Assembly: GCA_947630295.1 (NCBI GenBank)
Contig: CANRGZ010000002.1
Span: forward strand, 3,224 to 67,223
Length of the DNA: 64,000 bases
Origin: an uncultured Lachnospiraceae bacterium
GTDB lineage: Bacteria > Bacillota > Clostridia > Lachnospirales > Lachnospiraceae
Direction of reading: 5' to 3'
The notes below the pieces were generated by a model. It was not told the DNA's origin and did not search any database. It worked only from the letters and a program-made list of their open reading frames with translations. Shown in pieces: positions 1 to 64,000 of this stretch; position 1 is the stretch's first letter; every line of letters begins with the position of its first letter. The position numbers and the translations under genes were made by a program.

Positions 1-927
1 CAGATCAAAAATATTTTTGCCGGAACAGACCACAGGCTGCTGCTGGTCATCGGCCCCTGCTCCGCAGACAATGAGGAGGCTGTGCTGGAGTACATCTCCC
101 GTCTGCGCAAGGTGGCGGATCAGGTGGCCGACAAAATTTTCATTGTTCCGCGCATTTATACAAATAAACCACGGACCACCGGCGCCGGGTATAAAGGCAT
201 GCTGCATTATCCGGATCCTACCGAAAAACCGGATCTGATCAAGGGCGTCATTGCCATTCGAAAGCTGCATATGAAATCCCTGACCGACTACGGATTCAGC
301 TCTGCCGACGAAATGCTTTATCCGGAAAATCACAGATACTTAAGCGATCTGCTTACCTATGTTGCCGTCGGGGCCCGCTCCGTGGAAAATCAGCAGCACC
401 GCATCACCGCCAGCGGCCTGGAAATTCCCGTGGGAATGAAAAATCCCACCGGCGGCGATCTTTCCGTCATGCTCAATTCCATTTACGCGGCGCAGCATCC
501 TCATACCTTCTGCTACCGCGGATGGGAAGTCAAAAGTGCGGGCAATCCTTATGCCCACGCCATTCTGCGTGGTTATGTGGATAAATTCGGACAGTCCACA
601 CCCAATTATCACTATGAAGATCTGATTCAGCTGTACGAAAGCTACATGAACGCCGGCTTTGAAAATCCCGCCGTCATCATTGACGCCAATCATTCCAATT
701 CCGGTAAAAAATACCTGGAGCAGATCCGCATCACAAAAGAAGTGCTCCACAGCTGCCGGGTCAATCAGGATATCCGTTCTCTGGTCAAAGGCTTTATGAT
801 CGAAAGCTACCTGCAGGACGGCTGCCAGAAAATCGGAGAAACCGATTTCGGCAAATCCATCACCGATCCCTGCCTTGGCTGGGAAAAAACCGAAAAACTG
901 ATTTACGAAATGGCGGACATCCTCTGA
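1..927 (+). CDS. 3-deoxy-7-phosphoheptulonate (DAHP) synthase, class I type; 5' end cut by window edge
   Basis: Frame 1 is open from base 1 (QIKNIFAGTDHRLLLVIGPCSADNEEAVLEY...), so the start lies outside the window. The translation contains KPRTTGAGYKGML and IIDANHSNSGK stretches, recalled as typical of class I DAHP synthases. Confidence 0.8.
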   Translation, partial: QIKNIFAGTDHRLLLVIGPCSADNEEAVLEYISRLRKVADQVADKIFIVPRIYTNKPRTTGAGYKGMLHYPDPTEKPDLIKGVIAIRKLHMKSLTDYGFSSADEMLYPENHRYLSDLLTYVAVGARSVENQQHRITASGLEIPVGMKNPTGGDLSVMLNSIYAAQHPHTFCYRGWEVKSAGNPYAHAILRGYVDKFGQSTPNYHYEDLIQLYESYMNAGFENPAVIIDANHSNSGKKYLEQIRITKEVLHSCRVNQDIRSLVKGFMIESYLQDGCQKIGETDFGKSITDPCLGWEKTEKLIYEMADIL

Positions 928-931
928 TGTC

Positions 932-2950
932 TTAACAACGGCTGCTGCTGCACACCAGATAAATGACCTGCTTTTCCCCGCTCAGCCGGCGCAAAAGCGA
1001 CAATGCTTCTTTCATGTGCGCATCATCCAGATTGACAAAGGGATCATCCAGAATCATAAACGGCCGGGTTTGCGGAAACAATGCATCCACCAGCGCAAAG
1101 CGCATGCAAATGGATATGATATCCGCATACCCCCGGCTGAAAGATGTCAGCGCCCGGGCCTCTCCGGCCTGCTCCGGCATGGGTTCCAGATTTTGATTTA
1201 AGAATACGGGAAAATCTTCCTCTTTCAATATCAGCTCGATATAGTGAGAAAACCGCTCTCGTAAAGGGGCGATATAATCCATATCGAGTTTTTCTTTTGC
1301 CTTTGCCAGCAAAGCAATCGTCCCGTCTAAGATTTCCAGATGCTTCCGGTCTGTTTCATAAGACGCCTGCCAGAAATCCCTTTCATCTTCCAGCTGGGGC
1401 AAGGCTTCCAATTCTCCTTGCAGTTCTTTCAGGCGGCTTTCCAATGCCGCCATAGCCTTAAACGCTTCGTCCCGTTCTTTGTGCAGCGTGCTTTCCCTGT
1501 CTTTCAGGGTCTGCAGATCTGCCTGTCCGGCCGGGTTTTCCTGTGACAGAAGACGCCGGTTTTCTTCCTGGAACCGGGCCAGCTGCCCTTCTTTTTTGTC
1601 CAGCTGTTCCTTTAGCTGCGCTTCCTTTTGCAGATCATCCCGCAGCTGCAGGATATCCGTCCGATTTTTGGGCACCTCGTCCAGCCCGTAGCGGGCTGCA
1701 AAGTCTTCGATCTGCTTCTGATATTCCCCGGACTGCTGCCGCCAGGTCCGAAGCCGGACTTCCGCCAGCGCCGTCTTTGTTTCTTCCGGCTGCTGTAATT
1801 CCTGAAACCGGCGGCTCATGCGTTTGAAATTCAGAAAATTTCCGATCAGAACCGCGGCAGCCCCGGCCGCAAAGCAGCAGATCCCCGGCAGATTGTAATG
1901 CCCGTACAGACAAAATACTCCTGCCAGAAGCAGCGGCAGGCCGGCAAACATGAAAATCAGATACAGCCGGGATTCCTTTTTCTTTTCAGGCACAGGTTCC
2001 GGTGCTTCTTCACCGGCAAGTGATTCGGCAAGGCCTTCCAGCCGCAGCATCTGATCCAGACAATCCGAAACAGCGGACAGGTCTTCTTCCCGGGGCAGGC
2101 CCTTAGGGTAACGGGCCAAAAGCGTTTCTAAAGACGCTTCCAGTTCCTCTGCTTCTTCCTGCAGTTCCTGCTGTCTTTTCCGGGCGGTTTGGACCAGCTG
2201 TGCTTCCCCTGCCCGGGAAATTTCTTCTCTGATCCTGCGAATCTTGTCTTCCGCTTCCTTCGCCCCCGCGGCCAGACTTTCTTTGCTTTGTTCCGCCGCG
2301 TCTATTTCCCCTCGGATCCCTGGGCCCTCACCAATCGCTTCTTCCAGTTGGCGCAGCTTCATCCGGTCCTGCTCGATTTTGCCGCCGCTGCCCCGGTAAG
2401 GCATCAGCGCGCTTCGTTTTTCTTTTAACAGCGCCACGGCTTTTTCATACTGTCCGATGTCGGCGGTTTCTTCCGCCAGATCCGTCAGCTTCGCGGAAAT
2501 CATATCTGTGGAAAATACGCTGCTGTCATAATTCTGAGGCATGTAGGTGCTTTTTTCATAAGATTCTACGTCCAGCTGAAACAGCTCCAGCCCGATATTT
2601 TCCGTATAGTCTGCGCTTTTCGACAAAGGATCCAGGGTATACAGGGCAAAACTGTCCTGCCTGGGCGTCTGTCCGAAAAACCGTTCGATCCGGTATTGCT
2701 TTCCTTTTTCTTCAAACTGCAGATTTCCGCCGTATCTGCCGCCCTGCCATGGCATATATTTTTTCCGTTCATTTTTTGCCGGATTTTTCACGGCCCGGGG
2801 CATACCGTAAAACATGGCCTTGATAAAGGCGGCCAGCGTGGTTTTTCCGAATCCGTTGGCTTCGAAAATTATCGTCAGATTTTCATCGAAACGCAGGTCG
2901 TATCCGGACAAAACGCCAAAATTCTCGATATGACATGTCAGCAGCTTCAT
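932..2950 (-). CDS. SbcC/SMC-like P-loop ATPase with coiled-coil middle and two predicted TM helices (YhaN-like)
   Basis: 672-aa ORF with N-terminal Walker A EANGFGKTTLAAF and a long E/K/Q/L-rich coiled-coil region. C-terminal FMILDDPFVNLD is a Walker B. Two hydrophobic stretches (LYLIFMFAGLPLLLAGVFCLY, ICCFAAGAAAVLIGNFL) lie mid-protein. There is a 4-bp overlap with the upstream nuclease gene. Confidence 0.65.
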   Translation of the reverse strand: MKLLTCHIENFGVLSGYDLRFDENLTIIFEANGFGKTTLAAFIKAMFYGMPRAVKNPAKNERKKYMPWQGGRYGGNLQFEEKGKQYRIERFFGQTPRQDSFALYTLDPLSKSADYTENIGLELFQLDVESYEKSTYMPQNYDSSVFSTDMISAKLTDLAEETADIGQYEKAVALLKEKRSALMPYRGSGGKIEQDRMKLRQLEEAIGEGPGIRGEIDAAEQSKESLAAGAKEAEDKIRRIREEISRAGEAQLVQTARKRQQELQEEAEELEASLETLLARYPKGLPREEDLSAVSDCLDQMLRLEGLAESLAGEEAPEPVPEKKKESRLYLIFMFAGLPLLLAGVFCLYGHYNLPGICCFAAGAAAVLIGNFLNFKRMSRRFQELQQPEETKTALAEVRLRTWRQQSGEYQKQIEDFAARYGLDEVPKNRTDILQLRDDLQKEAQLKEQLDKKEGQLARFQEENRRLLSQENPAGQADLQTLKDRESTLHKERDEAFKAMAALESRLKELQGELEALPQLEDERDFWQASYETDRKHLEILDGTIALLAKAKEKLDMDYIAPLRERFSHYIELILKEEDFPVFLNQNLEPMPEQAGEARALTSFSRGYADIISICMRFALVDALFPQTRPFMILDDPFVNLDDAHMKEALSLLRRLSGEKQVIYLVCSSSRC

Positions 2951-4020
2951 AGTTTTTGCTTCTCCCCCTTCAAGGCCGCCAGCCCGTACTGAATCATCTG
3001 TGCCTTTTCCTGATCGCTTTTGTCAGAATCCAGTACCATGCGGATAAAGGTACCTTTCAGCGACCGGTCATAGCGATAGGCCGCTTCATCGAGGTACAGC
3101 CGGCTTTCGTCTTTGATTCGTACAAAATAAAACAACGGCTCCATTGCTTTCTGCAGAAACGCCGGATCTATGTCCGCCTCCGGCGACACTTCTCCCTGCA
3201 GGGTAAAATGCACCATATCTTCGGACGGAACCTGAGCTGCCGCTTCCTTCATCCGGTCGGTAATCTCGTAAATGCGGTCCAGCCCGCTGATATCCACCCC
3301 AATATCGTGCAGCTTCCGCTTCGCAAAAGGCATAAACTGTGAAGTCAATCCTTTTTCATCGGTTTCCAGTAAAACAAAACCTTTATGGCCGCACTCGTCA
3401 AATCCTCTGCCCTCCAGACATCCGGCATAACAGTAAACCCCGGCGTCATCCAGCGGCGCCTGCCGGTAACTGTGCAGATGTCCCAGCGCCAGATAACGGA
3501 TGTTTCTGTTTTTCAGCCGGGACAGGCAGATAAGATCTTCTCCGGCCTGTCCGGACACCTGTCCGTGCAGCACCACCAGATTGATTTTGTCCGGATCGGT
3601 TTGCAGGCTGTCGTAAATGTCCTGACAGTTTTCTCGACACAGTACTGCGCCTGTAATCCGGACGTTTTCATATGTAAAAGAAGTCCAGGTTTCCTGAAAC
3701 AGCTTCAGATTTTCCGGCAGTGCAAAATCTTCCAAAAGCCTGCGGCCTTCATCGTGATTGCCCTGCAGATACAGAAAATCGATTTCCCGCGCCGCAGCAA
3801 TCGCATCCAGCACCCGCCGGACCGTGCCGGTCTGCACCCGGGCGCTGTCAAACAGATCCCCCGCAATGATCACCACCCGTACTTCTTTCGCTTTTGCATA
3901 GTCGATCATCCGTTCAAATTGCAGCAGCAGTTCGTAATGCCGCTCCTGTGCTTTCTGCTGCGGCAGACTGCTTTCCATTTTCGCATCCAGATGGATATCG
4001 GCGCAGTGAATGATTTTCAT
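2947..4020 (-). CDS. Mre11/SbcD-like metallophosphoesterase DNA exonuclease (YhaO-like)
   Basis: Carries MKIIHCADIHLD, GDLFD, GNHD, VLHGQ and GHLH metallophosphoesterase motifs. I moved the start to ATG 4020 (RBS-like GGAAAGGAAAAG) because the longer ORF start at 4065 lies inside the tRNA-Ser terminator hairpin. Confidence 0.7.
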   Translation of the reverse strand: MKIIHCADIHLDAKMESSLPQQKAQERHYELLLQFERMIDYAKAKEVRVVIIAGDLFDSARVQTGTVRRVLDAIAAAREIDFLYLQGNHDEGRRLLEDFALPENLKLFQETWTSFTYENVRITGAVLCRENCQDIYDSLQTDPDKINLVVLHGQVSGQAGEDLICLSRLKNRNIRYLALGHLHSYRQAPLDDAGVYCYAGCLEGRGFDECGHKGFVLLETDEKGLTSQFMPFAKRKLHDIGVDISGLDRIYEITDRMKEAAAQVPSEDMVHFTLQGEVSPEADIDPAFLQKAMEPLFYFVRIKDESRLYLDEAAYRYDRSLKGTFIRMVLDSDKSDQEKAQMIQYGLAALKGEKQKL

Positions 4021-4035
4021 GGCTTTTCCTTTCCC

Positions 4036-4067
4036 GAAAAAAAGAAGATGCTTCTTTCGAAGCATCT
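4036..4067 (-). terminator. Rho-independent terminator downstream of tRNA-Ser
   Basis: 9-bp stem AGATGCTTC (4046-4054) / GAAGCATCT (4059-4067) with a 4-nt loop, followed in minus sense by a U-run (plus-strand A-run 4036-4043). Confidence 0.55.
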
Positions 4068-4091
4068 CTTGGTTTTCCTGTTTTTTTAAAG

Positions 4092-4179
4092 CGGAGAAGG
4101 AGGGATTTGAACCCTCGCGCCGCTCACACGACCTACACCCTTAGCAGGGGCGCCTCTTCAGCCACTTGAGTACTTCTCC
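4092..4179 (-). tRNA. tRNA-Ser (anticodon GCT), class II with long variable arm
   Basis: Reverse complement reads GGAGAAGTACTCAAGTGGCTGAAGAGGCGCCCCTGCTAAGGGTG...GGTTCAAATCCCTCCTTCTCCG. It has a 7-bp acceptor stem GGAGAAG/CTTCTCC, anticodon loop CT-GCT-AA and T-loop GGTTCAAATCC. No CCA is encoded. Confidence 0.9.
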
Positions 4180-4232
4180 TGAATTAAAAAAATGTTATGC
4201 AATTCATCGGAAATACATCCGATGTATCGATA

Positions 4233-4261
4233 ATTATACTAAATCCCCGATGCAATGTCAA
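4233..4261 (-). promoter_or_regulatory. Sigma-A type promoter for tRNA-Ser
   Basis: Minus strand reads TTGACA (4256-4261), a 17-nt spacer, then TATAAT (4233-4238). This is a perfect consensus about 50 nt upstream of the tRNA 5' end. Confidence 0.65.
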
Positions 4262-4381
4262 TTCTTTTTTACGGCTTTCCCGCCTGTCGGGATTTGTCAT
4301 TTTTCCTTTTCTATTTCCTGCAACTGCGCTATAATGAACCTGACAGAAGACAAACGGGTTTCTTCAGGCAGGAGTTTTGCA

Positions 4382-5104
4382 ATGCATCTTTTTATCGACG
4401 AATCAGGTTCCATCAACAACCATATTCCCAACAACCGGTATTTTACCATTGCCCTCGTCCGCCCGCTGCAGAAGGATTCGCTCCGCCGGGCGTACAAACG
4501 CTTCATTTCTTCCAATTACGAAGGACTGAAAGTACTGGATCAGGATAAAATCCACCCGAAAACCGGCAAAGTGATCAAATGCGGCGGCAAGATGTTTTCC
4601 GGAAATAAATTCGTGGAACTCAAAGGCGCCCAGTTCGACCGGAATATGAAGCTGAAATTCGCCGCTTTCTTTTCCCAAAAAGCCACGTTTGAACTGTATT
4701 ACATCAAAATCTCCAACAAAGCCCTGTCCGATGCGGTCTGCGAAAAATCCTCCCGGGTTTTCAATTATTCCATTCGACGGGCCCTGGAGACCTTTATCCG
4801 GGAAGGACTGCTGCCGGATGAAGACTGTTTCCTGCAGATTGATGAACGAAATGAAAAAAAAGAACTTCGGTTTTTCCTGGAAAATTATTTGAATACGGAG
4901 CTGAATATAAGCGGCGCGGCTGCAGGTAATTTCGGGGCAATGTATTTCGATTCCCGGGCGAATTATATGATTCAGATTGCGGATGTATTCTCTAATTTGT
5001 TTTATTCGCATCTGCAGACCGGCGCCTATGGGACCCAGCTGGAAAAACTGCGGAATGCAGGTATATTGAAAAGCATTTTTTCTTTTCCGGATCCATCTGC
5101 CTGA
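4382..5104 (+). CDS. DUF3800-type protein (uncharacterised)
   Basis: Start set at the in-frame ATG 4382, preceded by AGGAG 8 nt upstream. N-terminus MHLFIDESGS and C-terminal MIQIADVFSN resemble DUF3800 signatures (recall). The upstream part of the 312-aa ORF overlaps the tRNA-Ser gene and its promoter. Confidence 0.6.
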   Translation: MHLFIDESGSINNHIPNNRYFTIALVRPLQKDSLRRAYKRFISSNYEGLKVLDQDKIHPKTGKVIKCGGKMFSGNKFVELKGAQFDRNMKLKFAAFFSQKATFELYYIKISNKALSDAVCEKSSRVFNYSIRRALETFIREGLLPDEDCFLQIDERNEKKELRFFLENYLNTELNISGAAAGNFGAMYFDSRANYMIQIADVFSNLFYSHLQTGAYGTQLEKLRNAGILKSIFSFPDPSA

Positions 5105-5111
5105 TTGCAGC

Positions 5112-5140
5112 TTGACAAAACATAAGGCATATGCTAGTAT
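5112..5140 (+). promoter_or_regulatory. Sigma-A type promoter with no downstream CDS
   Basis: TTGACA (5112-5117), a 17-nt spacer ending in TGc, then TAGTAT (5135-5140, extended -10 form). An overlapping TATAAT lies at 5138-5143. The next annotated gene on this strand is far away. Confidence 0.5.
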
Positions 5141-5146
5141 AATGAT

Positions 5147-5266
5147 ACCAACAGTAAGTCCTATGTCTGTGCCGTTATCGAGGTAAGCGTCATATGTTGG
5201 CGTCACTATTAGGCGATTGGTATACGAAAGAAAAAGACTGACCTGCACGGTCGGTCTTTTCTTTTT
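5147..5266 (+). ncRNA. Candidate orphan small RNA (about 120 nt), family unknown
   Basis: The segment is bounded by the promoter at 5112-5140 and the terminator at 5236-5266. Internal complementarity includes CCAACA 5148-5153 / TGTTGG 5195-5200 and ATACCAA 5145-5151 / TTGGTAT 5217-5223. It has no convincing ORF. I do not recognise an Rfam family by eye. Confidence 0.3.
5236..5266 (+). terminator. Rho-independent terminator (plus sense)
   Basis: Stem GACTGACC (5236-5243) / GGTCGGTC (5249-5256), 8 bp with one G-U pair, and loop TGCAC. It is followed by TTTTCTTTTT (5257-5266). Confidence 0.6.
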
Positions 5267-5274
5267 GCACTTTT

Positions 5275-5318
5275 TTAAAAAACGGGAAGCCGTTTTCTTC
5301 CGGCTTCCCTTATTTTTT
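5275..5318. terminator. Bidirectional terminator; ends gyrA on the minus strand
   Basis: 9-bp GC-rich stem GGGAAGCCG (5284-5292) / CGGCTTCCC (5301-5309), flanked by an A-run (5275-5282) and a T-run (5310-5318). It lies directly after the gyrA stop at 5325. Confidence 0.65.
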
Positions 5319-5324
5319 CTATGC

Positions 5325-7856
5325 TTATTCTTCCGGCGTTTCTGCTTCCGGTTCTTCTTCCTCCGCAATCTTCCTGGTTTTTGCCATTCCGGCCACCGTC
5401 ACGCCTTCCTTTAAATTCATCACCTTCACGCCGGAGGTATCCCGGCCGATCAGTGATATGCCTTCCACCGGCATCCGGATAATGATGCCTTCCGTCGTGA
5501 TCATCATCACTTCGCTGTCTTCGTGAACGCCTTTGAAGCTGACCACATTTCCGGTCTTTTCATTTATTTTATAGCATTTTACGCCTTTTCCGCCCCGGTA
5601 CTGTACCTTAAACTCTGTCACATCGGTGCGCTTACCCATACCGTTTTCGGTGACAAAAAGCAGGGCTTCGCCGTCGTAATCCATCTGCATACCGATCAGA
5701 CAGTCGTCACGGCGCAGCTCGATGCCCCGGACGCCCATGGAACTTCTGCCGGTAGGTCTTACATCATTTTCATCAAAGCAGATGGCCTGCCCCTGATGGG
5801 TAGCCAGATATACTTTTCTGCTGCCGTCTGTCAGTTTTACTTCCATCAGCTCATCGTCTTCCCGGATACAGATGGCCGCAAGTCCCGTCTTCCGGATATT
5901 TTTAAATTCCGAAATCGGCGTCTTTTTCACGATGCCGTTTTTCGTCGCCATCATAATATAATGGGGCTTCTCATATCCGCTGTCCCGGTCAGCGTCCGCC
6001 CGCTTGGCATCCAGCGGAATCACCGCGGCAATACTCTCCTCCGGCTGCAGCTGCAGGAGATTGACCACCGCCGTCCCTCTGGCAGTTCTGCCGGCTTCGG
6101 GAATTTCAAAGGCTTTGATCCGGTATACCCGTCCTTTATTGGTAAAGAACATCAGATAATCGTGGGTGGAGGTAATAAACAGATCCTTGATGAAGTCATC
6201 TTCAATGGTCTGCATGCCCTTAATGCCTTTTCCGCCCCGGTTCTGGCTCTTGAAATTTTCCAGGGACATCCGCTTGATATACCCAAGCTGCGTTCTGGTG
6301 ATGACAATCTCTTCTTTTTCGATCAGATCTTCCATCAGAATATCAAATTCATCAAAGCCGATTTTGGTTCTCCGTTCATCGGCGTATTTTTCCTTAATGA
6401 CCAGAATTTCATCCCGGATGACGCCCAGCAGCTTCTTCTGATCCGCCAAAATCTCTTTGAGATAAGCGATTTTTTCCAGAAGTTCTTTGTATTCCGCTTC
6501 CAGCCGCTCTCTTTCCAGACCAGTCAGCGTCCGCAGACGCATATCCACGATGGCCTGGGCCTGTGCGTCGGACAGGCCAAATTCTTCCATCAGGTTTTGC
6601 TTCGCTGCAGCCACATTTTCCGACCCGCGGATAATGGCGATGACCCGGTCGATATGATCCAGCGCAATGAGCAGCCCTTCTAAAATGTGGGCTCGTTCCT
6701 CCGCCCGGTTCAGCTCATATTTCGTCCGTCTGGTAACCACGTCCTCCTGATGCACCAGATAATACCGGATCATTTCCTCAATATTCAGCGTTTTCGGTTC
6801 ATTGCCCACCAGCGCCAGCATATTGACGCCGAAGGTATCCTGCAGCTGGGTATGCTTATACAGCTGGTTTAAAATGACGTTTGCATTTACATCTCTGCGC
6901 AGCTCGATACAGATACGCATGCCCTGCCGGTTGGATTCGTCCCGAAGCTCCGTAATGCCGTCGATGCGTTTGTTACGCACCATTTCGGCGATCTTTTCAA
7001 TCAGCCGGGCTTTATTGACCATGAAAGGCAGTTCCGTCACGATGATACGGGTCTTGCCGTTGGCCATAGTTTCGATATTGCTGACGGCACGGACGCGGAT
7101 TTTTCCCTTGCCGGTACGATAGGCTTCTTCAATACCTCTTTTGCCGAGAATCACCGCGCCGGTAGGAAAATCCGGGCCTTTCACAATTTCCAGAATTTCC
7201 TCGATGGTAGTGTCCCGGTCTTCCTCTATCCTGTTATCGATCATTTTGACGCAGGCGTCAATGATTTCTCCCAGATTGTGGGGCGGTATATTGGTAGCCA
7301 TACCTACGGCGATACCGGTGGACCCGTTGGCCAGGAGATTTGGATAACGGGAAGGCAGTACGGTAGGTTCCTTTTCCGTTTCATCGAAATTCGGAACAAA
7401 ATCCACCGTATCCTTATTGATATCCGCCAGCATTTCCATGGAGATCTTAGAAAGCCTGGCTTCCGTATAACGCATGGCGGCAGCGCCGTCTCCGTCTTCC
7501 GAACCGAAATTGCCGTGTCCGTCCACCAGCGGATATCTGGTAGACCATTCCTGGGCCATATTCACCAACGCGCCGTAAATGGAACTGTCTCCATGGGGAT
7601 GATATTTACCCATGGTATCGCCGACAATACGCGCACATTTTCGATGGGGTTTGTCCGGTCCGTTATTGAGCTCGATCATGGAATAAAGCACACGCCGCTG
7701 CACCGGTTTCAGTCCGTCTCTGATATCCGGAATCGCACGGGACACGATTACGCTCATTGCGTAGTCTATAAACGATTTTTCCATGGTTTTTTTCAGATCG
7801 ACTTCGTGAATCTTATCGATTTCCCCATCCATCTGATCAAAGATTTTATCATCCAT
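5325..7856 (-). CDS. gyrA: DNA gyrase subunit A
   Basis: 843-aa ORF containing [17 protein letters not shown] and AAMRYTE (active-site Tyr region), plus C-terminal beta-pinwheel repeats. It lies immediately downstream of gyrB. Confidence 0.97.
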
Positions 7857-7914
7857 TCTCCGTCTCCGATCTCTTACCCGTCGCGCTTAATGTAACGCAA
7901 CAAAAAACATTCTT

Positions 7915-9834
<1,920 letters not shown>

Positions 9835-10920
9835 CTATGCTTCCGATTGAATCCTGCCATGCTCCACATGGTATACTCTGTTTACGTCAAATTGTTTTCG
9901 GATAAAATCCTCCATTCCCGTACAGGTGATAAAGGTCTGTATATCCGAAATACTGTCCAGCAGATTCCTTTGCCTTTCTCTGTCCAGTTCGCTTAAGACA
10001 TCGTCCAGCAGCAATACCGGTTTGTCCTGTTTCATTTGCTTCAGTAATTCTATTTCAGCCAGTTTCAAAGACAGGGCAGCGGTACGCTGCTGTCCCTGAG
10101 AACCAAAGTAACGCAGATCAATGCCGTTGACCGAAAACGAAAGATCGTCCCGGTGCGGCCCCACTTCACTGGTTTTCATACGGATATCCCTTTCCGCATT
10201 TTCCTTCAGCTTTGCTGTGAAATTCTTCGCATAGACATCCGCTTCGTATTGGATTACGATTTCTTCATTCCCTTTGGTCATATCGAAATGGATGGAACGA
10301 ATGATCTGATTTAATTCTTTGATAAATTTTTCACGAATAAGGATCACAGAAGACCCGTATTCTACAAGCTTTTCATCTAAGATGGAAAGCAATATTTCAA
10401 AATCCCGGGTATGGGCGCTGTCCTTCAAAAGCGCGTTTCTCTGGTTTAAAACTTTTTTATACGCTGCAAGACTTTTCAGATAAAATGCGTCGGCCTGACC
10501 GATTTCCATATCCAGAAATCTTCTTCGCATAGCAGGCCCCTGCTTGATAATACTCAAATCCTCCGGCGAGAAAAAAACCATATTACACAGCCCGAAGAGC
10601 TCGCTGGCCCGGCGGATGGGAACCTGATTGATGGCGATTCCTTTTTTCTCCGCCGCTTTTAAATGAAAATCAATAATAAAATTTTTATTCTTTTTCTCTA
10701 TCTTGCTTCGGATATGCGCTTCCGTTTCTCCGAAACGGATCATATCCTTATCTTTACAGCTTCGGTAAGACTTGGTAGTGGTACTGAAATACAGCGCTTC
10801 CAGAAGATTGGTTTTTCCCTGTGCATTGTTTCCATAAAACAGATTGACGCCGGGGTCAAACTCCATCTGAAGCGCCTGATAATTTCTGAAATTATAAAGG
10901 TCAATGGACTGAAAAAACAT
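9835..10920 (-). CDS. recF: DNA replication/repair protein RecF
   Basis: 361-aa ORF with Walker A GNNAQGKTNLLEA, signature SQGQQRT and Walker B LLLDDVLSELD. It sits in the conserved dnaN-yaaA-recF-gyrB order. Confidence 0.95.
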   Translation of the reverse strand: MFFQSIDLYNFRNYQALQMEFDPGVNLFYGNNAQGKTNLLEALYFSTTTKSYRSCKDKDMIRFGETEAHIRSKIEKKNKNFIIDFHLKAAEKKGIAINQVPIRRASELFGLCNMVFFSPEDLSIIKQGPAMRRRFLDMEIGQADAFYLKSLAAYKKVLNQRNALLKDSAHTRDFEILLSILDEKLVEYGSSVILIREKFIKELNQIIRSIHFDMTKGNEEIVIQYEADVYAKNFTAKLKENAERDIRMKTSEVGPHRDDLSFSVNGIDLRYFGSQGQQRTAALSLKLAEIELLKQMKQDKPVLLLDDVLSELDRERQRNLLDSISDIQTFITCTGMEDFIRKQFDVNRVYHVEHGRIQSEA

Positions 10921-10929
10921 ACAAACGCT

Positions 10930-11139
10930 TTACTCCGTAACCTGAATTTCCTGTCCCTCAAAGGAAACAAGATCTCCTGCCCTTACCTTTTTTCCGCGCT
11001 GTGTGCAGACTTCCCCGTTCACGAAAACCTTTCCTTCCTGAATCATAAACTTGGCGTCCACGCCGCTGTCTGCAAGACCGGCAGCCTTTAACAGCTGCCC
11101 CAGCCGGATATATTCATCTCTCAACTGAAATTCCATCAC
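10930..11139 (-). CDS. yaaA: S4-domain RNA-binding protein (YaaA-like)
   Basis: 69-aa ORF (IRLGQLLKAAGL...GEVCTQRGKKVRAGD) in the conserved slot between dnaN and recF, as in Bacillus subtilis. Confidence 0.8.
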   Translation of the reverse strand: MMEFQLRDEYIRLGQLLKAAGLADSGVDAKFMIQEGKVFVNGEVCTQRGKKVRAGDLVSFEGQEIQVTE

Positions 11140-11142
11140 GCG

Positions 11143-12252
11143 TTACACCTCGGGAATAAAATTCACCGGAAGAATCATGTAAATATAGGATTCATTTTCA
11201 TCCTTAATAATACAGGGATTCTTCGCATTGACCATATAAAGAGATACTTCTTCGTCGTCAATGGCCCGCAGTGCATCTTTAATAAACTTCGGATTAAAGG
11301 CAATCATCAGATCCTTGCCTTCTTTTAAAATCTCCACTTCTTCGTTCATGGTACCGGAGAAGGATTTGATTTTAATACCCACATGATCGTCTCTGATATC
11401 CATAACCAGCGGTTTTTTGTCTGATTCATTAATCAGAAGCGTCGCCCGGTCAATGGAATCATACAGTTCATTTTTATTGGCTCTGACCTTAACCTGATAA
11501 TCAAAGGAAAGCATCTGATCGATCTTAAAGAACTCGCCTTCGATCACACGGGAAACTACTTTTGTATCTTCAAACTCAAACATGATATGGTTGCTGCTGA
11601 AATAGATTTCCACATCCTTGTCCATATCGCCTTCAATGATTTTGGTCAGATCATTCAGCGTCTTTCCCGGTACAATGCATTTTGTTTTTTCATAATTTTC
11701 CTTTAAGGAAATATTCCGGATGGAAATACGGCAGGAATCCAAAGCAGTAACCTTCAGATTATTTCCATTGACTTCAAAGCATTCTCCGGTCATCATCAGA
11801 TTGCTCTCATTTTCAGCAATTGAAAAAATGGTCTGTCCTATAATTTTCTTTAAAGAATACTGGCTGATGGTAACGCTCTGATTTTTAATCACATCCGGCA
11901 GTGCGGAAAACTCCTGTATATTTTTATAACCAATCACAAACCGGGCTTTTTCACAGGTGATTTTTACCTGATTGTTTTCAATGATCTGAATGCAGACCTC
12001 ATTATCAGGAAGCTTTCGGATGATATCGGAAAACAGTTTGGCATTGACTGCAATGGATCCGTTTTCAATCACCATGCCTTCAATGACGGTTTCAATGCCG
12101 ATCTCCATATCGTTTGCGGTAATTTTAATGGTGTTTCCGTAAGCATTGATCATAAAGCATTCCAGAATCGGCATCGTGGTTTTCGAAGGAACGGCTTTTG
12201 AAGCAATAGAAACCCCCTTTAAAAGATTGGATTTTGTGCATAAAAATTTCAT
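11143..12252 (-). CDS. dnaN: DNA polymerase III beta sliding clamp
   Basis: 369-aa ORF directly downstream of dnaA. Its length and N-terminus MKFLCTKSNLLKGVSIASKAV...PILECF are typical of beta clamps. Confidence 0.95.
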   Translation of the reverse strand: MKFLCTKSNLLKGVSIASKAVPSKTTMPILECFMINAYGNTIKITANDMEIGIETVIEGMVIENGSIAVNAKLFSDIIRKLPDNEVCIQIIENNQVKITCEKARFVIGYKNIQEFSALPDVIKNQSVTISQYSLKKIIGQTIFSIAENESNLMMTGECFEVNGNNLKVTALDSCRISIRNISLKENYEKTKCIVPGKTLNDLTKIIEGDMDKDVEIYFSSNHIMFEFEDTKVVSRVIEGEFFKIDQMLSFDYQVKVRANKNELYDSIDRATLLINESDKKPLVMDIRDDHVGIKIKSFSGTMNEEVEILKEGKDLMIAFNPKFIKDALRAIDDEEVSLYMVNAKNPCIIKDENESYIYMILPVNFIPEV

Positions 12253-12577
12253 GACGTTTTCCTTTCTGTAATTGATATAAAAATAAAATAAATTATATTA
12301 ATAATCGTCGTAGTAGTAATAGGTACTGTGGAAAAGTGGAAAAGCCTCCAATCCTTGAAAATCAAAGGATTTTTTATTTCTTGAAGCAGGTGGAAAAACT
12401 GTGGGGGAATCGTTAATAAATCCTTTGTTTTCCACTGGTTTGTTTTATTTATAAAAATTTCTTTTAAAAGAAAGGCGGTAACCGGAAAAAGATATCCACG
12501 AAAAATCATGATAATCCACTGAATATCCACAGGTTTTCCACCGAAAATATACAGAAATGTGAAGAACCGGTGGATAT
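12253..12577. other. oriC part 2 (dnaA-dnaN intergenic DnaA-box cluster plus AT-rich unwinding-type segment)
   Basis: Near-consensus DnaA boxes (TTATCCACA / TGTGGATAA) include TGTGGAAAA 12327-12335 and ATATCCACA 12523-12531. Weaker copies are GGTGGAAAA about 12389, TTTTCCACT about 12428, ATATCCACG about 12492, TAATCCACT about 12512, TTTTCCACC about 12534 and GGTGGATAT 12569-12577. An AT-rich block at 12268-12310 abuts dnaN. Confidence 0.8.
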
Positions 12578-13912
12578 TTACGGGTTGATCAGTTTCTTGA
12601 TTAAATCTACTTTTTCTTTTAATTCCGCGTTTTTATCAAGGTTCTTTTTGATATTTTCTTCGCCGTACATAATGGTAGTATGATCCCGGTTTAAGAGTTT
12701 GCCGAGATCGGAAAGAGAAATATCCGTATACTGCCGGCAAAGATACATGACCACCTGTCTCGGTACGTTGATGTAGGCGTTTCGTTTGGAAGATTTCATT
12801 TCTTCCAGACTGACGTCATAAGTGCTGCAGACAATCTGAATGATGGATTCCGGTGTGATCATCTTGGGGGCGTCGGGAGAAATGATGTCTTTCAGTTCCC
12901 GTTCCGCCACTTCCATCGTCAGCTGCTGTGTGTTTTCCAGCTGGGTAAATGCAATCAGTTTGTTTAATGCGCCGTTTAATTCCCGAATATTGGATTTGAC
13001 GTTGGCGGCAATGTATTCCAGAATTTCTTTCGGAATATTGTAGCCTTTTTTTTCAATATTTTTTTCCAGAATGGCCATTCTGGTTTCATAATCCGGACTG
13101 GAAATATCCGCAATCAGTCCCATTTCAAACCGGGTGCGCAGACGCTCCTCCAGAGTTGTCAGATCTCTGGGCGGTTTATCGCTGGAAATGACAATCTGTT
13201 TTTTAAGCATATGCAGATGGTTAAAGGTGTGGAAAAATTCTTCCTGGGTTCGGTCTTTGTTGATAATAAACTGAATATCATCAATTAAGAGCACGTCAAT
13301 GTTGCGGTATTTTTCCCGAAACTGCAGTCCGTTGTTGTTGCTGTTTCGAATGGAATCGATCAGTTCATTGGTAAAGGTTTCGCTGGTGACGTATAAAACG
13401 TTTTTATCCGGTTTCGTTTTGTTAATGTAATGGGCGATGGAATGCATCAGATGGGTTTTTCCCAGTCCCACACCGGAATAGATAAAAAGCGGATTGTACA
13501 CCTCTCCGGGACTTTCCGCCACTGCCAGCGCAGCGGAATAGGCGAAGCGGTTATTGTCACTGACGACAAAGTTCTCAAAGGTGTACATGGAAGAACTGTA
13601 GCTTAAATCCATGTCGGCCGACGGACTTTTCTTTTCGTCTGCTTCCTGTATGTCTTTCTGCAGGATAAACTCGATTTCACAGCTTTTTCCGATGAATTCT
13701 CCGATGGAAACCTGCAGAGGAAGTTTATATTTTCGGTTCAGATAGTCGATGGCCATCATATTGTTATTGGTTACAATGATATAAACTTTGTCCCCTTCCA
13801 TTTTATAGGGCTTTAAAGGGCTTAACCAGCTGTCAAAGGAAACAGGGGAAATATTATGTTCTTTGCAGGTGTGCTCTAATATGAAATCCCAGTTTTCAAT
13901 AATGGTTTCCAT
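12578..13912 (-). CDS. dnaA: Chromosomal replication initiator DnaA
   Basis: Walker A GVGLGKTHLMH, Walker B LLIDDIQF and a C-terminal DNA-binding region (LLNRDHTTIMY). I set the start at ATG 13912 (METIIENW), preceded by GAAGTGAGG. The ORF-track TTG at 13939 is the alternative. Confidence 0.95.
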   Translation of the reverse strand: METIIENWDFILEHTCKEHNISPVSFDSWLSPLKPYKMEGDKVYIIVTNNNMMAIDYLNRKYKLPLQVSIGEFIGKSCEIEFILQKDIQEADEKKSPSADMDLSYSSSMYTFENFVVSDNNRFAYSAALAVAESPGEVYNPLFIYSGVGLGKTHLMHSIAHYINKTKPDKNVLYVTSETFTNELIDSIRNSNNNGLQFREKYRNIDVLLIDDIQFIINKDRTQEEFFHTFNHLHMLKKQIVISSDKPPRDLTTLEERLRTRFEMGLIADISSPDYETRMAILEKNIEKKGYNIPKEILEYIAANVKSNIRELNGALNKLIAFTQLENTQQLTMEVAERELKDIISPDAPKMITPESIIQIVCSTYDVSLEEMKSSKRNAYINVPRQVVMYLCRQYTDISLSDLGKLLNRDHTTIMYGEENIKKNLDKNAELKEKVDLIKKLINP

Positions 13913-14300
13913 TACGGACCTCACTTCTTTATGATTCAACGAAAATAACCTACTATGATTATAAAGGAAAAAGAAAAAAATAGCAACGAGTTATGAAAAT
14001 TGTTTTTACAGGAAATTTGTCGAAAGGGATCGATTTGGTTTACAATGAATTATCAATCAATTTTTTTAAATTGTTAAAAAGTGGAAAAAAATTGTTGTCG
14101 AAAAAAAACGCAAAAATGTGGAAAAAAAGGGGTTCAGGAGAATTTTATAAGAAAAAAAGCATAGTTTTCCACAGAGTTTTCCACAATTTGTGTAAAAAAT
14201 TACGTAAACCACTTTGGAAATCCACGAATGCTGATAAAAAAAGCCAATGGATGCCGGTGCGGGAAAAAGGAAAGGATACCGGAAGAAATGATATTTTTTT
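13913..14300. other. oriC part 1 (DnaA-box cluster upstream of dnaA)
   Basis: The region is very AT-rich. Boxes: TGTGGAAAA 14117-14125, TTTTCCACA 14165-14173, TTTTCCACA 14177-14185, AGTGGAAAA about 14090 and AAATCCACG about 14218. Confidence 0.75.
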
Positions 14301-14301
14301 C

Positions 14302-14330
14302 TTGACTTATAAAAACATTATAAATATAAT
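14302..14330 (+). promoter_or_regulatory. Sigma-A type promoter of rpmH-rnpA operon
   Basis: TTGACT (14302-14307), a 17-nt spacer, then TATAAT (14325-14330). Confidence 0.6.
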
Positions 14331-14395
14331 AGACATGATGCTTTTCTGTCAGAAGGAAATGACATGAAAATACAGAAAAAAGGAGGTGTGTTGCG

Positions 14396-14530
14396 ATGAA
14401 GATGACATTCCAACCCAAGAACAGGCAGAGAAACAAAGTACATGGGTTCCGTGCCAGAATGCATACGCCAGGCGGAAGAAAAGTTTTAGCAGCCAGAAGA
14501 GCAAAAGGAAGAAAAGTATTATCAGCATAA
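14396..14530 (+). CDS. rpmH: 50S ribosomal protein L34
   Basis: Absent from the ORF track because it is under 60 aa. Hand translation gives [53 protein letters not shown] lies 9 nt upstream. Confidence 0.95.
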
Positions 14531-14558
14531 GGCCGCGTTTTGTGGCCTTTGTTTTTTT
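14529..14558 (+). terminator. Weak hairpin plus T-run between rpmH and rnpA (partial terminator/attenuator)
   Basis: Stem AAGGCC (14529-14534) / GGCCTT (14544-14549), followed by TGTTTTTTT. Confidence 0.4.
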
Positions 14559-14611
14559 ACGGTGAAAAAAACAACAAAACAGAAAAGCATGCAGCTGTTC
14601 AGGGAGGCGTT

Positions 14612-14968
14612 ATGAAGTTTTCGGAATCCTTGAAAAAAAATTCTGACTTTCAGGCTGTTTACGGAGAAAAGAATTCCCTGGCGAATCGTTCTCTTGTGAT
14701 GTATGTCAGAAAAAACGGTCTGGAAAAAAACAGACTGGGCATCAGTGTCAGCAAAAAAGTCGGAAACAGTGTCGTAAGACACCGTATCACAAGATTGATA
14801 AGAGAAAGCTATCGTTTGAATGAACACCGGTTTTTGCCGGGATACGATTTTGTTGTCGTAGCAAGAATTTATTCAAAAGGAAAATCGCAAAGGGAGATAG
14901 AGAGTTCCCTGCTGCACCTGGCAGGCCTTCATAAGATTACAGTAAATTATGAAAAAGATTTTGATTGA
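14612..14968 (+). CDS. rnpA: Ribonuclease P protein component
   Basis: Start at ATG 14612, preceded by AGGGAGG. The sequence FQAVYGEKNSLANRSLVMYV...LGISVSKKVGNSVVRHRITRLIRE is the RnpA basic motif. It follows rpmH. Confidence 0.9.
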   Translation: MKFSESLKKNSDFQAVYGEKNSLANRSLVMYVRKNGLEKNRLGISVSKKVGNSVVRHRITRLIRESYRLNEHRFLPGYDFVVVARIYSKGKSQREIESSLLHLAGLHKITVNYEKDFD

Positions 14969-15161
14969 ACTCATCAGGTTTTACCAGAAAAACCTGTCGC
15001 CGTTAAAAAGATATAATTCCTGCAAATATATTCCATGCTGTTCCTGTTATGCAATACAGGCGCTGGAAAAATATGGGGCAGTCAAAGGATCTTTATTGGC
15101 GGCGAAGCGAATTTGTAAATGCAACCCTTTTTCCAGGGGCGGATTTGACCCTTTGCCCTAG
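14949..15161 (+). CDS. yidD: Membrane protein insertion efficiency factor YidD
   Basis: 70-aa ORF with LIRFYQKNLSP...CKYIPCCSCYAIQALEKYG...CNPFSRGGFDP, the YidD signature. Confidence 0.9.
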   Translation: MKKILIELIRFYQKNLSPLKRYNSCKYIPCCSCYAIQALEKYGAVKGSLLAAKRICKCNPFSRGGFDPLP

Positions 15162-15194
15162 GCTTTTATCAAAACCAGTATCAGGAGGATTGAT

Positions 15195-16493
15195 TTGTAC
15201 ACAAACATCTTATCACAGCCGGTATTATGTAACATTTTCGGCACCATCTGGGAATATATTAAAATTGCCCTGGGATGGATCATGCAGGGATGTTACTCTG
15301 TTCTGGATTTGATCGGAATTGACAATCTGGCGGCCTGTATTATCCTGTTCACGATTGTTATTTATTCCCTTCTGCTTCCTATGCAGATCAAAAACGCCAA
15401 ATTTCAGAAATTAAATTATGTAATGAATCCTGAAATTCAGGCGATCTCGAAGAAGTACAAAAACAAAACAGACAATGATTCGAGAATGAAACAGCAGCAG
15501 GAATTAAGCGATGTATATGAGAAATACGGCACCTCTCCCACCGGAGGCTGTCTGAATTCTTTTATACAGCTGCCGATTCTGTTTGCTGTTTACAGAGTGT
15601 TATACAATGTTCCGAATTATGTAAGAAGTATTTCGAAACTGTTCCAGGGACTGATCGCAAAAACAGGCGACATCAGCGGTTTTTCTGATAAATTTCTGGA
15701 AATGGCCAAAGCATCGGACAATATTCTGCTGACCAACTCCGTAAGAAATATCGAAAAGGTGACGTCAGGGAATCTGCCAAATATTTTCTACCAGTTCCGT
15801 TCCACGGACTGGAAAACCTTTACGGATGCGTTCCCTTCTATTGAAAAAGTGATTAACAGCACCAGAGGAACGCTGGATCATGTCAACAATTTCTTCGGCG
15901 TCAGTATTGCGGAAACGCCGAGCCTGATTCTGAAAAACAACTGGAGCGCCCATCACTACGGTTTTGTAGCCATTGCTATTCTGATTCCCGTATTATCGGG
16001 TGTGGCCCAGTGGCTGAGTTCCAAAGTGGTGCAGCAGCCGGAAACGGATAAAAGCAACACAGATGACACCGCGGCAGCCATGGCCAGCTCCATGAAAATG
16101 ATGATGGTGGTTATGCCGATTTTCTCCATTTATATCTGTTATACGCTGCCTTTGGGTATCGGTATTTACTGGACCATGAGCGCTGTTTACAGAACCATTT
16201 CCCAGATATTTATCAATAAACGGATGAAGAAAATACCGGTAGAAGCACTGATTGCAAAGAATCAGGAAAAAATCAACAAAAAACGTAAGAAAAAGGGACT
16301 GCCGCCAAAACAGGTGTCCCAGGGCGCAAAGATCAATACCAGAAACATCAAACCCGGTGAAACAAGCGTTGCTTCCAATAAAAATAAAGAAGAAATCAGA
16401 AGAAATGCATCGGAAAGCAATAAAAGCTATACTTCCATCCGGGACAGAGTGAATATGGTACAGGATTATAATGAAAGAAACAAAAAGAAATAA
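15195..16493 (+). CDS. yidC: YidC/Oxa1-family membrane insertase with long basic C-terminal tail
   Basis: 432-aa multi-TM ORF following yidD. It contains MQPEIQAISKKYK-type and CLNSFIQLPILFAVY motifs and has a Lys/Arg-rich C-terminus. The TTG start at 15195 is uncertain. Confidence 0.85.
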   Translation: MYTNILSQPVLCNIFGTIWEYIKIALGWIMQGCYSVLDLIGIDNLAACIILFTIVIYSLLLPMQIKNAKFQKLNYVMNPEIQAISKKYKNKTDNDSRMKQQQELSDVYEKYGTSPTGGCLNSFIQLPILFAVYRVLYNVPNYVRSISKLFQGLIAKTGDISGFSDKFLEMAKASDNILLTNSVRNIEKVTSGNLPNIFYQFRSTDWKTFTDAFPSIEKVINSTRGTLDHVNNFFGVSIAETPSLILKNNWSAHHYGFVAIAILIPVLSGVAQWLSSKVVQQPETDKSNTDDTAAAMASSMKMMMVVMPIFSIYICYTLPLGIGIYWTMSAVYRTISQIFINKRMKKIPVEALIAKNQEKINKKRKKKGLPPKQVSQGAKINTRNIKPGETSVASNKNKEEIRRNASESNKSYTSIRDRVNMVQDYNERNKKK

Positions 16494-16503
16494 AGGAGCA
16501 TAA

Positions 16504-17385
16504 ATGGACGAAATCAGAGTTTCAGCAAAAACTGTGGACGACGCGCTGACAGAAGCGCTGATACAGTTAAGAACGACCAGCGATCAGGTCGAATATGAAG
16601 TGATCGAAAAAGGAACCAGCGGTTTCTTAGGTATCGGCGCAAAGCAGGCCGTTATCAATGTCAGAAGAAAAAGGCCGGAGAAAAAAGAGTATAAACCGGA
16701 AGTCAGAGAAGAAAGAAGCTATGAACCGAAGCCGGAAAGCCCGCTGAAGGAAAAAGAGCCGGAAGTTATCAAATCTGCTGAGAAAAAACCCGCGAAAAAA
16801 GCAGAAAAGCCGGTGGAAAAAGAGGAAAGAAAACCTCAGGAAAAAGCAGCGAAGGAAGAGCCGGAAACCATGCCGGCGAAAAAGGAAAAACAGATCAGCC
16901 CGCTGACGGATGCGGAAGAAGAAGCTATTCTGGAAAAAGCGAAATCTTTTTTATCTGATATTTTCAAAGCCATGAACATGGAAGTGGAGATTGAAGCAAC
17001 GGTAGAAAAAAACACCCGCCTGTTAAACATCAATCTGAACGGCGAAAACATGGGCATTCTGATCGGCAAGCACGGACAGAACCTGAATTCTCTGGAATAT
17101 CTGGTTCGGCTGGTCATTAACAAGAACCATCACGGTGATGAATACATTCATGTAAAGATGGATACGGAAAATTATCGCCGCCGCAGAAAGAACACGCTGG
17201 AGATTCTTGCCAGGAACATGGCGTACAAAGTAAAGAAAACAAGAAGAAGCGTAGTCCTGGAACCCATGAATCCCTATGAAAGAAGAGTGATTCATTCCGC
17301 ACTGCAGCATGACCGCTTTGTGGAAACCCACAGTGAAGGGGAAGAACCCAACAGACGGGTTGTAATCACATTGAAAAAATATTAA
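16504..17385 (+). CDS. jag: Jag/KhpB RNA-binding protein (Jag_N, KH, R3H)
   Basis: N-terminal Jag domain, an E/K/P-rich linker, and C-terminal LEPMNPYERRVIHSAL (R3H). It occupies the conserved position after yidC. Confidence 0.9.
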   Translation: MDEIRVSAKTVDDALTEALIQLRTTSDQVEYEVIEKGTSGFLGIGAKQAVINVRRKRPEKKEYKPEVREERSYEPKPESPLKEKEPEVIKSAEKKPAKKAEKPVEKEERKPQEKAAKEEPETMPAKKEKQISPLTDAEEEAILEKAKSFLSDIFKAMNMEVEIEATVEKNTRLLNINLNGENMGILIGKHGQNLNSLEYLVRLVINKNHHGDEYIHVKMDTENYRRRRKNTLEILARNMAYKVKKTRRSVVLEPMNPYERRVIHSALQHDRFVETHSEGEEPNRRVVITLKKY

Positions 17386-17392
17386 AATTTTC

Positions 17393-17424
17393 AGAAAAGA
17401 GTTTGATTTTCAAACTCTTTTCTT
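17393..17424 (+). terminator. Rho-independent terminator after jag
   Basis: 14-bp perfect stem AGAAAAGAGTTTGA (17393-17406) / TCAAACTCTTTTCT (17410-17423) with a 3-nt loop and a T-rich 3' arm. Confidence 0.6.
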
Positions 17425-17470
17425 GCATTATAGAAGAAAGAAACCGACAGAGGGAAAGGACGGTATATCG

Positions 17471-18844
17471 ATGCATCAGGATACCATTGCCGCTGTGGCC
17501 ACGCCCCTCGGAAACGGCGGGATTTCCGTGATCCGAATCAGCGGCAGCGATGCCGTGAAATTCGCGGACCGTGTTTTTGTATACGGACAGGGACAGAAGC
17601 TTTCCGAGTCCCAAAGCCATGTGTTTCATTACGGACATGCGGTCTTTGGCGATAAAATCATAGATGAATGTATGGCGGTGGTTATGCGTGCCCCGCGCAG
17701 CTATACCAGAGAGGACTGTGTGGAAATCCATTGCCATGGCGGCGCGCTGGTGACGAAGACCGTGCTGGAAGCCCTGTTTGCGGCAGGCGCGGTGCCGGCG
17801 GAACCGGGAGAGTTTACGAAACGCGCCTTTTTCAACGGCCGAATCGACCTGACGGAAGCAGAAGCCGTGATGGACGTCATTGCCTCGGAAAACCGCTACG
17901 CCCTGGATTGTTCCATGCATCAGTTAAACGGACAGCTGCGGAAAGAAATCAGCCGGCTGCGGCAGCGGATCCTGGAAGAAACGGCGCGGATCGAAGCAGC
18001 CATCGATGATCCGGAGCATTACGCTCTGGAAGATTACGGAAGGCAGCTGGAACAGATCCTGCAGCCGGTGTTGGAACGAATCGATACGCTGCAGGCTTCG
18101 TTTGACGACGGACGGCTGCTCAAAGAGGGGATCCGGACGGTGATCATCGGAAAACCCAACGCCGGGAAATCTTCTATTTTGAATTACCTGTCCGGCCGGG
18201 ACCGGGCCATTGTCACCGAGATTCCTGGCACCACCAGAGACACCCTGGAAGAAAATATTGTACTGGACGGACTGCAGCTGATTGTAACGGACACGGCGGG
18301 GATCCATGACACGAAAGATAAGGTGGAAAGCATCGGCATCGATAAGGCAAAGGAAGCGATCGAGGGCGCGGATCTGGTGCTGTTTGTGCTGGACTCCTTT
18401 GCGGGGTATGAAGACAGCGACGAAGAAATCCTGTCTATGATCCGGGAGAAAAAGACCATTGTGCTTTTGAATAAAACCGATCTGGAACAAAACATTCAAA
18501 AAGAAACGCTGGAAAAGGCGCTGCCCTTCCCTGTGATCGATTTTTCCGCGGCGGAATCCAGGGGCAAGGAAGCCCTTGGGGCGCTGCTGAAGGATATGTT
18601 GTTTGCGGGAAAGCTGGAAACGGATCACCAGATCTATATTACCAGTCTGCGGCAGAAAAACCTGCTGGCACAGGCGAAGGAATTTCTGGAAAACGTCATG
18701 GAAAGTATACGGCTAAAGCTCCCGGAGGATTTTTATTTTATCGATCTTTACGCGGCGTATACAAAGCTGGGGGAAATCTCCGGAGATACGGTGGACGAAG
18801 ACATTATTAATGAAATATTCAGTAAGTTTTGTATGGGAAAGTGA
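17471..18844 (+). CDS. mnmE: tRNA modification GTPase MnmE
   Basis: Start at ATG 17471 (MHQDTIAAVATPLGNGGISVIRISG). G-domain motifs GKPNAGKSS and DTAG are present, with the C-terminal FCMGK motif. Confidence 0.95.
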   Translation: MHQDTIAAVATPLGNGGISVIRISGSDAVKFADRVFVYGQGQKLSESQSHVFHYGHAVFGDKIIDECMAVVMRAPRSYTREDCVEIHCHGGALVTKTVLEALFAAGAVPAEPGEFTKRAFFNGRIDLTEAEAVMDVIASENRYALDCSMHQLNGQLRKEISRLRQRILEETARIEAAIDDPEHYALEDYGRQLEQILQPVLERIDTLQASFDDGRLLKEGIRTVIIGKPNAGKSSILNYLSGRDRAIVTEIPGTTRDTLEENIVLDGLQLIVTDTAGIHDTKDKVESIGIDKAKEAIEGADLVLFVLDSFAGYEDSDEEILSMIREKKTIVLLNKTDLEQNIQKETLEKALPFPVIDFSAAESRGKEALGALLKDMLFAGKLETDHQIYITSLRQKNLLAQAKEFLENVMESIRLKLPEDFYFIDLYAAYTKLGEISGDTVDEDIINEIFSKFCMGK

Positions 18845-18850
18845 CAAACG

Positions 18851-20752
18851 ATGGCATATTTAACGGAAAACTATGATATTGCAGTGGTGGGGGCCGGACA
18901 TGCCGGCTGTGAAGCGGCGCTGGCTGCGGCAAGACTGGGACTGGAAACGGTGATCTTTACGATCAGCGTCAGTTCCGTTGCCATGATGCCCTGCAATCCC
19001 AATATCGGCGGTACTTCCAAGGGACATATCGTCCGGGAGGTGGACGCGCTGGGCGGCGAAATGGCAAAAAATATCGACAAAACCTTTATTCAGTCCCGGA
19101 TGCTGAATGCGTCCAGAGGGCCGGCGGTACATTCGCTCCGGGCCCAGGCAGACAAGGAGGCCTACAGCCGGGAGATGCGGAAAACCATTGAAAACACGCC
19201 GCATCTGACCCTGAAACAGGCGGAGGTTTCTGAAATTGTTGTAGAGGAAGGAAAACTGCAGGCAGTCAAAACCGTTTCCGGCGCCACCTATTACTGCAAG
19301 GCCGCGGTACTTTGTACCGGAACCTATCTGAACGCCCGCTGCGTTTTCGGCGACGTTTCCACAAAAACAGGGCCAAACGGCCTGCAGGCGGCCACGCATC
19401 TGACAAAGTCTCTGCAGGAGAACGGAATATCCATGTATCGGTTTAAAACCGGCACCCCGGCCAGAATCGATAAACGCAGCATCGATTTTTCCGTCATGGA
19501 GGAGCAGAAAGGGGACGTGCCCATTGTGCCCTTTTCCTTTGAAACCGACCGGGACAGTATTCAGAAAGAACAGGTGTCCTGTTATCTTACCTATACCAAT
19601 GAAACCACCCATGAAATCATCCGGAACAATATCGACCGATCGCCGTTGTTTTCCGGTAATATCAAAGGCACCGGCCCCAGATACTGCCCTTCCATTGAGG
19701 ATAAGGTGATGCGTTTTGCCGACAAGACCAGGCATCAGGTGTTCATCGAGCCGGAGGGGCTGGAAACCAATGAAATGTATATCAGCGGCATGAGCTCCTC
19801 TCTGCCGGAGGACGTGCAGTATGCCATGTATCGTTCGGTGAAGGGCATGGAGCAGGCAAAAATCGTAAAAAACGCCTATGCCATCGAATATGACTGCATC
19901 GACGCCCGGCAGCTGAAATCCTCGCTGGAATTTCAGGCCATCGACGGATTGTTCAGCGGGGGACAGTTCAACGGCAGCAGCGGCTATGAGGAAGCTGCCG
20001 GACAGGGACTGATCGCAGGCATCAACGCCGCGATGAAGGTGCTGGGAAAAGAACCGCTGATTCTGAAACGTTCCGACGGGTATATCGGGGTACTCATCGA
20101 CGATCTGGTGACGAAGGAAAGCCATGAACCCTATCGGATGATGACTTCCCGGAGCGAATACCGGCTGCTGCTGCGGCAGGACAACGCGGATCTTCGGCTG
20201 ACGCCCTACGGATACCGGGTAGGCCTGATTCCCGAAGAACGCTATCAGCGTCTGATGCAGAAAAAGAAAATGATTTCCGATGAAATCCGGCGGGTCAATG
20301 AAACTATGATCGGCGCAAAGGATGAGGTGCAGGCATTTTTGAAGGAATGCGGCAGTACGCCTTTGGATCACGGTGTTTCCCTGTCCGAACTGGTGCGCAG
20401 ACCGGAACTGGATTATGATATGTTAAGACCAATTGACCCTGAACGAAAAGAACTTCCGGTTCAGGTGCGGGAACAGGTAAACATACAGGTGAAATATGAA
20501 GGATACATTACCAGGCAGGAGCGGCAGGTACAGCAGTTTGCCAGGCTGGAAAAGCTGAAGCTGCCTGCGGACATCGACTACGAAACCGTCCCGTCCCTGC
20601 GGATCGAAGCCCGGCAGAAGCTTTCCGCCATACGGCCGGAATCCATCGGCCAGGCTTCCCGGATTTCCGGCGTTTCTCCCTCGGATGTGGCGGTGCTGCT
20701 GGTCTATATGGAACAGCGGCGGCAAAGAAAGGAACACAAAGATGAAGTATGA
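18851..20752 (+). CDS. mnmG: tRNA uridine 5-carboxymethylaminomethyl modification enzyme MnmG (GidA)
   Basis: 633-aa ORF with the FAD motif [12 protein letters not shown] and GTTCNPSIGG-like [12 protein letters not shown]. Confidence 0.95.
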
Positions 20753-21464
20753 CTGGACTTTGTTTTTATCGGGACTGGAGGATCTGGACATTCATCTGAG
20801 CAAGCGGCAGATGGAACAGTTTGAACAGTATTACGATCTGCTGATCGAGACAAATCAGAAAATGAACCTAACGGCCATCACCGCATGGGAAGATGTGGTG
20901 CGCAAGCATTTTATCGACAGCCTCTCTTTGGTGACCGCTGTAGAGGCGGAGGATATCAGCCGGCTGATCGATGTGGGCACCGGGGCGGGATTTCCCGGGA
21001 TCCCGCTGAAGATCGCTTTTCCGGAAATGGAAATCACCCTTTTCGATTCCCTTAGCAAGCGGGTACAGTTTCTGCAGAGGGTGATCGATGCGCTGCAGCT
21101 GAAAAAAATCAAAGCGATTCATGCCCGGGCGGAGGATCTGGCACAGGACAAAAAATACCGGGAACGCTATGACGTCTGTGTATCCCGGGCGGTGGCCCGG
21201 CTTTCGGTGTTGGCGGAATACTGCCTGCCCTTTGTAGAGGAAGGCGGCCTGTTCATTGCCTATAAGGGGCAGGACGTGACACAGGAATGTAAACAAAGCG
21301 AAGCTGCGGTGGAAACCCTGGGGGGCATCATGGCGGACGTACTGCTCTTCGATCTCCCGGATTCCGACATTGAACATTCCCTGGTGGTCATTGAAAAAGA
21401 ATCCCATACCCCGAAGCAGTATCCCAGAAAGGCGGGCCTGCCGGAAAAAAGGCCCCTTTCTTAA
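20742..21464 (+). CDS. rsmG: 16S rRNA (guanine527-N7)-methyltransferase RsmG
   Basis: Start at ATG 20742, overlapping the mnmG end by 11 nt. It has the SAM motif [16 protein letters not shown]. Confidence 0.9.
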
Positions 21465-21501
21465 AAGAGGAGGAAGGCATATTTAAATGCCTTCCGACGA
21501 C

Positions 21502-21534
21502 ACGGCAGGGGGCGCCTTAAGGTGCCCCTGCCGT
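21502..21534 (+). terminator. Strong hairpin after rsmG (putative terminator)
   Basis: 10-bp stem ACGGCAGGGG (21502-21511) / CCCCTGCCGT (21525-21534), plus inner pairs. It is followed by a T-containing tail TACCTTAATATT, and the U-run is weak. Confidence 0.45.
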
Positions 21535-21560
21535 TACCTTAATATTAGGAGGAAACCGGC

Positions 21561-22517
21561 TTGAAGATTGTTGTTTTGGATCAAAATACCCTGGGAAATG
21601 ACCTGGATTTTTCGAAGCTGCGCGCATTGGGGGATTTGACGGTACATGCGGTCTGTCCGCCGGAAGATATGCCGCGGCTGCTGGCAGACGCGGATATCAG
21701 CATTTCCAACAAACCGCGCTATGACGCCAAAAGCCTGGAGAACGCAGACCATTTGAAGCTGGTCTGTCTGACGGCCACCGGGTATGACAACTGCGATCTG
21801 GCTTGTCTGCGGCAGCGGGGCATCGCTCTCTGCAATATCGCCGGCTATTCCACCGACAGCGTGGCCCAGCATGTGTTTGCCATGCTGTTTCATTATATGG
21901 AGCGGATCCACGAATTTGAACCACTGGTACGAAACCGAAGTTATGTAAACGCGGATTTGTACGGGATGGTGGATACCCGGTTTTTTGAACTGCGTGGAAA
22001 GACCTGGGGCATTGTAGGACTGGGCCGTATCGGCCGGCGGGTGGCAGAACTGGCAGAGGCGTTCGGCTGCCGGGTTCTTTACTATTCCACTTCCGGTATC
22101 CACGAAGACGCAAACCTTTGCCGTGTTTCACTGGAAGAACTGCTGCAGTCCTCTGATATTCTTTCCATTCACGCGCCTCTGAATGAAAACACCAGAAATC
22201 TCATTACGAAAAAAGAACTGCAGAAAATGAAAGCCTCCTCCTGTCTGATCAATACAGGAAGAGGCGGAATTGTCAATGAAGCAGATCTGGCGGAAGCCAT
22301 CCGCGAAAAAGTCATCGGCGGCGCCTGCGTAGACGTGTTTGCCGAGGAACCGATCGCTGCGGACAGTCCGTATCTGACGCTGTCGGATTACCGCAATCTG
22401 ATCCTGACGCCTCATATCGCATGGAGCGCGGTGGAGTCCAGACAGCGGGCCATTGACGAATGTGCGGAAAACATCCGGGCCTTCCTGCAGGGACAGCGGC
22501 GCAACCGGATCGTCTGA
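21561..22517 (+). CDS. D-isomer-specific 2-hydroxyacid dehydrogenase family protein
   Basis: 318-aa ORF with NAD-binding GIVGLGRIGRRVA and a C-terminal NLILTPHIAW catalytic His region. The TTG start follows AGGAGG. Confidence 0.8.
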   Translation: MKIVVLDQNTLGNDLDFSKLRALGDLTVHAVCPPEDMPRLLADADISISNKPRYDAKSLENADHLKLVCLTATGYDNCDLACLRQRGIALCNIAGYSTDSVAQHVFAMLFHYMERIHEFEPLVRNRSYVNADLYGMVDTRFFELRGKTWGIVGLGRIGRRVAELAEAFGCRVLYYSTSGIHEDANLCRVSLEELLQSSDILSIHAPLNENTRNLITKKELQKMKASSCLINTGRGGIVNEADLAEAIREKVIGGACVDVFAEEPIAADSPYLTLSDYRNLILTPHIAWSAVESRQRAIDECAENIRAFLQGQRRNRIV

Positions 22518-24743
22518 TCAGGGCCATTCCATGACGCGTGCTTTCATACCCTCGATGTCCAGGATCCCGTAGGCAAAGCCTTTCCGGATCAGTTCGGGCG
22601 GTACATATTCATCATATTTTTCAAACAGCGGCACTTCCTTCGGATATACCAGCGCCATGGGATCGAAGGATTTTGCCGCTTCTTCTTTGACGATACGGAA
22701 AAAGTCTTCTTTGGAAACCCCCATTTTGAACTGAATAAAATAGGGTCTGGAGGCCTCCAGCGATGAAAGCTTCAGCCGCTCTGCGCAGCGCAGTTTTAAG
22801 AAACGCTCCAGTGCAAAAAAGGCATAAGTGCCCAGCCATGGAAACAGACACCACATGGTACCGCCCAAAGATACCAGCGGTTCGGTGGCGACGCCGGAAT
22901 GGACGGCGGTGCTGCGGCTCTGCATCAGTCTTGCCACGGCATTTTTCATCAGATACGGATAAATGGTATCCTCCTGCAGCACCTGCTTCATACGAAGCAG
23001 GATCTTTGTATGGATGTCCCCGGGACATTCTCCGAAATATGCCGGAACCTTTCCCTTGACCTGCTGGCAGTAAATCTGCCGCCGTTTATGATCGATTTCT
23101 TCAATGACCCAGACGTGGCCCGCCAGAGCAATCTTCTCTCCCACCGGCGGGGGCTTCACCGTGGTACCGATGGTCTGGGAACCGCAGCGGACGGAGTATT
23201 CTTCGCTTTCCACAAACACCCCGTAAAACTTGAAAGAGTTAATGACCCGCTCTCCTGCCAGTCCTACAATCAGGCCGCCTTCTTCGGTCTTCTGCAGCTG
23301 TCCGGTTTCAATCAGATGATTTAAAAGACAGCGATAATCCTCCTGAGAGATCCGATGAAAATACTGCAGCCCCAGCACCCTGGAAGCCAGTGCCGCAGGG
23401 GTCAGCTCGCCGCAGGAAGCCAGAGTGCTCATGGTCTGATGGTACAGCAGGCTGAAGGGCAGCCGGTCCAGCCGGGGCGGCTCCACCCAGCGTTCTTCCA
23501 GATACAGCTGCACCAGCGCTATGGCCTGCAGCAGCTTCCAGGGAACCGTGGTGGGCAGCATGGCCCGCATTTCCGGCGGATCTTCCCGGATGACAAACCA
23601 CATTTCCTGGGGCGCGCCTCTCCGGCCGGTACGGCCCATGCGCTGCAGGAAAGAGGAAACCATAAAGGGCGCGTCGATCTGAAAGGCCCGTTCCAGTTTT
23701 CCGATGTCGATGCCCAGTTCCAGTGTGGCGGTGGTGACCGTGGTCTGATACATGCCGTCGTCTTTCATAATCTCTTCCGCGGTTTCCCGGTAGGAAGCCG
23801 AAAGATTGCCGTGGTGAATCAGAAAACGGTCCGGTTCCTGGTTTGCTTCGCAGTATTGCCGCAGGGTGGTGGTCACGGCCTCGCATTCCTCTCTGGAATT
23901 GACAAAGACCAGACACTTTTTCCCCCGGGTGTGTTCAAAGATATACCCCAGGCCGGGATCCGCATGGGCGGGCGCCGGATCGGAAACTTCTTCCGGCATG
24001 GGCAGCGCGTTTTTCACTTCGTGCTCTTCCGCGCTCTGGGGCCCCTGTACATAAAAATGTTCCAGAGAAAGGCGCCAGGTGCTGCCCTTCGCTTCGATTT
24101 TCGGAATCGCGGTTTTTCTGCCGGTACCGGCAGAGAGAAAAGCGCCGGTACTTTCCAGATCGCCGATGGTGGCGGAAAGGCCGATTCTTCGGGGATTTAC
24201 CCCCGCCATGGCGGAAAGCCGCTCGATGAGGCAGAGGGTCTGGCCGCCGCGGTCGCCCCGCATCAGAGAGTGCACCTCGTCAATGACGATGAAACGCAGA
24301 TCATGAAACAGACGGACGATATCGGCGTGTTTGTGCATCAGCATGGCTTCCAGAGATTCCGGCGTGATCTGCAGGATCCCGGAAGGGTGCTTCAGCAGCC
24401 TGCTTTTGTGGGACTGGGACACGTCGCCGTGCCAGTGCCATACCGGAATCTGCGCTTCTTCACACAGCTCGTTCAGCCGCAGAAACTGGTCGTTGATCAG
24501 CGCCTTCAGAGGGCCGATGTAAAGGGCGCCCACGGAACGGGGCGGATCTTCGGAAAACAGTGTAAGAATGGGAAAAAACGCCGCTTCGGTTTTCCCGGAA
24601 GCGGTGGACGCCGAAAGCAGCAAATGATCCTCCGAGTTAAAAATCACATCGGCAGCCGCCACCTGTATGGCGCGCAGATTCTGCCATTGATTGCGGTATA
24701 TAAAGTCTTGTACAAAAGGCGCATAACGGTCAAACAGATGCAT
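22518..24743 (-). CDS. sngC: DEAD/DEAH (DEVH)-box SF2 helicase, Lhr-like; Shango SngC-like
   Basis: 741-aa ORF with motif I ASTASGKTEAAF, motif II VIDEVHSL and motif VI-like QRMGRTGRRG, plus a C-terminal extension of about 330 aa. RBS GGAGGAG is present. It is the last gene of the three-gene operon. Confidence 0.6.
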   Translation of the reverse strand: MHLFDRYAPFVQDFIYRNQWQNLRAIQVAAADVIFNSEDHLLLSASTASGKTEAAFFPILTLFSEDPPRSVGALYIGPLKALINDQFLRLNELCEEAQIPVWHWHGDVSQSHKSRLLKHPSGILQITPESLEAMLMHKHADIVRLFHDLRFIVIDEVHSLMRGDRGGQTLCLIERLSAMAGVNPRRIGLSATIGDLESTGAFLSAGTGRKTAIPKIEAKGSTWRLSLEHFYVQGPQSAEEHEVKNALPMPEEVSDPAPAHADPGLGYIFEHTRGKKCLVFVNSREECEAVTTTLRQYCEANQEPDRFLIHHGNLSASYRETAEEIMKDDGMYQTTVTTATLELGIDIGKLERAFQIDAPFMVSSFLQRMGRTGRRGAPQEMWFVIREDPPEMRAMLPTTVPWKLLQAIALVQLYLEERWVEPPRLDRLPFSLLYHQTMSTLASCGELTPAALASRVLGLQYFHRISQEDYRCLLNHLIETGQLQKTEEGGLIVGLAGERVINSFKFYGVFVESEEYSVRCGSQTIGTTVKPPPVGEKIALAGHVWVIEEIDHKRRQIYCQQVKGKVPAYFGECPGDIHTKILLRMKQVLQEDTIYPYLMKNAVARLMQSRSTAVHSGVATEPLVSLGGTMWCLFPWLGTYAFFALERFLKLRCAERLKLSSLEASRPYFIQFKMGVSKEDFFRIVKEEAAKSFDPMALVYPKEVPLFEKYDEYVPPELIRKGFAYGILDIEGMKARVMEWP

Positions 24744-24773
24744 GGCACTCCTCCGGACAGAAAGTGGTGCTGT

Positions 24774-26087
24774 TTATAAGGTAAATTCTGCAAATGCTTC
24801 CGGTACGGATGCGTCGCCGGAGGCAGCAGAAAAGGGAAAATCCGATGCATTCAGCAGTTCGGCAACGGAAAGGGACGGATTTTGCAGCAGGATATCCAAC
24901 AGTTCAATGAAATCCCGGATGATTTCTCTGGGGGTGATATTGCTGTCGGCGCCGACCCGGCCAAATTCGATTTTGATAAAGCAGATCAGCTCCTCCTGGG
25001 TGATGGTTCGTTCATAATCAAAAAGCACCGCGTGGATCTCAGACAGCTTTTCAATCAAAATCAGCATTTCTTCATAGGTCAGCGGCGCCAGACGAATCAC
25101 CGGCGCCAGAACGTCCTTGATGTTTTCCCTGCCGAATCTTCCTTCGCAGAGCCGGGAACGCAGGGCCTCATAGCTGTAAACCCCCCGTCTGGTATCTTCA
25201 ATGCACTGGGGCGTGCCGCACATGATCACCCCCAGATGCTTTGCCCGGCCCTGCAGGGTGTCATTGTAAATCGTAAGCAGTTTTTCGTAATTGTACTGCC
25301 TGGTAATGCTGTTGGGAATTTTGTAAATATTTACCAGTTCATCGATGAGAATCAGAAGTCCCTGATAGCCGGCGCGCTTCAAAAATGCGGCAAAGAGCTT
25401 GATGTATTCGTACCAGTCGTCGTCCCCGATCATAATATGGATTCCCAGCTCCGACCGGACTTCGGCCTTGGTGGCGTACTCTCCCCGAAACCATTTGATG
25501 ACCCGGGCTTTGCCCTCCTCGTCGTCGTCGATGACGGCGTGATAATAAAACTGAAGGAGCCGCGCGAAATCAAAACCGTGCACCATTTCATTGAGCTCCT
25601 GAATCACTTCGAATATTTTGCGTTCCACCAGCCCGGAAAATGCCGGGTCGGCAGGATCCAGTCCGCTTTCCATGGCGGTGCTGCTCTGTATACCGCTGAT
25701 CCAGCGGTCTAAGATCAGCGAAAGGGCCCCGCCTTCAGGTCTGGTTTTGGTGGAAAGGTTGCGGATCAGCTCCTTATAGGTGGCAAGGCCCTGTCCTTTG
25801 GTGCCCTGCAGGCGCCGTTCCGGTGAAAGATCCGCGTCTGCCACCACAAAATTGCGGGCCATGCAGTAGTTGCGGATCGTCTGCAGAAGAAAGCTTTTTC
25901 CGCTGCCGTATTTTCCCATAATGAAACGGAAGGTGGCGCCGCCTTCTGCGATGATATCCACGTCATGCAGCAGCGCTTCGATCTCCGTGCTTCGCCCCAC
26001 GGCGATGTACGGCAGTCCGATGCGCGGCACCACGCCGCCTTTCAGAGAATTGATCAGCACAGAGGCAATTCGTTTGGGTATTTTCAT
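24774..26087 (-). CDS. sngB: P-loop ATPase (DUF2791 / BrxC-BrxD-like); Shango SngB-like
   Basis: 437-aa ORF with Walker A MGKYGSGKSF and Walker B LLILIDELV. Its start codon overlaps the sngA stop (ATGA at 26084-26087). Confidence 0.6.
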   Translation of the reverse strand: MKIPKRIASVLINSLKGGVVPRIGLPYIAVGRSTEIEALLHDVDIIAEGGATFRFIMGKYGSGKSFLLQTIRNYCMARNFVVADADLSPERRLQGTKGQGLATYKELIRNLSTKTRPEGGALSLILDRWISGIQSSTAMESGLDPADPAFSGLVERKIFEVIQELNEMVHGFDFARLLQFYYHAVIDDDEEGKARVIKWFRGEYATKAEVRSELGIHIMIGDDDWYEYIKLFAAFLKRAGYQGLLILIDELVNIYKIPNSITRQYNYEKLLTIYNDTLQGRAKHLGVIMCGTPQCIEDTRRGVYSYEALRSRLCEGRFGRENIKDVLAPVIRLAPLTYEEMLILIEKLSEIHAVLFDYERTITQEELICFIKIEFGRVGADSNITPREIIRDFIELLDILLQNPSLSVAELLNASDFPFSAASGDASVPEAFAEFTL

Positions 26088-27520
26088 AACAGCAGTCCTT
26101 TCAGCTCGTCAATATAATCGTCGATCAGTACCGGCGCGTCTGCTTCAAACAGCACCGGCGTATCCTGAAACAGATCAAAGAGTTTTTCATTTACGGTATC
26201 TACTATAATGGAAAGCGGGATCGAGAGTTCCCGCAGCAGCGGCTGAAACGGTTCATTTTCCAGCAGACAGCGCAGGAAGCGGCGTTCATTTTCATTTAAA
26301 ACAGAGGCAGCGCCTTCTGCCGCAGAGGCATCGGAGACTGTACCGGCAGCAGCCGGTGCAGCGGGAAGCGGTTCGTCCTCTCCCATCTCCGCTTCCGTCA
26401 TCAGCCGGTCCCGGGTCTGCGCGGCGGCGGAACGAATGTCCGAAAGCCTGGAAAGGTCGATGTCGATACGGGGCGCCGACAGCCGCTTTTTTTCGGCAAG
26501 GAAAGCTTCGATTTCCGACCGGATCAGCCCACTGGTTTCTGTGGGAAGCGCCGGCTGTTCCAGAGGGTGCGAATCATGGCAGGCCTGCCGCAGCATGGCG
26601 TCGACGGATTTGAGAATCAGTCCCAGTTCCGTGTTTTTTTTGCGGATGGACGGATAGGTTTCAAAGGACCAGCGGCCGTTGCTGCAGTGATACTTTTGTG
26701 TGTCGCTGATCTTATATTCATAGGAAATATAATGTTTGTGGTCGTAAAAAATCGCAAAGCTGAACATTTTCCGGGGAAAGACCATCTGCGTGCCAAAGAG
26801 ATGCTGAAAATACGAGCATTTTTTGTGCGCATTATATTCCTCGCACAGACGCCGGTAAACATTGCAGCAGACGGCGGTTACATCCGAGGGGTTCGTCTTG
26901 TAAAATCTGGAATTGCACAGATTATAGGAAGAAAGGGCACACAGCGCGGCAAACAGCGTTTCCGTATCTGCGGGAACGCCGCGGGCCAGCGTGTTGAGCG
27001 CTTCTTCCAGAGAAGAAAGGGCGTCAAATTCCGGGATCAGGGACACCGGCAGATTGTTGTAGATGACATAATCCTTCATCCATGCATTCAGAAAGCTCTC
27101 TGCACGGGCGTCCAGGCCGCGGTAGGCTTTCCGGAACCGCTGCAGCGCGTCAAATCCTTCTTCCGGGGAGCTGACGCCGATTTGATTGAGCAGTTCATAG
27201 ATATAAACATAGACAAAAGAAAGAGACGTTTTCCGGATGTCGCCCCGGCGCAGTTTCGTCCGCCAGGAGAAATAGCCCCGAAGCTGCTCGTCATTCATGG
27301 CCTGATAGGTGGGATAATAACGTACAAAGGTTCCGTGAAACGCATAGTCGTCCTCATAATCGGCCATAAGCATCCCCTGTTCATAAAAAAGGCGTTCGGG
27401 GGAATGTACGGAGGCGGCCAGCGCTTTCATTTTCCGGTATGGTTCCGGAAGCGCCGGTTTTTCCGCGGGCGGAATATAGGAAGCCGGCCGCCGGATGGGT
27501 TCATCGTAATACAGCTTCAT
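26084..27520 (-). CDS. sngA: TerB-N / TerB-C domain protein; Shango SngA-like
   Basis: 478-aa ORF. Its N-terminal region (YPTYQAMNDEQLRGYFSWRTKLRRGD...SFVYVYIYELLNQ) fits the TerB-N signature as recalled. An Ala/Glu-rich linker follows, then a C-terminal LNENERRFLRCLL...IIVDTVNEKLFD region resembling TerB-C. RBS AGGAG lies 8 nt upstream. Confidence 0.6.
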   Translation of the reverse strand: MKLYYDEPIRRPASYIPPAEKPALPEPYRKMKALAASVHSPERLFYEQGMLMADYEDDYAFHGTFVRYYPTYQAMNDEQLRGYFSWRTKLRRGDIRKTSLSFVYVYIYELLNQIGVSSPEEGFDALQRFRKAYRGLDARAESFLNAWMKDYVIYNNLPVSLIPEFDALSSLEEALNTLARGVPADTETLFAALCALSSYNLCNSRFYKTNPSDVTAVCCNVYRRLCEEYNAHKKCSYFQHLFGTQMVFPRKMFSFAIFYDHKHYISYEYKISDTQKYHCSNGRWSFETYPSIRKKNTELGLILKSVDAMLRQACHDSHPLEQPALPTETSGLIRSEIEAFLAEKKRLSAPRIDIDLSRLSDIRSAAAQTRDRLMTEAEMGEDEPLPAAPAAAGTVSDASAAEGAASVLNENERRFLRCLLENEPFQPLLRELSIPLSIIVDTVNEKLFDLFQDTPVLFEADAPVLIDDYIDELKGLLL

Positions 27521-27592
27521 CGGAATCTCCTGTCAGTATACAATACCTGCGGCAGGCGAAAAACGCCTGCTGCGCAAAAAAACTATGTTCCC

Positions 27593-27621
27593 ATTATAGC
27601 AATGATGGATGTGAAATTCAA
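27593..27621 (-). promoter_or_regulatory. Sigma-A type promoter of the TerB-ATPase-helicase operon
   Basis: Minus strand reads TTGAAT (27616-27621), a 17-nt spacer, then TATAAT (27593-27598). It gives a 5' UTR of about 70 nt containing a GC-rich hairpin (GCAGGCG-TTTTT-CGCCTGC, about 27550-27570). Confidence 0.6.
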
Positions 27622-27638
27622 TAGACAGCCTGTAATTT

Positions 27639-27656
27639 TTCGAACATATGTGCGAA
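27639..27656. promoter_or_regulatory. 18-bp near-perfect palindrome just upstream of the -35 (possible operator)
   Basis: TTCGAACATATGTGCGAA, with 16 of 18 positions self-complementary. It lies 18 nt upstream of the -35 hexamer and 5 nt after the J-domain gene stop. Confidence 0.35.
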
Positions 27657-27660
27657 CAGA

Positions 27661-28383
27661 TCAGCAGAACCGGCAGAAACTGCAGAGCAGCTGGCCGAAG
27701 CAAAGTCCCATGCAGAGTTTGCGCATGTCCATGACTTCCATATTAAAACCTCTGCCGTTTTCCTGATAGGCGCCGGAAGACCGGGTCATCTGATTTAAAA
27801 TCTGACGGTACAGCGGATTTTGCGGATCCATGGACGCAGCCTGATTCATATACTGGGTGGCCTGAATCAGATTGCCGGTGCCGTAATTGGAGATGCCCAT
27901 TAAATAATACCAACGGGCGCCGCGGCTGGCCTCCGGTATATTGATCAGAATATTGATGGCCGAACGATAATCGCTGCTGCGGATAGACATAACTGCGCTT
28001 TTTACGGCGGGACTGTCGCCGGAAAGGATTTCAGGCATGGGAATACTGCCGGCGAAACCGAAACCAAACAGATCGTCAAAGGAGAAACCACCGTAAGGGC
28101 CGTTCGAACCGCCATAGCCGCCATAACCGGAACCGCCGCTGCCGTAAGTGCTGCCGCCACTGCTGCCATAGCCGCCGCCAAAGGATTGTGCGCGGCGGTA
28201 TTTTTCGGGGTTCATCAGCATGTCATAGGCTTCATTGATTTCATTCATTTTATCTCCGGCATCCGGGTCGTCCGGATGCAGATCCGGATGGTATAGTTTG
28301 GCCTTTTGCCGGTATGCTTTTTTAATCTCCTCTTTGCTGGCATTTCTGGAAACGCCGAGGATTTTGTAAGGATCATCGATCAT
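27661..28383 (-). CDS. J-domain (DnaJ-like) protein with Gly/Ser/Tyr-rich linker, TPR-like region and Cys-rich hydrophobic tail
   Basis: Start at ATG 28383 ([34 protein letters not shown], with the HPD motif). It has a [24 protein letters not shown] linker and C-terminal [18 protein letters not shown]. The longer ORF-track N-terminus overlaps the upstream gene. Confidence 0.8.
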
Positions 28384-29188
28384 ATTTTTCCCTTTCCCGG
28401 TTATAACGGAGCCATATACCGGAATAAAAGATATTTCGCAGAAGATGGACGTCGGAAACCAGCGGCAGCCGCTCAAAGGCTTCGGAGGCGCCGCCCAGCA
28501 GCTGCATCAGCAGCGGTTTCATGGCTGCCGGATCGGCGGACAGTGCGCGTAAGGGATTGTAGGCGCCCTTCTTTTTGTCTTTTTCGTAATCGGCCGCCGC
28601 GTCCGCCAGATAGATAAACTGTCCCAGGCCGAATCCCAGTTGGTACAGATCCGGTTCCCAGCGGTCTTTCCGGACGATAAACAGCGCCGCCATCAGCCGC
28701 CCGAAGGAGGCCGCCGCCGCATCGGCGTCAGGGATATTTTCCTTTTCAATGGCCGACAGTGTTTCCAGTTCCCTTTCAATGGCCTGTATGGCCCGGGGCT
28801 GCCGCAGACGGATCTTTTCGTAGGCGTTTTCCAGCGCCTTCACATAGAGGCGGCGATCCGCCCGGCGTTCATCTTTCCAGTCGTCCATACATTTGTGATA
28901 GACCAGCGCAACGTTGATATCTGCCGCATATTCGGTGAAACAGTTGGAATCCGCCGGGTGATGTTTCATGGGATGGACGACGCAGCGAAGGTCGGTATGA
29001 TCCTCCGGCGGTTCATACAGCGATGAAAGCAGGAGGATCAGAAAGGTCAGATCGTAGGTGAGGCTGAGTCTGGCCGCCCTGCCGCAGCGCTTCTGCAGCA
29101 TACGGCAGAGACCGCAGTAAACGGCGCGGTAGCGGAGGCGCTCTTCCTCCGTCAGATCATTGATATTTGCCTGTATATATCCGAACAT
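28373..29188 (-). CDS. Uncharacterised protein, DUF5685-like (recall), translationally coupled to the J-domain gene
   Basis: Start at ATG 29188 ([31 protein letters not shown]). Its stop overlaps the J-domain gene start by 11 nt. The family name is from memory of clostridial annotations and is unverified. Confidence 0.6.
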
Positions 29189-29289
29189 AATGGATCCTCT
29201 ATTATAATGTAGCGGCACGCGCGCTTGGGAAGCGCACCTGCCAAGTCGTCGGAAGGCATTCCAGTTATGCTTCGCATAAGCCTTCTTCC

Positions 29290-29706
29290 TCAGGTATTGC
29301 GGATGGTTTTATTGCCGCATTTGGGGCAGCTGACTTCGATCCTGCCCTTTCCTTTCGGCACGCGGATCATGGTTTTGCAGCTGCTGCATTTGAAATAGGT
29401 ATGGGTTTTGCGCTCTGCCCACATGCGCTTGCGCAGAGAGAAAAATTTTTTGCACCTGTATTTTGCACTTCGGTAGCGCTCCAGCTCCTGATTCCGTTTC
29501 GCAAGATTCTTGGAATAAATGCGAAAACAGGAATAAAAAAGCAGAAAAATCGCAATCAAATAAAAAAACCGTAATACGCGGATACGGGAAAGCAGCATCA
29601 GCGCAAGGGAAGCCAGCGCCAGAAACAGGGAAAATTCATCGTTTCCGTGCCTGCCATACATGAATTTTTGAAACCGGTAAGCCAGCCTTTGCAGAAAATT
29701 TCTCAT
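29290..29706 (-). CDS. Small membrane protein with C-terminal zinc ribbon
   Basis: 138-aa ORF with two hydrophobic segments (FSLFLALASLALMLL, FFYLIAIFLLFYSCF). The C-terminus has CSSC-x17-CPKC. Confidence 0.6.
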   Translation of the reverse strand: MRNFLQRLAYRFQKFMYGRHGNDEFSLFLALASLALMLLSRIRVLRFFYLIAIFLLFYSCFRIYSKNLAKRNQELERYRSAKYRCKKFFSLRKRMWAERKTHTYFKCSSCKTMIRVPKGKGRIEVSCPKCGNKTIRNT

Positions 29707-29829
29707 AAAGCTTCCTCCAAATCAGGGAACAGTATAAAATGATTTGTGCGTCAAAAGGGATTACGGATTGTTACGCTGCTTCGCAGCTTTTGACGCTGTG
29801 ATCATAAAATAAATATTTGAAAAAACTGT

Positions 29830-29859
29830 TAAAAATACCTGCCTGTATCATCAGGCAGG
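29830..29859 (-). terminator. Rho-independent terminator after the alpha/beta hydrolase gene
   Basis: Stem CCTGCCTG (29838-29845) / CAGGCAGG (29852-29859) with a 6-nt loop. It is followed in minus sense by TATTTTTAACAGTTTTTT. Confidence 0.6.
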
Positions 29860-29877
29860 CATGAAAAAGGACAAAAG

Positions 29878-30807
29878 TCAATCGACGAAAAGTGCGTCAG
29901 ACAGACCATCCGTCGTCTGCAGCTGGGGAAGATGCCCCGCATCAGGCAGCATGGAAACGGTAATCTGCGGATTCAGACGGCGGTAGGCGGTTGCTTTTGT
30001 CCGACTGTCCGCCTCTTTCTCTCCGAAAAGAAGGGTGAGGGGTACGGAAAGGGCCGTCAGAATCTGCTTCACCGGCAAAATACCGTAGCCGAACAGCTCC
30101 GATGCATACATCCTTCTGGCATAACGAAGGGATTTGTGGGCGCTTTCATGGTAAACCACAGTCAGTTTTTGAATTTCTTCCGTTGACAGGCCGTAGGTTT
30201 CCAGAAAACGGTTTTCAATGGCTGTCAGACTGACGCAATGATTGTAGTACAGCGTGCCGAAGACCGGAATGGAAAGCAGCAGCCGGAGCAGTTTGCCGTA
30301 AAGGGTCAGCGCATGGGTCTGTCCCTTGGGCGCTGCGGGATTCACGCAGATGATTTTGTGAATCCGTTCCGGTGCAAGCTGGGTGGAAAGCAGGGCAAAG
30401 GAACTGCTGTCTCCGCTTGTAATAATGACGGCGGGTTCACCCACGACTTCTTCCAGAAACTGGGTCAGGAATTTCACATAGAAATAACCGGAATACAATG
30501 TATCGGGCTTGCTGCTTCTGCCGCAGCCCGGCAGATCCGGAATATAAACGGTGTGTTCTTTGCTGAGCTGCTCTGCCACCCTATGCCATTCGTAGCCGCT
30601 GGAAGCGGCAGTAAGATCATGCAGCAGAACTACCGGCGTGCCGCTGCCGCGTCTTTCGTACCAGATTTTCCCGTAATTCCACAGAAAAAAATGTCCGCAT
30701 TCTCCTTTAAGACAGGACGTATCAGCCAGAAAAGCGATTGTCTTATTATAAAGGGCGGTCAGGCAAACCGAAGAAAAAAATATTTTAAAGAATTTTTTAA
30801 AATGCAT
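29878..30807 (-). CDS. Alpha/beta-fold hydrolase family protein
   Basis: 309-aa ORF with VVLLHDLTAASSGYEW (oxyanion region), a nucleophile-elbow-like ITSGDSSSF and a C-terminal DAGHLPQ His region. Confidence 0.55.
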   Translation of the reverse strand: MHFKKFFKIFFSSVCLTALYNKTIAFLADTSCLKGECGHFFLWNYGKIWYERRGSGTPVVLLHDLTAASSGYEWHRVAEQLSKEHTVYIPDLPGCGRSSKPDTLYSGYFYVKFLTQFLEEVVGEPAVIITSGDSSSFALLSTQLAPERIHKIICVNPAAPKGQTHALTLYGKLLRLLLSIPVFGTLYYNHCVSLTAIENRFLETYGLSTEEIQKLTVVYHESAHKSLRYARRMYASELFGYGILPVKQILTALSVPLTLLFGEKEADSRTKATAYRRLNPQITVSMLPDAGHLPQLQTTDGLSDALFVD

Positions 30808-30971
30808 TTAAAAAGTCTCCAAACCGTTGTATGATAAGAACAGGGTTTTCTGCGCCGTTTGCCTTTCGGCAAGGCACTGGAAAAATCTGTGCTTTCAATA
30901 AATAAGTATAAACAGTTTTGGGCGAAGTATCAAGACAAAACTAATATCTGTTTTTAAAAAGACGGGCGAAT

Positions 30972-31565
30972 ATGTACGAGAAAACCGTCCGGCGGAAATC
31001 ATGCAGGGGAAATGACACGATGGTCAGAGAAAATAATGCGCTTGCAAAATATCTGGAAAGTGAAATCGAACGCTTAAAAAAAGAGATCGAAAACAAGAAA
31101 GAAATACATTATGTAAACCAAAAGATTATTGAAGAATGTCAGGCGCGGATACGAACCTATCGCGACAAGGAAGACAGTGTCTTTGGTCTCCTCTCTCCTA
31201 TTGTGGTGGAATCCTCTTATCAGGAACAGATCGATGCCGAAAACCAGATGATTGCGCAGACCAACGAAGAAAACATGACGCTGATTGCAGGAATTGCGGA
31301 GTGCAATGACAAAATCAATGAGATTCAGAAGCAGCTGAAAGCCCAGCCGGAAGAAGAACCGAAAGGCCAGCCGGCGGAGGATTCCGCAGGGGCTTCTGTT
31401 TCGGCGGAGGACGAAGCGTTCCAGCAGGAATGGACACAGTTTATTCAGAATATATTGGAAGAACTGAAGCAGGCGGAGGAAGATTTCTATACGGATCCGG
31501 CTGCCTGCAAGAAACGAATTTCCGGATTGCGGACATATATTATTGATAAGTGCTATGGCAGTTGA
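30972..31565 (+). CDS. Hypothetical coiled-coil protein
   Basis: 197-aa ORF, E/K/Q-rich with a heptad-like sequence (YLESEIERLKKEIENKKE...). I recognise no family. An alternative start is ATG 31020 (MVRENN), preceded by AGGGGAAA. The stop abuts parS. Confidence 0.5.
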   Translation: MYEKTVRRKSCRGNDTMVRENNALAKYLESEIERLKKEIENKKEIHYVNQKIIEECQARIRTYRDKEDSVFGLLSPIVVESSYQEQIDAENQMIAQTNEENMTLIAGIAECNDKINEIQKQLKAQPEEEPKGQPAEDSAGASVSAEDEAFQQEWTQFIQNILEELKQAEEDFYTDPAACKKRISGLRTYIIDKCYGS

Positions 31566-31581
31566 TGTTTCACGTGAAACA
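31566..31581. promoter_or_regulatory. parS site 1
   Basis: TGTTTCACGTGAAACA is a perfect 16-bp palindrome matching the Firmicutes parS consensus TGTTNCACGTGAAACA. It is embedded in a 26-bp perfect palindrome, GTTGATGTTTCACGTGAAACATCAAC (31561-31586). Confidence 0.85.
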
Positions 31582-31645
31582 TCAACTGCCGCAGAAAGCG
31601 TGGCATATGGAAAACCGGAAAGCAGTCACAAGAAAAAAACGGTTA

Positions 31646-31661
31646 TGTTTCACGTGAAACA
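31646..31661. promoter_or_regulatory. parS site 2
   Basis: A second exact copy of TGTTTCACGTGAAACA, 80 bp from the first and about 33 bp upstream of the parA -35. Confidence 0.85.
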
Positions 31662-31693
31662 ATGAAATACAGGCATGTTCGCACAAAGAAAGG

Positions 31694-31722
31694 TTGAAAA
31701 TCCCCAAATAGTCTGATATAGT
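31694..31722 (+). promoter_or_regulatory. Sigma-A type promoter of parA-parB operon
   Basis: TTGAAA (31694-31699), a 17-nt spacer, then TATAGT (31717-31722). Confidence 0.5.
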
Positions 31723-31759
31723 GAAAAAGGCTATTTGAGCGCGAAAGGAGGAACAGCCG

Positions 31760-32533
31760 ATGGGAAGAATTATAGCCATTGCCAATCAGAAAGGCGGCGT
31801 GGGAAAAACAACCACGACAATCAGCCTGTCGGCTTGTCTCGCGGAAAAAGGCCAGCGGGTACTGGTGGTGGACGCTGATCCCCAGGGAAACACCACAAGC
31901 GGACTGGGGTTTGAAAAAGACGAGCTTCCATATACCCTGTACGAATTACTTTTGGGAAACTGTAATGTGGTACAGTGTACCTATCAGAATGCATTTGTGG
32001 AAAATCTGGATCTCTGGCCATCGAACATCAACCTGTCCGGGGCGGAAATCGAACTGATGGAATATGAAAACAAGGAATATCTGTTAAAAGATGCCATTCA
32101 GCAGGTGCGGAAGAACTATGATTTTGTATTGATTGACTGTCCGCCGGCACTGACCATGCTGACGGTCAATGCCATGACGGCGGCAGATACTGTGCTGGTG
32201 CCGATTCAGTGTGAGTATTACGCACTGGAAGGCCTGACACAGCTGATGCACACCGTAGATCTGGTCAGAGAGCGGTTAAATGAATCACTGGAAGTAGAAG
32301 GCGTTGTATTTACCATGTATGATGCCAGAACCAACCTGTCTTTGCAGGTGGTAGACAATGTAAAAGAAAATTTAGACAAGAACATTTATAAGACCATTAT
32401 ACCAAGAAATGTCAGACTCGCGGAAGCGCCCAGCTACGGCGTTCCGATTACGGTTTATGATCCGAAGTCTGTCGGCGCGGAGATGTATCGGACGCTGGCG
32501 GAGGAAGTCTTAAACAGAAAGGATGCATCATGA
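31760..32533 (+). CDS. parA: Chromosome partitioning ATPase ParA/Soj
   Basis: 257-aa ORF with the deviant Walker A ANQKGGVGKTTT and the motif DCPPAL. It lies directly upstream of parB. Confidence 0.92.
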   Translation: MGRIIAIANQKGGVGKTTTTISLSACLAEKGQRVLVVDADPQGNTTSGLGFEKDELPYTLYELLLGNCNVVQCTYQNAFVENLDLWPSNINLSGAEIELMEYENKEYLLKDAIQQVRKNYDFVLIDCPPALTMLTVNAMTAADTVLVPIQCEYYALEGLTQLMHTVDLVRERLNESLEVEGVVFTMYDARTNLSLQVVDNVKENLDKNIYKTIIPRNVRLAEAPSYGVPITVYDPKSVGAEMYRTLAEEVLNRKDAS

Positions 32534-33489
32534 CAGTAAAAGGCGGCCTGGGAAGAGGCCTGAACAAGGGCGGCGGCATCGATGCCATTATTGCGCCGAA
32601 AAAAAACGGCGGAGAAAAAAGCAAAAATTCGGGATCTGCTGCGAAAAAAGCGCCGACGACGGAAAAGCAGTCGCAAAGCACCGCAAAAAGCAGGGAAGCC
32701 GCGGAGTTTTTTGCTGATATTTCATTGGTATTGCCCAATCAAAATCAACCGAGAAAAGAATTTGACGAAGCAGCCTTACAGGAACTGGCCGAATCCATCC
32801 GGCAGTACGGCGTGATCAGTCCGCTGATTGTCAGAAGCAGCGACGGATTCTACGAAATTATCGCCGGCGAACGCCGGTGGCGTGCGGCAAAGCTGGCAGG
32901 TCTGAAGAAAATACCGGTGATTGTCCGGGATTATGACGCGCAGATCGCCGCAGAGGTAGCTTTGATTGAAAATATACAGCGGGAAGATTTGAATCCGATT
33001 GAAGAAGCAAAGGCGTACCAGCGCCTGATGGATGAATTTTCCCTGAAACAGGAAGATATTGCGGAGAAAGTCTCCAAAAGCAGGGTTTTTATTACAAATT
33101 CCCTGCGTCTGCTCCGGCTGGATGCAAGAGTACAGCGTATGTTGGAAGACAAGCTGATTTCTGCCGGGCATGCCAGAGCGATTCTGGGACTGTCGGATCC
33201 GGAGGCGCAGTATGCTGCTGCGCAGCGCGCTTTTCATGAAAATTTAAGCGTACGGGAAGTGGAAAAGCTGGTAAGGAATTACGGAAAAGCGCCGGCAGTC
33301 AAAAGCAAAGCGCCGGCTTCTGTTATGGCGGTCTATGCAGATTTGACGGAAAAACTGACGGAGGCATTGGGAACAAAGGTTTCCATTCACCGCAAGGACA
33401 ACGAAAAAGGGCGGCTGGAGATTTCCTATCATTCCCCACAGGAGTTGGAGGATATTGCCGCACGTTTGATAAGGGGATATAACAAATAA
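32530..33489 (+). CDS. parB: Chromosome partitioning protein ParB/Spo0J
   Basis: 319-aa ORF with the CTP-binding/arginine patch motif IIAGERRWRAAKLAG and an HTH region QEDIAEKVSKSRVFITNSLRLL. It has a Lys-rich N-terminal extension and a 4-bp overlap with parA. Confidence 0.92.
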   Translation: MTVKGGLGRGLNKGGGIDAIIAPKKNGGEKSKNSGSAAKKAPTTEKQSQSTAKSREAAEFFADISLVLPNQNQPRKEFDEAALQELAESIRQYGVISPLIVRSSDGFYEIIAGERRWRAAKLAGLKKIPVIVRDYDAQIAAEVALIENIQREDLNPIEEAKAYQRLMDEFSLKQEDIAEKVSKSRVFITNSLRLLRLDARVQRMLEDKLISAGHARAILGLSDPEAQYAAAQRAFHENLSVREVEKLVRNYGKAPAVKSKAPASVMAVYADLTEKLTEALGTKVSIHRKDNEKGRLEISYHSPQELEDIAARLIRGYNK

Positions 33490-33535
33490 TAAGAACGACT
33501 TAAAGTTAATAAGTAATTACAAGGAGGATGGTATT

Positions 33536-34051
33536 ATGATCAGAATTATCTTCGGCATACTGCTTGGGCTCCTTTTGATTGCTCTTGTTTATCTTTTCTA
33601 TGTACTTCAGCAGACAAAAGCAAAGGTAAGTTATCTGGAAAGACGGTATATGAAGCTTTTGCAGGGAAATTCCGTAGCCAACATGGAAACCATTATTCTG
33701 AAGCGGTTTGCGGAAATTGATATACTGAAAAAAAGTACGAGAACCGTAGCGGATTCCCTGGACGCCATCGGCGACGCCTGTGAAAATGCGATTCAGAAAG
33801 TGGGTCTGGTGAAGTATGACGCCTTTGAGGACATCGGCGGCAACCGGAGCTTTGCACTGGCGCTGCTGAACCGTAATTACAGCGGCGTGGTGCTCAATGC
33901 GATTCACGGCAAGGACGGCTGTTATACTTATGTGAAGGAAATTACAGAAGGAAAACCTGTGGCGATGCTGACGGAGGAAGAAATGCTTGCTCTGGAAAAG
34001 GCACTGCGCGGGAGTAAGACTTTGAAAACAGATCAGCAGGAGGTCAGATAG
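33536..34051 (+). CDS. DUF4446-family membrane-anchored protein
   Basis: 171-aa ORF with an N-terminal TM helix and the motif VKYDAFEDIGGNRSFALALLNRNYSGVVLNAIHGKDG. It sits in the conserved position after parB in Firmicutes (recall). Confidence 0.7.
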   Translation: MIRIIFGILLGLLLIALVYLFYVLQQTKAKVSYLERRYMKLLQGNSVANMETIILKRFAEIDILKKSTRTVADSLDAIGDACENAIQKVGLVKYDAFEDIGGNRSFALALLNRNYSGVVLNAIHGKDGCYTYVKEITEGKPVAMLTEEEMLALEKALRGSKTLKTDQQEVR

Positions 34052-34054
34052 ATC

Positions 34055-35335
34055 ATGTTGGATATTAAATTTGTAAGGGAAAACCCGGACATTGTAAAGC
34101 AGAATATCCGGAATAAATTTCAGGATGCGAAGCTGCCGCTGGTAGACGAGGCGATTGTCCTGGACGGCAGAAACCGGGAGATCAAACAGGAAGTGGAGGC
34201 CCTTCGTGCCGAACGCAATAAAGCGTCGAAGCAGATCGGCGCCCTGATGGGACAGGGAAAACGGGAAGAAGCCGAGCAGATCAAGCAGGAAATTGCCGCA
34301 AAAGGCGCACAGATCGACGCCCTTTCCACAGAGGAAAAGGAAGTGGAGGAAAAGCTGCTGCAGGTGATGATGCGGATTCCCAATATCATCGATGCTTCCG
34401 TTCCCATCGGAAAAGATGACAGCGAAAATGTAGAGGTGGAGCGTTTCGGTGAACCGGCAGTGCCGGATTTTGAGATACCGTATCACACAGAAATCATGGA
34501 ACGATTCAGCGGCATCGATCTGGATGCAGCCAGAAAAGTGGCCGGCAACGGGTTTTATTATCTGATGGGTGATATTGCCCGGCTGCATTCCGCAGTGACG
34601 GCCTATGCCCGGGATTTTATGATCGGCAGAGGGTATACTTATTGTGTGCCGCCGTTTATGATCCGCGGCAATGTGGTACAGGGCGTTATGAGTTTTGCGG
34701 AAATGGATGCCATGATGTACAAGATCGAGGGAGAAGATCTGTATCTGATTGGAACCAGCGAGCATTCCATGATCGGCAAATTTATAGATACTATTTTAGA
34801 GGCGGACAAGCTGCCCCTGAAGCTGACCAGCTACAGTCCCTGCTTCCGGAAGGAAAAAGGCGCCCACGGCATTGAGGAACGGGGTGTGTACCGGATCCAC
34901 CAGTTTGAAAAACAGGAAATGATTGTGATCTGCAAGCCGGAAGACAGCATGAAGTATTATAATGAAATGTGGAAAAATACGGTGGATTTCTTCCGGAGCA
35001 TGGATATTCCGGTGCGGACGCTGGAATGCTGCTCGGGGGATCTGGCGGATCTGAAGGTCAAGAGCGTGGACGTAGAAGCATGGAGCCCCAGACAGAAGAA
35101 ATATTTTGAGGTGGGAAGCTGTTCCAATCTGGGAGACGCCCAGGCAAGAAGGCTGAAAATCCGCGTTGTGGGCAGCGACGGCAGCAAATATTTTGCGCAT
35201 ACGCTGAACAATACCGTAGTTGCGCCGCCCAGAATGCTGATCGCATTTTTGGAAAATAATCTGCAGGCGGACGGAAGCATCCGGATTCCTGCGCCGCTGC
35301 AGCCCTATATGGGCGGCATGGATGCCATCAGATAA
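34055..35335 (+). CDS. serS: Serine--tRNA ligase
   Basis: 426-aa ORF with the N-terminal coiled-coil MLDIKFVRENPD and class II motifs (FRKEKGAHG, GSCSNLGDAQARR). Confidence 0.95.
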   Translation: MLDIKFVRENPDIVKQNIRNKFQDAKLPLVDEAIVLDGRNREIKQEVEALRAERNKASKQIGALMGQGKREEAEQIKQEIAAKGAQIDALSTEEKEVEEKLLQVMMRIPNIIDASVPIGKDDSENVEVERFGEPAVPDFEIPYHTEIMERFSGIDLDAARKVAGNGFYYLMGDIARLHSAVTAYARDFMIGRGYTYCVPPFMIRGNVVQGVMSFAEMDAMMYKIEGEDLYLIGTSEHSMIGKFIDTILEADKLPLKLTSYSPCFRKEKGAHGIEERGVYRIHQFEKQEMIVICKPEDSMKYYNEMWKNTVDFFRSMDIPVRTLECCSGDLADLKVKSVDVEAWSPRQKKYFEVGSCSNLGDAQARRLKIRVVGSDGSKYFAHTLNNTVVAPPRMLIAFLENNLQADGSIRIPAPLQPYMGGMDAIR

Positions 35336-35353
35336 CAGGAGACAGGCAGGATT

Positions 35354-36226
35354 ATGCATAAATATATGAGAGCCATCGGCTTTTCCGAAAAGCTGAACAA
35401 AATCGAGCAGGAAGCGCTGCTGGCGGTGATTCTCAAGAACCCGGACGAGGTTTCGGTGTGGAACCGGAAGGACGGGCAGTGCTTTTCGGAAGTGGAAAAG
35501 GATATGGCTTATCACATCGGGATTTGTCTGCGGGGCGAGGGAATCCTCGGAAAAGATTTTGAGCCGGAATATTATTTTCCTTATATAAAGAGCACCAATA
35601 TGAAGGCTTTTCGGGAAGTATCGGTGGAACGGCATGCGGATAAGGAATCCTATGCGGCGGTTTGTGAAGAAGAAAATATGAACCTGAGCATTATCTTTTA
35701 TCTGCAGAATGCATTCGGCTATTTGAGCAGTACGGAAAAAGCCGGGTACGGCACGCTGTTTCCGACGGTCAGTTTTTCCGGGCTTTGCACGGAAGGCAAA
35801 ATTCTGTGCCCGGTGCATAACAATGTGAAGGCGTCCCAGGTGGCGGGCACCTCGGCCCGCAGCGAAATGGCGGAGCTGGCCAGAAACGGAGATCAGATGG
35901 CGGCGGAAGCGCTGGCCATGGACAATATTAACGAATATCAGATGTTATCGAAGCGCCTGATGAACGAGGACGTCTACAGCATTGTGGAACGTTCTTTTAT
36001 TCCCTATGGCGTGGAATGCGATAATTATATGGTTATCGGCGATATTTTAAATGTCGCCGGGGTGGAAAATTCCATTACCAAAGAAAAAATCTGGATACTG
36101 AATGTCAGGAGCCGGGAGCTTGTGATTGATATCTGCATCAATCAGAAGGATCTGATGGGAGAACCTGCAGTAGGAAGACGGTTTAAGGGGGATATATGGC
36201 TTCAGGGCAGCATCACGGCAGACTAG
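35354..36226 (+). CDS. Hypothetical protein (DUF3881-like by recall)
   Basis: 290-aa ORF starting MHKYMRAIGFSE. The family assignment is from memory only. Confidence 0.5.
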   Translation: MHKYMRAIGFSEKLNKIEQEALLAVILKNPDEVSVWNRKDGQCFSEVEKDMAYHIGICLRGEGILGKDFEPEYYFPYIKSTNMKAFREVSVERHADKESYAAVCEEENMNLSIIFYLQNAFGYLSSTEKAGYGTLFPTVSFSGLCTEGKILCPVHNNVKASQVAGTSARSEMAELARNGDQMAAEALAMDNINEYQMLSKRLMNEDVYSIVERSFIPYGVECDNYMVIGDILNVAGVENSITKEKIWILNVRSRELVIDICINQKDLMGEPAVGRRFKGDIWLQGSITAD

Positions 36227-36246
36227 CGGCAGGCGGAAAGAAAAAA

Positions 36247-36894
36247 ATGTCGAGAGAATTTGCCTACTGCATGGGTCTGCTGACAATGCCTTTTGCGATT
36301 GCCCTTTCCACGAAGGCCAATCTGGGACTGTCCATGATCGCGGCGCCCGCCTATATCATCAGTGAGAAGGCAGAGGCTTTAAGTTACGGACAGGCGGAGT
36401 ATATCGTGCAGACACTGGTATTGATTCTGATGTGTCTGATTGTGAAAAAGTTCAAGCTTTCGTATTTGTTTTCGTTTATTACTTCGATTCTTTACGGAAC
36501 GCTGCTGGATGTGGATCTTTATCTGCTGCGGGGGCTGGAACCAAAGACCCTGCTGTTTAGAGTAATCCTTTTCTTATTGGGAATGATAATAACCTCTTTG
36601 TCGGTTGCATTTTTCTTCAGAACCTATATTCCGCCCTGTTCCTATGACTTTTTTGTCCGGGATGTGGTGGCGGAAAAGCATGCAGATATGCGAAAATTCA
36701 AGACAGGATTTGACGCGGCATTTCTGTTGTTGTCGCTGCTGCTGTCTTTGATTTTGTTTCACGGATTCGTAGGTGTCAGCATCGGTACAGTTGTGATTGT
36801 CTGCATCAACGGCAGCCTGATTTCCGCAATTGACCGTTTTATGGAAAGACATTTTGAATTTTATGACCGGTTCCCGCTGCGGAAGTATTTTTAA
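36247..36894 (+). CDS. Polytopic membrane protein (YczE/DUF6198-like)
   Basis: Start at ATG 36247 (MSREFAYCMGLLTMPFAIAL...). It has about 5-6 hydrophobic segments. Confidence 0.55.
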   Translation: MSREFAYCMGLLTMPFAIALSTKANLGLSMIAAPAYIISEKAEALSYGQAEYIVQTLVLILMCLIVKKFKLSYLFSFITSILYGTLLDVDLYLLRGLEPKTLLFRVILFLLGMIITSLSVAFFFRTYIPPCSYDFFVRDVVAEKHADMRKFKTGFDAAFLLLSLLLSLILFHGFVGVSIGTVVIVCINGSLISAIDRFMERHFEFYDRFPLRKYF

Positions 36895-36939
36895 CCGGTG
36901 AAGATTTCGTTTTACGTGTTACAGGAAGGAAAATAGAAT

Positions 36940-37917
36940 TTGAATTATATAGTTCTGGATCTCGAATGGAACCAGTGTCCTTACGGAAAAGAGTATGGAA
37001 AAAAAGCGCTGCCCTTCGAGATCATAGAGATCGGCGCTGTCAAGCTGGATGAGGACAGAAACATGGTGGACGAATTTCACCGTGTGATCAAGCCGAAAGA
37101 GTATAAAAAGATCCATTATAAAACACAGAAAGTAATTCATCTGACACAGCAGCAGCTGAAAAGCGGCGTGGGTTTTCCGCAGGCAATGGAAGAATTTTTT
37201 GCATGGTGCAGTCCGCAGGATACCTTCTGCACCTGGGGTATCAGCGATCTGACGGAACTGCAGCGGAATATGGATTACTTTAAGGTCAAAAACGTATTTC
37301 CGAAGCCGCTGTATTATTATGATATACAGGAACTGATGGCGGTGGATCTGGATGAACGGGATAAACGGCGGACGCTGGAGAGCGCGGTGGAATATTACCG
37401 GATAAAGAAGGAACGGGAATTTCACGGCGCGGCAGGGGACGCTTTTTATACAGCAAAGATTCTGCAGGCACTGCACTGGGAAAAGGTCAGAATCTACTAC
37501 ACCTTTAACTGTTATCGAAATCCCCGGAGCAAGGAAGAGGAGATAACGGCGATTTATCCGGACGGCTCGAAATTTGTTTCGCGGGAGTTTGCCACAAAGG
37601 AACGGGCCATGAAGGATCGGAGTCTGCTGACGATGCAGTGTTTTCAGTGCGGCAGAAGCCTCAGAAACAAAGTCAAATGGTTTGCGTCACAGCAGAAGGT
37701 GTACGAAAGCATTTATAAATGCCCGAAACACGGACTAATGCTGTGCAAGATCCGTTTCAAGAGTCTCCCGAATGGAAATTATTTCGCGGTACGGTCCATT
37801 GAAGCTGCCGACGATGCGGCGATGCAGGCGGTGCTGGACAGAAAAGAGCAGATCAAGATTCGCAGAAGACGGCGGAACGGGCAGTTAAGGAGGCGATCTG
37901 TTGGAAAAAGAGTTTGA
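36940..37917 (+). CDS. DEDDh 3'-5' exonuclease (KapD/ERI-1-like) with C-terminal Cys-cluster and Arg-rich tail
   Basis: Exo I is LDLEWNQ and Exo III is FHGAAGDAFYTAKI (H-x4-D). The C-terminus has CFQCGRS...YKCPKHG and RRRRRNGQLRRR. It uses a TTG start. Confidence 0.7.
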   Translation: MNYIVLDLEWNQCPYGKEYGKKALPFEIIEIGAVKLDEDRNMVDEFHRVIKPKEYKKIHYKTQKVIHLTQQQLKSGVGFPQAMEEFFAWCSPQDTFCTWGISDLTELQRNMDYFKVKNVFPKPLYYYDIQELMAVDLDERDKRRTLESAVEYYRIKKEREFHGAAGDAFYTAKILQALHWEKVRIYYTFNCYRNPRSKEEEITAIYPDGSKFVSREFATKERAMKDRSLLTMQCFQCGRSLRNKVKWFASQQKVYESIYKCPKHGLMLCKIRFKSLPNGNYFAVRSIEAADDAAMQAVLDRKEQIKIRRRRRNGQLRRRSVGKRV

Positions 37918-39034
37918 TACAACACTGCGGGATTCACAATCCACCACGGTAGAACCCGTAGTACCTGAGAAGTTTGATCTGGATGCTTATGCTGCTTATG
38001 AAGCATCTATGGGGGAGCGGCAGGAAGCCTTTCTGCAGGGCGACGCGTCCCTTTTGGTATACAGAAGAGTCCGTGCGGACGGCGTATTTTACGATAAGTG
38101 CAGAGATTACAGGGAGTCTCTGGCGCTGCAGCTGGGGGCACTTCAGACCAGTATGCAGTATAAGGCGGATATCGCCAATTTTCTGGAACCCTGGTACGGG
38201 ATCGGGTATATTGCCTCCTGTTTCGGGGCGGAATACAAATGGCTGCCGGGACAGGCGCCGGCGGTAGAACCCCTGTTTCACAGCGCGCAGGAAGTGCTGG
38301 ATGCGGACAGGAAGCCCATTCATGAAACGCCGGCGGGGAAACATATTCTGGAAATGGAAGAGTATTTCCTGGAGAAAACCAAAGGAAAACTGCCGATTTC
38401 ATTTTGCGATGTGCAGTCGCCCTTAAACATGCTTTCCTATTTGCTGCCGATCACAGATCTGTTTATTGAGGTCTATGACGATCCGGAGGCGCTGCAGCAG
38501 GCGGCGGAACTGGTGACTTCGCTGCTGCTGGAATTTCTGCAGAAGCAGAAAGCGCTGCTGGGACCGGCACTGGCCTTGCCGGGACACGGCTTTGCCAGCA
38601 GTACCCGATTTCAGGGACTGGGCATGAGCGATGACAATTCGATTATGCTCAGCGCAGAGGATTATCTGGATCTGTTTGCGCCTTCCGACACGAAGGCGGG
38701 AGACCCGTTCGGCGGATTTGTTTATCATTCCTGCGGAAACTGGACGCCGAAGGTTCCGATGGTACACAGCATTTCCGGTATCGCGGCGGCAGACGGCGCG
38801 TTTTCTCTGCAGACGGATCCGGATCCCAACGATCCGGAGGCGTTTGCCAAAGCATTTTCCGGCAAGGGCCTCGTGCTGAACGCCCGGGTTGTGGGTGATC
38901 GGAAGGAGGATGTCGCCGCAGTCTTTCAGACGCTGGCAGCCGGCGGACAAAAGGTGATTGCGGTGACCTATTGTAAGGATCCGAAGGAACAGGAAGCCTT
39001 GTATGATATTTTGCACGGAGGAATCAGGGCATGA
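37901..39034 (+). CDS. URO-D / MT2 (MtaA-CmuA-like) superfamily protein
   Basis: 377-aa ORF with FVYHSCGNW (an HxCG zinc-motif-like element of MT2 methyltransferases/URO-D, by recall). The start is uncertain: TTG 37901 overlaps the exonuclease gene. Confidence 0.45.
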   Translation: MEKEFDTTLRDSQSTTVEPVVPEKFDLDAYAAYEASMGERQEAFLQGDASLLVYRRVRADGVFYDKCRDYRESLALQLGALQTSMQYKADIANFLEPWYGIGYIASCFGAEYKWLPGQAPAVEPLFHSAQEVLDADRKPIHETPAGKHILEMEEYFLEKTKGKLPISFCDVQSPLNMLSYLLPITDLFIEVYDDPEALQQAAELVTSLLLEFLQKQKALLGPALALPGHGFASSTRFQGLGMSDDNSIMLSAEDYLDLFAPSDTKAGDPFGGFVYHSCGNWTPKVPMVHSISGIAAADGAFSLQTDPDPNDPEAFAKAFSGKGLVLNARVVGDRKEDVAAVFQTLAAGGQKVIAVTYCKDPKEQEALYDILHGGIRA

Positions 39035-40050
39035 AATACGACATTACCTTTCACCCCAGCTGGTGGCACAAAAATGCCGGCGTGGATTTTACGGAAGAAT
39101 TTTTTGAAAACCCCAGGTACCGTATGGAATGTGACGTGCGGATGCGTAAGGTGCTGTATGAAAATTTCGGCGCTTACGGGATCGGTGAAAAGGATCCGAA
39201 AGAACGGCCGATTTTGGGGTCCGATCTGATTGCTTCGGGGTATTTTCACTCCGCGCTGGCGGGCTGTGAAATCATTTACAGCAAGGATAATGCACCCCAG
39301 GTTAAATGCATGGAACTGGATGAGGAAGATCTGGAAGATTTTTCCATCGGAGATTACAAACAGCATCCCCTGTACCGCAACATGGTGGAGCAGGTGGCAT
39401 ACCTGAAAGAAAAATTCGGGTATATCTGTCCGGCGGTGAACCTGATGGGCATCCAGAATATTGCCATGGACCTTATGGGACAGAATCTGTTTCTGGCGTA
39501 TTACACGGAGCCGGAGCTGGTAAAGAAGCTGCTGGCGGAAATTACGGATATGAGCATCGATCTGGGCCGGTACTGGAAATTATTGTCGCCGCAGATTTCC
39601 GGCGGCGTAACGGCGATTGTCAAACAGACGGTGCCGGACTGTTATCTGACGTCCAACTGTTCGGTAGAAATGATTTCCAATGATTTATATGAATCCTTTC
39701 TTCTGGACTGCGACCGGCGGCTGGCGAAAGCCTTCCCCTGTTTCGGCATCCATCACTGCGGACAGACTATGGAACATGTGGCGGAAGGATACGCGAAAGT
39801 GAAGCCGCTGGCGTTTGCCGAAGTGGGGGCCGGATCCGATATTGCGGCGGTGCGCAGCGCCCTGCCCGACGTCTTTTTGAATGCGCGGTTTTCTCCGGTC
39901 AGATTGAAGGAGCTTTCCGAAACGGAAATCACGGAAAAAACGAAAGAGCTGCTGCGAGCCTGCGATCAGAACATGTCGGTTTCCTGTGTGGGGATTGACG
40001 TTGACGTAGATCATGCAAAAATATGTGCGTTTTTAACAGCTTGTATGTGA
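39031..40050 (+). CDS. URO-D / MT2 superfamily protein, paralogue-like partner
   Basis: 339-aa ORF with FGIHHCGQT (HxCG). It has a 4-bp overlap with the upstream gene. Confidence 0.45.
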   Translation: MKYDITFHPSWWHKNAGVDFTEEFFENPRYRMECDVRMRKVLYENFGAYGIGEKDPKERPILGSDLIASGYFHSALAGCEIIYSKDNAPQVKCMELDEEDLEDFSIGDYKQHPLYRNMVEQVAYLKEKFGYICPAVNLMGIQNIAMDLMGQNLFLAYYTEPELVKKLLAEITDMSIDLGRYWKLLSPQISGGVTAIVKQTVPDCYLTSNCSVEMISNDLYESFLLDCDRRLAKAFPCFGIHHCGQTMEHVAEGYAKVKPLAFAEVGAGSDIAAVRSALPDVFLNARFSPVRLKELSETEITEKTKELLRACDQNMSVSCVGIDVDVDHAKICAFLTACM

Positions 40051-40066
40051 TAGACAAAAAAAACGG

Positions 40067-40095
40067 TTTACAAATACAAGACTATGTTATACAAT
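40067..40095 (+). promoter_or_regulatory. Sigma-A type promoter of the recombinase-like gene
   Basis: TTTACA (40067-40072), a 17-nt spacer, then TACAAT (40090-40095). Confidence 0.5.
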
Positions 40096-40133
40096 GAAAA
40101 AAATATTTGTTGCAAAAAACAGGAGGTATGAAT

Positions 40134-40880
40134 ATGAATTGGGTGGCACCGATCAGAGATGAAGAAACACTGAATGCATTTCGGAAAGCACTGAGACGGT
40201 ATGGAGACAAATATTATATTATGTTCGAAATCGGTATCGGTACAGGAATGCAGCTGATGGATATCCTGAAGCTTCACATTGGCGATATCCGTGACAAGGA
40301 TGGTCTGACAGGTTATATCGGCGTACATAGATACCCTGTGGAAATGACGTTTTCCGATGAACTGAAAGAAATCATTGCCGAATATGTCAAAGACAAAAGT
40401 GACGACGATGTGCTGGTGACCGGTTTTGAAAAGTCCAAGGCAATGGTATCCCGAGAGCAGGTTTACCGTGTCTTCAAGAGCGCAGGCCGGGAAGTAGGAC
40501 TTTCTTCCATCGGCGCACAGACGATGCGGAAGACGTTTGCATGGAATCACTACAAAGAGCACAACGATATTCAGTATCTTCAGGAACTCTTTTCTCATGC
40601 AACGCCGTCAATTACGTATCGGTTTATCGGTGAAAAGCCGAATCTGGAAATCGTTTTCAAAAAACAGACGGCAGAAGAAAATTCTCTTTCCAGAAGACTG
40701 CTTTACAAAGACCGGAGCGGTGAGAAGCGGATTGATGCGATTATCGATCTGATGACGGAAATCAAGGAAGGTCTCAATGATCCTGTGAATCCGGACATTT
40801 ATTACGGTCAGGTAGATACACTGCTGAAGGAACTGGAATCGGTTATCAACAACTACAAGAGCGAAAGAGACGCGATGTAA
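40134..40880 (+). CDS. Tyrosine-recombinase-like catalytic-domain protein lacking an N-terminal core-binding domain; catalytic residues apparently degenerate
   Basis: Start at ATG 40134, 7 nt after AGGAGG. GIGTGMQLMDILKLHIGDI aligns by eye with the TG-x-R box (Arg to Gln), and AQTMRKTFAW aligns with HxxR (His to Gln). LFSHATPSITYRFIG retains His and Tyr. An extra C-terminal region of about 80 aa is present. Confidence 0.5.
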   Translation: MNWVAPIRDEETLNAFRKALRRYGDKYYIMFEIGIGTGMQLMDILKLHIGDIRDKDGLTGYIGVHRYPVEMTFSDELKEIIAEYVKDKSDDDVLVTGFEKSKAMVSREQVYRVFKSAGREVGLSSIGAQTMRKTFAWNHYKEHNDIQYLQELFSHATPSITYRFIGEKPNLEIVFKKQTAEENSLSRRLLYKDRSGEKRIDAIIDLMTEIKEGLNDPVNPDIYYGQVDTLLKELESVINNYKSERDAM

Positions 40881-40883
40881 CAT

Positions 40884-41531
40884 ATGCGGCTTAGAAATAT
40901 CAAAGGTTCCCGGGAAACCATTGCGGCCAGTCCATATGCCGTCTGTGAAGAAGCGCTTGCGGCTTACAAAGGCAGATGGCGGACACGATTTGGCGGCAGA
41001 CGGCTTTTCGTGGAAATTGGTATGGGAAAAGGCCGGTTTATCATGGAGCTTGCCAGAAGGAATCCGCAGGATCTGTTTATCGGGATTGAAAAATATTCCA
41101 GCGTTCTGCTTCGGGCAATCCAGAAACAGGAGACGGAGCAGCTGCCCAATCTGATTCTGGTACGCATGGACGCGGAAAAGATTGCGGACGCCTTTGCGGA
41201 AGGCGAGATCGACGGAATTTATCTGAATTTCTCCGATCCCTGGCCCAAGGACAGGCATGCGCACCGACGGCTGACTTCCGGCAGATTTCTGGAGCGGTAC
41301 CGGCCGCTGCTGGGAAGGGATGCAGTCATTGAATTTAAGACAGACAATGCAGCGCTGTTTCAGTTTTCCCTGGAGCAAATCGCGGAAAGCGGATGGAAGC
41401 TGCTGTACTCTACCGAGGATCTGCATCGGGATGCACGGCTCATGGAACAGAACATCATGACAGAGTATGAGGAAAAGTTTTCTTCCCTCGGACATCCCAT
41501 TTATAAATGTGCATTTACACGGAAGGATTAA
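40884..41531 (+). CDS. trmB: tRNA (guanine46-N7)-methyltransferase
   Basis: 215-aa ORF with EIGMGKGRF (SAM motif), NFSDPWPK and HRRL motifs. Confidence 0.9.
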   Translation: MRLRNIKGSRETIAASPYAVCEEALAAYKGRWRTRFGGRRLFVEIGMGKGRFIMELARRNPQDLFIGIEKYSSVLLRAIQKQETEQLPNLILVRMDAEKIADAFAEGEIDGIYLNFSDPWPKDRHAHRRLTSGRFLERYRPLLGRDAVIEFKTDNAALFQFSLEQIAESGWKLLYSTEDLHRDARLMEQNIMTEYEEKFSSLGHPIYKCAFTRKD

Positions 41532-42904
41532 AACATACGGCGAACAGGTTTATAGAACCGGTTCGCCGTGTTTTTTCGTTTATATTTTCCTTCCAGCAGG
41601 ACATAGAGCAGTGTATAGACGGCCATGATGCCGGAAACGAAGGGGGCGATTTTACCCAGCATCCGCAGGTCGTCTGCAAAGTGACGTCCGGCATACCAGA
41701 CCAGCGGAATCCGCAGGAACAAGGCGCCAAAGGAGCTGCTTAACATGGTCCACAGGGTTTTCTGTTTGCCGTTCAGATAGCCGTTCAGGCAGAACACAAA
41801 GGTCACCATGACATAATCAAAGCTGCAGGAACGAAAGAAAGGGATACCGGCAGCAATGATGTCCTTGTCGTCGGAAAAAACGCCGATCATGGACGCGGGG
41901 GAAACCTGTGCCCAGATCAGAAAGCAGGCTGCAATGGAAAGGGCGATGCCCAGACCGTACCAGAGGGATTTCCGGGCCCGGGCCGGTTTGCCGGCGCCGA
42001 TATTCTGTGCCGTGATCGCGGCCAGCGCGCCTGCCATTGCAGTGGCGGGCAGCATGGCAAAGACATCGTATTTGCTGCTGATGCCCACAACGGCCGCAGC
42101 GGCCACGCCGCAATGGTTCATCACGGCCATCAGATACAGGAAAGAAATCCGGATCAACAGTTCCTGAAACGAAATCGGAATGCCGGTGACGGCCAGCTCC
42201 TTTGCAATGGAGAGCACCGGCCGGAAGCTTTTCAGACGAAAATCAAAGATAAATTTTTTGATTTTCAGATAAGCCACTGCGGAAAACATGCTGATGCCCT
42301 GAGAAATAATGGTGGCCAGGGCAGTTCCTGCCACATCCAGCCGAAAGAATTTTACAAAAATATAATCCAGCACAATGTTGATGATACAGGCGAGACCCAC
42401 AAAAAGCATGGGCCGGACGGAATCGCCGTAGCCCCGTAAGATAGCGCTGATGGCGTTGTAGCCGCAGATAAAGAAAATGCCGAGACTGCAGATCTGTACA
42501 TATGTGACTGTCAGCGCAAAGGAAGGCGCCGGTGTCTGCAGCAGCCGCAGCAGCGGTTCTTTGACCAGCAGCATTACCGCAGTCAGCAGCAGGGCAAAAC
42601 CCGCAAACAGGGTCAGGGTGGTGCCGATGGTCTCTTTGACCCGTTTCATGTCCTGCTTGCCGGTGTACTGGCCAATCAAAATCGTACTGCCAAGAGTAAA
42701 GCCGGTGATCAGGCTGGTAATGATCTGTGTCACCTGGGTGCCGGTGGAAACGGCAGCCACGCTTTCCGCACTGCAGAATTTGCCGATGACAAACAAATCC
42801 ACCGCCCCGTAGAGGGACTGCAGGATATTTGCAACAAAAAAGGGAAATGCAAATTTCAGAAGGACTTTCAGAATGCTGCCTTCTGTAATGTTCAGTGATT
42901 TCAT
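41528..42904 (-). CDS. MATE-family efflux transporter
   Basis: 458-aa 12-TM-like ORF. Its N-terminus ILKVLLKFAFPFFVANILQSLYGAVDLFVIG is typical of the MATE family. Confidence 0.85.
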   Translation of the reverse strand: MKSLNITEGSILKVLLKFAFPFFVANILQSLYGAVDLFVIGKFCSAESVAAVSTGTQVTQIITSLITGFTLGSTILIGQYTGKQDMKRVKETIGTTLTLFAGFALLLTAVMLLVKEPLLRLLQTPAPSFALTVTYVQICSLGIFFICGYNAISAILRGYGDSVRPMLFVGLACIINIVLDYIFVKFFRLDVAGTALATIISQGISMFSAVAYLKIKKFIFDFRLKSFRPVLSIAKELAVTGIPISFQELLIRISFLYLMAVMNHCGVAAAAVVGISSKYDVFAMLPATAMAGALAAITAQNIGAGKPARARKSLWYGLGIALSIAACFLIWAQVSPASMIGVFSDDKDIIAAGIPFFRSCSFDYVMVTFVFCLNGYLNGKQKTLWTMLSSSFGALFLRIPLVWYAGRHFADDLRMLGKIAPFVSGIMAVYTLLYVLLEGKYKRKNTANRFYKPVRRMF

Positions 42905-43221
42905 AGACCGATCCTTTGTATGATACGTTTCAAACCATGCCGTTTGGCAATCATTGTATCACAAAGCCGCGAAAGATTGTAGCTTTTTCTTTTCTGTTTT
43001 GGCAGAATATAAGCCGGTGCCTGCATATACTGATAAAAACGGAAAAAAGAGAAGCATAATGGGAGGGAAAATGGAACGGAATCTGCATCGAAAGATCTGG
43101 CGGTGCAAACAAAATCCCCTGTTTCACCGGCTGTGCGCCTGTCTGAAGGAAGCCAACCGGGCATTGAATCAGAAAAAGTGCGGAAAAAAGAGGAAAAAGA
43201 ACAAAGAAATATAAAAAAAGC

Positions 43222-43250
43222 TTGCATTTTATAATGGCTTGAGATATAAT
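43222..43250 (+). promoter_or_regulatory. Sigma-A type promoter of the tRNA-Lys/tRNA-Pro unit
   Basis: TTGCAT (43222-43227), a 17-nt spacer, then TATAAT (43245-43250). Confidence 0.6.
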
Positions 43251-43287
43251 AAATTTCGCGTCGAACAAAACGCTGAATTTAATACAT

Positions 43288-43360
43288 GCTTCTCTAGCTC
43301 ATTTGGTAGAGCACCTGACTCTTAATCAGGGTGTGCACGGTTCGAGCCCGTGGAGGAGCA
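43288..43360 (+). tRNA. tRNA-Lys (anticodon CTT)
   Basis: GCTTCTCTAGCTCATTTGGTAGAGCACCTGACTCTTAATCAGGGTGTGCACGGTTCGAGCCCGTGGAGGAGCA folds as a cloverleaf. It has acceptor GCTTCTC/GAGGAGC, anticodon loop CT-CTT-AA and T-arm CACGG-TTCGAGC-CCGTG. Confidence 0.9.
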
Positions 43361-43419
43361 CTAAAGCACTGATTTTGGAGACGGACGAGCTTTGGGGTTG
43401 GTGCTTTCTTTTTCAAAAG

Positions 43420-43493
43420 CGATGCGTGGCTCAGTTTGGTAGAGCGCTGCGTTCGGGACGCAGAGGTCGCAGGTTCAAATCCTGTCGCATCGA
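43420..43493 (+). tRNA. tRNA-Pro (anticodon CGG)
   Basis: CGATGCGTGGCTCAGTTTGGTAGAGCGCTGCGTTCGGGACGCAGAGGTCGCAGGTTCAAATCCTGTCGCATCGA folds as a cloverleaf. It has acceptor CGATGCG/CGCATCG, anticodon loop TT-CGG-GA and T-loop TTCAAAT. Confidence 0.9.
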
Positions 43494-43587
43494 TGATACG
43501 CCGGCAATCCGTACGCGGATTGCCGACGATGCTTTTCGGATTATTTATGCGGTCATAGCCGCAGAGAAAAATATAAGGAGGCGGATC

Positions 43588-43998
43588 ATGAAAAAAGACG
43601 ACTGCATTTTCTGTAAAATCGCAAACGGTGAAATTCCTTCTTCAACGCTGTATGAGGACGGGGATTTCAGAGTGGTGCTGGATATCGGACCGGCCACAAA
43701 AGGCCACGCGCTGATCCTGCCGAAGGAGCATTTCGAAAATCTTTATGAACTGGACGACGCAGTGGCATCTAAGGCGCTGGTGCTGGCCAAAAAGATGGCC
43801 TGCCGGATGAAAGAGGCACTGCATTGTACCGGTTTCAACCTGGTACAGAACAACGGCGCAGCAGCGGGACAGACCGTGATGCATTTTCATATGCATCTGA
43901 TTCCCCGTTATGACGACAACGCGCTGCCGCTGTGGAAGCCCCAGGAACTGGATCCGGAGGATGCCGCGGCGCTGGTATCTCTGATCCGCCAGCCGTAA
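43588..43998 (+). CDS. HIT-family (histidine triad) nucleotide hydrolase
   Basis: Start at ATG 43588, preceded by AAGGAGG. It carries the CIFCKI zinc-motif and the HFHMHLIP histidine triad. The upstream part of the 231-aa ORF runs through two tRNA genes and is discarded. Confidence 0.88.
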   Translation: MKKDDCIFCKIANGEIPSSTLYEDGDFRVVLDIGPATKGHALILPKEHFENLYELDDAVASKALVLAKKMACRMKEALHCTGFNLVQNNGAAAGQTVMHFHMHLIPRYDDNALPLWKPQELDPEDAAALVSLIRQP

Positions 43999-44018
43999 GC
44001 GCCGGAAAAACAGGACAG

Positions 44019-44061
44019 AAAAAAACGGAAACTTTCTGAAAACAGAAAGCTTCCGTTTTTT
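44019..44061. terminator. Bidirectional terminator shared by HIT gene (+) and murG (-)
   Basis: 13-position stem CGGAAACTTTCTG (44026-44038) / CAGAAAGCTTCCG (44043-44055) with one mismatch. It is flanked by an A-run at 44019-44025 and a T-run from 44056. Confidence 0.7.
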
Positions 44062-45127
44062 ATTTTTTACAAAGGGCTTCGATTTCATCCGTAATGATCG
44101 TAATAGCGTCAGCGGCTTTTGCCTGGGCCATTTGCTGTATGTAGAAGTCACGGTTTTGATAAAGGTCATCGATGGTTTGAAGCAGCAGTTCCGGGGTCAG
44201 CTCCTCTTCTTCGATCACCTTGGAGAAGTTCTGCTTTTCAAAGGAGCGGGCGTTGAGAATCTGGTCGCCCCGGCTGGCGTTTTTCGAAAGCGGAATCAGA
44301 ATATTGGGCTTTTTGAGCGCCAGAAATTCACAGATGGCATTGGCCCCTGCACGGGACAGGATGATCTGGGCGGCGGCAAACAGATCCGGCAGCTCCTCGG
44401 AAATATATTCAAACTGCCGGTATCCCGGAATATGATCATAATCTGGATCGCATTTTTCTTTGCCGCAGAGGTGAATGACCTGATAGCGCGTTGTCAGCTG
44501 CGGCAGAATGTTTCGAACTGCCTCATTGATCTTTACGGAACCAAGGCTGCCGCCCATGACCAGAATCACCGGCTTGTCATCCCCAAATCCGCACAGCTGC
44601 AGCGCTTTGGCGGCGTCGCCGTTTCGCAGTTCACTGCGGATGGGCGTACCGCTCAGTACGGCCTTGCCGGCCGGCAGACAGGCAAGGGTTTCCGGAAAAT
44701 TACAGCAGAAGCGGGAGGCAAAACGGCCGCAGATTTTATTGGCAAGGCCCGGGGTCAGATCCGATTCGTGGAGAATCGCCGGAATGTGCAGGAAATGCGC
44801 GGCCATAACCACCGGAACGGAGACAAAGCCGCCTTTGGAAAAAACCACGTCCGGCTTTTGCTGTTTTAAGATCCGCAGGGCCTGCCCGTAACCTTTGATG
44901 ACGCGAAAGGGATCCGTAAAATTGCGGAGGTTGAAATATCGCCGCAGTTTTCCGCAGGCAATGGGATAATAGGGAATCCCCTCTTTTTCTATCAGGCCGC
45001 GTTCCATGCCGTCTGTGGAACCGATATAATTAATTTCATAACCCAGCGCTTTCAAGCGGGGGAGCAAAGCAATATTTGGCGTCACGTGGCCGGCGGTGCC
45101 GCCGCCTGTCAGTACAATTCGTTTCAT
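44060..45127 (-). CDS. murG: UDP-GlcNAc:lipid I N-acetylglucosaminyltransferase MurG
   Basis: 355-aa ORF starting MKRIVLTGGGTAGHVTPNIAL, with the GGSLG motif (VMGGSLGS). Confidence 0.93.
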   Translation of the reverse strand: MKRIVLTGGGTAGHVTPNIALLPRLKALGYEINYIGSTDGMERGLIEKEGIPYYPIACGKLRRYFNLRNFTDPFRVIKGYGQALRILKQQKPDVVFSKGGFVSVPVVMAAHFLHIPAILHESDLTPGLANKICGRFASRFCCNFPETLACLPAGKAVLSGTPIRSELRNGDAAKALQLCGFGDDKPVILVMGGSLGSVKINEAVRNILPQLTTRYQVIHLCGKEKCDPDYDHIPGYRQFEYISEELPDLFAAAQIILSRAGANAICEFLALKKPNILIPLSKNASRGDQILNARSFEKQNFSKVIEEEELTPELLLQTIDDLYQNRDFYIQQMAQAKAADAITIITDEIEALCKK

Positions 45128-45194
45128 GCCGGACTCCTTTCAACCATATACAGAGATTTTACAACGAAGTCTGTAAAATAGCAAGCCGAAGCCC

Positions 45195-46478
45195 TTATTT
45201 GATCTGAAAAGAAGCCAGCACCAGCAGCCAGTTGGCGCGGAACAGGCGCATCAGCTGCCAGTAACCGATGCCGTTGAATCCGTATTGCTGCACTAAGTTA
45301 TATTTTGCCGTGAAGCTGCGCACGTCTTCGAACCAGACCACATGCCCCGCGTCCCGCACCGGGGAATCCAGATCCGTATAATAGAAAAACGGGGATTGGG
45401 CAGAGTCATCATAGGAAATATCCGCGCCGTTTTCCCACGCGATGGAGACAGCTTGGGCGTTGCCGATGGAAGTCGCTTTTGTCTCCCCTCTGATATAGGG
45501 CAGGGGCCAGTCATAGCCGTAATTGGGGATGCCCATATTGATTTTGGAAGGGTCGATTTTGGATACCGCATAATCCAGCACACGAATGACATTGGGCAGA
45601 GGCGCCACGGCCATGGGCGGGCCATAGGTATAGCCCCATTCATAGGTCATTAAAAGAACCTTGTTTGCGGCATTGCCCAAGCCTTCGTAATCGACGCCTT
45701 CATACAGGGTGCCTGGCTGATCGTCGGAAACCTTGGGCGGCAGGGCCACGGTGACCTGAAAACCTTCTTCATTCAGCGCAGCTGTGAGACGTTCCACAAA
45801 ACGGACATATCGTGTGCGATCTTCCGGCAGCACATATTCAAAATCCACATCAACGCCGGTATAGCCTTTGGCAGACATGGTTTCAATCAGTTCTGAGATG
45901 ATGCGTGTCTGGGCTTCATCACTGATCAGAAGGCTGTGGCTGAGTTCGTTGGAGAAGACGCCGGAAGCATTCAGCGCCGTGAGTACGAGAACCGGATCTA
46001 CATAAAAAGCTTTTGCGGCGCTGATGAGTTCGGCATCATCTGTTGGGATCAACGCGCCTTCCGGGGTAAACCCGTAGGAAAAGATATACAGAGAACTTAA
46101 GTAAAGCAGCGTTTCGTAGAGGATATCTCTGGCAATGTAAGGATAGGCATAACCATTAATATCTGCAGAAAAGACGGGGTCGTCGTCACAGGAGAGGATA
46201 ATGGTTTCGCCGGCCTGCAGATAGGAATCGAAGACAAGGTACGGATTGTGACGCAAAATGTTCTTTTCCGTGGTATTGTTTGCCGCGGCAATGGAGGAGA
46301 GCGTGTCTCCGGGCGCCACGGTGTAGGTGGAATTGGGGATGCAGATGATCAGCGCTTCGCCCACCACCAGATTCCTTTCGCTGATCTGGTTGTCATAAGA
46401 CAGCCTTTCGGGGGATACGCCGAAGCGGTCTGCCACGGCGTTTACGGTGTCGCCTTCTTTGACAAGGTATATTTCCAT
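45195..46478 (-). CDS. LysM-LysM-GH18 spore peptidoglycan hydrolase (YaaH/SleL-like)
   Basis: It has two N-terminal LysM repeats (YLVKEGDTVNAVADRFGVS, YTVAPGDTLSSIAAANNTT). The GH18 catalytic motif is GVDVDFEY. Confidence 0.8.
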   Translation of the reverse strand: MEIYLVKEGDTVNAVADRFGVSPERLSYDNQISERNLVVGEALIICIPNSTYTVAPGDTLSSIAAANNTTEKNILRHNPYLVFDSYLQAGETIILSCDDDPVFSADINGYAYPYIARDILYETLLYLSSLYIFSYGFTPEGALIPTDDAELISAAKAFYVDPVLVLTALNASGVFSNELSHSLLISDEAQTRIISELIETMSAKGYTGVDVDFEYVLPEDRTRYVRFVERLTAALNEEGFQVTVALPPKVSDDQPGTLYEGVDYEGLGNAANKVLLMTYEWGYTYGPPMAVAPLPNVIRVLDYAVSKIDPSKINMGIPNYGYDWPLPYIRGETKATSIGNAQAVSIAWENGADISYDDSAQSPFFYYTDLDSPVRDAGHVVWFEDVRSFTAKYNLVQQYGFNGIGYWQLMRLFRANWLLVLASFQIK

Positions 46479-46525
46479 GGAAACATCCGTTTTTTATTAC
46501 TATATGATGAAAGCTTTGGGGAAAT

Positions 46526-46556
46526 GAAAAAAGACGGTCCATTTTTCAATGGACCG
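46526..46556 (-). terminator. Rho-independent terminator after hydA
   Basis: Stem GGTCCAT (46536-46542) / ATGGACC (46549-46555), followed in minus sense by GTCTTTTTTC. Confidence 0.6.
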
Positions 46557-46575
46557 CCTTTGCATAAAACGCAGA

Positions 46576-48327
46576 TTATTTGAACATCGGGCGCTGCTCG
46601 TAGTGGGTATGCAGCAGCTCGTGTGCTTTGTGTCCGCCGGGCTCTCCCAGATATTCCGCATACAGTTTCTGCAGCTGAACATTCTCATGGGATTTCCGTA
46701 ACGGTTTGTTTGCATCCTCGGTATAGAGGGCTTTTGCACGGAGTGCCTTGACATCCTTGACCATCAGATCCGAAGAGGAAACGATGGGCTGTCCGCCGCC
46801 GGTGACGCAGCCGCCGGGGCATCCCATAACTTCAATGAATTCATAGGATTTTTCTCCGCTGCGAACGGATTCCAGAAGTTTCTTCGCATTTCCGGTACCG
46901 TGGGCAACAGCGACACGAATCTTTTTGCCGTCCAGATCGATTTCCGCTTCCTTGATGCCTTCGGTACCGCGGACAGCTTCAAAATCAACCTTTTCCAGGG
47001 TCTTTCCGGTCACTTTTTCATAAACGGTACGAAGGGCAGCTTCCATAACGCCGCCGGTTGCGCCGAAGATGACGCCTGCACCGGTGGATTCACCCAGAAG
47101 ATCATCAAAGTCTTCATCGGGCAGCTCTGCATAGTTGATGCCGGCCTGTTTGATCATGCGGGCCAGTTCGCGTACGGTCAGGACGCAGTCCACATCGGCA
47201 AGGCCGTTGTTGGAAAGCTCGGGACGTTTTGCTTCGAATTTCTTTGCGGTACAGGGCATCACCGAAACCACGAAGATTTTCGCAGGATCAATGTTGTTCT
47301 TTTCCGCAAAGTAGCTCTTCACGGCAGCGCCCAGCATTTCGTGCGGCGATTTGCAGCTGGAAAGGTTGGGGATGAAATCCGGGAAGAAGGTCTCGCAGTA
47401 TTTGACCCAGCCCGGAGAACAGGAAGTAATCATCGGCAGCACCGCGTCTTTGTCATTGAGACGGGCGATGAGCTCGGTGCCTTCCTCCATAATGGTCATA
47501 TCTGCGCCGAAGTCGGTATCAAATACCTTGTCAAAGCCCAGGCGTTTCAGCGCCGCAGCCAGTTTGCCGGTGGTCGGCGTACCCATGGCCATGCCAAATT
47601 CTTCACCGATGGAAGCACGTACCGCAGGAGCGGGCTGTACAACTACATATTTGTCCGGATCGTTGATGGCCATCCAGACTTCATCAATGGATGATTTCTC
47701 ACGCAGCGCGCCTACAGGGCAGGCAGTGATACACTGTCCGCAGTTGACGCAGGGAGAATCTGCAAGGCTCTTATCAAAAGCACATGCAATCTTGGACTTG
47801 AAGCCTCTGCCGATGGCGCCGATGGCGCCGATCTTCTGTACATTGGTACAAACCGCAACGCAGCGGCGGCATTTGATACATTTGGAATTGTCGCGAACGA
47901 TGGAGGGACTGAAATCATCCAGCTCCGCCGGCGCTTTTGCACCGTCGTAAGGATAATCTTCCACACCGTATTCACGGCAGAGTTTCTGGAATTCACAGTT
48001 TTCGGAACGCACGCAGGAGGTACACTCTCTGTTGTGATCCGATAATAAAAGCTCAAGGTTGAGTTTTCTGGCTTTGCGGAGCTTTTCGGTATTTGTCTTT
48101 ACTTCCATGCCTTCGCCAACCTGTGTGACACAGGAAGCCATCAGACCTCTTGCTCCGGCAACTTCCACAAGACAGATACGGCAGGCGCCGATCTGATTGA
48201 TATCCTTTAAATAGCAAAGCGTAGGGATGGTAATATGTGCCTCTCTTGCCGCTTCGAGGATGGTATAATTCGATGGAACAGTCACCTGAATGCCATCAAT
48301 TGTCAGTGTAACCATATTCATTATCAT
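46576..48327 (-). CDS. hydA: [FeFe] hydrogenase catalytic subunit, multimeric (HydABC) type
   Basis: 583-aa ORF with an N-terminal 2Fe-2S ferredoxin-like fold and several Cys clusters. H-cluster motifs are L2 MPCTAKKFE and L3 EVMGCPGGCVTGGGQP. L1 reads TSCSPGW, which is non-canonical (see findings). Confidence 0.88.
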   Translation of the reverse strand: MIMNMVTLTIDGIQVTVPSNYTILEAAREAHITIPTLCYLKDINQIGACRICLVEVAGARGLMASCVTQVGEGMEVKTNTEKLRKARKLNLELLLSDHNRECTSCVRSENCEFQKLCREYGVEDYPYDGAKAPAELDDFSPSIVRDNSKCIKCRRCVAVCTNVQKIGAIGAIGRGFKSKIACAFDKSLADSPCVNCGQCITACPVGALREKSSIDEVWMAINDPDKYVVVQPAPAVRASIGEEFGMAMGTPTTGKLAAALKRLGFDKVFDTDFGADMTIMEEGTELIARLNDKDAVLPMITSCSPGWVKYCETFFPDFIPNLSSCKSPHEMLGAAVKSYFAEKNNIDPAKIFVVSVMPCTAKKFEAKRPELSNNGLADVDCVLTVRELARMIKQAGINYAELPDEDFDDLLGESTGAGVIFGATGGVMEAALRTVYEKVTGKTLEKVDFEAVRGTEGIKEAEIDLDGKKIRVAVAHGTGNAKKLLESVRSGEKSYEFIEVMGCPGGCVTGGGQPIVSSSDLMVKDVKALRAKALYTEDANKPLRKSHENVQLQKLYAEYLGEPGGHKAHELLHTHYEQRPMFK

Positions 48328-48340
48328 TTCCTCCTGCCTG

Positions 48341-50218
48341 TTATTTCTTCACGATCGCGCCGAATCTGCATTTTTCGACACAGGTTCCGCATTTGATACA
48401 TTTCTCCTGATCGATGACAAACGGACTCTTGACCTGTCCGCTAATCGCGTTCACAGGGCAAACCTTGGAGCAGAGGCTGCATCCCTTACATTTTTCAGGA
48501 TCGATCATGATCTTTGCAAGTTTCTTACAGTGTCCCGCCGGACAGCGTTTCTCATAAATGTGCGCTTCGTACTCGTCTCTGAAATAGCGGAGTGTGGAAA
48601 GTACGGGGTTGGGCGCTGTCTGTCCGAGACCGCAGAGTGCGGTGGCTTTGATGTTCATGGCCAGTTCTTCCAGCTTTTCGATATCGCCGTCTTCGCCCTT
48701 GCCTTCCGTGATACGGGTCAGGATCTCCAGCATTCTTCTGGTTCCGAGACGGCACGGCGTACATTTTCCGCAGGATTCGTCTACCGTGAACTCCAGGAAG
48801 AATTTCGCGATATCTACCATACAGTTGTCTTCGTCCATGACGATCAGACCGCCGGACCCCATCATGGAACCGATGGAAATCAGGGAATCGTAATCGATGG
48901 GGGTGTCAATCAGGGAAGCCGGGATACAGCCGCCGGAAGGACCGCCGGTCTGCGCCGCTTTGAACTTCTTGCCGCCCGGAATGCCGCCGCCGATTTCATA
49001 GAGAACTTCGCGGAGGGTTGTGCCCATGGGAACTTCCACCAGACCGGTATTGGTGATCTTGCCGCCCAGTGCGAAGACCTTGGTGCCCTTGCTCTTTTCC
49101 GTACCCATGGAAGCAAACCAGTCGGCGCCGTTGATAATGATCTGTGCAACATTTGCATAGGTTTCTACATTATTAATAATGGTGGGCTGTCCGAACAGAC
49201 CCTTGACTGCAGGGAAAGGCGGACGCGGACGGGGTTCGCCGCGGTGTCCTTCGATGGAAGTCAGAAGCGCTGTTTCCTCGCCGCAGACAAATGCGCCGGA
49301 GCCTAAACGTACCTGAATGTCGAAGTTGAAGCCGGTGCCGAAAATGTCCTTGCCCAGAAGGCCTTTTTCTCTGGCCTGGCCAACGGCGATATTCAGACGC
49401 TGTACTGCGATGGGATACTCTGCTCTGACGTAAATATAACCTTCGTCAGCGCCGATGGCATAACCGGCGATGGCCATGGCTTCCAGAACCGCATGAGGAT
49501 CGCCTTCCAGAACGGAACGATCCATGAATGCGCCGGGATCGCCTTCATCAGCGTTACAAACAACGTATTTCTTGTCGGAAACGCTGTTTGCGGCAAACTG
49601 CCATTTGGTGCCGGTGGGGAAACCGCCGCCGCCTCTGCCGCGCAGGCCGCTGTCTTTGATGGTCTGGATCACGTCCGCGGGGGTCATTTCGGTCAGAACC
49701 TTGCCCAGTGCCTGATATCCGCCCATGGCTATGTATTCTTCGATGATTTCAGGGTTGATTACACCGCAGTTGCGCAGCGCAACACGGTGCTGTTTTTTAT
49801 AGAATGAAGTTTCGGGAAGGGGCAGGGTTTTGTTGTCTGCAAGGGGATCCTTGTATTCCAGACGCTCTACCGGCTTGCCGTTTACAAAATGTTCTTCTAC
49901 GATTTCGGGAATATCTTCCGCAGTCACCCGGCTGTAGAAGGTGCCTTCCGGATAAACGATCATAACGGGGCCCAGAGCACAGAGGCCGAAGCAACCCGTG
50001 GTTACGATCTTGATTTCTTCCTGCAGATTTTTTGCCTGCAGCTGTTCTTTTAATGCTTCCACGACTTTGTGGCTGCCGGAGGAAGTACATCCTGTACCTG
50101 CACAGACAAGCACATGTGCGCGGACTTTCGACTTTTCGTCAGCCTTGCCGCCTATACGCAAAGCAACCTGATCCTGCATCTGCTCTCTGATGGCAGCAAG
50201 TTCAGCTAATGATTTCAT
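48341..50218 (-). CDS. hydB: NuoF-like NADH-binding flavoprotein subunit of bifurcating hydrogenase
   Basis: Start at ATG 50218 (MKSLAELAAIREQ), preceded by GAAAGGAAA. It has a NuoF FMN/NADH region (GRGGGGFPTG, ADEGDPGAF), the 4Fe-4S motif ESCGKCTPCR and C-terminal ferredoxin repeats. Confidence 0.88.
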   Translation of the reverse strand: MKSLAELAAIREQMQDQVALRIGGKADEKSKVRAHVLVCAGTGCTSSGSHKVVEALKEQLQAKNLQEEIKIVTTGCFGLCALGPVMIVYPEGTFYSRVTAEDIPEIVEEHFVNGKPVERLEYKDPLADNKTLPLPETSFYKKQHRVALRNCGVINPEIIEEYIAMGGYQALGKVLTEMTPADVIQTIKDSGLRGRGGGGFPTGTKWQFAANSVSDKKYVVCNADEGDPGAFMDRSVLEGDPHAVLEAMAIAGYAIGADEGYIYVRAEYPIAVQRLNIAVGQAREKGLLGKDIFGTGFNFDIQVRLGSGAFVCGEETALLTSIEGHRGEPRPRPPFPAVKGLFGQPTIINNVETYANVAQIIINGADWFASMGTEKSKGTKVFALGGKITNTGLVEVPMGTTLREVLYEIGGGIPGGKKFKAAQTGGPSGGCIPASLIDTPIDYDSLISIGSMMGSGGLIVMDEDNCMVDIAKFFLEFTVDESCGKCTPCRLGTRRMLEILTRITEGKGEDGDIEKLEELAMNIKATALCGLGQTAPNPVLSTLRYFRDEYEAHIYEKRCPAGHCKKLAKIMIDPEKCKGCSLCSKVCPVNAISGQVKSPFVIDQEKCIKCGTCVEKCRFGAIVKK

Positions 50219-50297
50219 AGTGTGTTTCCTTTCTGTGTGCTGATTGTTTATCATAGAACCCAATGTACAAAAAGCCAGTGGTTTCGTTTTCTGAAAA

Positions 50298-50774
50298 TCA
50301 ATATTTTTCAAGAATACCCTTGACGTCGCCTGCAGTCAGACGTCCGTAAACGTCATGGTTGACCGTCATAACGGGAGCAAGACCGCAGCAGCCGAGACAT
50401 CTGGTATCCTGAATGGTGAACTTGCCGTCAGCACTGGTCTGGCCGGGATCCACGCCTAAAATATTTACGACTTCATCCAGTACGGCCTGCGCGCCTTTGA
50501 CATAGCATGCGGTACCGGTACATACGCTGATAATATTTTCTCCCTTGGGCTGCAGTGAAAACTGTGCGTAAAATGTTGCTACGCCGTATACTTCGGATAC
50601 GGGAATATCAAGTGCGTCAGCGATGATCTTCTGTGTATCCAGAGAAAGATAGCCGAAAAGCTCCTGCGCTTTCTGCATGATCGGCATCAGGGGGCCATCG
50701 ATGTCTTTGTGATCCGCAATGAAGGCTTTCAACTCGGCAGTATACTGTTCAAGCTGTTCGTTTGTCAATGCCAT
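50298..50774 (-). CDS. hydC: NuoE-like [2Fe-2S] thioredoxin-fold subunit of hydrogenase
   Basis: 158-aa ORF with Cys motifs SVCTGTACYVKG and RCLGCCGLAP. Confidence 0.85.
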   Translation of the reverse strand: MALTNEQLEQYTAELKAFIADHKDIDGPLMPIMQKAQELFGYLSLDTQKIIADALDIPVSEVYGVATFYAQFSLQPKGENIISVCTGTACYVKGAQAVLDEVVNILGVDPGQTSADGKFTIQDTRCLGCCGLAPVMTVNHDVYGRLTAGDVKGILEKY

Positions 50775-50814
50775 AATATATCCTCCTATCGTTGATTAGA
50801 TTCGTGACCAGACA

Positions 50815-50843
50815 ATTATATAATACTGTTAAAAAAAAAACAA
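50815..50843 (-). promoter_or_regulatory. Putative promoter of hydCBA
   Basis: Minus strand reads TTGTTT (50838-50843), a 17-nt spacer, then TATAAT (50815-50820). The RBS AGGAGG precedes hydC. Confidence 0.35.
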
Positions 50844-50901
50844 GAATAATGCAAGAACTTGTCATGCGGAATTTGTGGAAAATCAAGAAAAAAATATTTT
50901 T

Positions 50902-51873
50902 TTACAGCATTCCGGGCAAAATTTCCAGTAAATGCCGTGCAATGATTTCATGCCCGTCCACCAGCGGGTGTACCGGTTGTGGCGGAATCCAGTCTCTGGT
51001 GTCAATATAGCGGACCTTTGTCCGGTTCGTTTCATTATATGCATGTACCATGGCGTTTAATTCCTGCAGATGCACGCCGCAGAAAGGCGCCAGCACAAAA
51101 ATCTTTGTCCTGGGATAGCGGGCGGTCAGCATATCCAGATATGCTTCATATTCCCGGCAGTAAAGGGCCGCGTCCGCGCCCCGGTCATTGCAGCCGTGGT
51201 TGATCATAATGTAATCGGGGGCCCCGTCTTCTTTCAGCGGGACGCCGTCCACGCAGAAACCATAGGAATCCAGTGCCTTCGGAACACTGCCGCTGCCGGA
51301 TTTGGTCATGCCTACGGCGCCGTAAGCGCAAAAGGAAGCACGCAAATTTAAGGTCTTCGCAGCGATCCATGCATAGGTGCGGGTGACATCGTCCTGATAC
51401 ACCCGGTCCATCAGACTGTTGGAGAAAGGCGTCTGTTCCGGAAAGATCAGGATGCCCTCCGTAATGGAATCCCCGATAAAGGTAATGGTTTTGCGATTGT
51501 CTGCGGGAAGCGCGGCCGCGTCTTCTGCTTCCAGACCTTCAAAACTGATTTTGGCCTGTACGGGGGCAAACCAGCGGTTCTGTTTTTCACAGGCGGCTTT
51601 GAAAATGATTTTAATGCGGTGTTCTCCCGCATCTTTCATGCGCAGATACAGGCGGGCGCCCACGGCGCTGCCAATAAGATCCCCGTCGTCGATCTGTATG
51701 TACAGATTGGGATAGCTGGGAATCAGATCTTTCATATCAAAATGCAGAATCGCCCAGTCTCCTCTGACGGCAGCTTCGATATAAGAGCCGCAGGCCGTGG
51801 TGGAGGCGGCTGCATTTTCTTCGTAAAATCTTCCGGTGAGACGCACGGAAGCATGGGTGTAAGGAATAAACAT
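50902..51873 (-). CDS. SGNH/GDSL-family hydrolase (carbohydrate esterase-like) with N-terminal beta-sandwich-like region
   Basis: 323-aa ORF with block I ITFIGDSITEG and block V-like DGHEI / HPL near the C-terminus. Confidence 0.6.
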   Translation of the reverse strand: MFIPYTHASVRLTGRFYEENAAASTTACGSYIEAAVRGDWAILHFDMKDLIPSYPNLYIQIDDGDLIGSAVGARLYLRMKDAGEHRIKIIFKAACEKQNRWFAPVQAKISFEGLEAEDAAALPADNRKTITFIGDSITEGILIFPEQTPFSNSLMDRVYQDDVTRTYAWIAAKTLNLRASFCAYGAVGMTKSGSGSVPKALDSYGFCVDGVPLKEDGAPDYIMINHGCNDRGADAALYCREYEAYLDMLTARYPRTKIFVLAPFCGVHLQELNAMVHAYNETNRTKVRYIDTRDWIPPQPVHPLVDGHEIIARHLLEILPGML

Positions 51874-51897
51874 CTGATCAAATCCTTTCTTTTTTTG

Positions 51898-51932
51898 AAA
51901 AAACCGGAAATGAGACCAATCATTTCCGGTTT
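51898..51932 (-). terminator. Rho-independent terminator after purA
   Basis: 13-bp perfect stem AAACCGGAAATGA (51901-51913) / TCATTTCCGGTTT (51920-51932). In minus sense it runs into TTTTTTC. Confidence 0.7.
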
Positions 51933-51962
51933 ACATAAAGAACTTCTTTTACATGGTGTGCC

Positions 51963-53237
51963 TCAGAACATTTCGATGCAGGCTTCGCGCTCCGCGCCGA
52001 CGGAAACATATTTTACAGGGCAGCCCATACTTTTTTCAATATAAGCAATATAATCCAGCGCTTCCTTCGGCAGGTCTTCTTTTTTCCGGCACCTGGAAAT
52101 GTCGCAGTTCCAGCCCGGCATAGATTCGTATACCGGTTCTGCAATATTCAGCTCGTCAATGGCGGGGAAATCGTCGCGGAGTTCCCCGTTGATCCGATAC
52201 GCGGTGCAGACCGGGATCTCTTTTAAATAGGAAAGAATATCCAGCTTGGTCAGCGCCAGTACATCTGCGCCCTGTACCAGGGTACCGAAGCGGGAAGCTA
52301 CCACATCGAAGCCGCCCACACGTCTGGGACGGCCGGTGGCAGCGCCAAATTCATCCCCGGCGGTACGCAGCTCGTCGCCCTTTTCACCAAACAGCTCGCA
52401 GGTGAAAGGCCCTTCGCCTACGCAGCTGGAGTAAGCTTTGATAATGCCGATGGTATTGTTCAGCTTCAGATGGGGCACCCCTGCGCCGATGGGGGCATAG
52501 GATGCAATGGTGGATGAAGAGGAGGTGTAAGGATAGATACCGAAGTCAATGTCCCGCAGCGCCCCCAGCTGCGCCTCAAACATGATTCGTTTCCCAGCCT
52601 TTTCCGCCTGGTCCAGATATACAGTGGTATTGGTAATGTAATCCAGGAACGGTGTGCCGTAGGTCATGAGCCATTCATACATGCTTTCCGGGGTAATGGC
52701 TTCGTGGCCGTAGGCCTTTGCAATGGTCAGGTTCTTCCATTCCATGATATCCTTGATTTTTTCCTTCAGCAGTTCAGGCTGCCGCAGATCGCCCATACGC
52801 AGCGTTTTCTTCATATATTTATCTGCGTAAACCGGCGCAATGCCCCGGCGGGTGGAACCGAATTTCTTATCCGCCAGCCGGTCCTCTTCCAGGCAGTCCA
52901 GCAGCTTGTGATAGGGCATACAGATGGTGGCCCGGTCGCTGATTTTTAAGTGTTTGGGAGTGATGGCAATGCCGGCGTCTTTCAGTGCTTCGATTTCATG
53001 GGTCAGATGTTCAATGTCAATGACCATGCCGGGACCCATAACGTTGACGGCCTCGTCCCGGAGAATGCCGGAAGGGAGCAGATTCAGGATAAAGCGGCCA
53101 CGGTCATTAATCACGGTGTGGCCCGCATTGTTTCCGCCCTGATAACGGCAGACGATGTCATAATCTTCGGAGAGAAGGTCTACCATACGGCCTTTGCCTT
53201 CGTCGCCCCAGTTGATACCTACAATAGCAGTTAACAT
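51963..53237 (-). CDS. purA: Adenylosuccinate synthase
   Basis: 424-aa ORF with the GTP motif QWGDEGKG-like INWGDEGKGRMVD and GGNNAGHT. Confidence 0.95.
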   Translation of the reverse strand: MLTAIVGINWGDEGKGRMVDLLSEDYDIVCRYQGGNNAGHTVINDRGRFILNLLPSGILRDEAVNVMGPGMVIDIEHLTHEIEALKDAGIAITPKHLKISDRATICMPYHKLLDCLEEDRLADKKFGSTRRGIAPVYADKYMKKTLRMGDLRQPELLKEKIKDIMEWKNLTIAKAYGHEAITPESMYEWLMTYGTPFLDYITNTTVYLDQAEKAGKRIMFEAQLGALRDIDFGIYPYTSSSSTIASYAPIGAGVPHLKLNNTIGIIKAYSSCVGEGPFTCELFGEKGDELRTAGDEFGAATGRPRRVGGFDVVASRFGTLVQGADVLALTKLDILSYLKEIPVCTAYRINGELRDDFPAIDELNIAEPVYESMPGWNCDISRCRKKEDLPKEALDYIAYIEKSMGCPVKYVSVGAEREACIEMF

Positions 53238-53276
53238 AATAAATCCTCCTTATACAATAGGTAGCGGCATGCACGC

Positions 53277-54713
53277 TTAAACGTGAATATCTACTTCCAT
53301 GCCCAGCAGCGCGGCGTTTTCTTCCAAAACCGGCCGGACATATTCGTTCAGGAAGGTTTCGGTCTGCTGCGGCGCGATGCCGATAAAGTTTTTAACGTGA
53401 ATGATATTGTCCAGTTCTTCTTTGGAAAGGCCAAAGCGGGGATCTTTTAAAATCAGCTCGCAGAGATTGTTGGCGCCGCCGTTTAGTTTGGTCTCTCTGG
53501 CGACGGCCACGGACAGCTCCCGGATGGCTTCATGGATTTCCTGCCGGTCTTTTCCCTGTTCGACGCAGTACATCATGATATTTTCAGTGGCCATAAAGGG
53601 CAGCTCTTCATTCAGATGCCGGTTGATGACGTTGGGATAAACGGTGCCGCCGGAAATGACATTTATATATAAGGAAAGAATACCGTCGATGGACAGGAAG
53701 GCTTCCGGCAGGGAAATCCTGCGCCCCGCGCTGTCGTCTAAGGTCCGCTCCAGCCACTGGGTAGCGGCGGTGAGGGCCGGATTTAAGGTGTCGGTAATGA
53801 CGAAACGGGAAAGGGAAGCGATGCGCTCGCTGCGCATGGGATTTCGCTTGTAGGCCATGGCCGAGGAGCCGATCTGCTTTGCTTCGAATGGCTCGTCAAA
53901 TTCCTTCATATGTGAAAGCAGGCGGATGTCTCCCGCGAATTTGCAGGCGCTTTGCGCAATATTGGAAAGCGCAGAAAGAATAATATAGTCGATTTTTCTG
54001 GTATAGGTCTGTCCGGAAACCGGCATGGAGGCGTCAAAGCCCATTTTTGCGGCAATTCGTTTTTCCAGTTCCACCACCTTTGCGGCATCGCCGTTGAAAA
54101 GGGACAGGAAGCTGGCGCCGGTGCCTGTGGTGCCCTTGCAGCCTGCAAATTTCAGCGAACCGATGACAAAGTCGATATGTTCCAGATCAATCAGCAGATC
54201 CTGGGCCCAGAGACAGGCGCGTTTTCCTACTGTGGTAGGCTGCGCCGCCTGAAAATGCGTAAATGCGAGGGTAGGCAGGTCTTTGTGCTTTTCTGCGAAG
54301 GCCGCAACAGCGGCGATGGCATTGACCAGAGATTTTTTGACCAGCTGCAGCGCTTCCCGCATAACGATGATGTCAGTGTTGTCGCCGACATAGCAGGAAG
54401 TGGCCCCCAGATGGATCACCGGCTTTGCCTTCGGGCAGACTTCTCCGAAGGTATAGACGTGGGCCATCACATCGTGACGCAGCCGGGATTCATATTCTGC
54501 GGCTTTGTCGTAGTCAATGTCATAGATGTGCGCTTTCATTTCGTTGATCTGTTCATCCGTGATATGGATGCCCAGTTCCTTTTCGCTTTCTGCCAGCGCG
54601 ATCCAGAGTTTCCTCCAGGTGGAAAACTTGTAATCGGGGGAGAAGATATGCTGCATTTCTTCGCCGGCATACCGCTGGCAGAGGGGATTGATATAACGAT
54701 CCTGCGTGCTCAT
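53277..54713 (-). CDS. purB: Adenylosuccinate lyase
   Basis: 478-aa ORF with the fumarate-lyase signature GSSAMAYKRNP. Confidence 0.93.
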   Translation of the reverse strand: MSTQDRYINPLCQRYAGEEMQHIFSPDYKFSTWRKLWIALAESEKELGIHITDEQINEMKAHIYDIDYDKAAEYESRLRHDVMAHVYTFGEVCPKAKPVIHLGATSCYVGDNTDIIVMREALQLVKKSLVNAIAAVAAFAEKHKDLPTLAFTHFQAAQPTTVGKRACLWAQDLLIDLEHIDFVIGSLKFAGCKGTTGTGASFLSLFNGDAAKVVELEKRIAAKMGFDASMPVSGQTYTRKIDYIILSALSNIAQSACKFAGDIRLLSHMKEFDEPFEAKQIGSSAMAYKRNPMRSERIASLSRFVITDTLNPALTAATQWLERTLDDSAGRRISLPEAFLSIDGILSLYINVISGGTVYPNVINRHLNEELPFMATENIMMYCVEQGKDRQEIHEAIRELSVAVARETKLNGGANNLCELILKDPRFGLSKEELDNIIHVKNFIGIAPQQTETFLNEYVRPVLEENAALLGMEVDIHV

Positions 54714-54751
54714 GGATTCTTTCCTTTCTTACTGTAAGATAAATACAAAAA

Positions 54752-54781
54752 ATTATATACCGAAAACGGCGGGAAAGTCAA
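54752..54781 (-). promoter_or_regulatory. Sigma-A type promoter of purB-purA
   Basis: Minus strand reads TTGACT (54776-54781), an 18-nt spacer, then TATAAT (54752-54757). Confidence 0.55.
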
Positions 54782-54782
54782 T

Positions 54783-54835
54783 AAAAACGCGTCTGCTTTT
54801 TGGGGTCAGTTCATTTCGCCGCAGACGCGTTTTTA
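54783..54835. terminator. Bidirectional-type terminator after the minus-strand pectate lyase gene
   Basis: 12-bp stem AAACGCGTCTGC (54785-54796) / GCAGACGCGTTT (54821-54832) with a 24-nt loop, flanked by an A-run and a T-run. Confidence 0.5.
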
Positions 54836-54851
54836 AATTACAGATGCAGAA

Positions 54852-56765
54852 TTATTTGTCAAGTTTGATGGCTGCCGCCGGATTCTCCACAAGGAACTGC
54901 AGGAATACATCCAGATTGGTATAGCCGCTGCCGGCATAGGGTTCATCGGTGTAAACCTTGTATCCGGCATCTTGGGCGTTATTTTTGTCAAGTTTCATAA
55001 AATCTTCCCAGGCATCGCTCATGCCGTCGTGATCGCTGTCAGTATAGGCCGGATAGGATGCCATCTTCGGATAGTTTTCCTCCATCCATGCAGCATAGTC
55101 TTTGCCGTTGTCAGTGGGGGGCTGCCCCTGAGACCAGCCGGCAGCTTCAAAAGGAGAATTGATGCATTTGCCGGTTTTGTTCCGGATCCCTTCGATCAGG
55201 CCGGTATCCAGCGTATCCCTTGAAAGAGAATGTCCGGCATAAAGCATCACATCTGTATACGCATCTTCTGCCGGCTGCACATGTGTCAGCATCGAATCGG
55301 CCAGTCGGTCTGTCCGCCAGAAACCGTCAGAATGGTCGTAATCGTAGTAGCGTTCGTGATCCGCAGTGCCGGTCTCCGGGTTTACATAATTGTAATAGGG
55401 GTTTTTGCCCGTTGCCTTGACATCATCTTCAAAAACAACCACATCTTTGATATCGCTGACCGCCTGGCCGTTCATCATATTGCCGGCAGCATGGAGCGAG
55501 TTTCCGAATACAGCTTCGGAGTAAATATAGCTGGCATCCGAATCCGGACCGGGGATATAATAGTTGTTTACAAAATCCGCGTTGATGACGCGAAGATTTT
55601 TTCCGGTCTCATCCAGCTGGGCGCATTTTCCGGAGGAGGTGCCGTCCCAGTTGTAGACCACGTTGTTGTAAAATTCAAAGGAAAATGTACATTTACCGCA
55701 GTTGCAGTCGTTGCCCAGCCCCGGCATACGGCTGCGGTGGCTGGCGTAAATATTGTGATGGAAGCTGTAACGGGAACCTTCCGCGCCGTAAATCAGAGAG
55801 GCCAGACCCAGTTCCTTGCCGATATTAGGGCTGCGGACCAGGCTTTCGGCTACGGTGCACCACTGTACCGAGATATCTGTCGGATATTTGTCATCTTTGT
55901 GGGTAACGGAAAAGGTTTCGTCAGTGCCCCATCCGGTGCTGCAGTGGTCGATGATAACATGACTGCCGGTGACAGTCATGGCATCCACACCGACACCCAT
56001 TTCACTGCCCGTATATTTTCCGGCGGCATTCAGGGTATCACCGGAACGGAACGTCATATAACGGATAATGACATTGTCGGCGTCTACCGTAAAGGAATTG
56101 GAGGCGATGCAGATACCGTCCCCCGGCGCCGTTTCACCTGCAATGGTGATATCGCCGTTGGTAATGCGGATGGGATGATCAATGGTGTTGATCACACCGC
56201 TGACCTTAAATACAACGATACGGCGGCCATACGCTTCGCAGGCTGCACTCAGGGAACCCGGGCCGCTGTCATTGAGATTGGTGACTTCATAGACTGTGCC
56301 GCCGCGGCCGCCGGTGGTATATTTGCCATAGCCGTCCGCACCATAGAAACCCAGCGCGGTTTCATTTAAAAAGGCGCTGTCTTTCTCATACATTTCGGGC
56401 AATTTGTATACCGGCGCTTCGGCGTTTTCTATGCCAAGCTTTGCGGGCGCCGTTTCAATTTTTGCGATATGCTTCAAAAGGACCAGCGCATCTCTGACGG
56501 AGACATCACCGTCGCCGTTGATATCACCGGCTGCCAAATTGAGCGGCTGTTTGGTGATGGTGCCGCTGGCCATCCGGATAATAGCCAATACATCGGCGGC
56601 AGTGATGGCGCCGTCGTTATCGGTGTCGCCGGTTTTGACTGTGGAAGAAAGTGTGCCCTGGGGTTCCGGATTGCTTTCACTGTCTGCAAAAACTGAGAAT
56701 GAAAAAGCAAGTGAAACTGCGATAGCAAGGCAGGACACACGTTGGAGCAACTGTTTTATCGTCAT
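54852..56765 (-). CDS. Secreted PL1-type pectate lyase with N-terminal dockerin
   Basis: It has a signal peptide (MTIKQLLQRVSCLAIAVSLAFSFSVFA). A dockerin-like duplicated Ca-binding segment follows (GDTDNDGAITAADVLAIIR, GDINGDGDVSVRDALVLLK). It also has the pectate-lyase core motif VIIDHCSTGWGTDETFS and a C-terminal TDSDHDGMSDAWE Ca-binding-type motif. Confidence 0.7.
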   Translation of the reverse strand: MTIKQLLQRVSCLAIAVSLAFSFSVFADSESNPEPQGTLSSTVKTGDTDNDGAITAADVLAIIRMASGTITKQPLNLAAGDINGDGDVSVRDALVLLKHIAKIETAPAKLGIENAEAPVYKLPEMYEKDSAFLNETALGFYGADGYGKYTTGGRGGTVYEVTNLNDSGPGSLSAACEAYGRRIVVFKVSGVINTIDHPIRITNGDITIAGETAPGDGICIASNSFTVDADNVIIRYMTFRSGDTLNAAGKYTGSEMGVGVDAMTVTGSHVIIDHCSTGWGTDETFSVTHKDDKYPTDISVQWCTVAESLVRSPNIGKELGLASLIYGAEGSRYSFHHNIYASHRSRMPGLGNDCNCGKCTFSFEFYNNVVYNWDGTSSGKCAQLDETGKNLRVINADFVNNYYIPGPDSDASYIYSEAVFGNSLHAAGNMMNGQAVSDIKDVVVFEDDVKATGKNPYYNYVNPETGTADHERYYDYDHSDGFWRTDRLADSMLTHVQPAEDAYTDVMLYAGHSLSRDTLDTGLIEGIRNKTGKCINSPFEAAGWSQGQPPTDNGKDYAAWMEENYPKMASYPAYTDSDHDGMSDAWEDFMKLDKNNAQDAGYKVYTDEPYAGSGYTNLDVFLQFLVENPAAAIKLDK

Positions 56766-57017
56766 CTGGAATCCTCCTTTTTTAGATGAAGTCAGATCAA
56801 TTTATACATAAAATAAGGTTAAATCATAACGGGGGAAAAAGCAAGAAAAAACAGAGGAAACCATCTAAATTAGGCAGTATGTCTAAAAAAAAGTAGCAAA
56901 TAAGCGATTGCAAACAAAAGAAAAATGCTTTAGAATAAAAGGGCTATAGTTAAAAGTGTGTGTAGTGATATGCAAAATTGCTTATTGATCTGCATAGGAT
57001 AAAAAAGAAAAGGAGAG

Positions 57018-59768
57018 ATGAATATGAGAGTGAAAAAGGCAGTATCCTTATTGCTTTCATTGGTGTTGTGCGCTGGCCTTCTGCCGCAGCTGCCCGGTCA
57101 GTATACGGGTTCGATCCAGGCAGAAGCAGCAGCTTCCATGACAAAGAGCATCGGTGTGGATATCAACGATGCACAGGACAACAGAGAAACGGTCCGTTCA
57201 ATGACTTTCAATGACTGGAGCCTGGAGAAAGACGGCGGCCCGGCGCAGACTTATACGGTTGACGGCATTACCTTTACATTGAAGGGAAGCAACAGTACCG
57301 GCGAAGAGATCAATGTTTACGGACAGGCAAACCGTAATCTGGTCCGCGGCACGGACAATACGCCGGCTCTGACCCTGGATGGCGCGAGACTGCAAGGTGT
57401 GTTCCGCGACGGCATTATGACGTTGGAAATCAGCGGCCTGGAAGCAGGTACGCATTCCATCACCACATGGCACAACTTTTTCTACACCGGAAGCATCAGC
57501 AACACGGAGATGAACGTTTCCGTCAATGGCGAAGTTGTAGCAGAAAAAGTAAAAGTAGTTAAAAATAACGACAAAGACAAAGATTATTCCGATATGGAAG
57601 CGACGATCCAGTATCACACTTTCGACGTCAAAGAAGGCGAGACGGTGTCCATCAGCTTTGCCTCAGAAAAGGGCTCGCCGGTGCTTTGCGCGTTTGAACT
57701 GGACGGCGTAGATCCCGTACATTCGATCCTCAGTTCCGCACCGATGGACGGAGAGATGCATTTTGATCCGGCAGCAGGCCTTTCCTGGACGCCGGCAGCC
57801 GATTCTCCTGACCACGGCGCGGTAAAACAGCATCGTCTGTTCCTCGGTACAGATTATCTCTCTGTATTGGAAGCCAAAGATGATAATCCGGAGTTCAGAG
57901 GACGCCTGGACGTTTCGCAGACGACATACAGCCTGGAAGGAGACAAATCCGGAATTGATGATATCACAAAATCTCCCCATATGAAGACCTGGTACTGGAG
58001 AGTGGATGAGATTTACGATGACGGCGAGATCGTCAACGGCAAGGTTATGTCCTTTGAAGTTGTCCGCAAGGCATTCCCTTCAGCGGAAGGCTACGGACGC
58101 TATGCAAAAGCGGGCCGCGGCGGCCGTGTCGTGGAAGTCACTACCCTGGAAGATTACGATGATACGGTACAAACGGATGAAGACGGCAATCAGATAGGAA
58201 CGCCGGACGAGCCGATTCCGGGTTCTCTGCGGTACGCGCTGGAGAAGGAAAAGGGCGCCCGTGTTGTTATATTCAAAGTCGGCGGCGTCATTGAACTGAA
58301 GAAACAGCTGGTTATTCCCAATGACGGCGGCAATGTATATGTAGCCGGACAGACGGCGCCGGGCGACGGTATCACCCTGACGCATTTTGATTTCGGCGCC
58401 ATGGGTTCATCGGATGTTGTCATCCGTGATATCCGTGTACGTGTAGGCGACTTCAGCGGCGTATCTACCGGCGGTATGGGTATTGCAGGCTGTGATTACA
58501 CCATCGTTGACCACTGCTCGATTTCCTGGGCAACCGATGAAGGCTTCAGCTCCAGAAATGCGAAGAATGTTACCTTCCAGTGGAATATCATCGGTGAGAC
58601 CCTGAATAATTCCGTACACTATGATGCGGATGACAGAAGCAAGACAGAACGGCATTCCTTTGGCGCTTCCATCGGCGGCGACAAAGGAAGTTATCATCAC
58701 AACCTGCTGATCAACAATACCGGCCGTAACTGGTCCATGGCCGGCGGCGTTGCTGCGGACAACAAGTCCTATGGCGGCAACATCGATATCCGCAATAACG
58801 TTGTTTACAACTATCGTGACAGAACCACCGACGGCGGTGCAAGGCGTGTCAACTTTGTAAACAACTACTATAAGATGGGACCCTTAAGTCAGGAAATGAC
58901 CATCTTTACCATTGACGGTAACGAACTGGGTATCAATGACAATCAGGCGGCTTACCTGGAAGGCAATAAGTATGTCAGCAATTTAGACGATGTACTTCTG
59001 GATCCCGAAACAGACGATCCCTGGGAGTGGGCTGACGCCGGCATAAAGATTGGGGGAAATGTTACAACAAAAGAAGACTGCATGAGTAAAACTCCTTTCT
59101 TTGAGTCCTATGTTGAAACGGATACGGCGGATGCAGCATATACCAAGGTCATTGATGCAGCCAACGGCGCAGGCGCAAACCGCCCGGCTTACGATTACAT
59201 TGACAGCAGATATATCACAGAAGTAACCGAGAATAAGCAGACGTACACAGGATCCAAGGATAAACTGCTGGGCTTTGTGGACAGTCAGACGGATGCGGAA
59301 GGATACCCTACCAATGAAACATTCAAAGGCGGCGAAGCACCGAAGGATTCCGATAAGGACGGCTGCCCGGATGCATGGGAAACCGCACATGGCCTGAATC
59401 CGAATGATTGGATGGACGGCAGCAGCATCAGTCTTTCTGATGAGGGATATACCAATCTGGAACTTTATCTGAATGAACTGGCAGGCGATAAGGTGGTTTA
59501 TTCCGAAAATCCGAAGGTAAAATGGAGACCGGATCCTGCCAACAAACCGGCAGAAGACAGAGGTACCGGATTCGTGGATGACATCGAAGGCGCCACAGCT
59601 TCAGATGCTTTGGCAGTTTTGAGATTTGCTGCGAAACTGGATACACCGACGGCAGAACAGGAAGCTGCAGGCGACACAGATCTTGATGGCCAGCTTACAG
59701 CACAGGATGCTTTGTATATTCTGCAGTATGCGGCGAAGCTGATTCCTTCCCTTCCCGTAACAAAATAA
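57018..59768 (+). CDS. Secreted multidomain PL1-type pectate lyase with C-terminal dockerin
   Basis: It has a signal peptide and N-terminal beta-sandwich-like modules of about 330 aa. The catalytic core has TIVDHCSISWATDEGFS. A DSDKDGCPDAWE motif is present, and the C-terminal dockerin-like repeats are ATASDALAVLRFAAKL and GDTDLDGQLTAQDALYILQYAAKL. Confidence 0.7.
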   Translation: MNMRVKKAVSLLLSLVLCAGLLPQLPGQYTGSIQAEAAASMTKSIGVDINDAQDNRETVRSMTFNDWSLEKDGGPAQTYTVDGITFTLKGSNSTGEEINVYGQANRNLVRGTDNTPALTLDGARLQGVFRDGIMTLEISGLEAGTHSITTWHNFFYTGSISNTEMNVSVNGEVVAEKVKVVKNNDKDKDYSDMEATIQYHTFDVKEGETVSISFASEKGSPVLCAFELDGVDPVHSILSSAPMDGEMHFDPAAGLSWTPAADSPDHGAVKQHRLFLGTDYLSVLEAKDDNPEFRGRLDVSQTTYSLEGDKSGIDDITKSPHMKTWYWRVDEIYDDGEIVNGKVMSFEVVRKAFPSAEGYGRYAKAGRGGRVVEVTTLEDYDDTVQTDEDGNQIGTPDEPIPGSLRYALEKEKGARVVIFKVGGVIELKKQLVIPNDGGNVYVAGQTAPGDGITLTHFDFGAMGSSDVVIRDIRVRVGDFSGVSTGGMGIAGCDYTIVDHCSISWATDEGFSSRNAKNVTFQWNIIGETLNNSVHYDADDRSKTERHSFGASIGGDKGSYHHNLLINNTGRNWSMAGGVAADNKSYGGNIDIRNNVVYNYRDRTTDGGARRVNFVNNYYKMGPLSQEMTIFTIDGNELGINDNQAAYLEGNKYVSNLDDVLLDPETDDPWEWADAGIKIGGNVTTKEDCMSKTPFFESYVETDTADAAYTKVIDAANGAGANRPAYDYIDSRYITEVTENKQTYTGSKDKLLGFVDSQTDAEGYPTNETFKGGEAPKDSDKDGCPDAWETAHGLNPNDWMDGSSISLSDEGYTNLELYLNELAGDKVVYSENPKVKWRPDPANKPAEDRGTGFVDDIEGATASDALAVLRFAAKLDTPTAEQEAAGDTDLDGQLTAQDALYILQYAAKLIPSLPVTK

Positions 59769-59835
59769 AAATTTGCATGTTGTCTGTCCAAACAGGCAAA
59801 TTGCATAAATATTCCATAAATATTCATTAAATTTG

Positions 59836-59866
59836 CCGGCCCGTTTCCACGGGCCGGTATTTTATT
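59836..59866 (+). terminator. Rho-independent terminator after the plus-strand pectate lyase gene
   Basis: Stem CCGGCCCG (59836-59843) / CGGGCCGG (59850-59857) with a 6-nt loop, followed by TATTTTATT. Confidence 0.7.
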
Positions 59867-59893
59867 GACAGAAAATACAGAAAAGTGTATAAT
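59865..59893 (+). promoter_or_regulatory. Consensus sigma-A promoter of the ABC transporter operon
   Basis: TTGACA (59865-59870), a 17-nt spacer, then TATAAT (59888-59893). Confidence 0.65.
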
Positions 59894-59943
59894 ATTTTAT
59901 TATTTTATAACATGCGGGATTTATTGCCTTGCAGGAAGGAGAA

Positions 59944-60861
59944 ATGACAGTGGGTAGATATGTCATCAAGCGTATATTGCTTGCGATTCTTTCCATCGTG
60001 ATCATATGCGCCATCACGTTTTTTACAATGCACGCGGTTCCCGGCGGTCCTTTTAACAAAGAGAAAGCCTTGAGTGAAGCCACCATCCAGGCGCTGAACC
60101 AAAGGTACAATCTGGATAAGGGCGTTGGGACGCAGTTTTTGCTCTGGATGAAGGGGCTGGTAACGGGGGATCTGGGCGTTTCCCTGAAAAACGGCCGGGA
60201 GATCACCTCTATTATCGGCGAGTCCTTTCCGATTTCCGCAAGGCTTGGTCTGACAGCGGTTGCATTTGCACTGGTATTGGGAACGATCCTGGGGAGTATT
60301 GCCGCGCTGATGCGTAACAAGCTGCCGGACCGGATCATCGTATTTCTCTCAACCTTGTTTACGGCGGTGCCGAGCTTTGTACTGGCCACCCTGCTGCTGC
60401 TGGTGTTCTGTATCAAGCTGGGGTGGATCCCGGTATGGAGCGCATCCTCCCATAATTATTTGCTGCCGGTCATCGCGCTGGCGGCGTACCCCATGGCCTA
60501 TACCACCAGACTGGCAAAGACCAGTATGCTGGATGCGCTGAGCCAGGATTACATCCGGACGGCAAGGTCCAAGGGCGTGTCCCGCTGGAAACTGATCTTC
60601 AAACATGCCCTGCGGAACTCTCTGATCCCGGTCATTACATATGCGGGCCCCGAGATCGCTTATATCATTACGGGTTCCATGGTTGTGGAAACGGTATTTA
60701 CCATCGGCGGCATCGGCAGCAAGTTTGTAAGCGCCATCAGCAACCGGGATTATACCCTGATTATGGCCACCACGGTCTTTCTGGCCTTCCTGATGGTGGT
60801 GGCAAATCTGATCTGCGATCTGCTGTACAAGCTGGTAGATCCCAGAATCAAATATGAGTGA
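59944..60861 (+). CDS. Peptide/nickel-type ABC transporter permease (OppB/DppB-like)
   Basis: Start at ATG 59944, preceded by GGAAGGAG. N-terminus YVIKRILLAILSIVIICAITFF is followed by 6 TM segments and the EAA-like motif YIRTARSKGVS. Confidence 0.85.
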   Translation: MTVGRYVIKRILLAILSIVIICAITFFTMHAVPGGPFNKEKALSEATIQALNQRYNLDKGVGTQFLLWMKGLVTGDLGVSLKNGREITSIIGESFPISARLGLTAVAFALVLGTILGSIAALMRNKLPDRIIVFLSTLFTAVPSFVLATLLLLVFCIKLGWIPVWSASSHNYLLPVIALAAYPMAYTTRLAKTSMLDALSQDYIRTARSKGVSRWKLIFKHALRNSLIPVITYAGPEIAYIITGSMVVETVFTIGGIGSKFVSAISNRDYTLIMATTVFLAFLMVVANLICDLLYKLVDPRIKYE

Positions 60862-60875
60862 CGGAGGATAAGAAC

Positions 60876-61949
60876 ATGGAAAAAAATACGAATCAGCTTC
60901 CAAAAAAGAGTATCCTCAGCGCCCAGATCGATCTGTCAAAGTTCTCACCGGCGACGGAGGACGAAAAGAAGCAGCAGGATGTCATGAGCGAAAGCACCAC
61001 CTTTTTTAAGGACGGTATGCGCAAGCTGTTTAAAAACCCGCTGGCGGTTTTGAGTATTGTGCTGCTCTGCATCATTTTACTGACCATTATCGTGGCGCCC
61101 ATGGTGGTGCCTTACGGATATTCGGAAATGCTCAGCATTGAAGGAAAGCGTGACAAAACGGCCAAAAACCTGCCGCCTTTTACCTACAGTGAAAACGAGC
61201 AGGAATATATCGCGCAGGGAAACAAGCGGTTCCCCCATATTTTCGGAACGGACGATCTGTGCCGTGACTATTTCATCCGTGTGATCTACGGAACGCGGAT
61301 TTCCCTGCTGGTGGGCTTTTTCGCCAGTATCATCGTATTGATCATCGGCCTGCTGTACGGAAGTATTTCCGGCTATCTGGGCGGAAAGGTGGATCTGATC
61401 ATGATGCGGATCGTGGATATCATATATTCCCTGCCGGACATGCTGATCATCATCCTGCTTTCCGTGGTGCTCAATGAAGCGCTGAAATTCCCCACGGGCA
61501 CCATTTTCGCCCAGCTGGGTACCAATATGATTTCCATCTTTATTGTGTTCGGCCTGCTGTACTGGGTCAGCATGGCGCGCCTGATCCGCGGCCAGATCCT
61601 TTCCATTAAGGAAAATGAATATATTCTGGCGGCGAAGTCCATCGGCGCGAAGCCGTCCCGCATCATCCGGAAGCACATCATTCCCAACTGCCTGTCGGTC
61701 ATCATTATTTCGACGGCGCTGCAGATTCCTTCCGCCATCTTTACGGAGAGCTATTTAAGCTTTGTGGGCCTGGGCGTCAAGGTGCCAATGCCGTCTTTGG
61801 GCTCTCTGGCCAATGCGGCAAGAGAAGGACTGCAGAGTTACCCGTATAAACTGGTATTTCCCGCGATTATGATCTGTCTGATCGTTCTGAGCCTGAACCT
61901 GCTGGGCGACGGCTTGAGAGACGCGTTTGACCCTAAACTGAAGAGGTGA
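60876..61949 (+). CDS. Peptide/nickel-type ABC transporter permease (OppC/DppC-like)
   Basis: Start at ATG 60876, preceded by GGAGG. It contains the motif YILAAKSIGAKPSRIIRKHIIPN. Confidence 0.85.
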   Translation: MEKNTNQLPKKSILSAQIDLSKFSPATEDEKKQQDVMSESTTFFKDGMRKLFKNPLAVLSIVLLCIILLTIIVAPMVVPYGYSEMLSIEGKRDKTAKNLPPFTYSENEQEYIAQGNKRFPHIFGTDDLCRDYFIRVIYGTRISLLVGFFASIIVLIIGLLYGSISGYLGGKVDLIMMRIVDIIYSLPDMLIIILLSVVLNEALKFPTGTIFAQLGTNMISIFIVFGLLYWVSMARLIRGQILSIKENEYILAAKSIGAKPSRIIRKHIIPNCLSVIIISTALQIPSAIFTESYLSFVGLGVKVPMPSLGSLANAAREGLQSYPYKLVFPAIMICLIVLSLNLLGDGLRDAFDPKLKR

Positions 61950-61954
61950 TCGAG

Positions 61955-62959
61955 ATGAGTGAATATCTTCTGAGCGTGCAGGATCTGCACACATCGTTTT
62001 TTACAGATTCCGGAGAAGTACAGGCGGTCAACGGCGTGTCCTTCAACTTAAATCCCGGAGAAATTCTTGGCATCGTCGGCGAATCCGGTTCCGGCAAAAG
62101 CGTAACGGCCTATTCCATTATGCAGATTCTGGCCGACACCGGCAGAGTCGTCAGCGGACGCGTATTGTATAAGGGGCAGGATCTGGCGCAGTGGAGCGAA
62201 AAACAGATGCGCGGTTTCCGGGGAAAATCCTGTTCCATCATTTTCCAGGATCCCATGACCAGTCTGAATCCGGTGTTTACCATCGGCAATCAGATCGGCG
62301 AGGCCATCCGGCTGCATACCGACAAGAAAGGGCCGGAAGTTAAGGCCCGGGCCATAGAGCTGCTGGAACTGGTGGGCATCAATGAACCGGAGAAAAGAAT
62401 CAAACAATACCCCTATGAGCTTTCCGGCGGCATGCGGCAGCGTGTGATGATCGCCATGGCGCTGGCCTGTGAGCCGGATATCCTGATTGCCGACGAGCCC
62501 ACCACGGCGCTGGACGTAACCATTCAGGCCCAGATCCTGGAGCTGATGCAGGATCTGCAGCACAAGCTGGGTATGGCAGTCATTATGGTGACCCATGATC
62601 TGGGGGTTATCGCGGATATGTGCGACAATATCATTGTCATGTACGGCGGCCGCATCTGTGAACGCGGCACCGCAAGTGAAATATTCTACAATCCCCGGCA
62701 TGAGTACACCAAGGGGCTGCTGCGTTCCATTCCGAATGTCAATAATATGAAGAAACGGCTGGAGCCTATTGAAGGAACCCCCATCAATATGCTCAATCTG
62801 CCGAAGGGTTGCGCTTTTTGTACCCGCTGCAATGCGGCAATGAAGATCTGCCTGACGGAGCGGCCGGAGGAAATCACCATCAATGAAAATCACAAAGCGT
62901 CCTGCTGGGTCAACGTCCGGGATCAGCTGATGCAAAAAGGAGGACAGGAAAATGAGTGA
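61955..62959 (+). CDS. Peptide-type ABC transporter ATP-binding protein (OppD-like)
   Basis: Walker A GESGSGKS, signature LSGGMRQR and Walker [12 protein letters not shown]. The C-terminal oligopeptide-type extension contains CAFCTRC. Confidence 0.88.
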
Positions 62960-63911
62960 ACATCTGCTTGAGGTCAAGAACTTAAAAGAATATTTTTCTG
63001 TCCGCAACGGCGTAGGAAAAACCCTTCCGCTCAAAGCGGTGGACGACGTGTCCTTTACCATTGAAAAAGGCGAAACCTTAGGTCTGGTAGGCGAGTCCGG
63101 CTGCGGCAAAACTACGGTGGGACGGACGATCCTGCGGCTGTACAAACCCACGGGGGGTCAGGTGCTGTTCAAGGGAGAAGAGGTCAACGACAAAAACATC
63201 GGCCATATGCGAAAGAAAATGCAGATGGTATTTCAGGATCCCTATTCCTCATTGGATCCCCGGATGACGGTGGAGGATATCATCGGGGAGCCGCTGGATG
63301 TGCACAAGCTCTATGCAAATCGGAAGGAACGCCGGGACAAGATTCTGGAGCTGATGTCCTTTGTAGGCCTGAACGCGGAGCACGCCACCCGGTATGCCCA
63401 TGAATTTTCCGGCGGACAGAGACAGCGTATCGGCATTGCCCGGGCGCTGGCGGTGAATCCTGAGTTTATTGTCTGCGACGAACCGGTTTCCGCCCTGGAC
63501 GTGTCCATTCAGGCGCAGGTCATCAATATGTTTGAGGAACTGCAGGAAAAACTGGGCGTGGCCTATCTGTTTATCGCCCATGACCTTCTGGTGGTACATC
63601 ATATTTCCAAACGGATCGCGGTCATGTATCTGGGTAAGATCGTAGAGATCGCGGATGCGGACGAGCTGAACGAACAGCCGATCCATCCCTATACCCAGTC
63701 GCTGCTGTCGGCGGTGCCGATTCCCGATCCGGACGTTACCCGCAGCCGGAAACGGATCGTGCTGGAGGGCGACGTGCCCAGCCCGCTGAATATGCCAAGC
63801 GGATGTCCGTTCCGGACCCGCTGCCGCTACGCCACCGAGCAGTGCGCCAAGGAAATGCCCACGCTGACAGACCGCGGAAACGGCCATCAGGTGGCCTGCT
63901 GGAATAAATAA
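62952..63911 (+). CDS. Peptide-type ABC transporter ATP-binding protein (OppF-like)
   Basis: Walker [10 protein letters not shown], signature FSGGQRQR and Walker [12 protein letters not shown]. The C-terminus contains GCPFRTRC. Confidence 0.88.
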
Positions 63912-64000
63912 TCGGAAATGGATTGCAATTTTTTCCTTTCCATAGTATAATGAAACGAAATTTCGGACAGGCATTGCTTTCTGAAATTTTATAAAAAAAA

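What the first reader, a model, noticed from the sequence alone, without database searches (positions are those of the whole stretch)
22518..27621. TerB - P-loop ATPase - DEVH helicase operon matching the Shango anti-phage architecture, next to the replication origin
Seen in sequence:
- Three co-directional genes lie behind one near-consensus promoter (TTGAAT-17-TATAAT).
- Gene 1 and gene 2 overlap by ATGA, and a 30-nt gap with GGAGGAG precedes gene 3.
- Gene 1 has a TerB-N-like N-terminus (YFSWRTKLRRGD...YVYIYELLNQ) and a TerB-C-like C-terminus.
- Gene 2 has Walker A GKYGSGKSF and Walker B LLILIDE.
- Gene 3 is an SF2 helicase (GKTEAAF, DEVH, QRMGRTGRRG) with a long uncharacterised C-terminal region.
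Established knowledge:
- A TerB-domain protein plus an ATPase plus a helicase is the composition of the Shango defence system (SngA/B/C, Millman et al. 2022).
- The same gene trio was earlier noted in comparative-genomic work on Ter-associated systems.
- The mechanism and trigger of Shango are still unknown.
Inference: this is a defence operon, here in a Clostridia host and only about 8-13 kb from oriC. That placement would give it high gene dosage during fast growth.
Basis: partly seen in the sequence, partly recalled or inferred. Interest (0 to 1): 0.75.

Follow-up and report, generated by a model that had tools for sequence, protein, structure and literature searches.

The report
Shango anti-phage operon near oriC
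This is a complete, intact copy of the already-described three-gene Shango anti-phage defence system in an uncultured rabbit-gut Lachnospiraceae bacterium; the only unusual point is that it sits alone among housekeeping genes close to the chromosome origin and has been inherited vertically there.

Summary
Three co-directional minus-strand genes lie at 27520-26084, 26087-24774 and 24743-22518. They sit behind a TTGAAT-17-TATAAT promoter, with an ATGA overlap and a 30-nt gap containing GGAGGAG.

The proteins match the PADLOC SngA, SngB and SngC profiles at 1.9e-71, 2e-186 and 9.4e-275. Pfam gives TerB_N + TerB_C, BrxC_BrxD (PF10923) and DEAD + Helicase_C. All ATPase and helicase motifs are intact.

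What I add:
- The trio occupies the same rsmG-parA slot in all four genus-level genomes available. Its dS equals that of the flanks and dN/dS is 0.03-0.14.
- It is absent from that slot in five other Clostridia.
- Copies with 74-79 % identical SngB/SngC lie beside recombinases in other families, and homologues sit on 696 plasmids.
- SngA evolves much faster than SngB/SngC.
- The "uncharacterised" SngC C-terminus is Lhr/BrxHI-like.
- SngA has no TerB (PF05099) domain proper, and its fold is unmatched apart from a C-terminal wHTH-like module.
- No other defence genes flank it, and it is transcribed head-on to replication.

This is a new member of a known kind. The mechanism of Shango remains unknown.

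The parts
27639..27656 (-). 18-bp near-palindrome TTCGCACATATGTTCGAA, 5 nt after the stop of the upstream DnaJ-domain gene and just upstream of the -35. Candidate operator; inferred, not shown.
   Evidence: Read. It is conserved in L001 and L002 and largely in L016 (TTCGTACAAATGTTCGAA), although the rest of the intergenic region has diverged.
27593..27621 (-). Sigma-70-type promoter TTGAAT-17-TATAAT with a TG extension
   Evidence: 10/12 matches. Both hexamers are conserved in all four syntenic loci.
27545..27575 (-). 5'-UTR hairpin GCAGCAGGCG-UUUUU-CGCCUGCCGC between the promoter and the RBS. Doubtful significance.
   Evidence: z = -1.55; 12/200 shuffles fold as well. Present in the window, L001 and L002 but absent in L016.
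26084..27520 (-). sngA, 478 aa. TerB_N (res 37-199), a conserved middle alpha/beta region, a disordered variable linker (res 375-404), and TerB_C (res 338-474) whose last ~70 aa are wHTH-like. RBS AGGAG at 27531-27527.
   Evidence: PADLOC SngA 1.9e-71. Pfam TerB_N 3.8e-31 and TerB_C 2.1e-19. AF2 pLDDT 86.8. Only local wHTH fold matches. dN/dS 0.11-0.14.
24774..26087 (-). sngB, 437 aa. BrxD-family (PF10923) AAA+ ATPase with Walker A GKYGSGKS (res 58-65) and Walker B LLILIDE (res 244-250). Its start overlaps the sngA stop (ATGA).
   Evidence: PADLOC SngB 2e-186 against BrxD 3.6e-48. Pfam BrxC_BrxD 7e-168.. dN/dS 0.04-0.07.
24748..24754 (-). GGAGGAG ribosome-binding site for sngC, inside the 30-nt sngB-sngC gap
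22518..24743 (-). sngC, 741 aa. Lhr/BrxHI-like SF2 helicase: RecA1 (res 25-194; motif I GKT 50-52, motif II DEVH 155-158), RecA2 (res 268-376; motif VI QRMGRTGRRG), Lhr-type winged helix (about res 417-480), and a BrxHI-like C-terminal module (res 481-741).
   Evidence: PADLOC SngC 9.4e-275 and BrxHI 1.2e-122, both end to end. Pfam DEAD and Helicase_C. WH_Lhr E = 0.0017. Profile against PDB: Lhr 5v9x at 4e-63, aligned through the WH domain. Motif residues are invariant in 47 diverse homologues. dN/dS 0.03-0.04.

Best explanation
This is a complete, functional Shango (sngA-sngB-sngC) anti-phage defence operon in the chromosome of an uncultured Lachnospiraceae bacterium. It is transcribed as one unit from its own conserved sigma-70-type promoter.

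Shown here:
- Family membership of all three proteins, with intact catalytic motifs.
- Operon structure.
- Purifying selection on all three genes.
- Vertical inheritance at this origin-proximal site within the genus.
- Mobility of the same trio elsewhere, beside recombinases and on plasmids.

Inferred mechanism (not shown, and unknown for any Shango system):
- SngB is an ORC/Cdc6-type AAA+ ATPase of the BrxD family. It would oligomerise and load or activate SngC on invading or replicating phage DNA.
- SngC is an Lhr/BrxHI-like SF2 DNA helicase/translocase carrying a winged helix and a C-terminal DNA-binding module.
- SngA is the fast-evolving TerB_N/TerB_C protein with a C-terminal wHTH-like module. 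It would act as the sensor or specificity adaptor that couples a phage cue to the motor pair.
- No nuclease or other toxic effector domain is recognisable in any of the three proteins. I therefore favour ATP-driven interference with phage DNA replication or processing over direct cleavage.
For: HMM membership: PADLOC SngA 1.9e-71, SngB 2e-186 and SngC 9.4e-275, each nearly full length and each far better than the BREX paralogue profiles. Pfam gives TerB_N + TerB_C, PF10923, and DEAD + Helicase_C.

Operon anatomy. The promoter is conserved in four genomes.

Motifs: present and invariant across 47 homologues of 35-66 % identity.

Selection: dN/dS is 0.03-0.04 for SngC, 0.04-0.07 for SngB and 0.11-0.14 for SngA. 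Against L001, dS of the sng genes (0.16-0.18) matches that of yidC, mnmG, rsmG and 2HADH (0.18-0.19).

Mobility:
- The trio is absent between rsmG and parA in L004-L007 and L009.
- SngB/SngC copies of 74-79 % identity lie next to a serine recombinase and a tyrosine integrase (L017) or an integrase (L013, L014). Housekeeping RsmG, by contrast, is at most 56 % identical outside the genus.
- The same gene order occurs on a C. estertheticum megaplasmid beside a relaxase fragment and an IS110 element, and on Klebsiella IncF plasmids. In all, 696 plasmid records carry a homologue.

Sensor inference: across the same comparisons SngA is 60 % (L016) and 42-44 % (other families) identical, against 82-83 % and 74-79 % for SngB/SngC. 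Variation is concentrated in residues 321-440.

Loader/helicase inference:
- SngC matches the BrxHI profile end to end, and SngB matches the BrxD profile.
- The best solved relative of SngC is mycobacterial Lhr, aligned through its WH domain.
- PMC12839542 describes BrxD as an ORC/Cdc6 AAA+ ATPase tightly paired with BrxHI and proposes it loads the helicase.

Experimental basis for the family: Shango protects E. coli and P. aeruginosa against phages.
Against: - No phenotype is available for this locus or for any Gram-positive Shango.
- It is not in a defence island. No PADLOC hit occurs in 10 flanking proteins, and none among 10 other large ORFs of the window apart from weak SMC-like LmuB matches in an SbcC-like gene.
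- It is fixed in every genus-level genome found. SngB/SngC are as constrained as DnaA, YidC and MnmG, which is atypical of fast-turnover defence genes.
- The mechanism is entirely inferred.
- The SngC structural model was poor (pLDDT 54.5), so its C-terminal architecture rests on profile matches and on a paper about BrxHI.
- The wHTH match for SngA is local and statistically weak (Foldseek E about 0.6-5, probability 0.4-0.98 over ~70 residues).
Confidence: 0.85

Rival explanations
1. A domesticated Shango. In this Lachnospiraceae genus the trio has become a core chromosome-maintenance module that acts at or near the origin, for example in DNA repair or replication-conflict resolution by an Lhr-like helicase with an ORC/Cdc6-like loader. 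On this reading it is no longer an anti-phage system.
For: - The trio is present at the identical site in 4/4 genus-level genomes, embedded between rsmG and parAB about 8-13 kb from oriC.
- Its dS equals that of the flanks, and dN/dS of SngB/SngC (0.03-0.07) is as low as for yidC and mnmG.
- There are no neighbouring defence or mobile-element genes.
- Lhr and MrfA/YprA, the closest solved relatives of SngC, are DNA-repair helicases.
Against: - The best HMM matches are the defence-derived Sng profiles, not repair helicases. NCBIfam Lhr-type models score far below their cut-offs (199 against 850 bits).
- The trio is absent from the same slot in five other Clostridia.
- Near-identical SngB/SngC copies travel with recombinases and plasmids.
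- SngA evolves rapidly, as expected for a component in an arms race.
- Only four genomes of the clade are available, so 'fixed' is weakly sampled.
Confidence: 0.07
2. A remnant of a type 2 BREX (Pgl) system. Only the BrxD-BrxHI dyad would survive, here joined to an unrelated TerB_N protein.
For: SngB matches BrxD (PADLOC 3.6e-48; NCBIfam NF033438 7.8e-48). SngC matches BrxHI end to end (1.2e-122).
Against: - The Sng profiles score 2-4 times higher in bits. NCBIfam BrxD scores 163.6 against a cut-off of 350.
- No PglZ, PglX, BrxC or PglW match occurs in any flanking or large ORF of the 64-kb window.
- The TerB_N-ATPase-helicase order recurs intact in unrelated genomes and plasmids.
Confidence: 0.02
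3. A Ter-type (tellurite/stress resistance) module rather than phage defence.
For: The Pfam names of the SngA domains (TerB_N, TerB_C) derive from Ter-associated proteins.
Against: - No TerB (PF05099) domain is detected in SngA, even at E <= 10 for the middle region.
- None of the flanking ORFs scanned with Pfam is a Ter protein; the window as a whole was not scanned for ter genes.
- The partners are DNA-acting ATPases.
Confidence: 0.01

Closest known systems
Shango defence system (SngA/SngB/SngC; Millman et al. 2022, E. coli; Johnson et al. 2023, P. aeruginosa PA14 cDHS1)
   Same: - Three genes in the order TerB_N/TerB_C protein, PF10923 ATPase, DEAD/DEAH helicase.
- All three PADLOC Sng profiles matched nearly end to end.
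- All catalytic motifs intact.
   Different: - The host is a Gram-positive anaerobe (Lachnospiraceae MAG).
- The system sits alone between rsmG and parAB near oriC rather than in a defence hotspot or island.
- It is inherited vertically in the genus.
- SngA lacks about 25 N-terminal residues present in most Clostridial homologues. It is much shorter than the 769-aa enterobacterial plasmid version.
- There is no experimental phenotype.
BrxD-BrxHI dyad of type 2 BREX (Pgl)
   Same: SngB is homologous to BrxD, an ORC/Cdc6-type AAA+ ATPase. SngC is homologous to BrxHI, an SF2 helicase with wHTH, beta-barrel and an Lhr-like CTD. In both systems the two genes are tightly linked in the order ATPase then helicase.
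   Different: - No PglZ, PglX, BrxC or PglW, so no methylation-based self/non-self component.
- The dyad is partnered with a TerB_N/TerB_C protein instead.
- The BREX profiles score much lower than the Sng profiles.
Lhr (large helicase-related) and MrfA/YprA DNA-repair helicases (PDB 5v9x, 7lhl, 6znp)
   Same: They are the best solved relatives of SngC. The profile match to Lhr is 4e-63 and covers RecA1, RecA2 and the winged helix. There is a weak Pfam WH_Lhr hit.
   Different: - No sequence-level match beyond the WH domain.
- NCBIfam Lhr-type and ligase-associated helicase models score far below their cut-offs.
- SngC is encoded with an AAA+ ATPase and a TerB_N protein, which Lhr is not.
Other TerB-associated defence systems (Bunzi BnzA; Dionysus DinB)
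   Same: All are defence systems named for a TerB-related component whose role is unknown. That component has been proposed to act in sensing or membrane surveillance.
   Different: - Those proteins are reported to carry a TerB or TerB-like domain, and in Bunzi and Dionysus there are also membrane or pore-forming parts.
- SngA here has TerB_N + TerB_C only. I did not run a transmembrane prediction, but the confident AF2 model is a compact helical and alpha/beta structure.
- Its partners act on DNA.

Membership tests
Shango | SngA-family protein with TerB_N and TerB_C domains | tested here: met
   PADLOC SngA 1.9e-71, residues 26-476 on model positions 69-526 of 528. Pfam TerB_N 108.9 bits (cut-off 25) and TerB_C 70.6 bits (cut-off 26.3).
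Shango | SngB-family P-loop ATPase (PF10923, BrxC/BrxD-like) with intact Walker A and B | tested here: met
   PADLOC SngB 2e-186 (618 bits) against BrxD 163 bits. Pfam PF10923 7e-168. GKYGSGKS at residues 58-65 and LLILIDE at 244-250.
Shango | SngC-family SF2 DEAD/DEAH helicase with intact motifs I, II and VI | tested here: met
   PADLOC SngC 9.4e-275, residues 3-735 on model positions 5-715 of 720. The GKT, DEVH and QRMGRTGR residues are invariant in 47 diverse homologues.
Shango | All three genes adjacent, co-directional, in the order A-B-C, in one operon | tested here: met
   a 4-nt overlap and a 30-nt gap behind a single promoter. The same order occurs in L013-L019.
Shango | Confers protection against phage infection | not testable with these tools
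   Shown only for the E. coli and P. aeruginosa PA14 systems.
BREX type 2 (Pgl) | Core genes PglZ, PglX, BrxC and PglW next to BrxD/BrxHI | tested here: not met
   No such PADLOC matches among 10 flanking proteins or 10 further large ORFs of the window. NCBIfam BrxD scores 163.6 against a cut-off of 350.
Ter (tellurite resistance) stress-response cluster | TerB domain proper (PF05099) and ter operon partners | tested here: not met
   Only TerB_N and TerB_C were found in SngA. There is no Pfam hit at E <= 10 in residues 200-340. The neighbours are rsmG, a 2-hydroxyacid dehydrogenase, a DnaJ-domain protein, DUF5685 and ParAB.
Lhr helicase | Lhr-core architecture: RecA1-RecA2, winged helix, domain 4 / CTD | tested here: inconclusive
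   The helicase core and WH domain are matched (5v9x 4e-63 through Lhr residue 508; WH_Lhr E = 0.0017, below the gathering score). The region after the WH has no sequence match. The AF2 model is too poor to test it (pLDDT 54.5). NCBIfam Lhr-type models are far below their cut-offs.

The most novel reading that the evidence does not exclude
In this Lachnospiraceae genus Shango has been captured as a fixed, origin-proximal, head-on-oriented core locus. Its ORC/Cdc6-like ATPase and Lhr-like helicase would have acquired, or always had, a role tied to replication at or near oriC. One possibility is sensing aberrant replication initiation or replication intermediates. In that case its position between rsmG and parAB would be functional rather than accidental.
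Probability: 0.06. Interest if true: 0.6.

Novelty: new member of a known kind. Interest (0 to 1): 0.27.

Why it matters
It extends an experimentally validated but mechanistically unsolved defence system (Shango) to gut Clostridia, and it gives three usable leads.

1. SngB/SngC behave as a slowly evolving motor pair homologous to the BrxD/BrxHI dyad of type 2 BREX. SngA is the rapidly diverging partner. This suggests SngA is the sensor or specificity subunit and shows where to look for phage escape mutations.
2. SngA has a confidently predicted fold with no solved or viral structural relative except a C-terminal wHTH-like module. That makes it a reasonable structural-biology target.
3. A defence operon that is fixed and vertically inherited next to oriC, outside any island, is a mild counter-example to the usual picture of defence islands with high turnover.

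None of this changes what Shango is understood to be.

Tried and rejected
- AlphaFold2 of SngC, using 25 homologues of 76-98 % identity. The result was pLDDT 54.5 and pTM 0.35, too poor for a fold search, so I ran none. The database search lists only the best 120 hits, all close relatives, which made the alignment too shallow.
- Exact-sequence look-up of SngC found no record.
- The metagenome (JGI) scan with the adjacent 2-hydroxyacid dehydrogenase returned only a 40 % relative. This was no help for presence/absence within the genus.
- Homologues of that dehydrogenase at 58-62 % identity lie in unrelated contexts, so they do not inform on the locus either.
- Sequence and profile searches of SngA and SngB against the PDB found nothing significant.
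- Foldseek of the SngA model against the PDB and BFVD gave no global match.
- The 5'-UTR hairpin as a regulatory RNA: z = -1.55 and not conserved in L016, so not pursued.
- Anantharaman et al. 2012 (the earlier comparative-genomics note on the trio) is not held in the library.
- Three dN/dS values (dnaA and rsmG against L002, DnaJdom against L016) are alignment or frame artefacts of my script. I ignored them.
- BREX-remnant and Ter-system readings were rejected (see the rival explanations).

Full report
**1. Observation**

The three ORFs exist on the minus strand exactly as described: 26084..27520 (478 aa), 24774..26087 (437 aa) and 22518..24743 (741 aa).

Upstream lies a TTGAAT-17-TATAAT promoter with a TG extension at 27621..27593. 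Gene 1 and gene 2 overlap by ATGA. Gene 2 and gene 3 are separated by exactly 30 nt, containing GGAGGAG at 24754..24748.

The origin claim is also right.
- dnaA and dnaN lie at 12578..13939(-) and 11143..12252(-). yidC, jag, mnmE, mnmG and rsmG run away from them on the plus strand.
- The cumulative GC skew has its minimum at 11-13 kb.
- DnaA-box-like sites cluster at 12235-12531 and 14117-14185. The window has 25 sites against 11.7 +/- 3.5 expected.
- The operon therefore lies about 8.3-13.4 kb from oriC.

**2. What it is**

Profile searches are unambiguous.
- PADLOC: SngA 1.9e-71, SngB 2e-186 and SngC 9.4e-275, each aligned almost end to end.
- Pfam: TerB_N (3.8e-31) plus TerB_C (2.1e-19) in gene 1; PF10923 BrxC_BrxD (7e-168) in gene 2; DEAD plus Helicase_C in gene 3.
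- The paralogous BREX profiles hit as well, but at much lower scores (BrxD 163 bits against SngB 618; BrxHI 409 against SngC 912).
- NCBIfam's BrxD and Lhr-type models fall far below their curated cut-offs.
- No PglZ, PglX, BrxC or PglW, nor any other convincing defence protein, was found in 10 flanking proteins or 10 further large ORFs of the window. An SbcC-like ORF gave only weak SMC-like LmuB matches.

This is a stand-alone Shango operon. It is neither a BREX fragment nor part of a defence island.

**3. Literature status**

Shango was reported by Millman et al. 2022 as a TerB-containing system. Johnson et al. 2023 reported it independently from P. aeruginosa PA14 cDHS1, where the TerB-like/ATPase/helicase trio gave 10-100-fold EOP reductions and strong protection in liquid culture.

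Reviews and preprints up to 2025-2026 still say the role of TerB-type components is unclear. I found no mechanistic Shango paper.

A helicase phylogeny groups SngC with BrxHI, DruE and DpdJ. A 2026 NAR paper describes BrxHI as an SF2 helicase with a wHTH, a HAS-type beta-barrel and an Lhr-like C-terminal domain. It describes BrxD as an ORC/Cdc6-type AAA+ ATPase tightly paired with BrxHI and possibly acting as its loader.

**4. Host and locus history**

The closest genomes are uncultured Lachnospiraceae MAGs from rabbit gut: L001 with RsmG 98 % identical and L002 with 91 %. A more divergent metagenomic contig is L016, with SngC 83 % identical.

All four genomes share the order dnaA / rpmH-rnpA-yidC-jag-mnmE-mnmG-rsmG / 2-hydroxyacid dehydrogenase / sngC-sngB-sngA (reverse) / DnaJ-domain / DUF5685 / Zn-ribbon / alpha-beta hydrolase / small ORF / parA-parB.

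Within this clade:
- Synonymous divergence of the sng genes equals that of the flanks. Against L001, dS is 0.16-0.18 for the sng genes and 0.18-0.19 for yidC, mnmG, rsmG and 2HADH.
- dN/dS is 0.03-0.04 for SngC, 0.04-0.07 for SngB and 0.11-0.14 for SngA.
- The operon is therefore intact, expressed-looking, under purifying selection, and inherited vertically with its neighbours.

Outside the clade:
- Five other Clostridia with the same backbone go from rsmG to parA within 0.14-3.8 kb and have no Shango. In the window that interval is 10.3 kb.
- SngB/SngC copies of 74-79 % identity lie in unrelated contexts. Sources name some of these SngC homologues as Oscillospiraceae or other Clostridia MAGs. 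One copy is flanked by a serine recombinase and a tyrosine integrase (L017). Others sit next to an agr-like locus with an integrase nearby (L013-L015).
- RsmG, by contrast, is at most 56 % identical outside the genus. This contrast argues for horizontal transfer of the system among gut Clostridia.
- The same gene order occurs on a Clostridium estertheticum megaplasmid beside a relaxase fragment and an IS110 element, and on Klebsiella IncF plasmids. SngB homologues occur on 696 plasmid records, mostly conjugative, and in none of 50,697 phage records.

**5. Protein anatomy**

*SngA.* A 50-sequence alignment at 39-46 % identity for most homologues shows a strongly conserved TerB_N core, a conserved middle region, a variable low-complexity linker and a conserved TerB_C. 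This gave a confident AF2 model with pLDDT 86.8.

Foldseek found no global match in the PDB or BFVD. Only the last ~70 residues matched, locally, winged-HTH DNA-binding domains (LysR, ArsR and MotA types) and a viral 'TerB-C' fragment. These local hits are statistically weak, so the wHTH assignment is a lead, not a result.

No TerB (PF05099) domain proper is detectable. SngA is also the fastest-evolving protein of the trio. It is 60 % identical to L016 and 42-44 % to the copies in other families, against 82-83 % and 74-79 % for SngB/SngC. Its least conserved stretch is residues 321-440.

*SngC.* My AF2 model was poor (pLDDT 54.5), so I did not use it. A profile of 47 diverse homologues matches mycobacterial Lhr (5v9x) at 4e-63 through the winged-helix domain. 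Pfam WH_Lhr gives a weak hit at residues ~417-480.

The C-terminal 347 residues define a module found in 1,433 cluster representatives. In every full-length hit it lies at the end of a helicase of about 700-800 aa.

SngC also aligns end to end with the BrxHI profile. The 'long uncharacterised C-terminal region' is therefore best read as the BrxHI/Lhr-type WH + barrel + CTD DNA-binding apparatus described.

*SngB.* It has no solved relative by sequence. It is a full-length PF10923/BrxD-type AAA+ ATPase with intact Walker A and B motifs.

**6. Mechanism (inferred)**

No nuclease, protease, NADase or membrane effector domain is recognisable in any of the three proteins. The best-supported model has three parts.
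- SngB is an ORC/Cdc6-like loader or activator.
- SngC is an Lhr/BrxHI-like DNA translocase.
- SngA is the variable sensor or adaptor.

Together they would interfere with phage DNA replication or processing. The family assignments are shown. The division of labour is inference, drawn from evolutionary rates and from homology to the BrxD-BrxHI dyad.

**7. Position near oriC**

The placement is real and conserved in the genus, but its meaning is untested.

Two facts temper the gene-dosage idea. First, the operon belongs to an 8.3-kb block (22518-30807) encoded entirely on the lagging strand, head-on to replication, where the GC skew flattens to about 0. Second, the whole rsmG-parA insert, not just Shango, is specific to this clade.

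The fixed, island-free, housekeeping-like pattern leaves a small probability that the system has been domesticated.

**8. Verdict**

This is a new member of a known kind. The interest is modest: the identification is what DefenseFinder or PADLOC would report automatically. The added points (SngA as the variable partner, vertical fixation next to oriC, the unmatched SngA fold) are leads, not discoveries.

Noticed in passing
window 27639-27656 (-): An 18-bp near-palindrome, TTCGCACATATGTTCGAA, lies immediately upstream of the Shango -35 hexamer. It is conserved in L001 and L002 and largely in the divergent L016, while the surrounding intergenic DNA has diverged. It is a candidate operator for an unknown regulator.
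   Followed up: partly
window 22517/22518: The stop codons of the convergent 2-hydroxyacid dehydrogenase (+) and sngC (-) abut with no intergenic base, and no terminator-like site was found between them. Transcripts from the two genes should therefore overlap as antisense. L001 appears to have the same zero gap, while L016 has an 18-nt gap.
   Followed up: partly
window 22518-30807: Seven consecutive genes (sngC, sngB, sngA, DnaJ-domain, DUF5685, Zn-ribbon, alpha/beta hydrolase) are all on the lagging strand close to oriC. GC skew flattens to about 0 across this block, against +0.1 to +0.2 on either side. The whole rsmG-parA insert (10.3 kb) is specific to this genus-level clade.
   Followed up: partly
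window 29204-29293 (-): An Rfam GA-cis RNA match (39.5 bits, gathering score 34.7, E = 7.7e-5). It spans the first codons of the DUF5685 gene and the gap up to the Zn-ribbon ORF.
   Followed up: no
window 27661-29218 (-): A DnaJ-domain protein and a DUF5685 protein (Pfam 7e-90) form a conserved pair directly upstream of Shango in all four syntenic genomes. Their function is unknown and they have no PADLOC hit.
   Followed up: partly
window 932-4065 (-): An SbcD-like metallophosphoesterase (2947-4065) and an SbcC/SMC-like ATPase (932-2950) form a pair downstream of gyrA. The ATPase has weak PADLOC LmuB (8.6e-16) and mad3 matches, probably generic SMC/ABC-ATPase similarity.
   Followed up: partly
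L013 7179-8688 (GCA_047014825.1): In this Clostridia MAG the sngA homologue is split into two ORFs (TerB_N, 318 aa, and TerB_C, 194 aa). Identical sngC copies on the Logan contigs L014 and L015 have an intact 502-aa sngA. This is either a frameshift pseudogene or an assembly error.
   Followed up: no
L019 4652-10473 (K. pneumoniae plasmid pC315_1, CP067762.1): Enterobacterial conjugative plasmids carry a Shango-type trio with a much longer SngA (769 aa). SngB homologues are on 449 Klebsiella and 144 Salmonella plasmid records. In this example the trio ends 1.4 kb from the IncFII repA replication gene. This second 'next to a replication origin' placement may be coincidence.
   Followed up: no
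window 13993-14367 (+): A 124-aa ORF with no Pfam hit overlaps the DnaA-box cluster upstream of dnaA (14117-14185). It is most likely a spurious ORF inside oriC.
   Followed up: no
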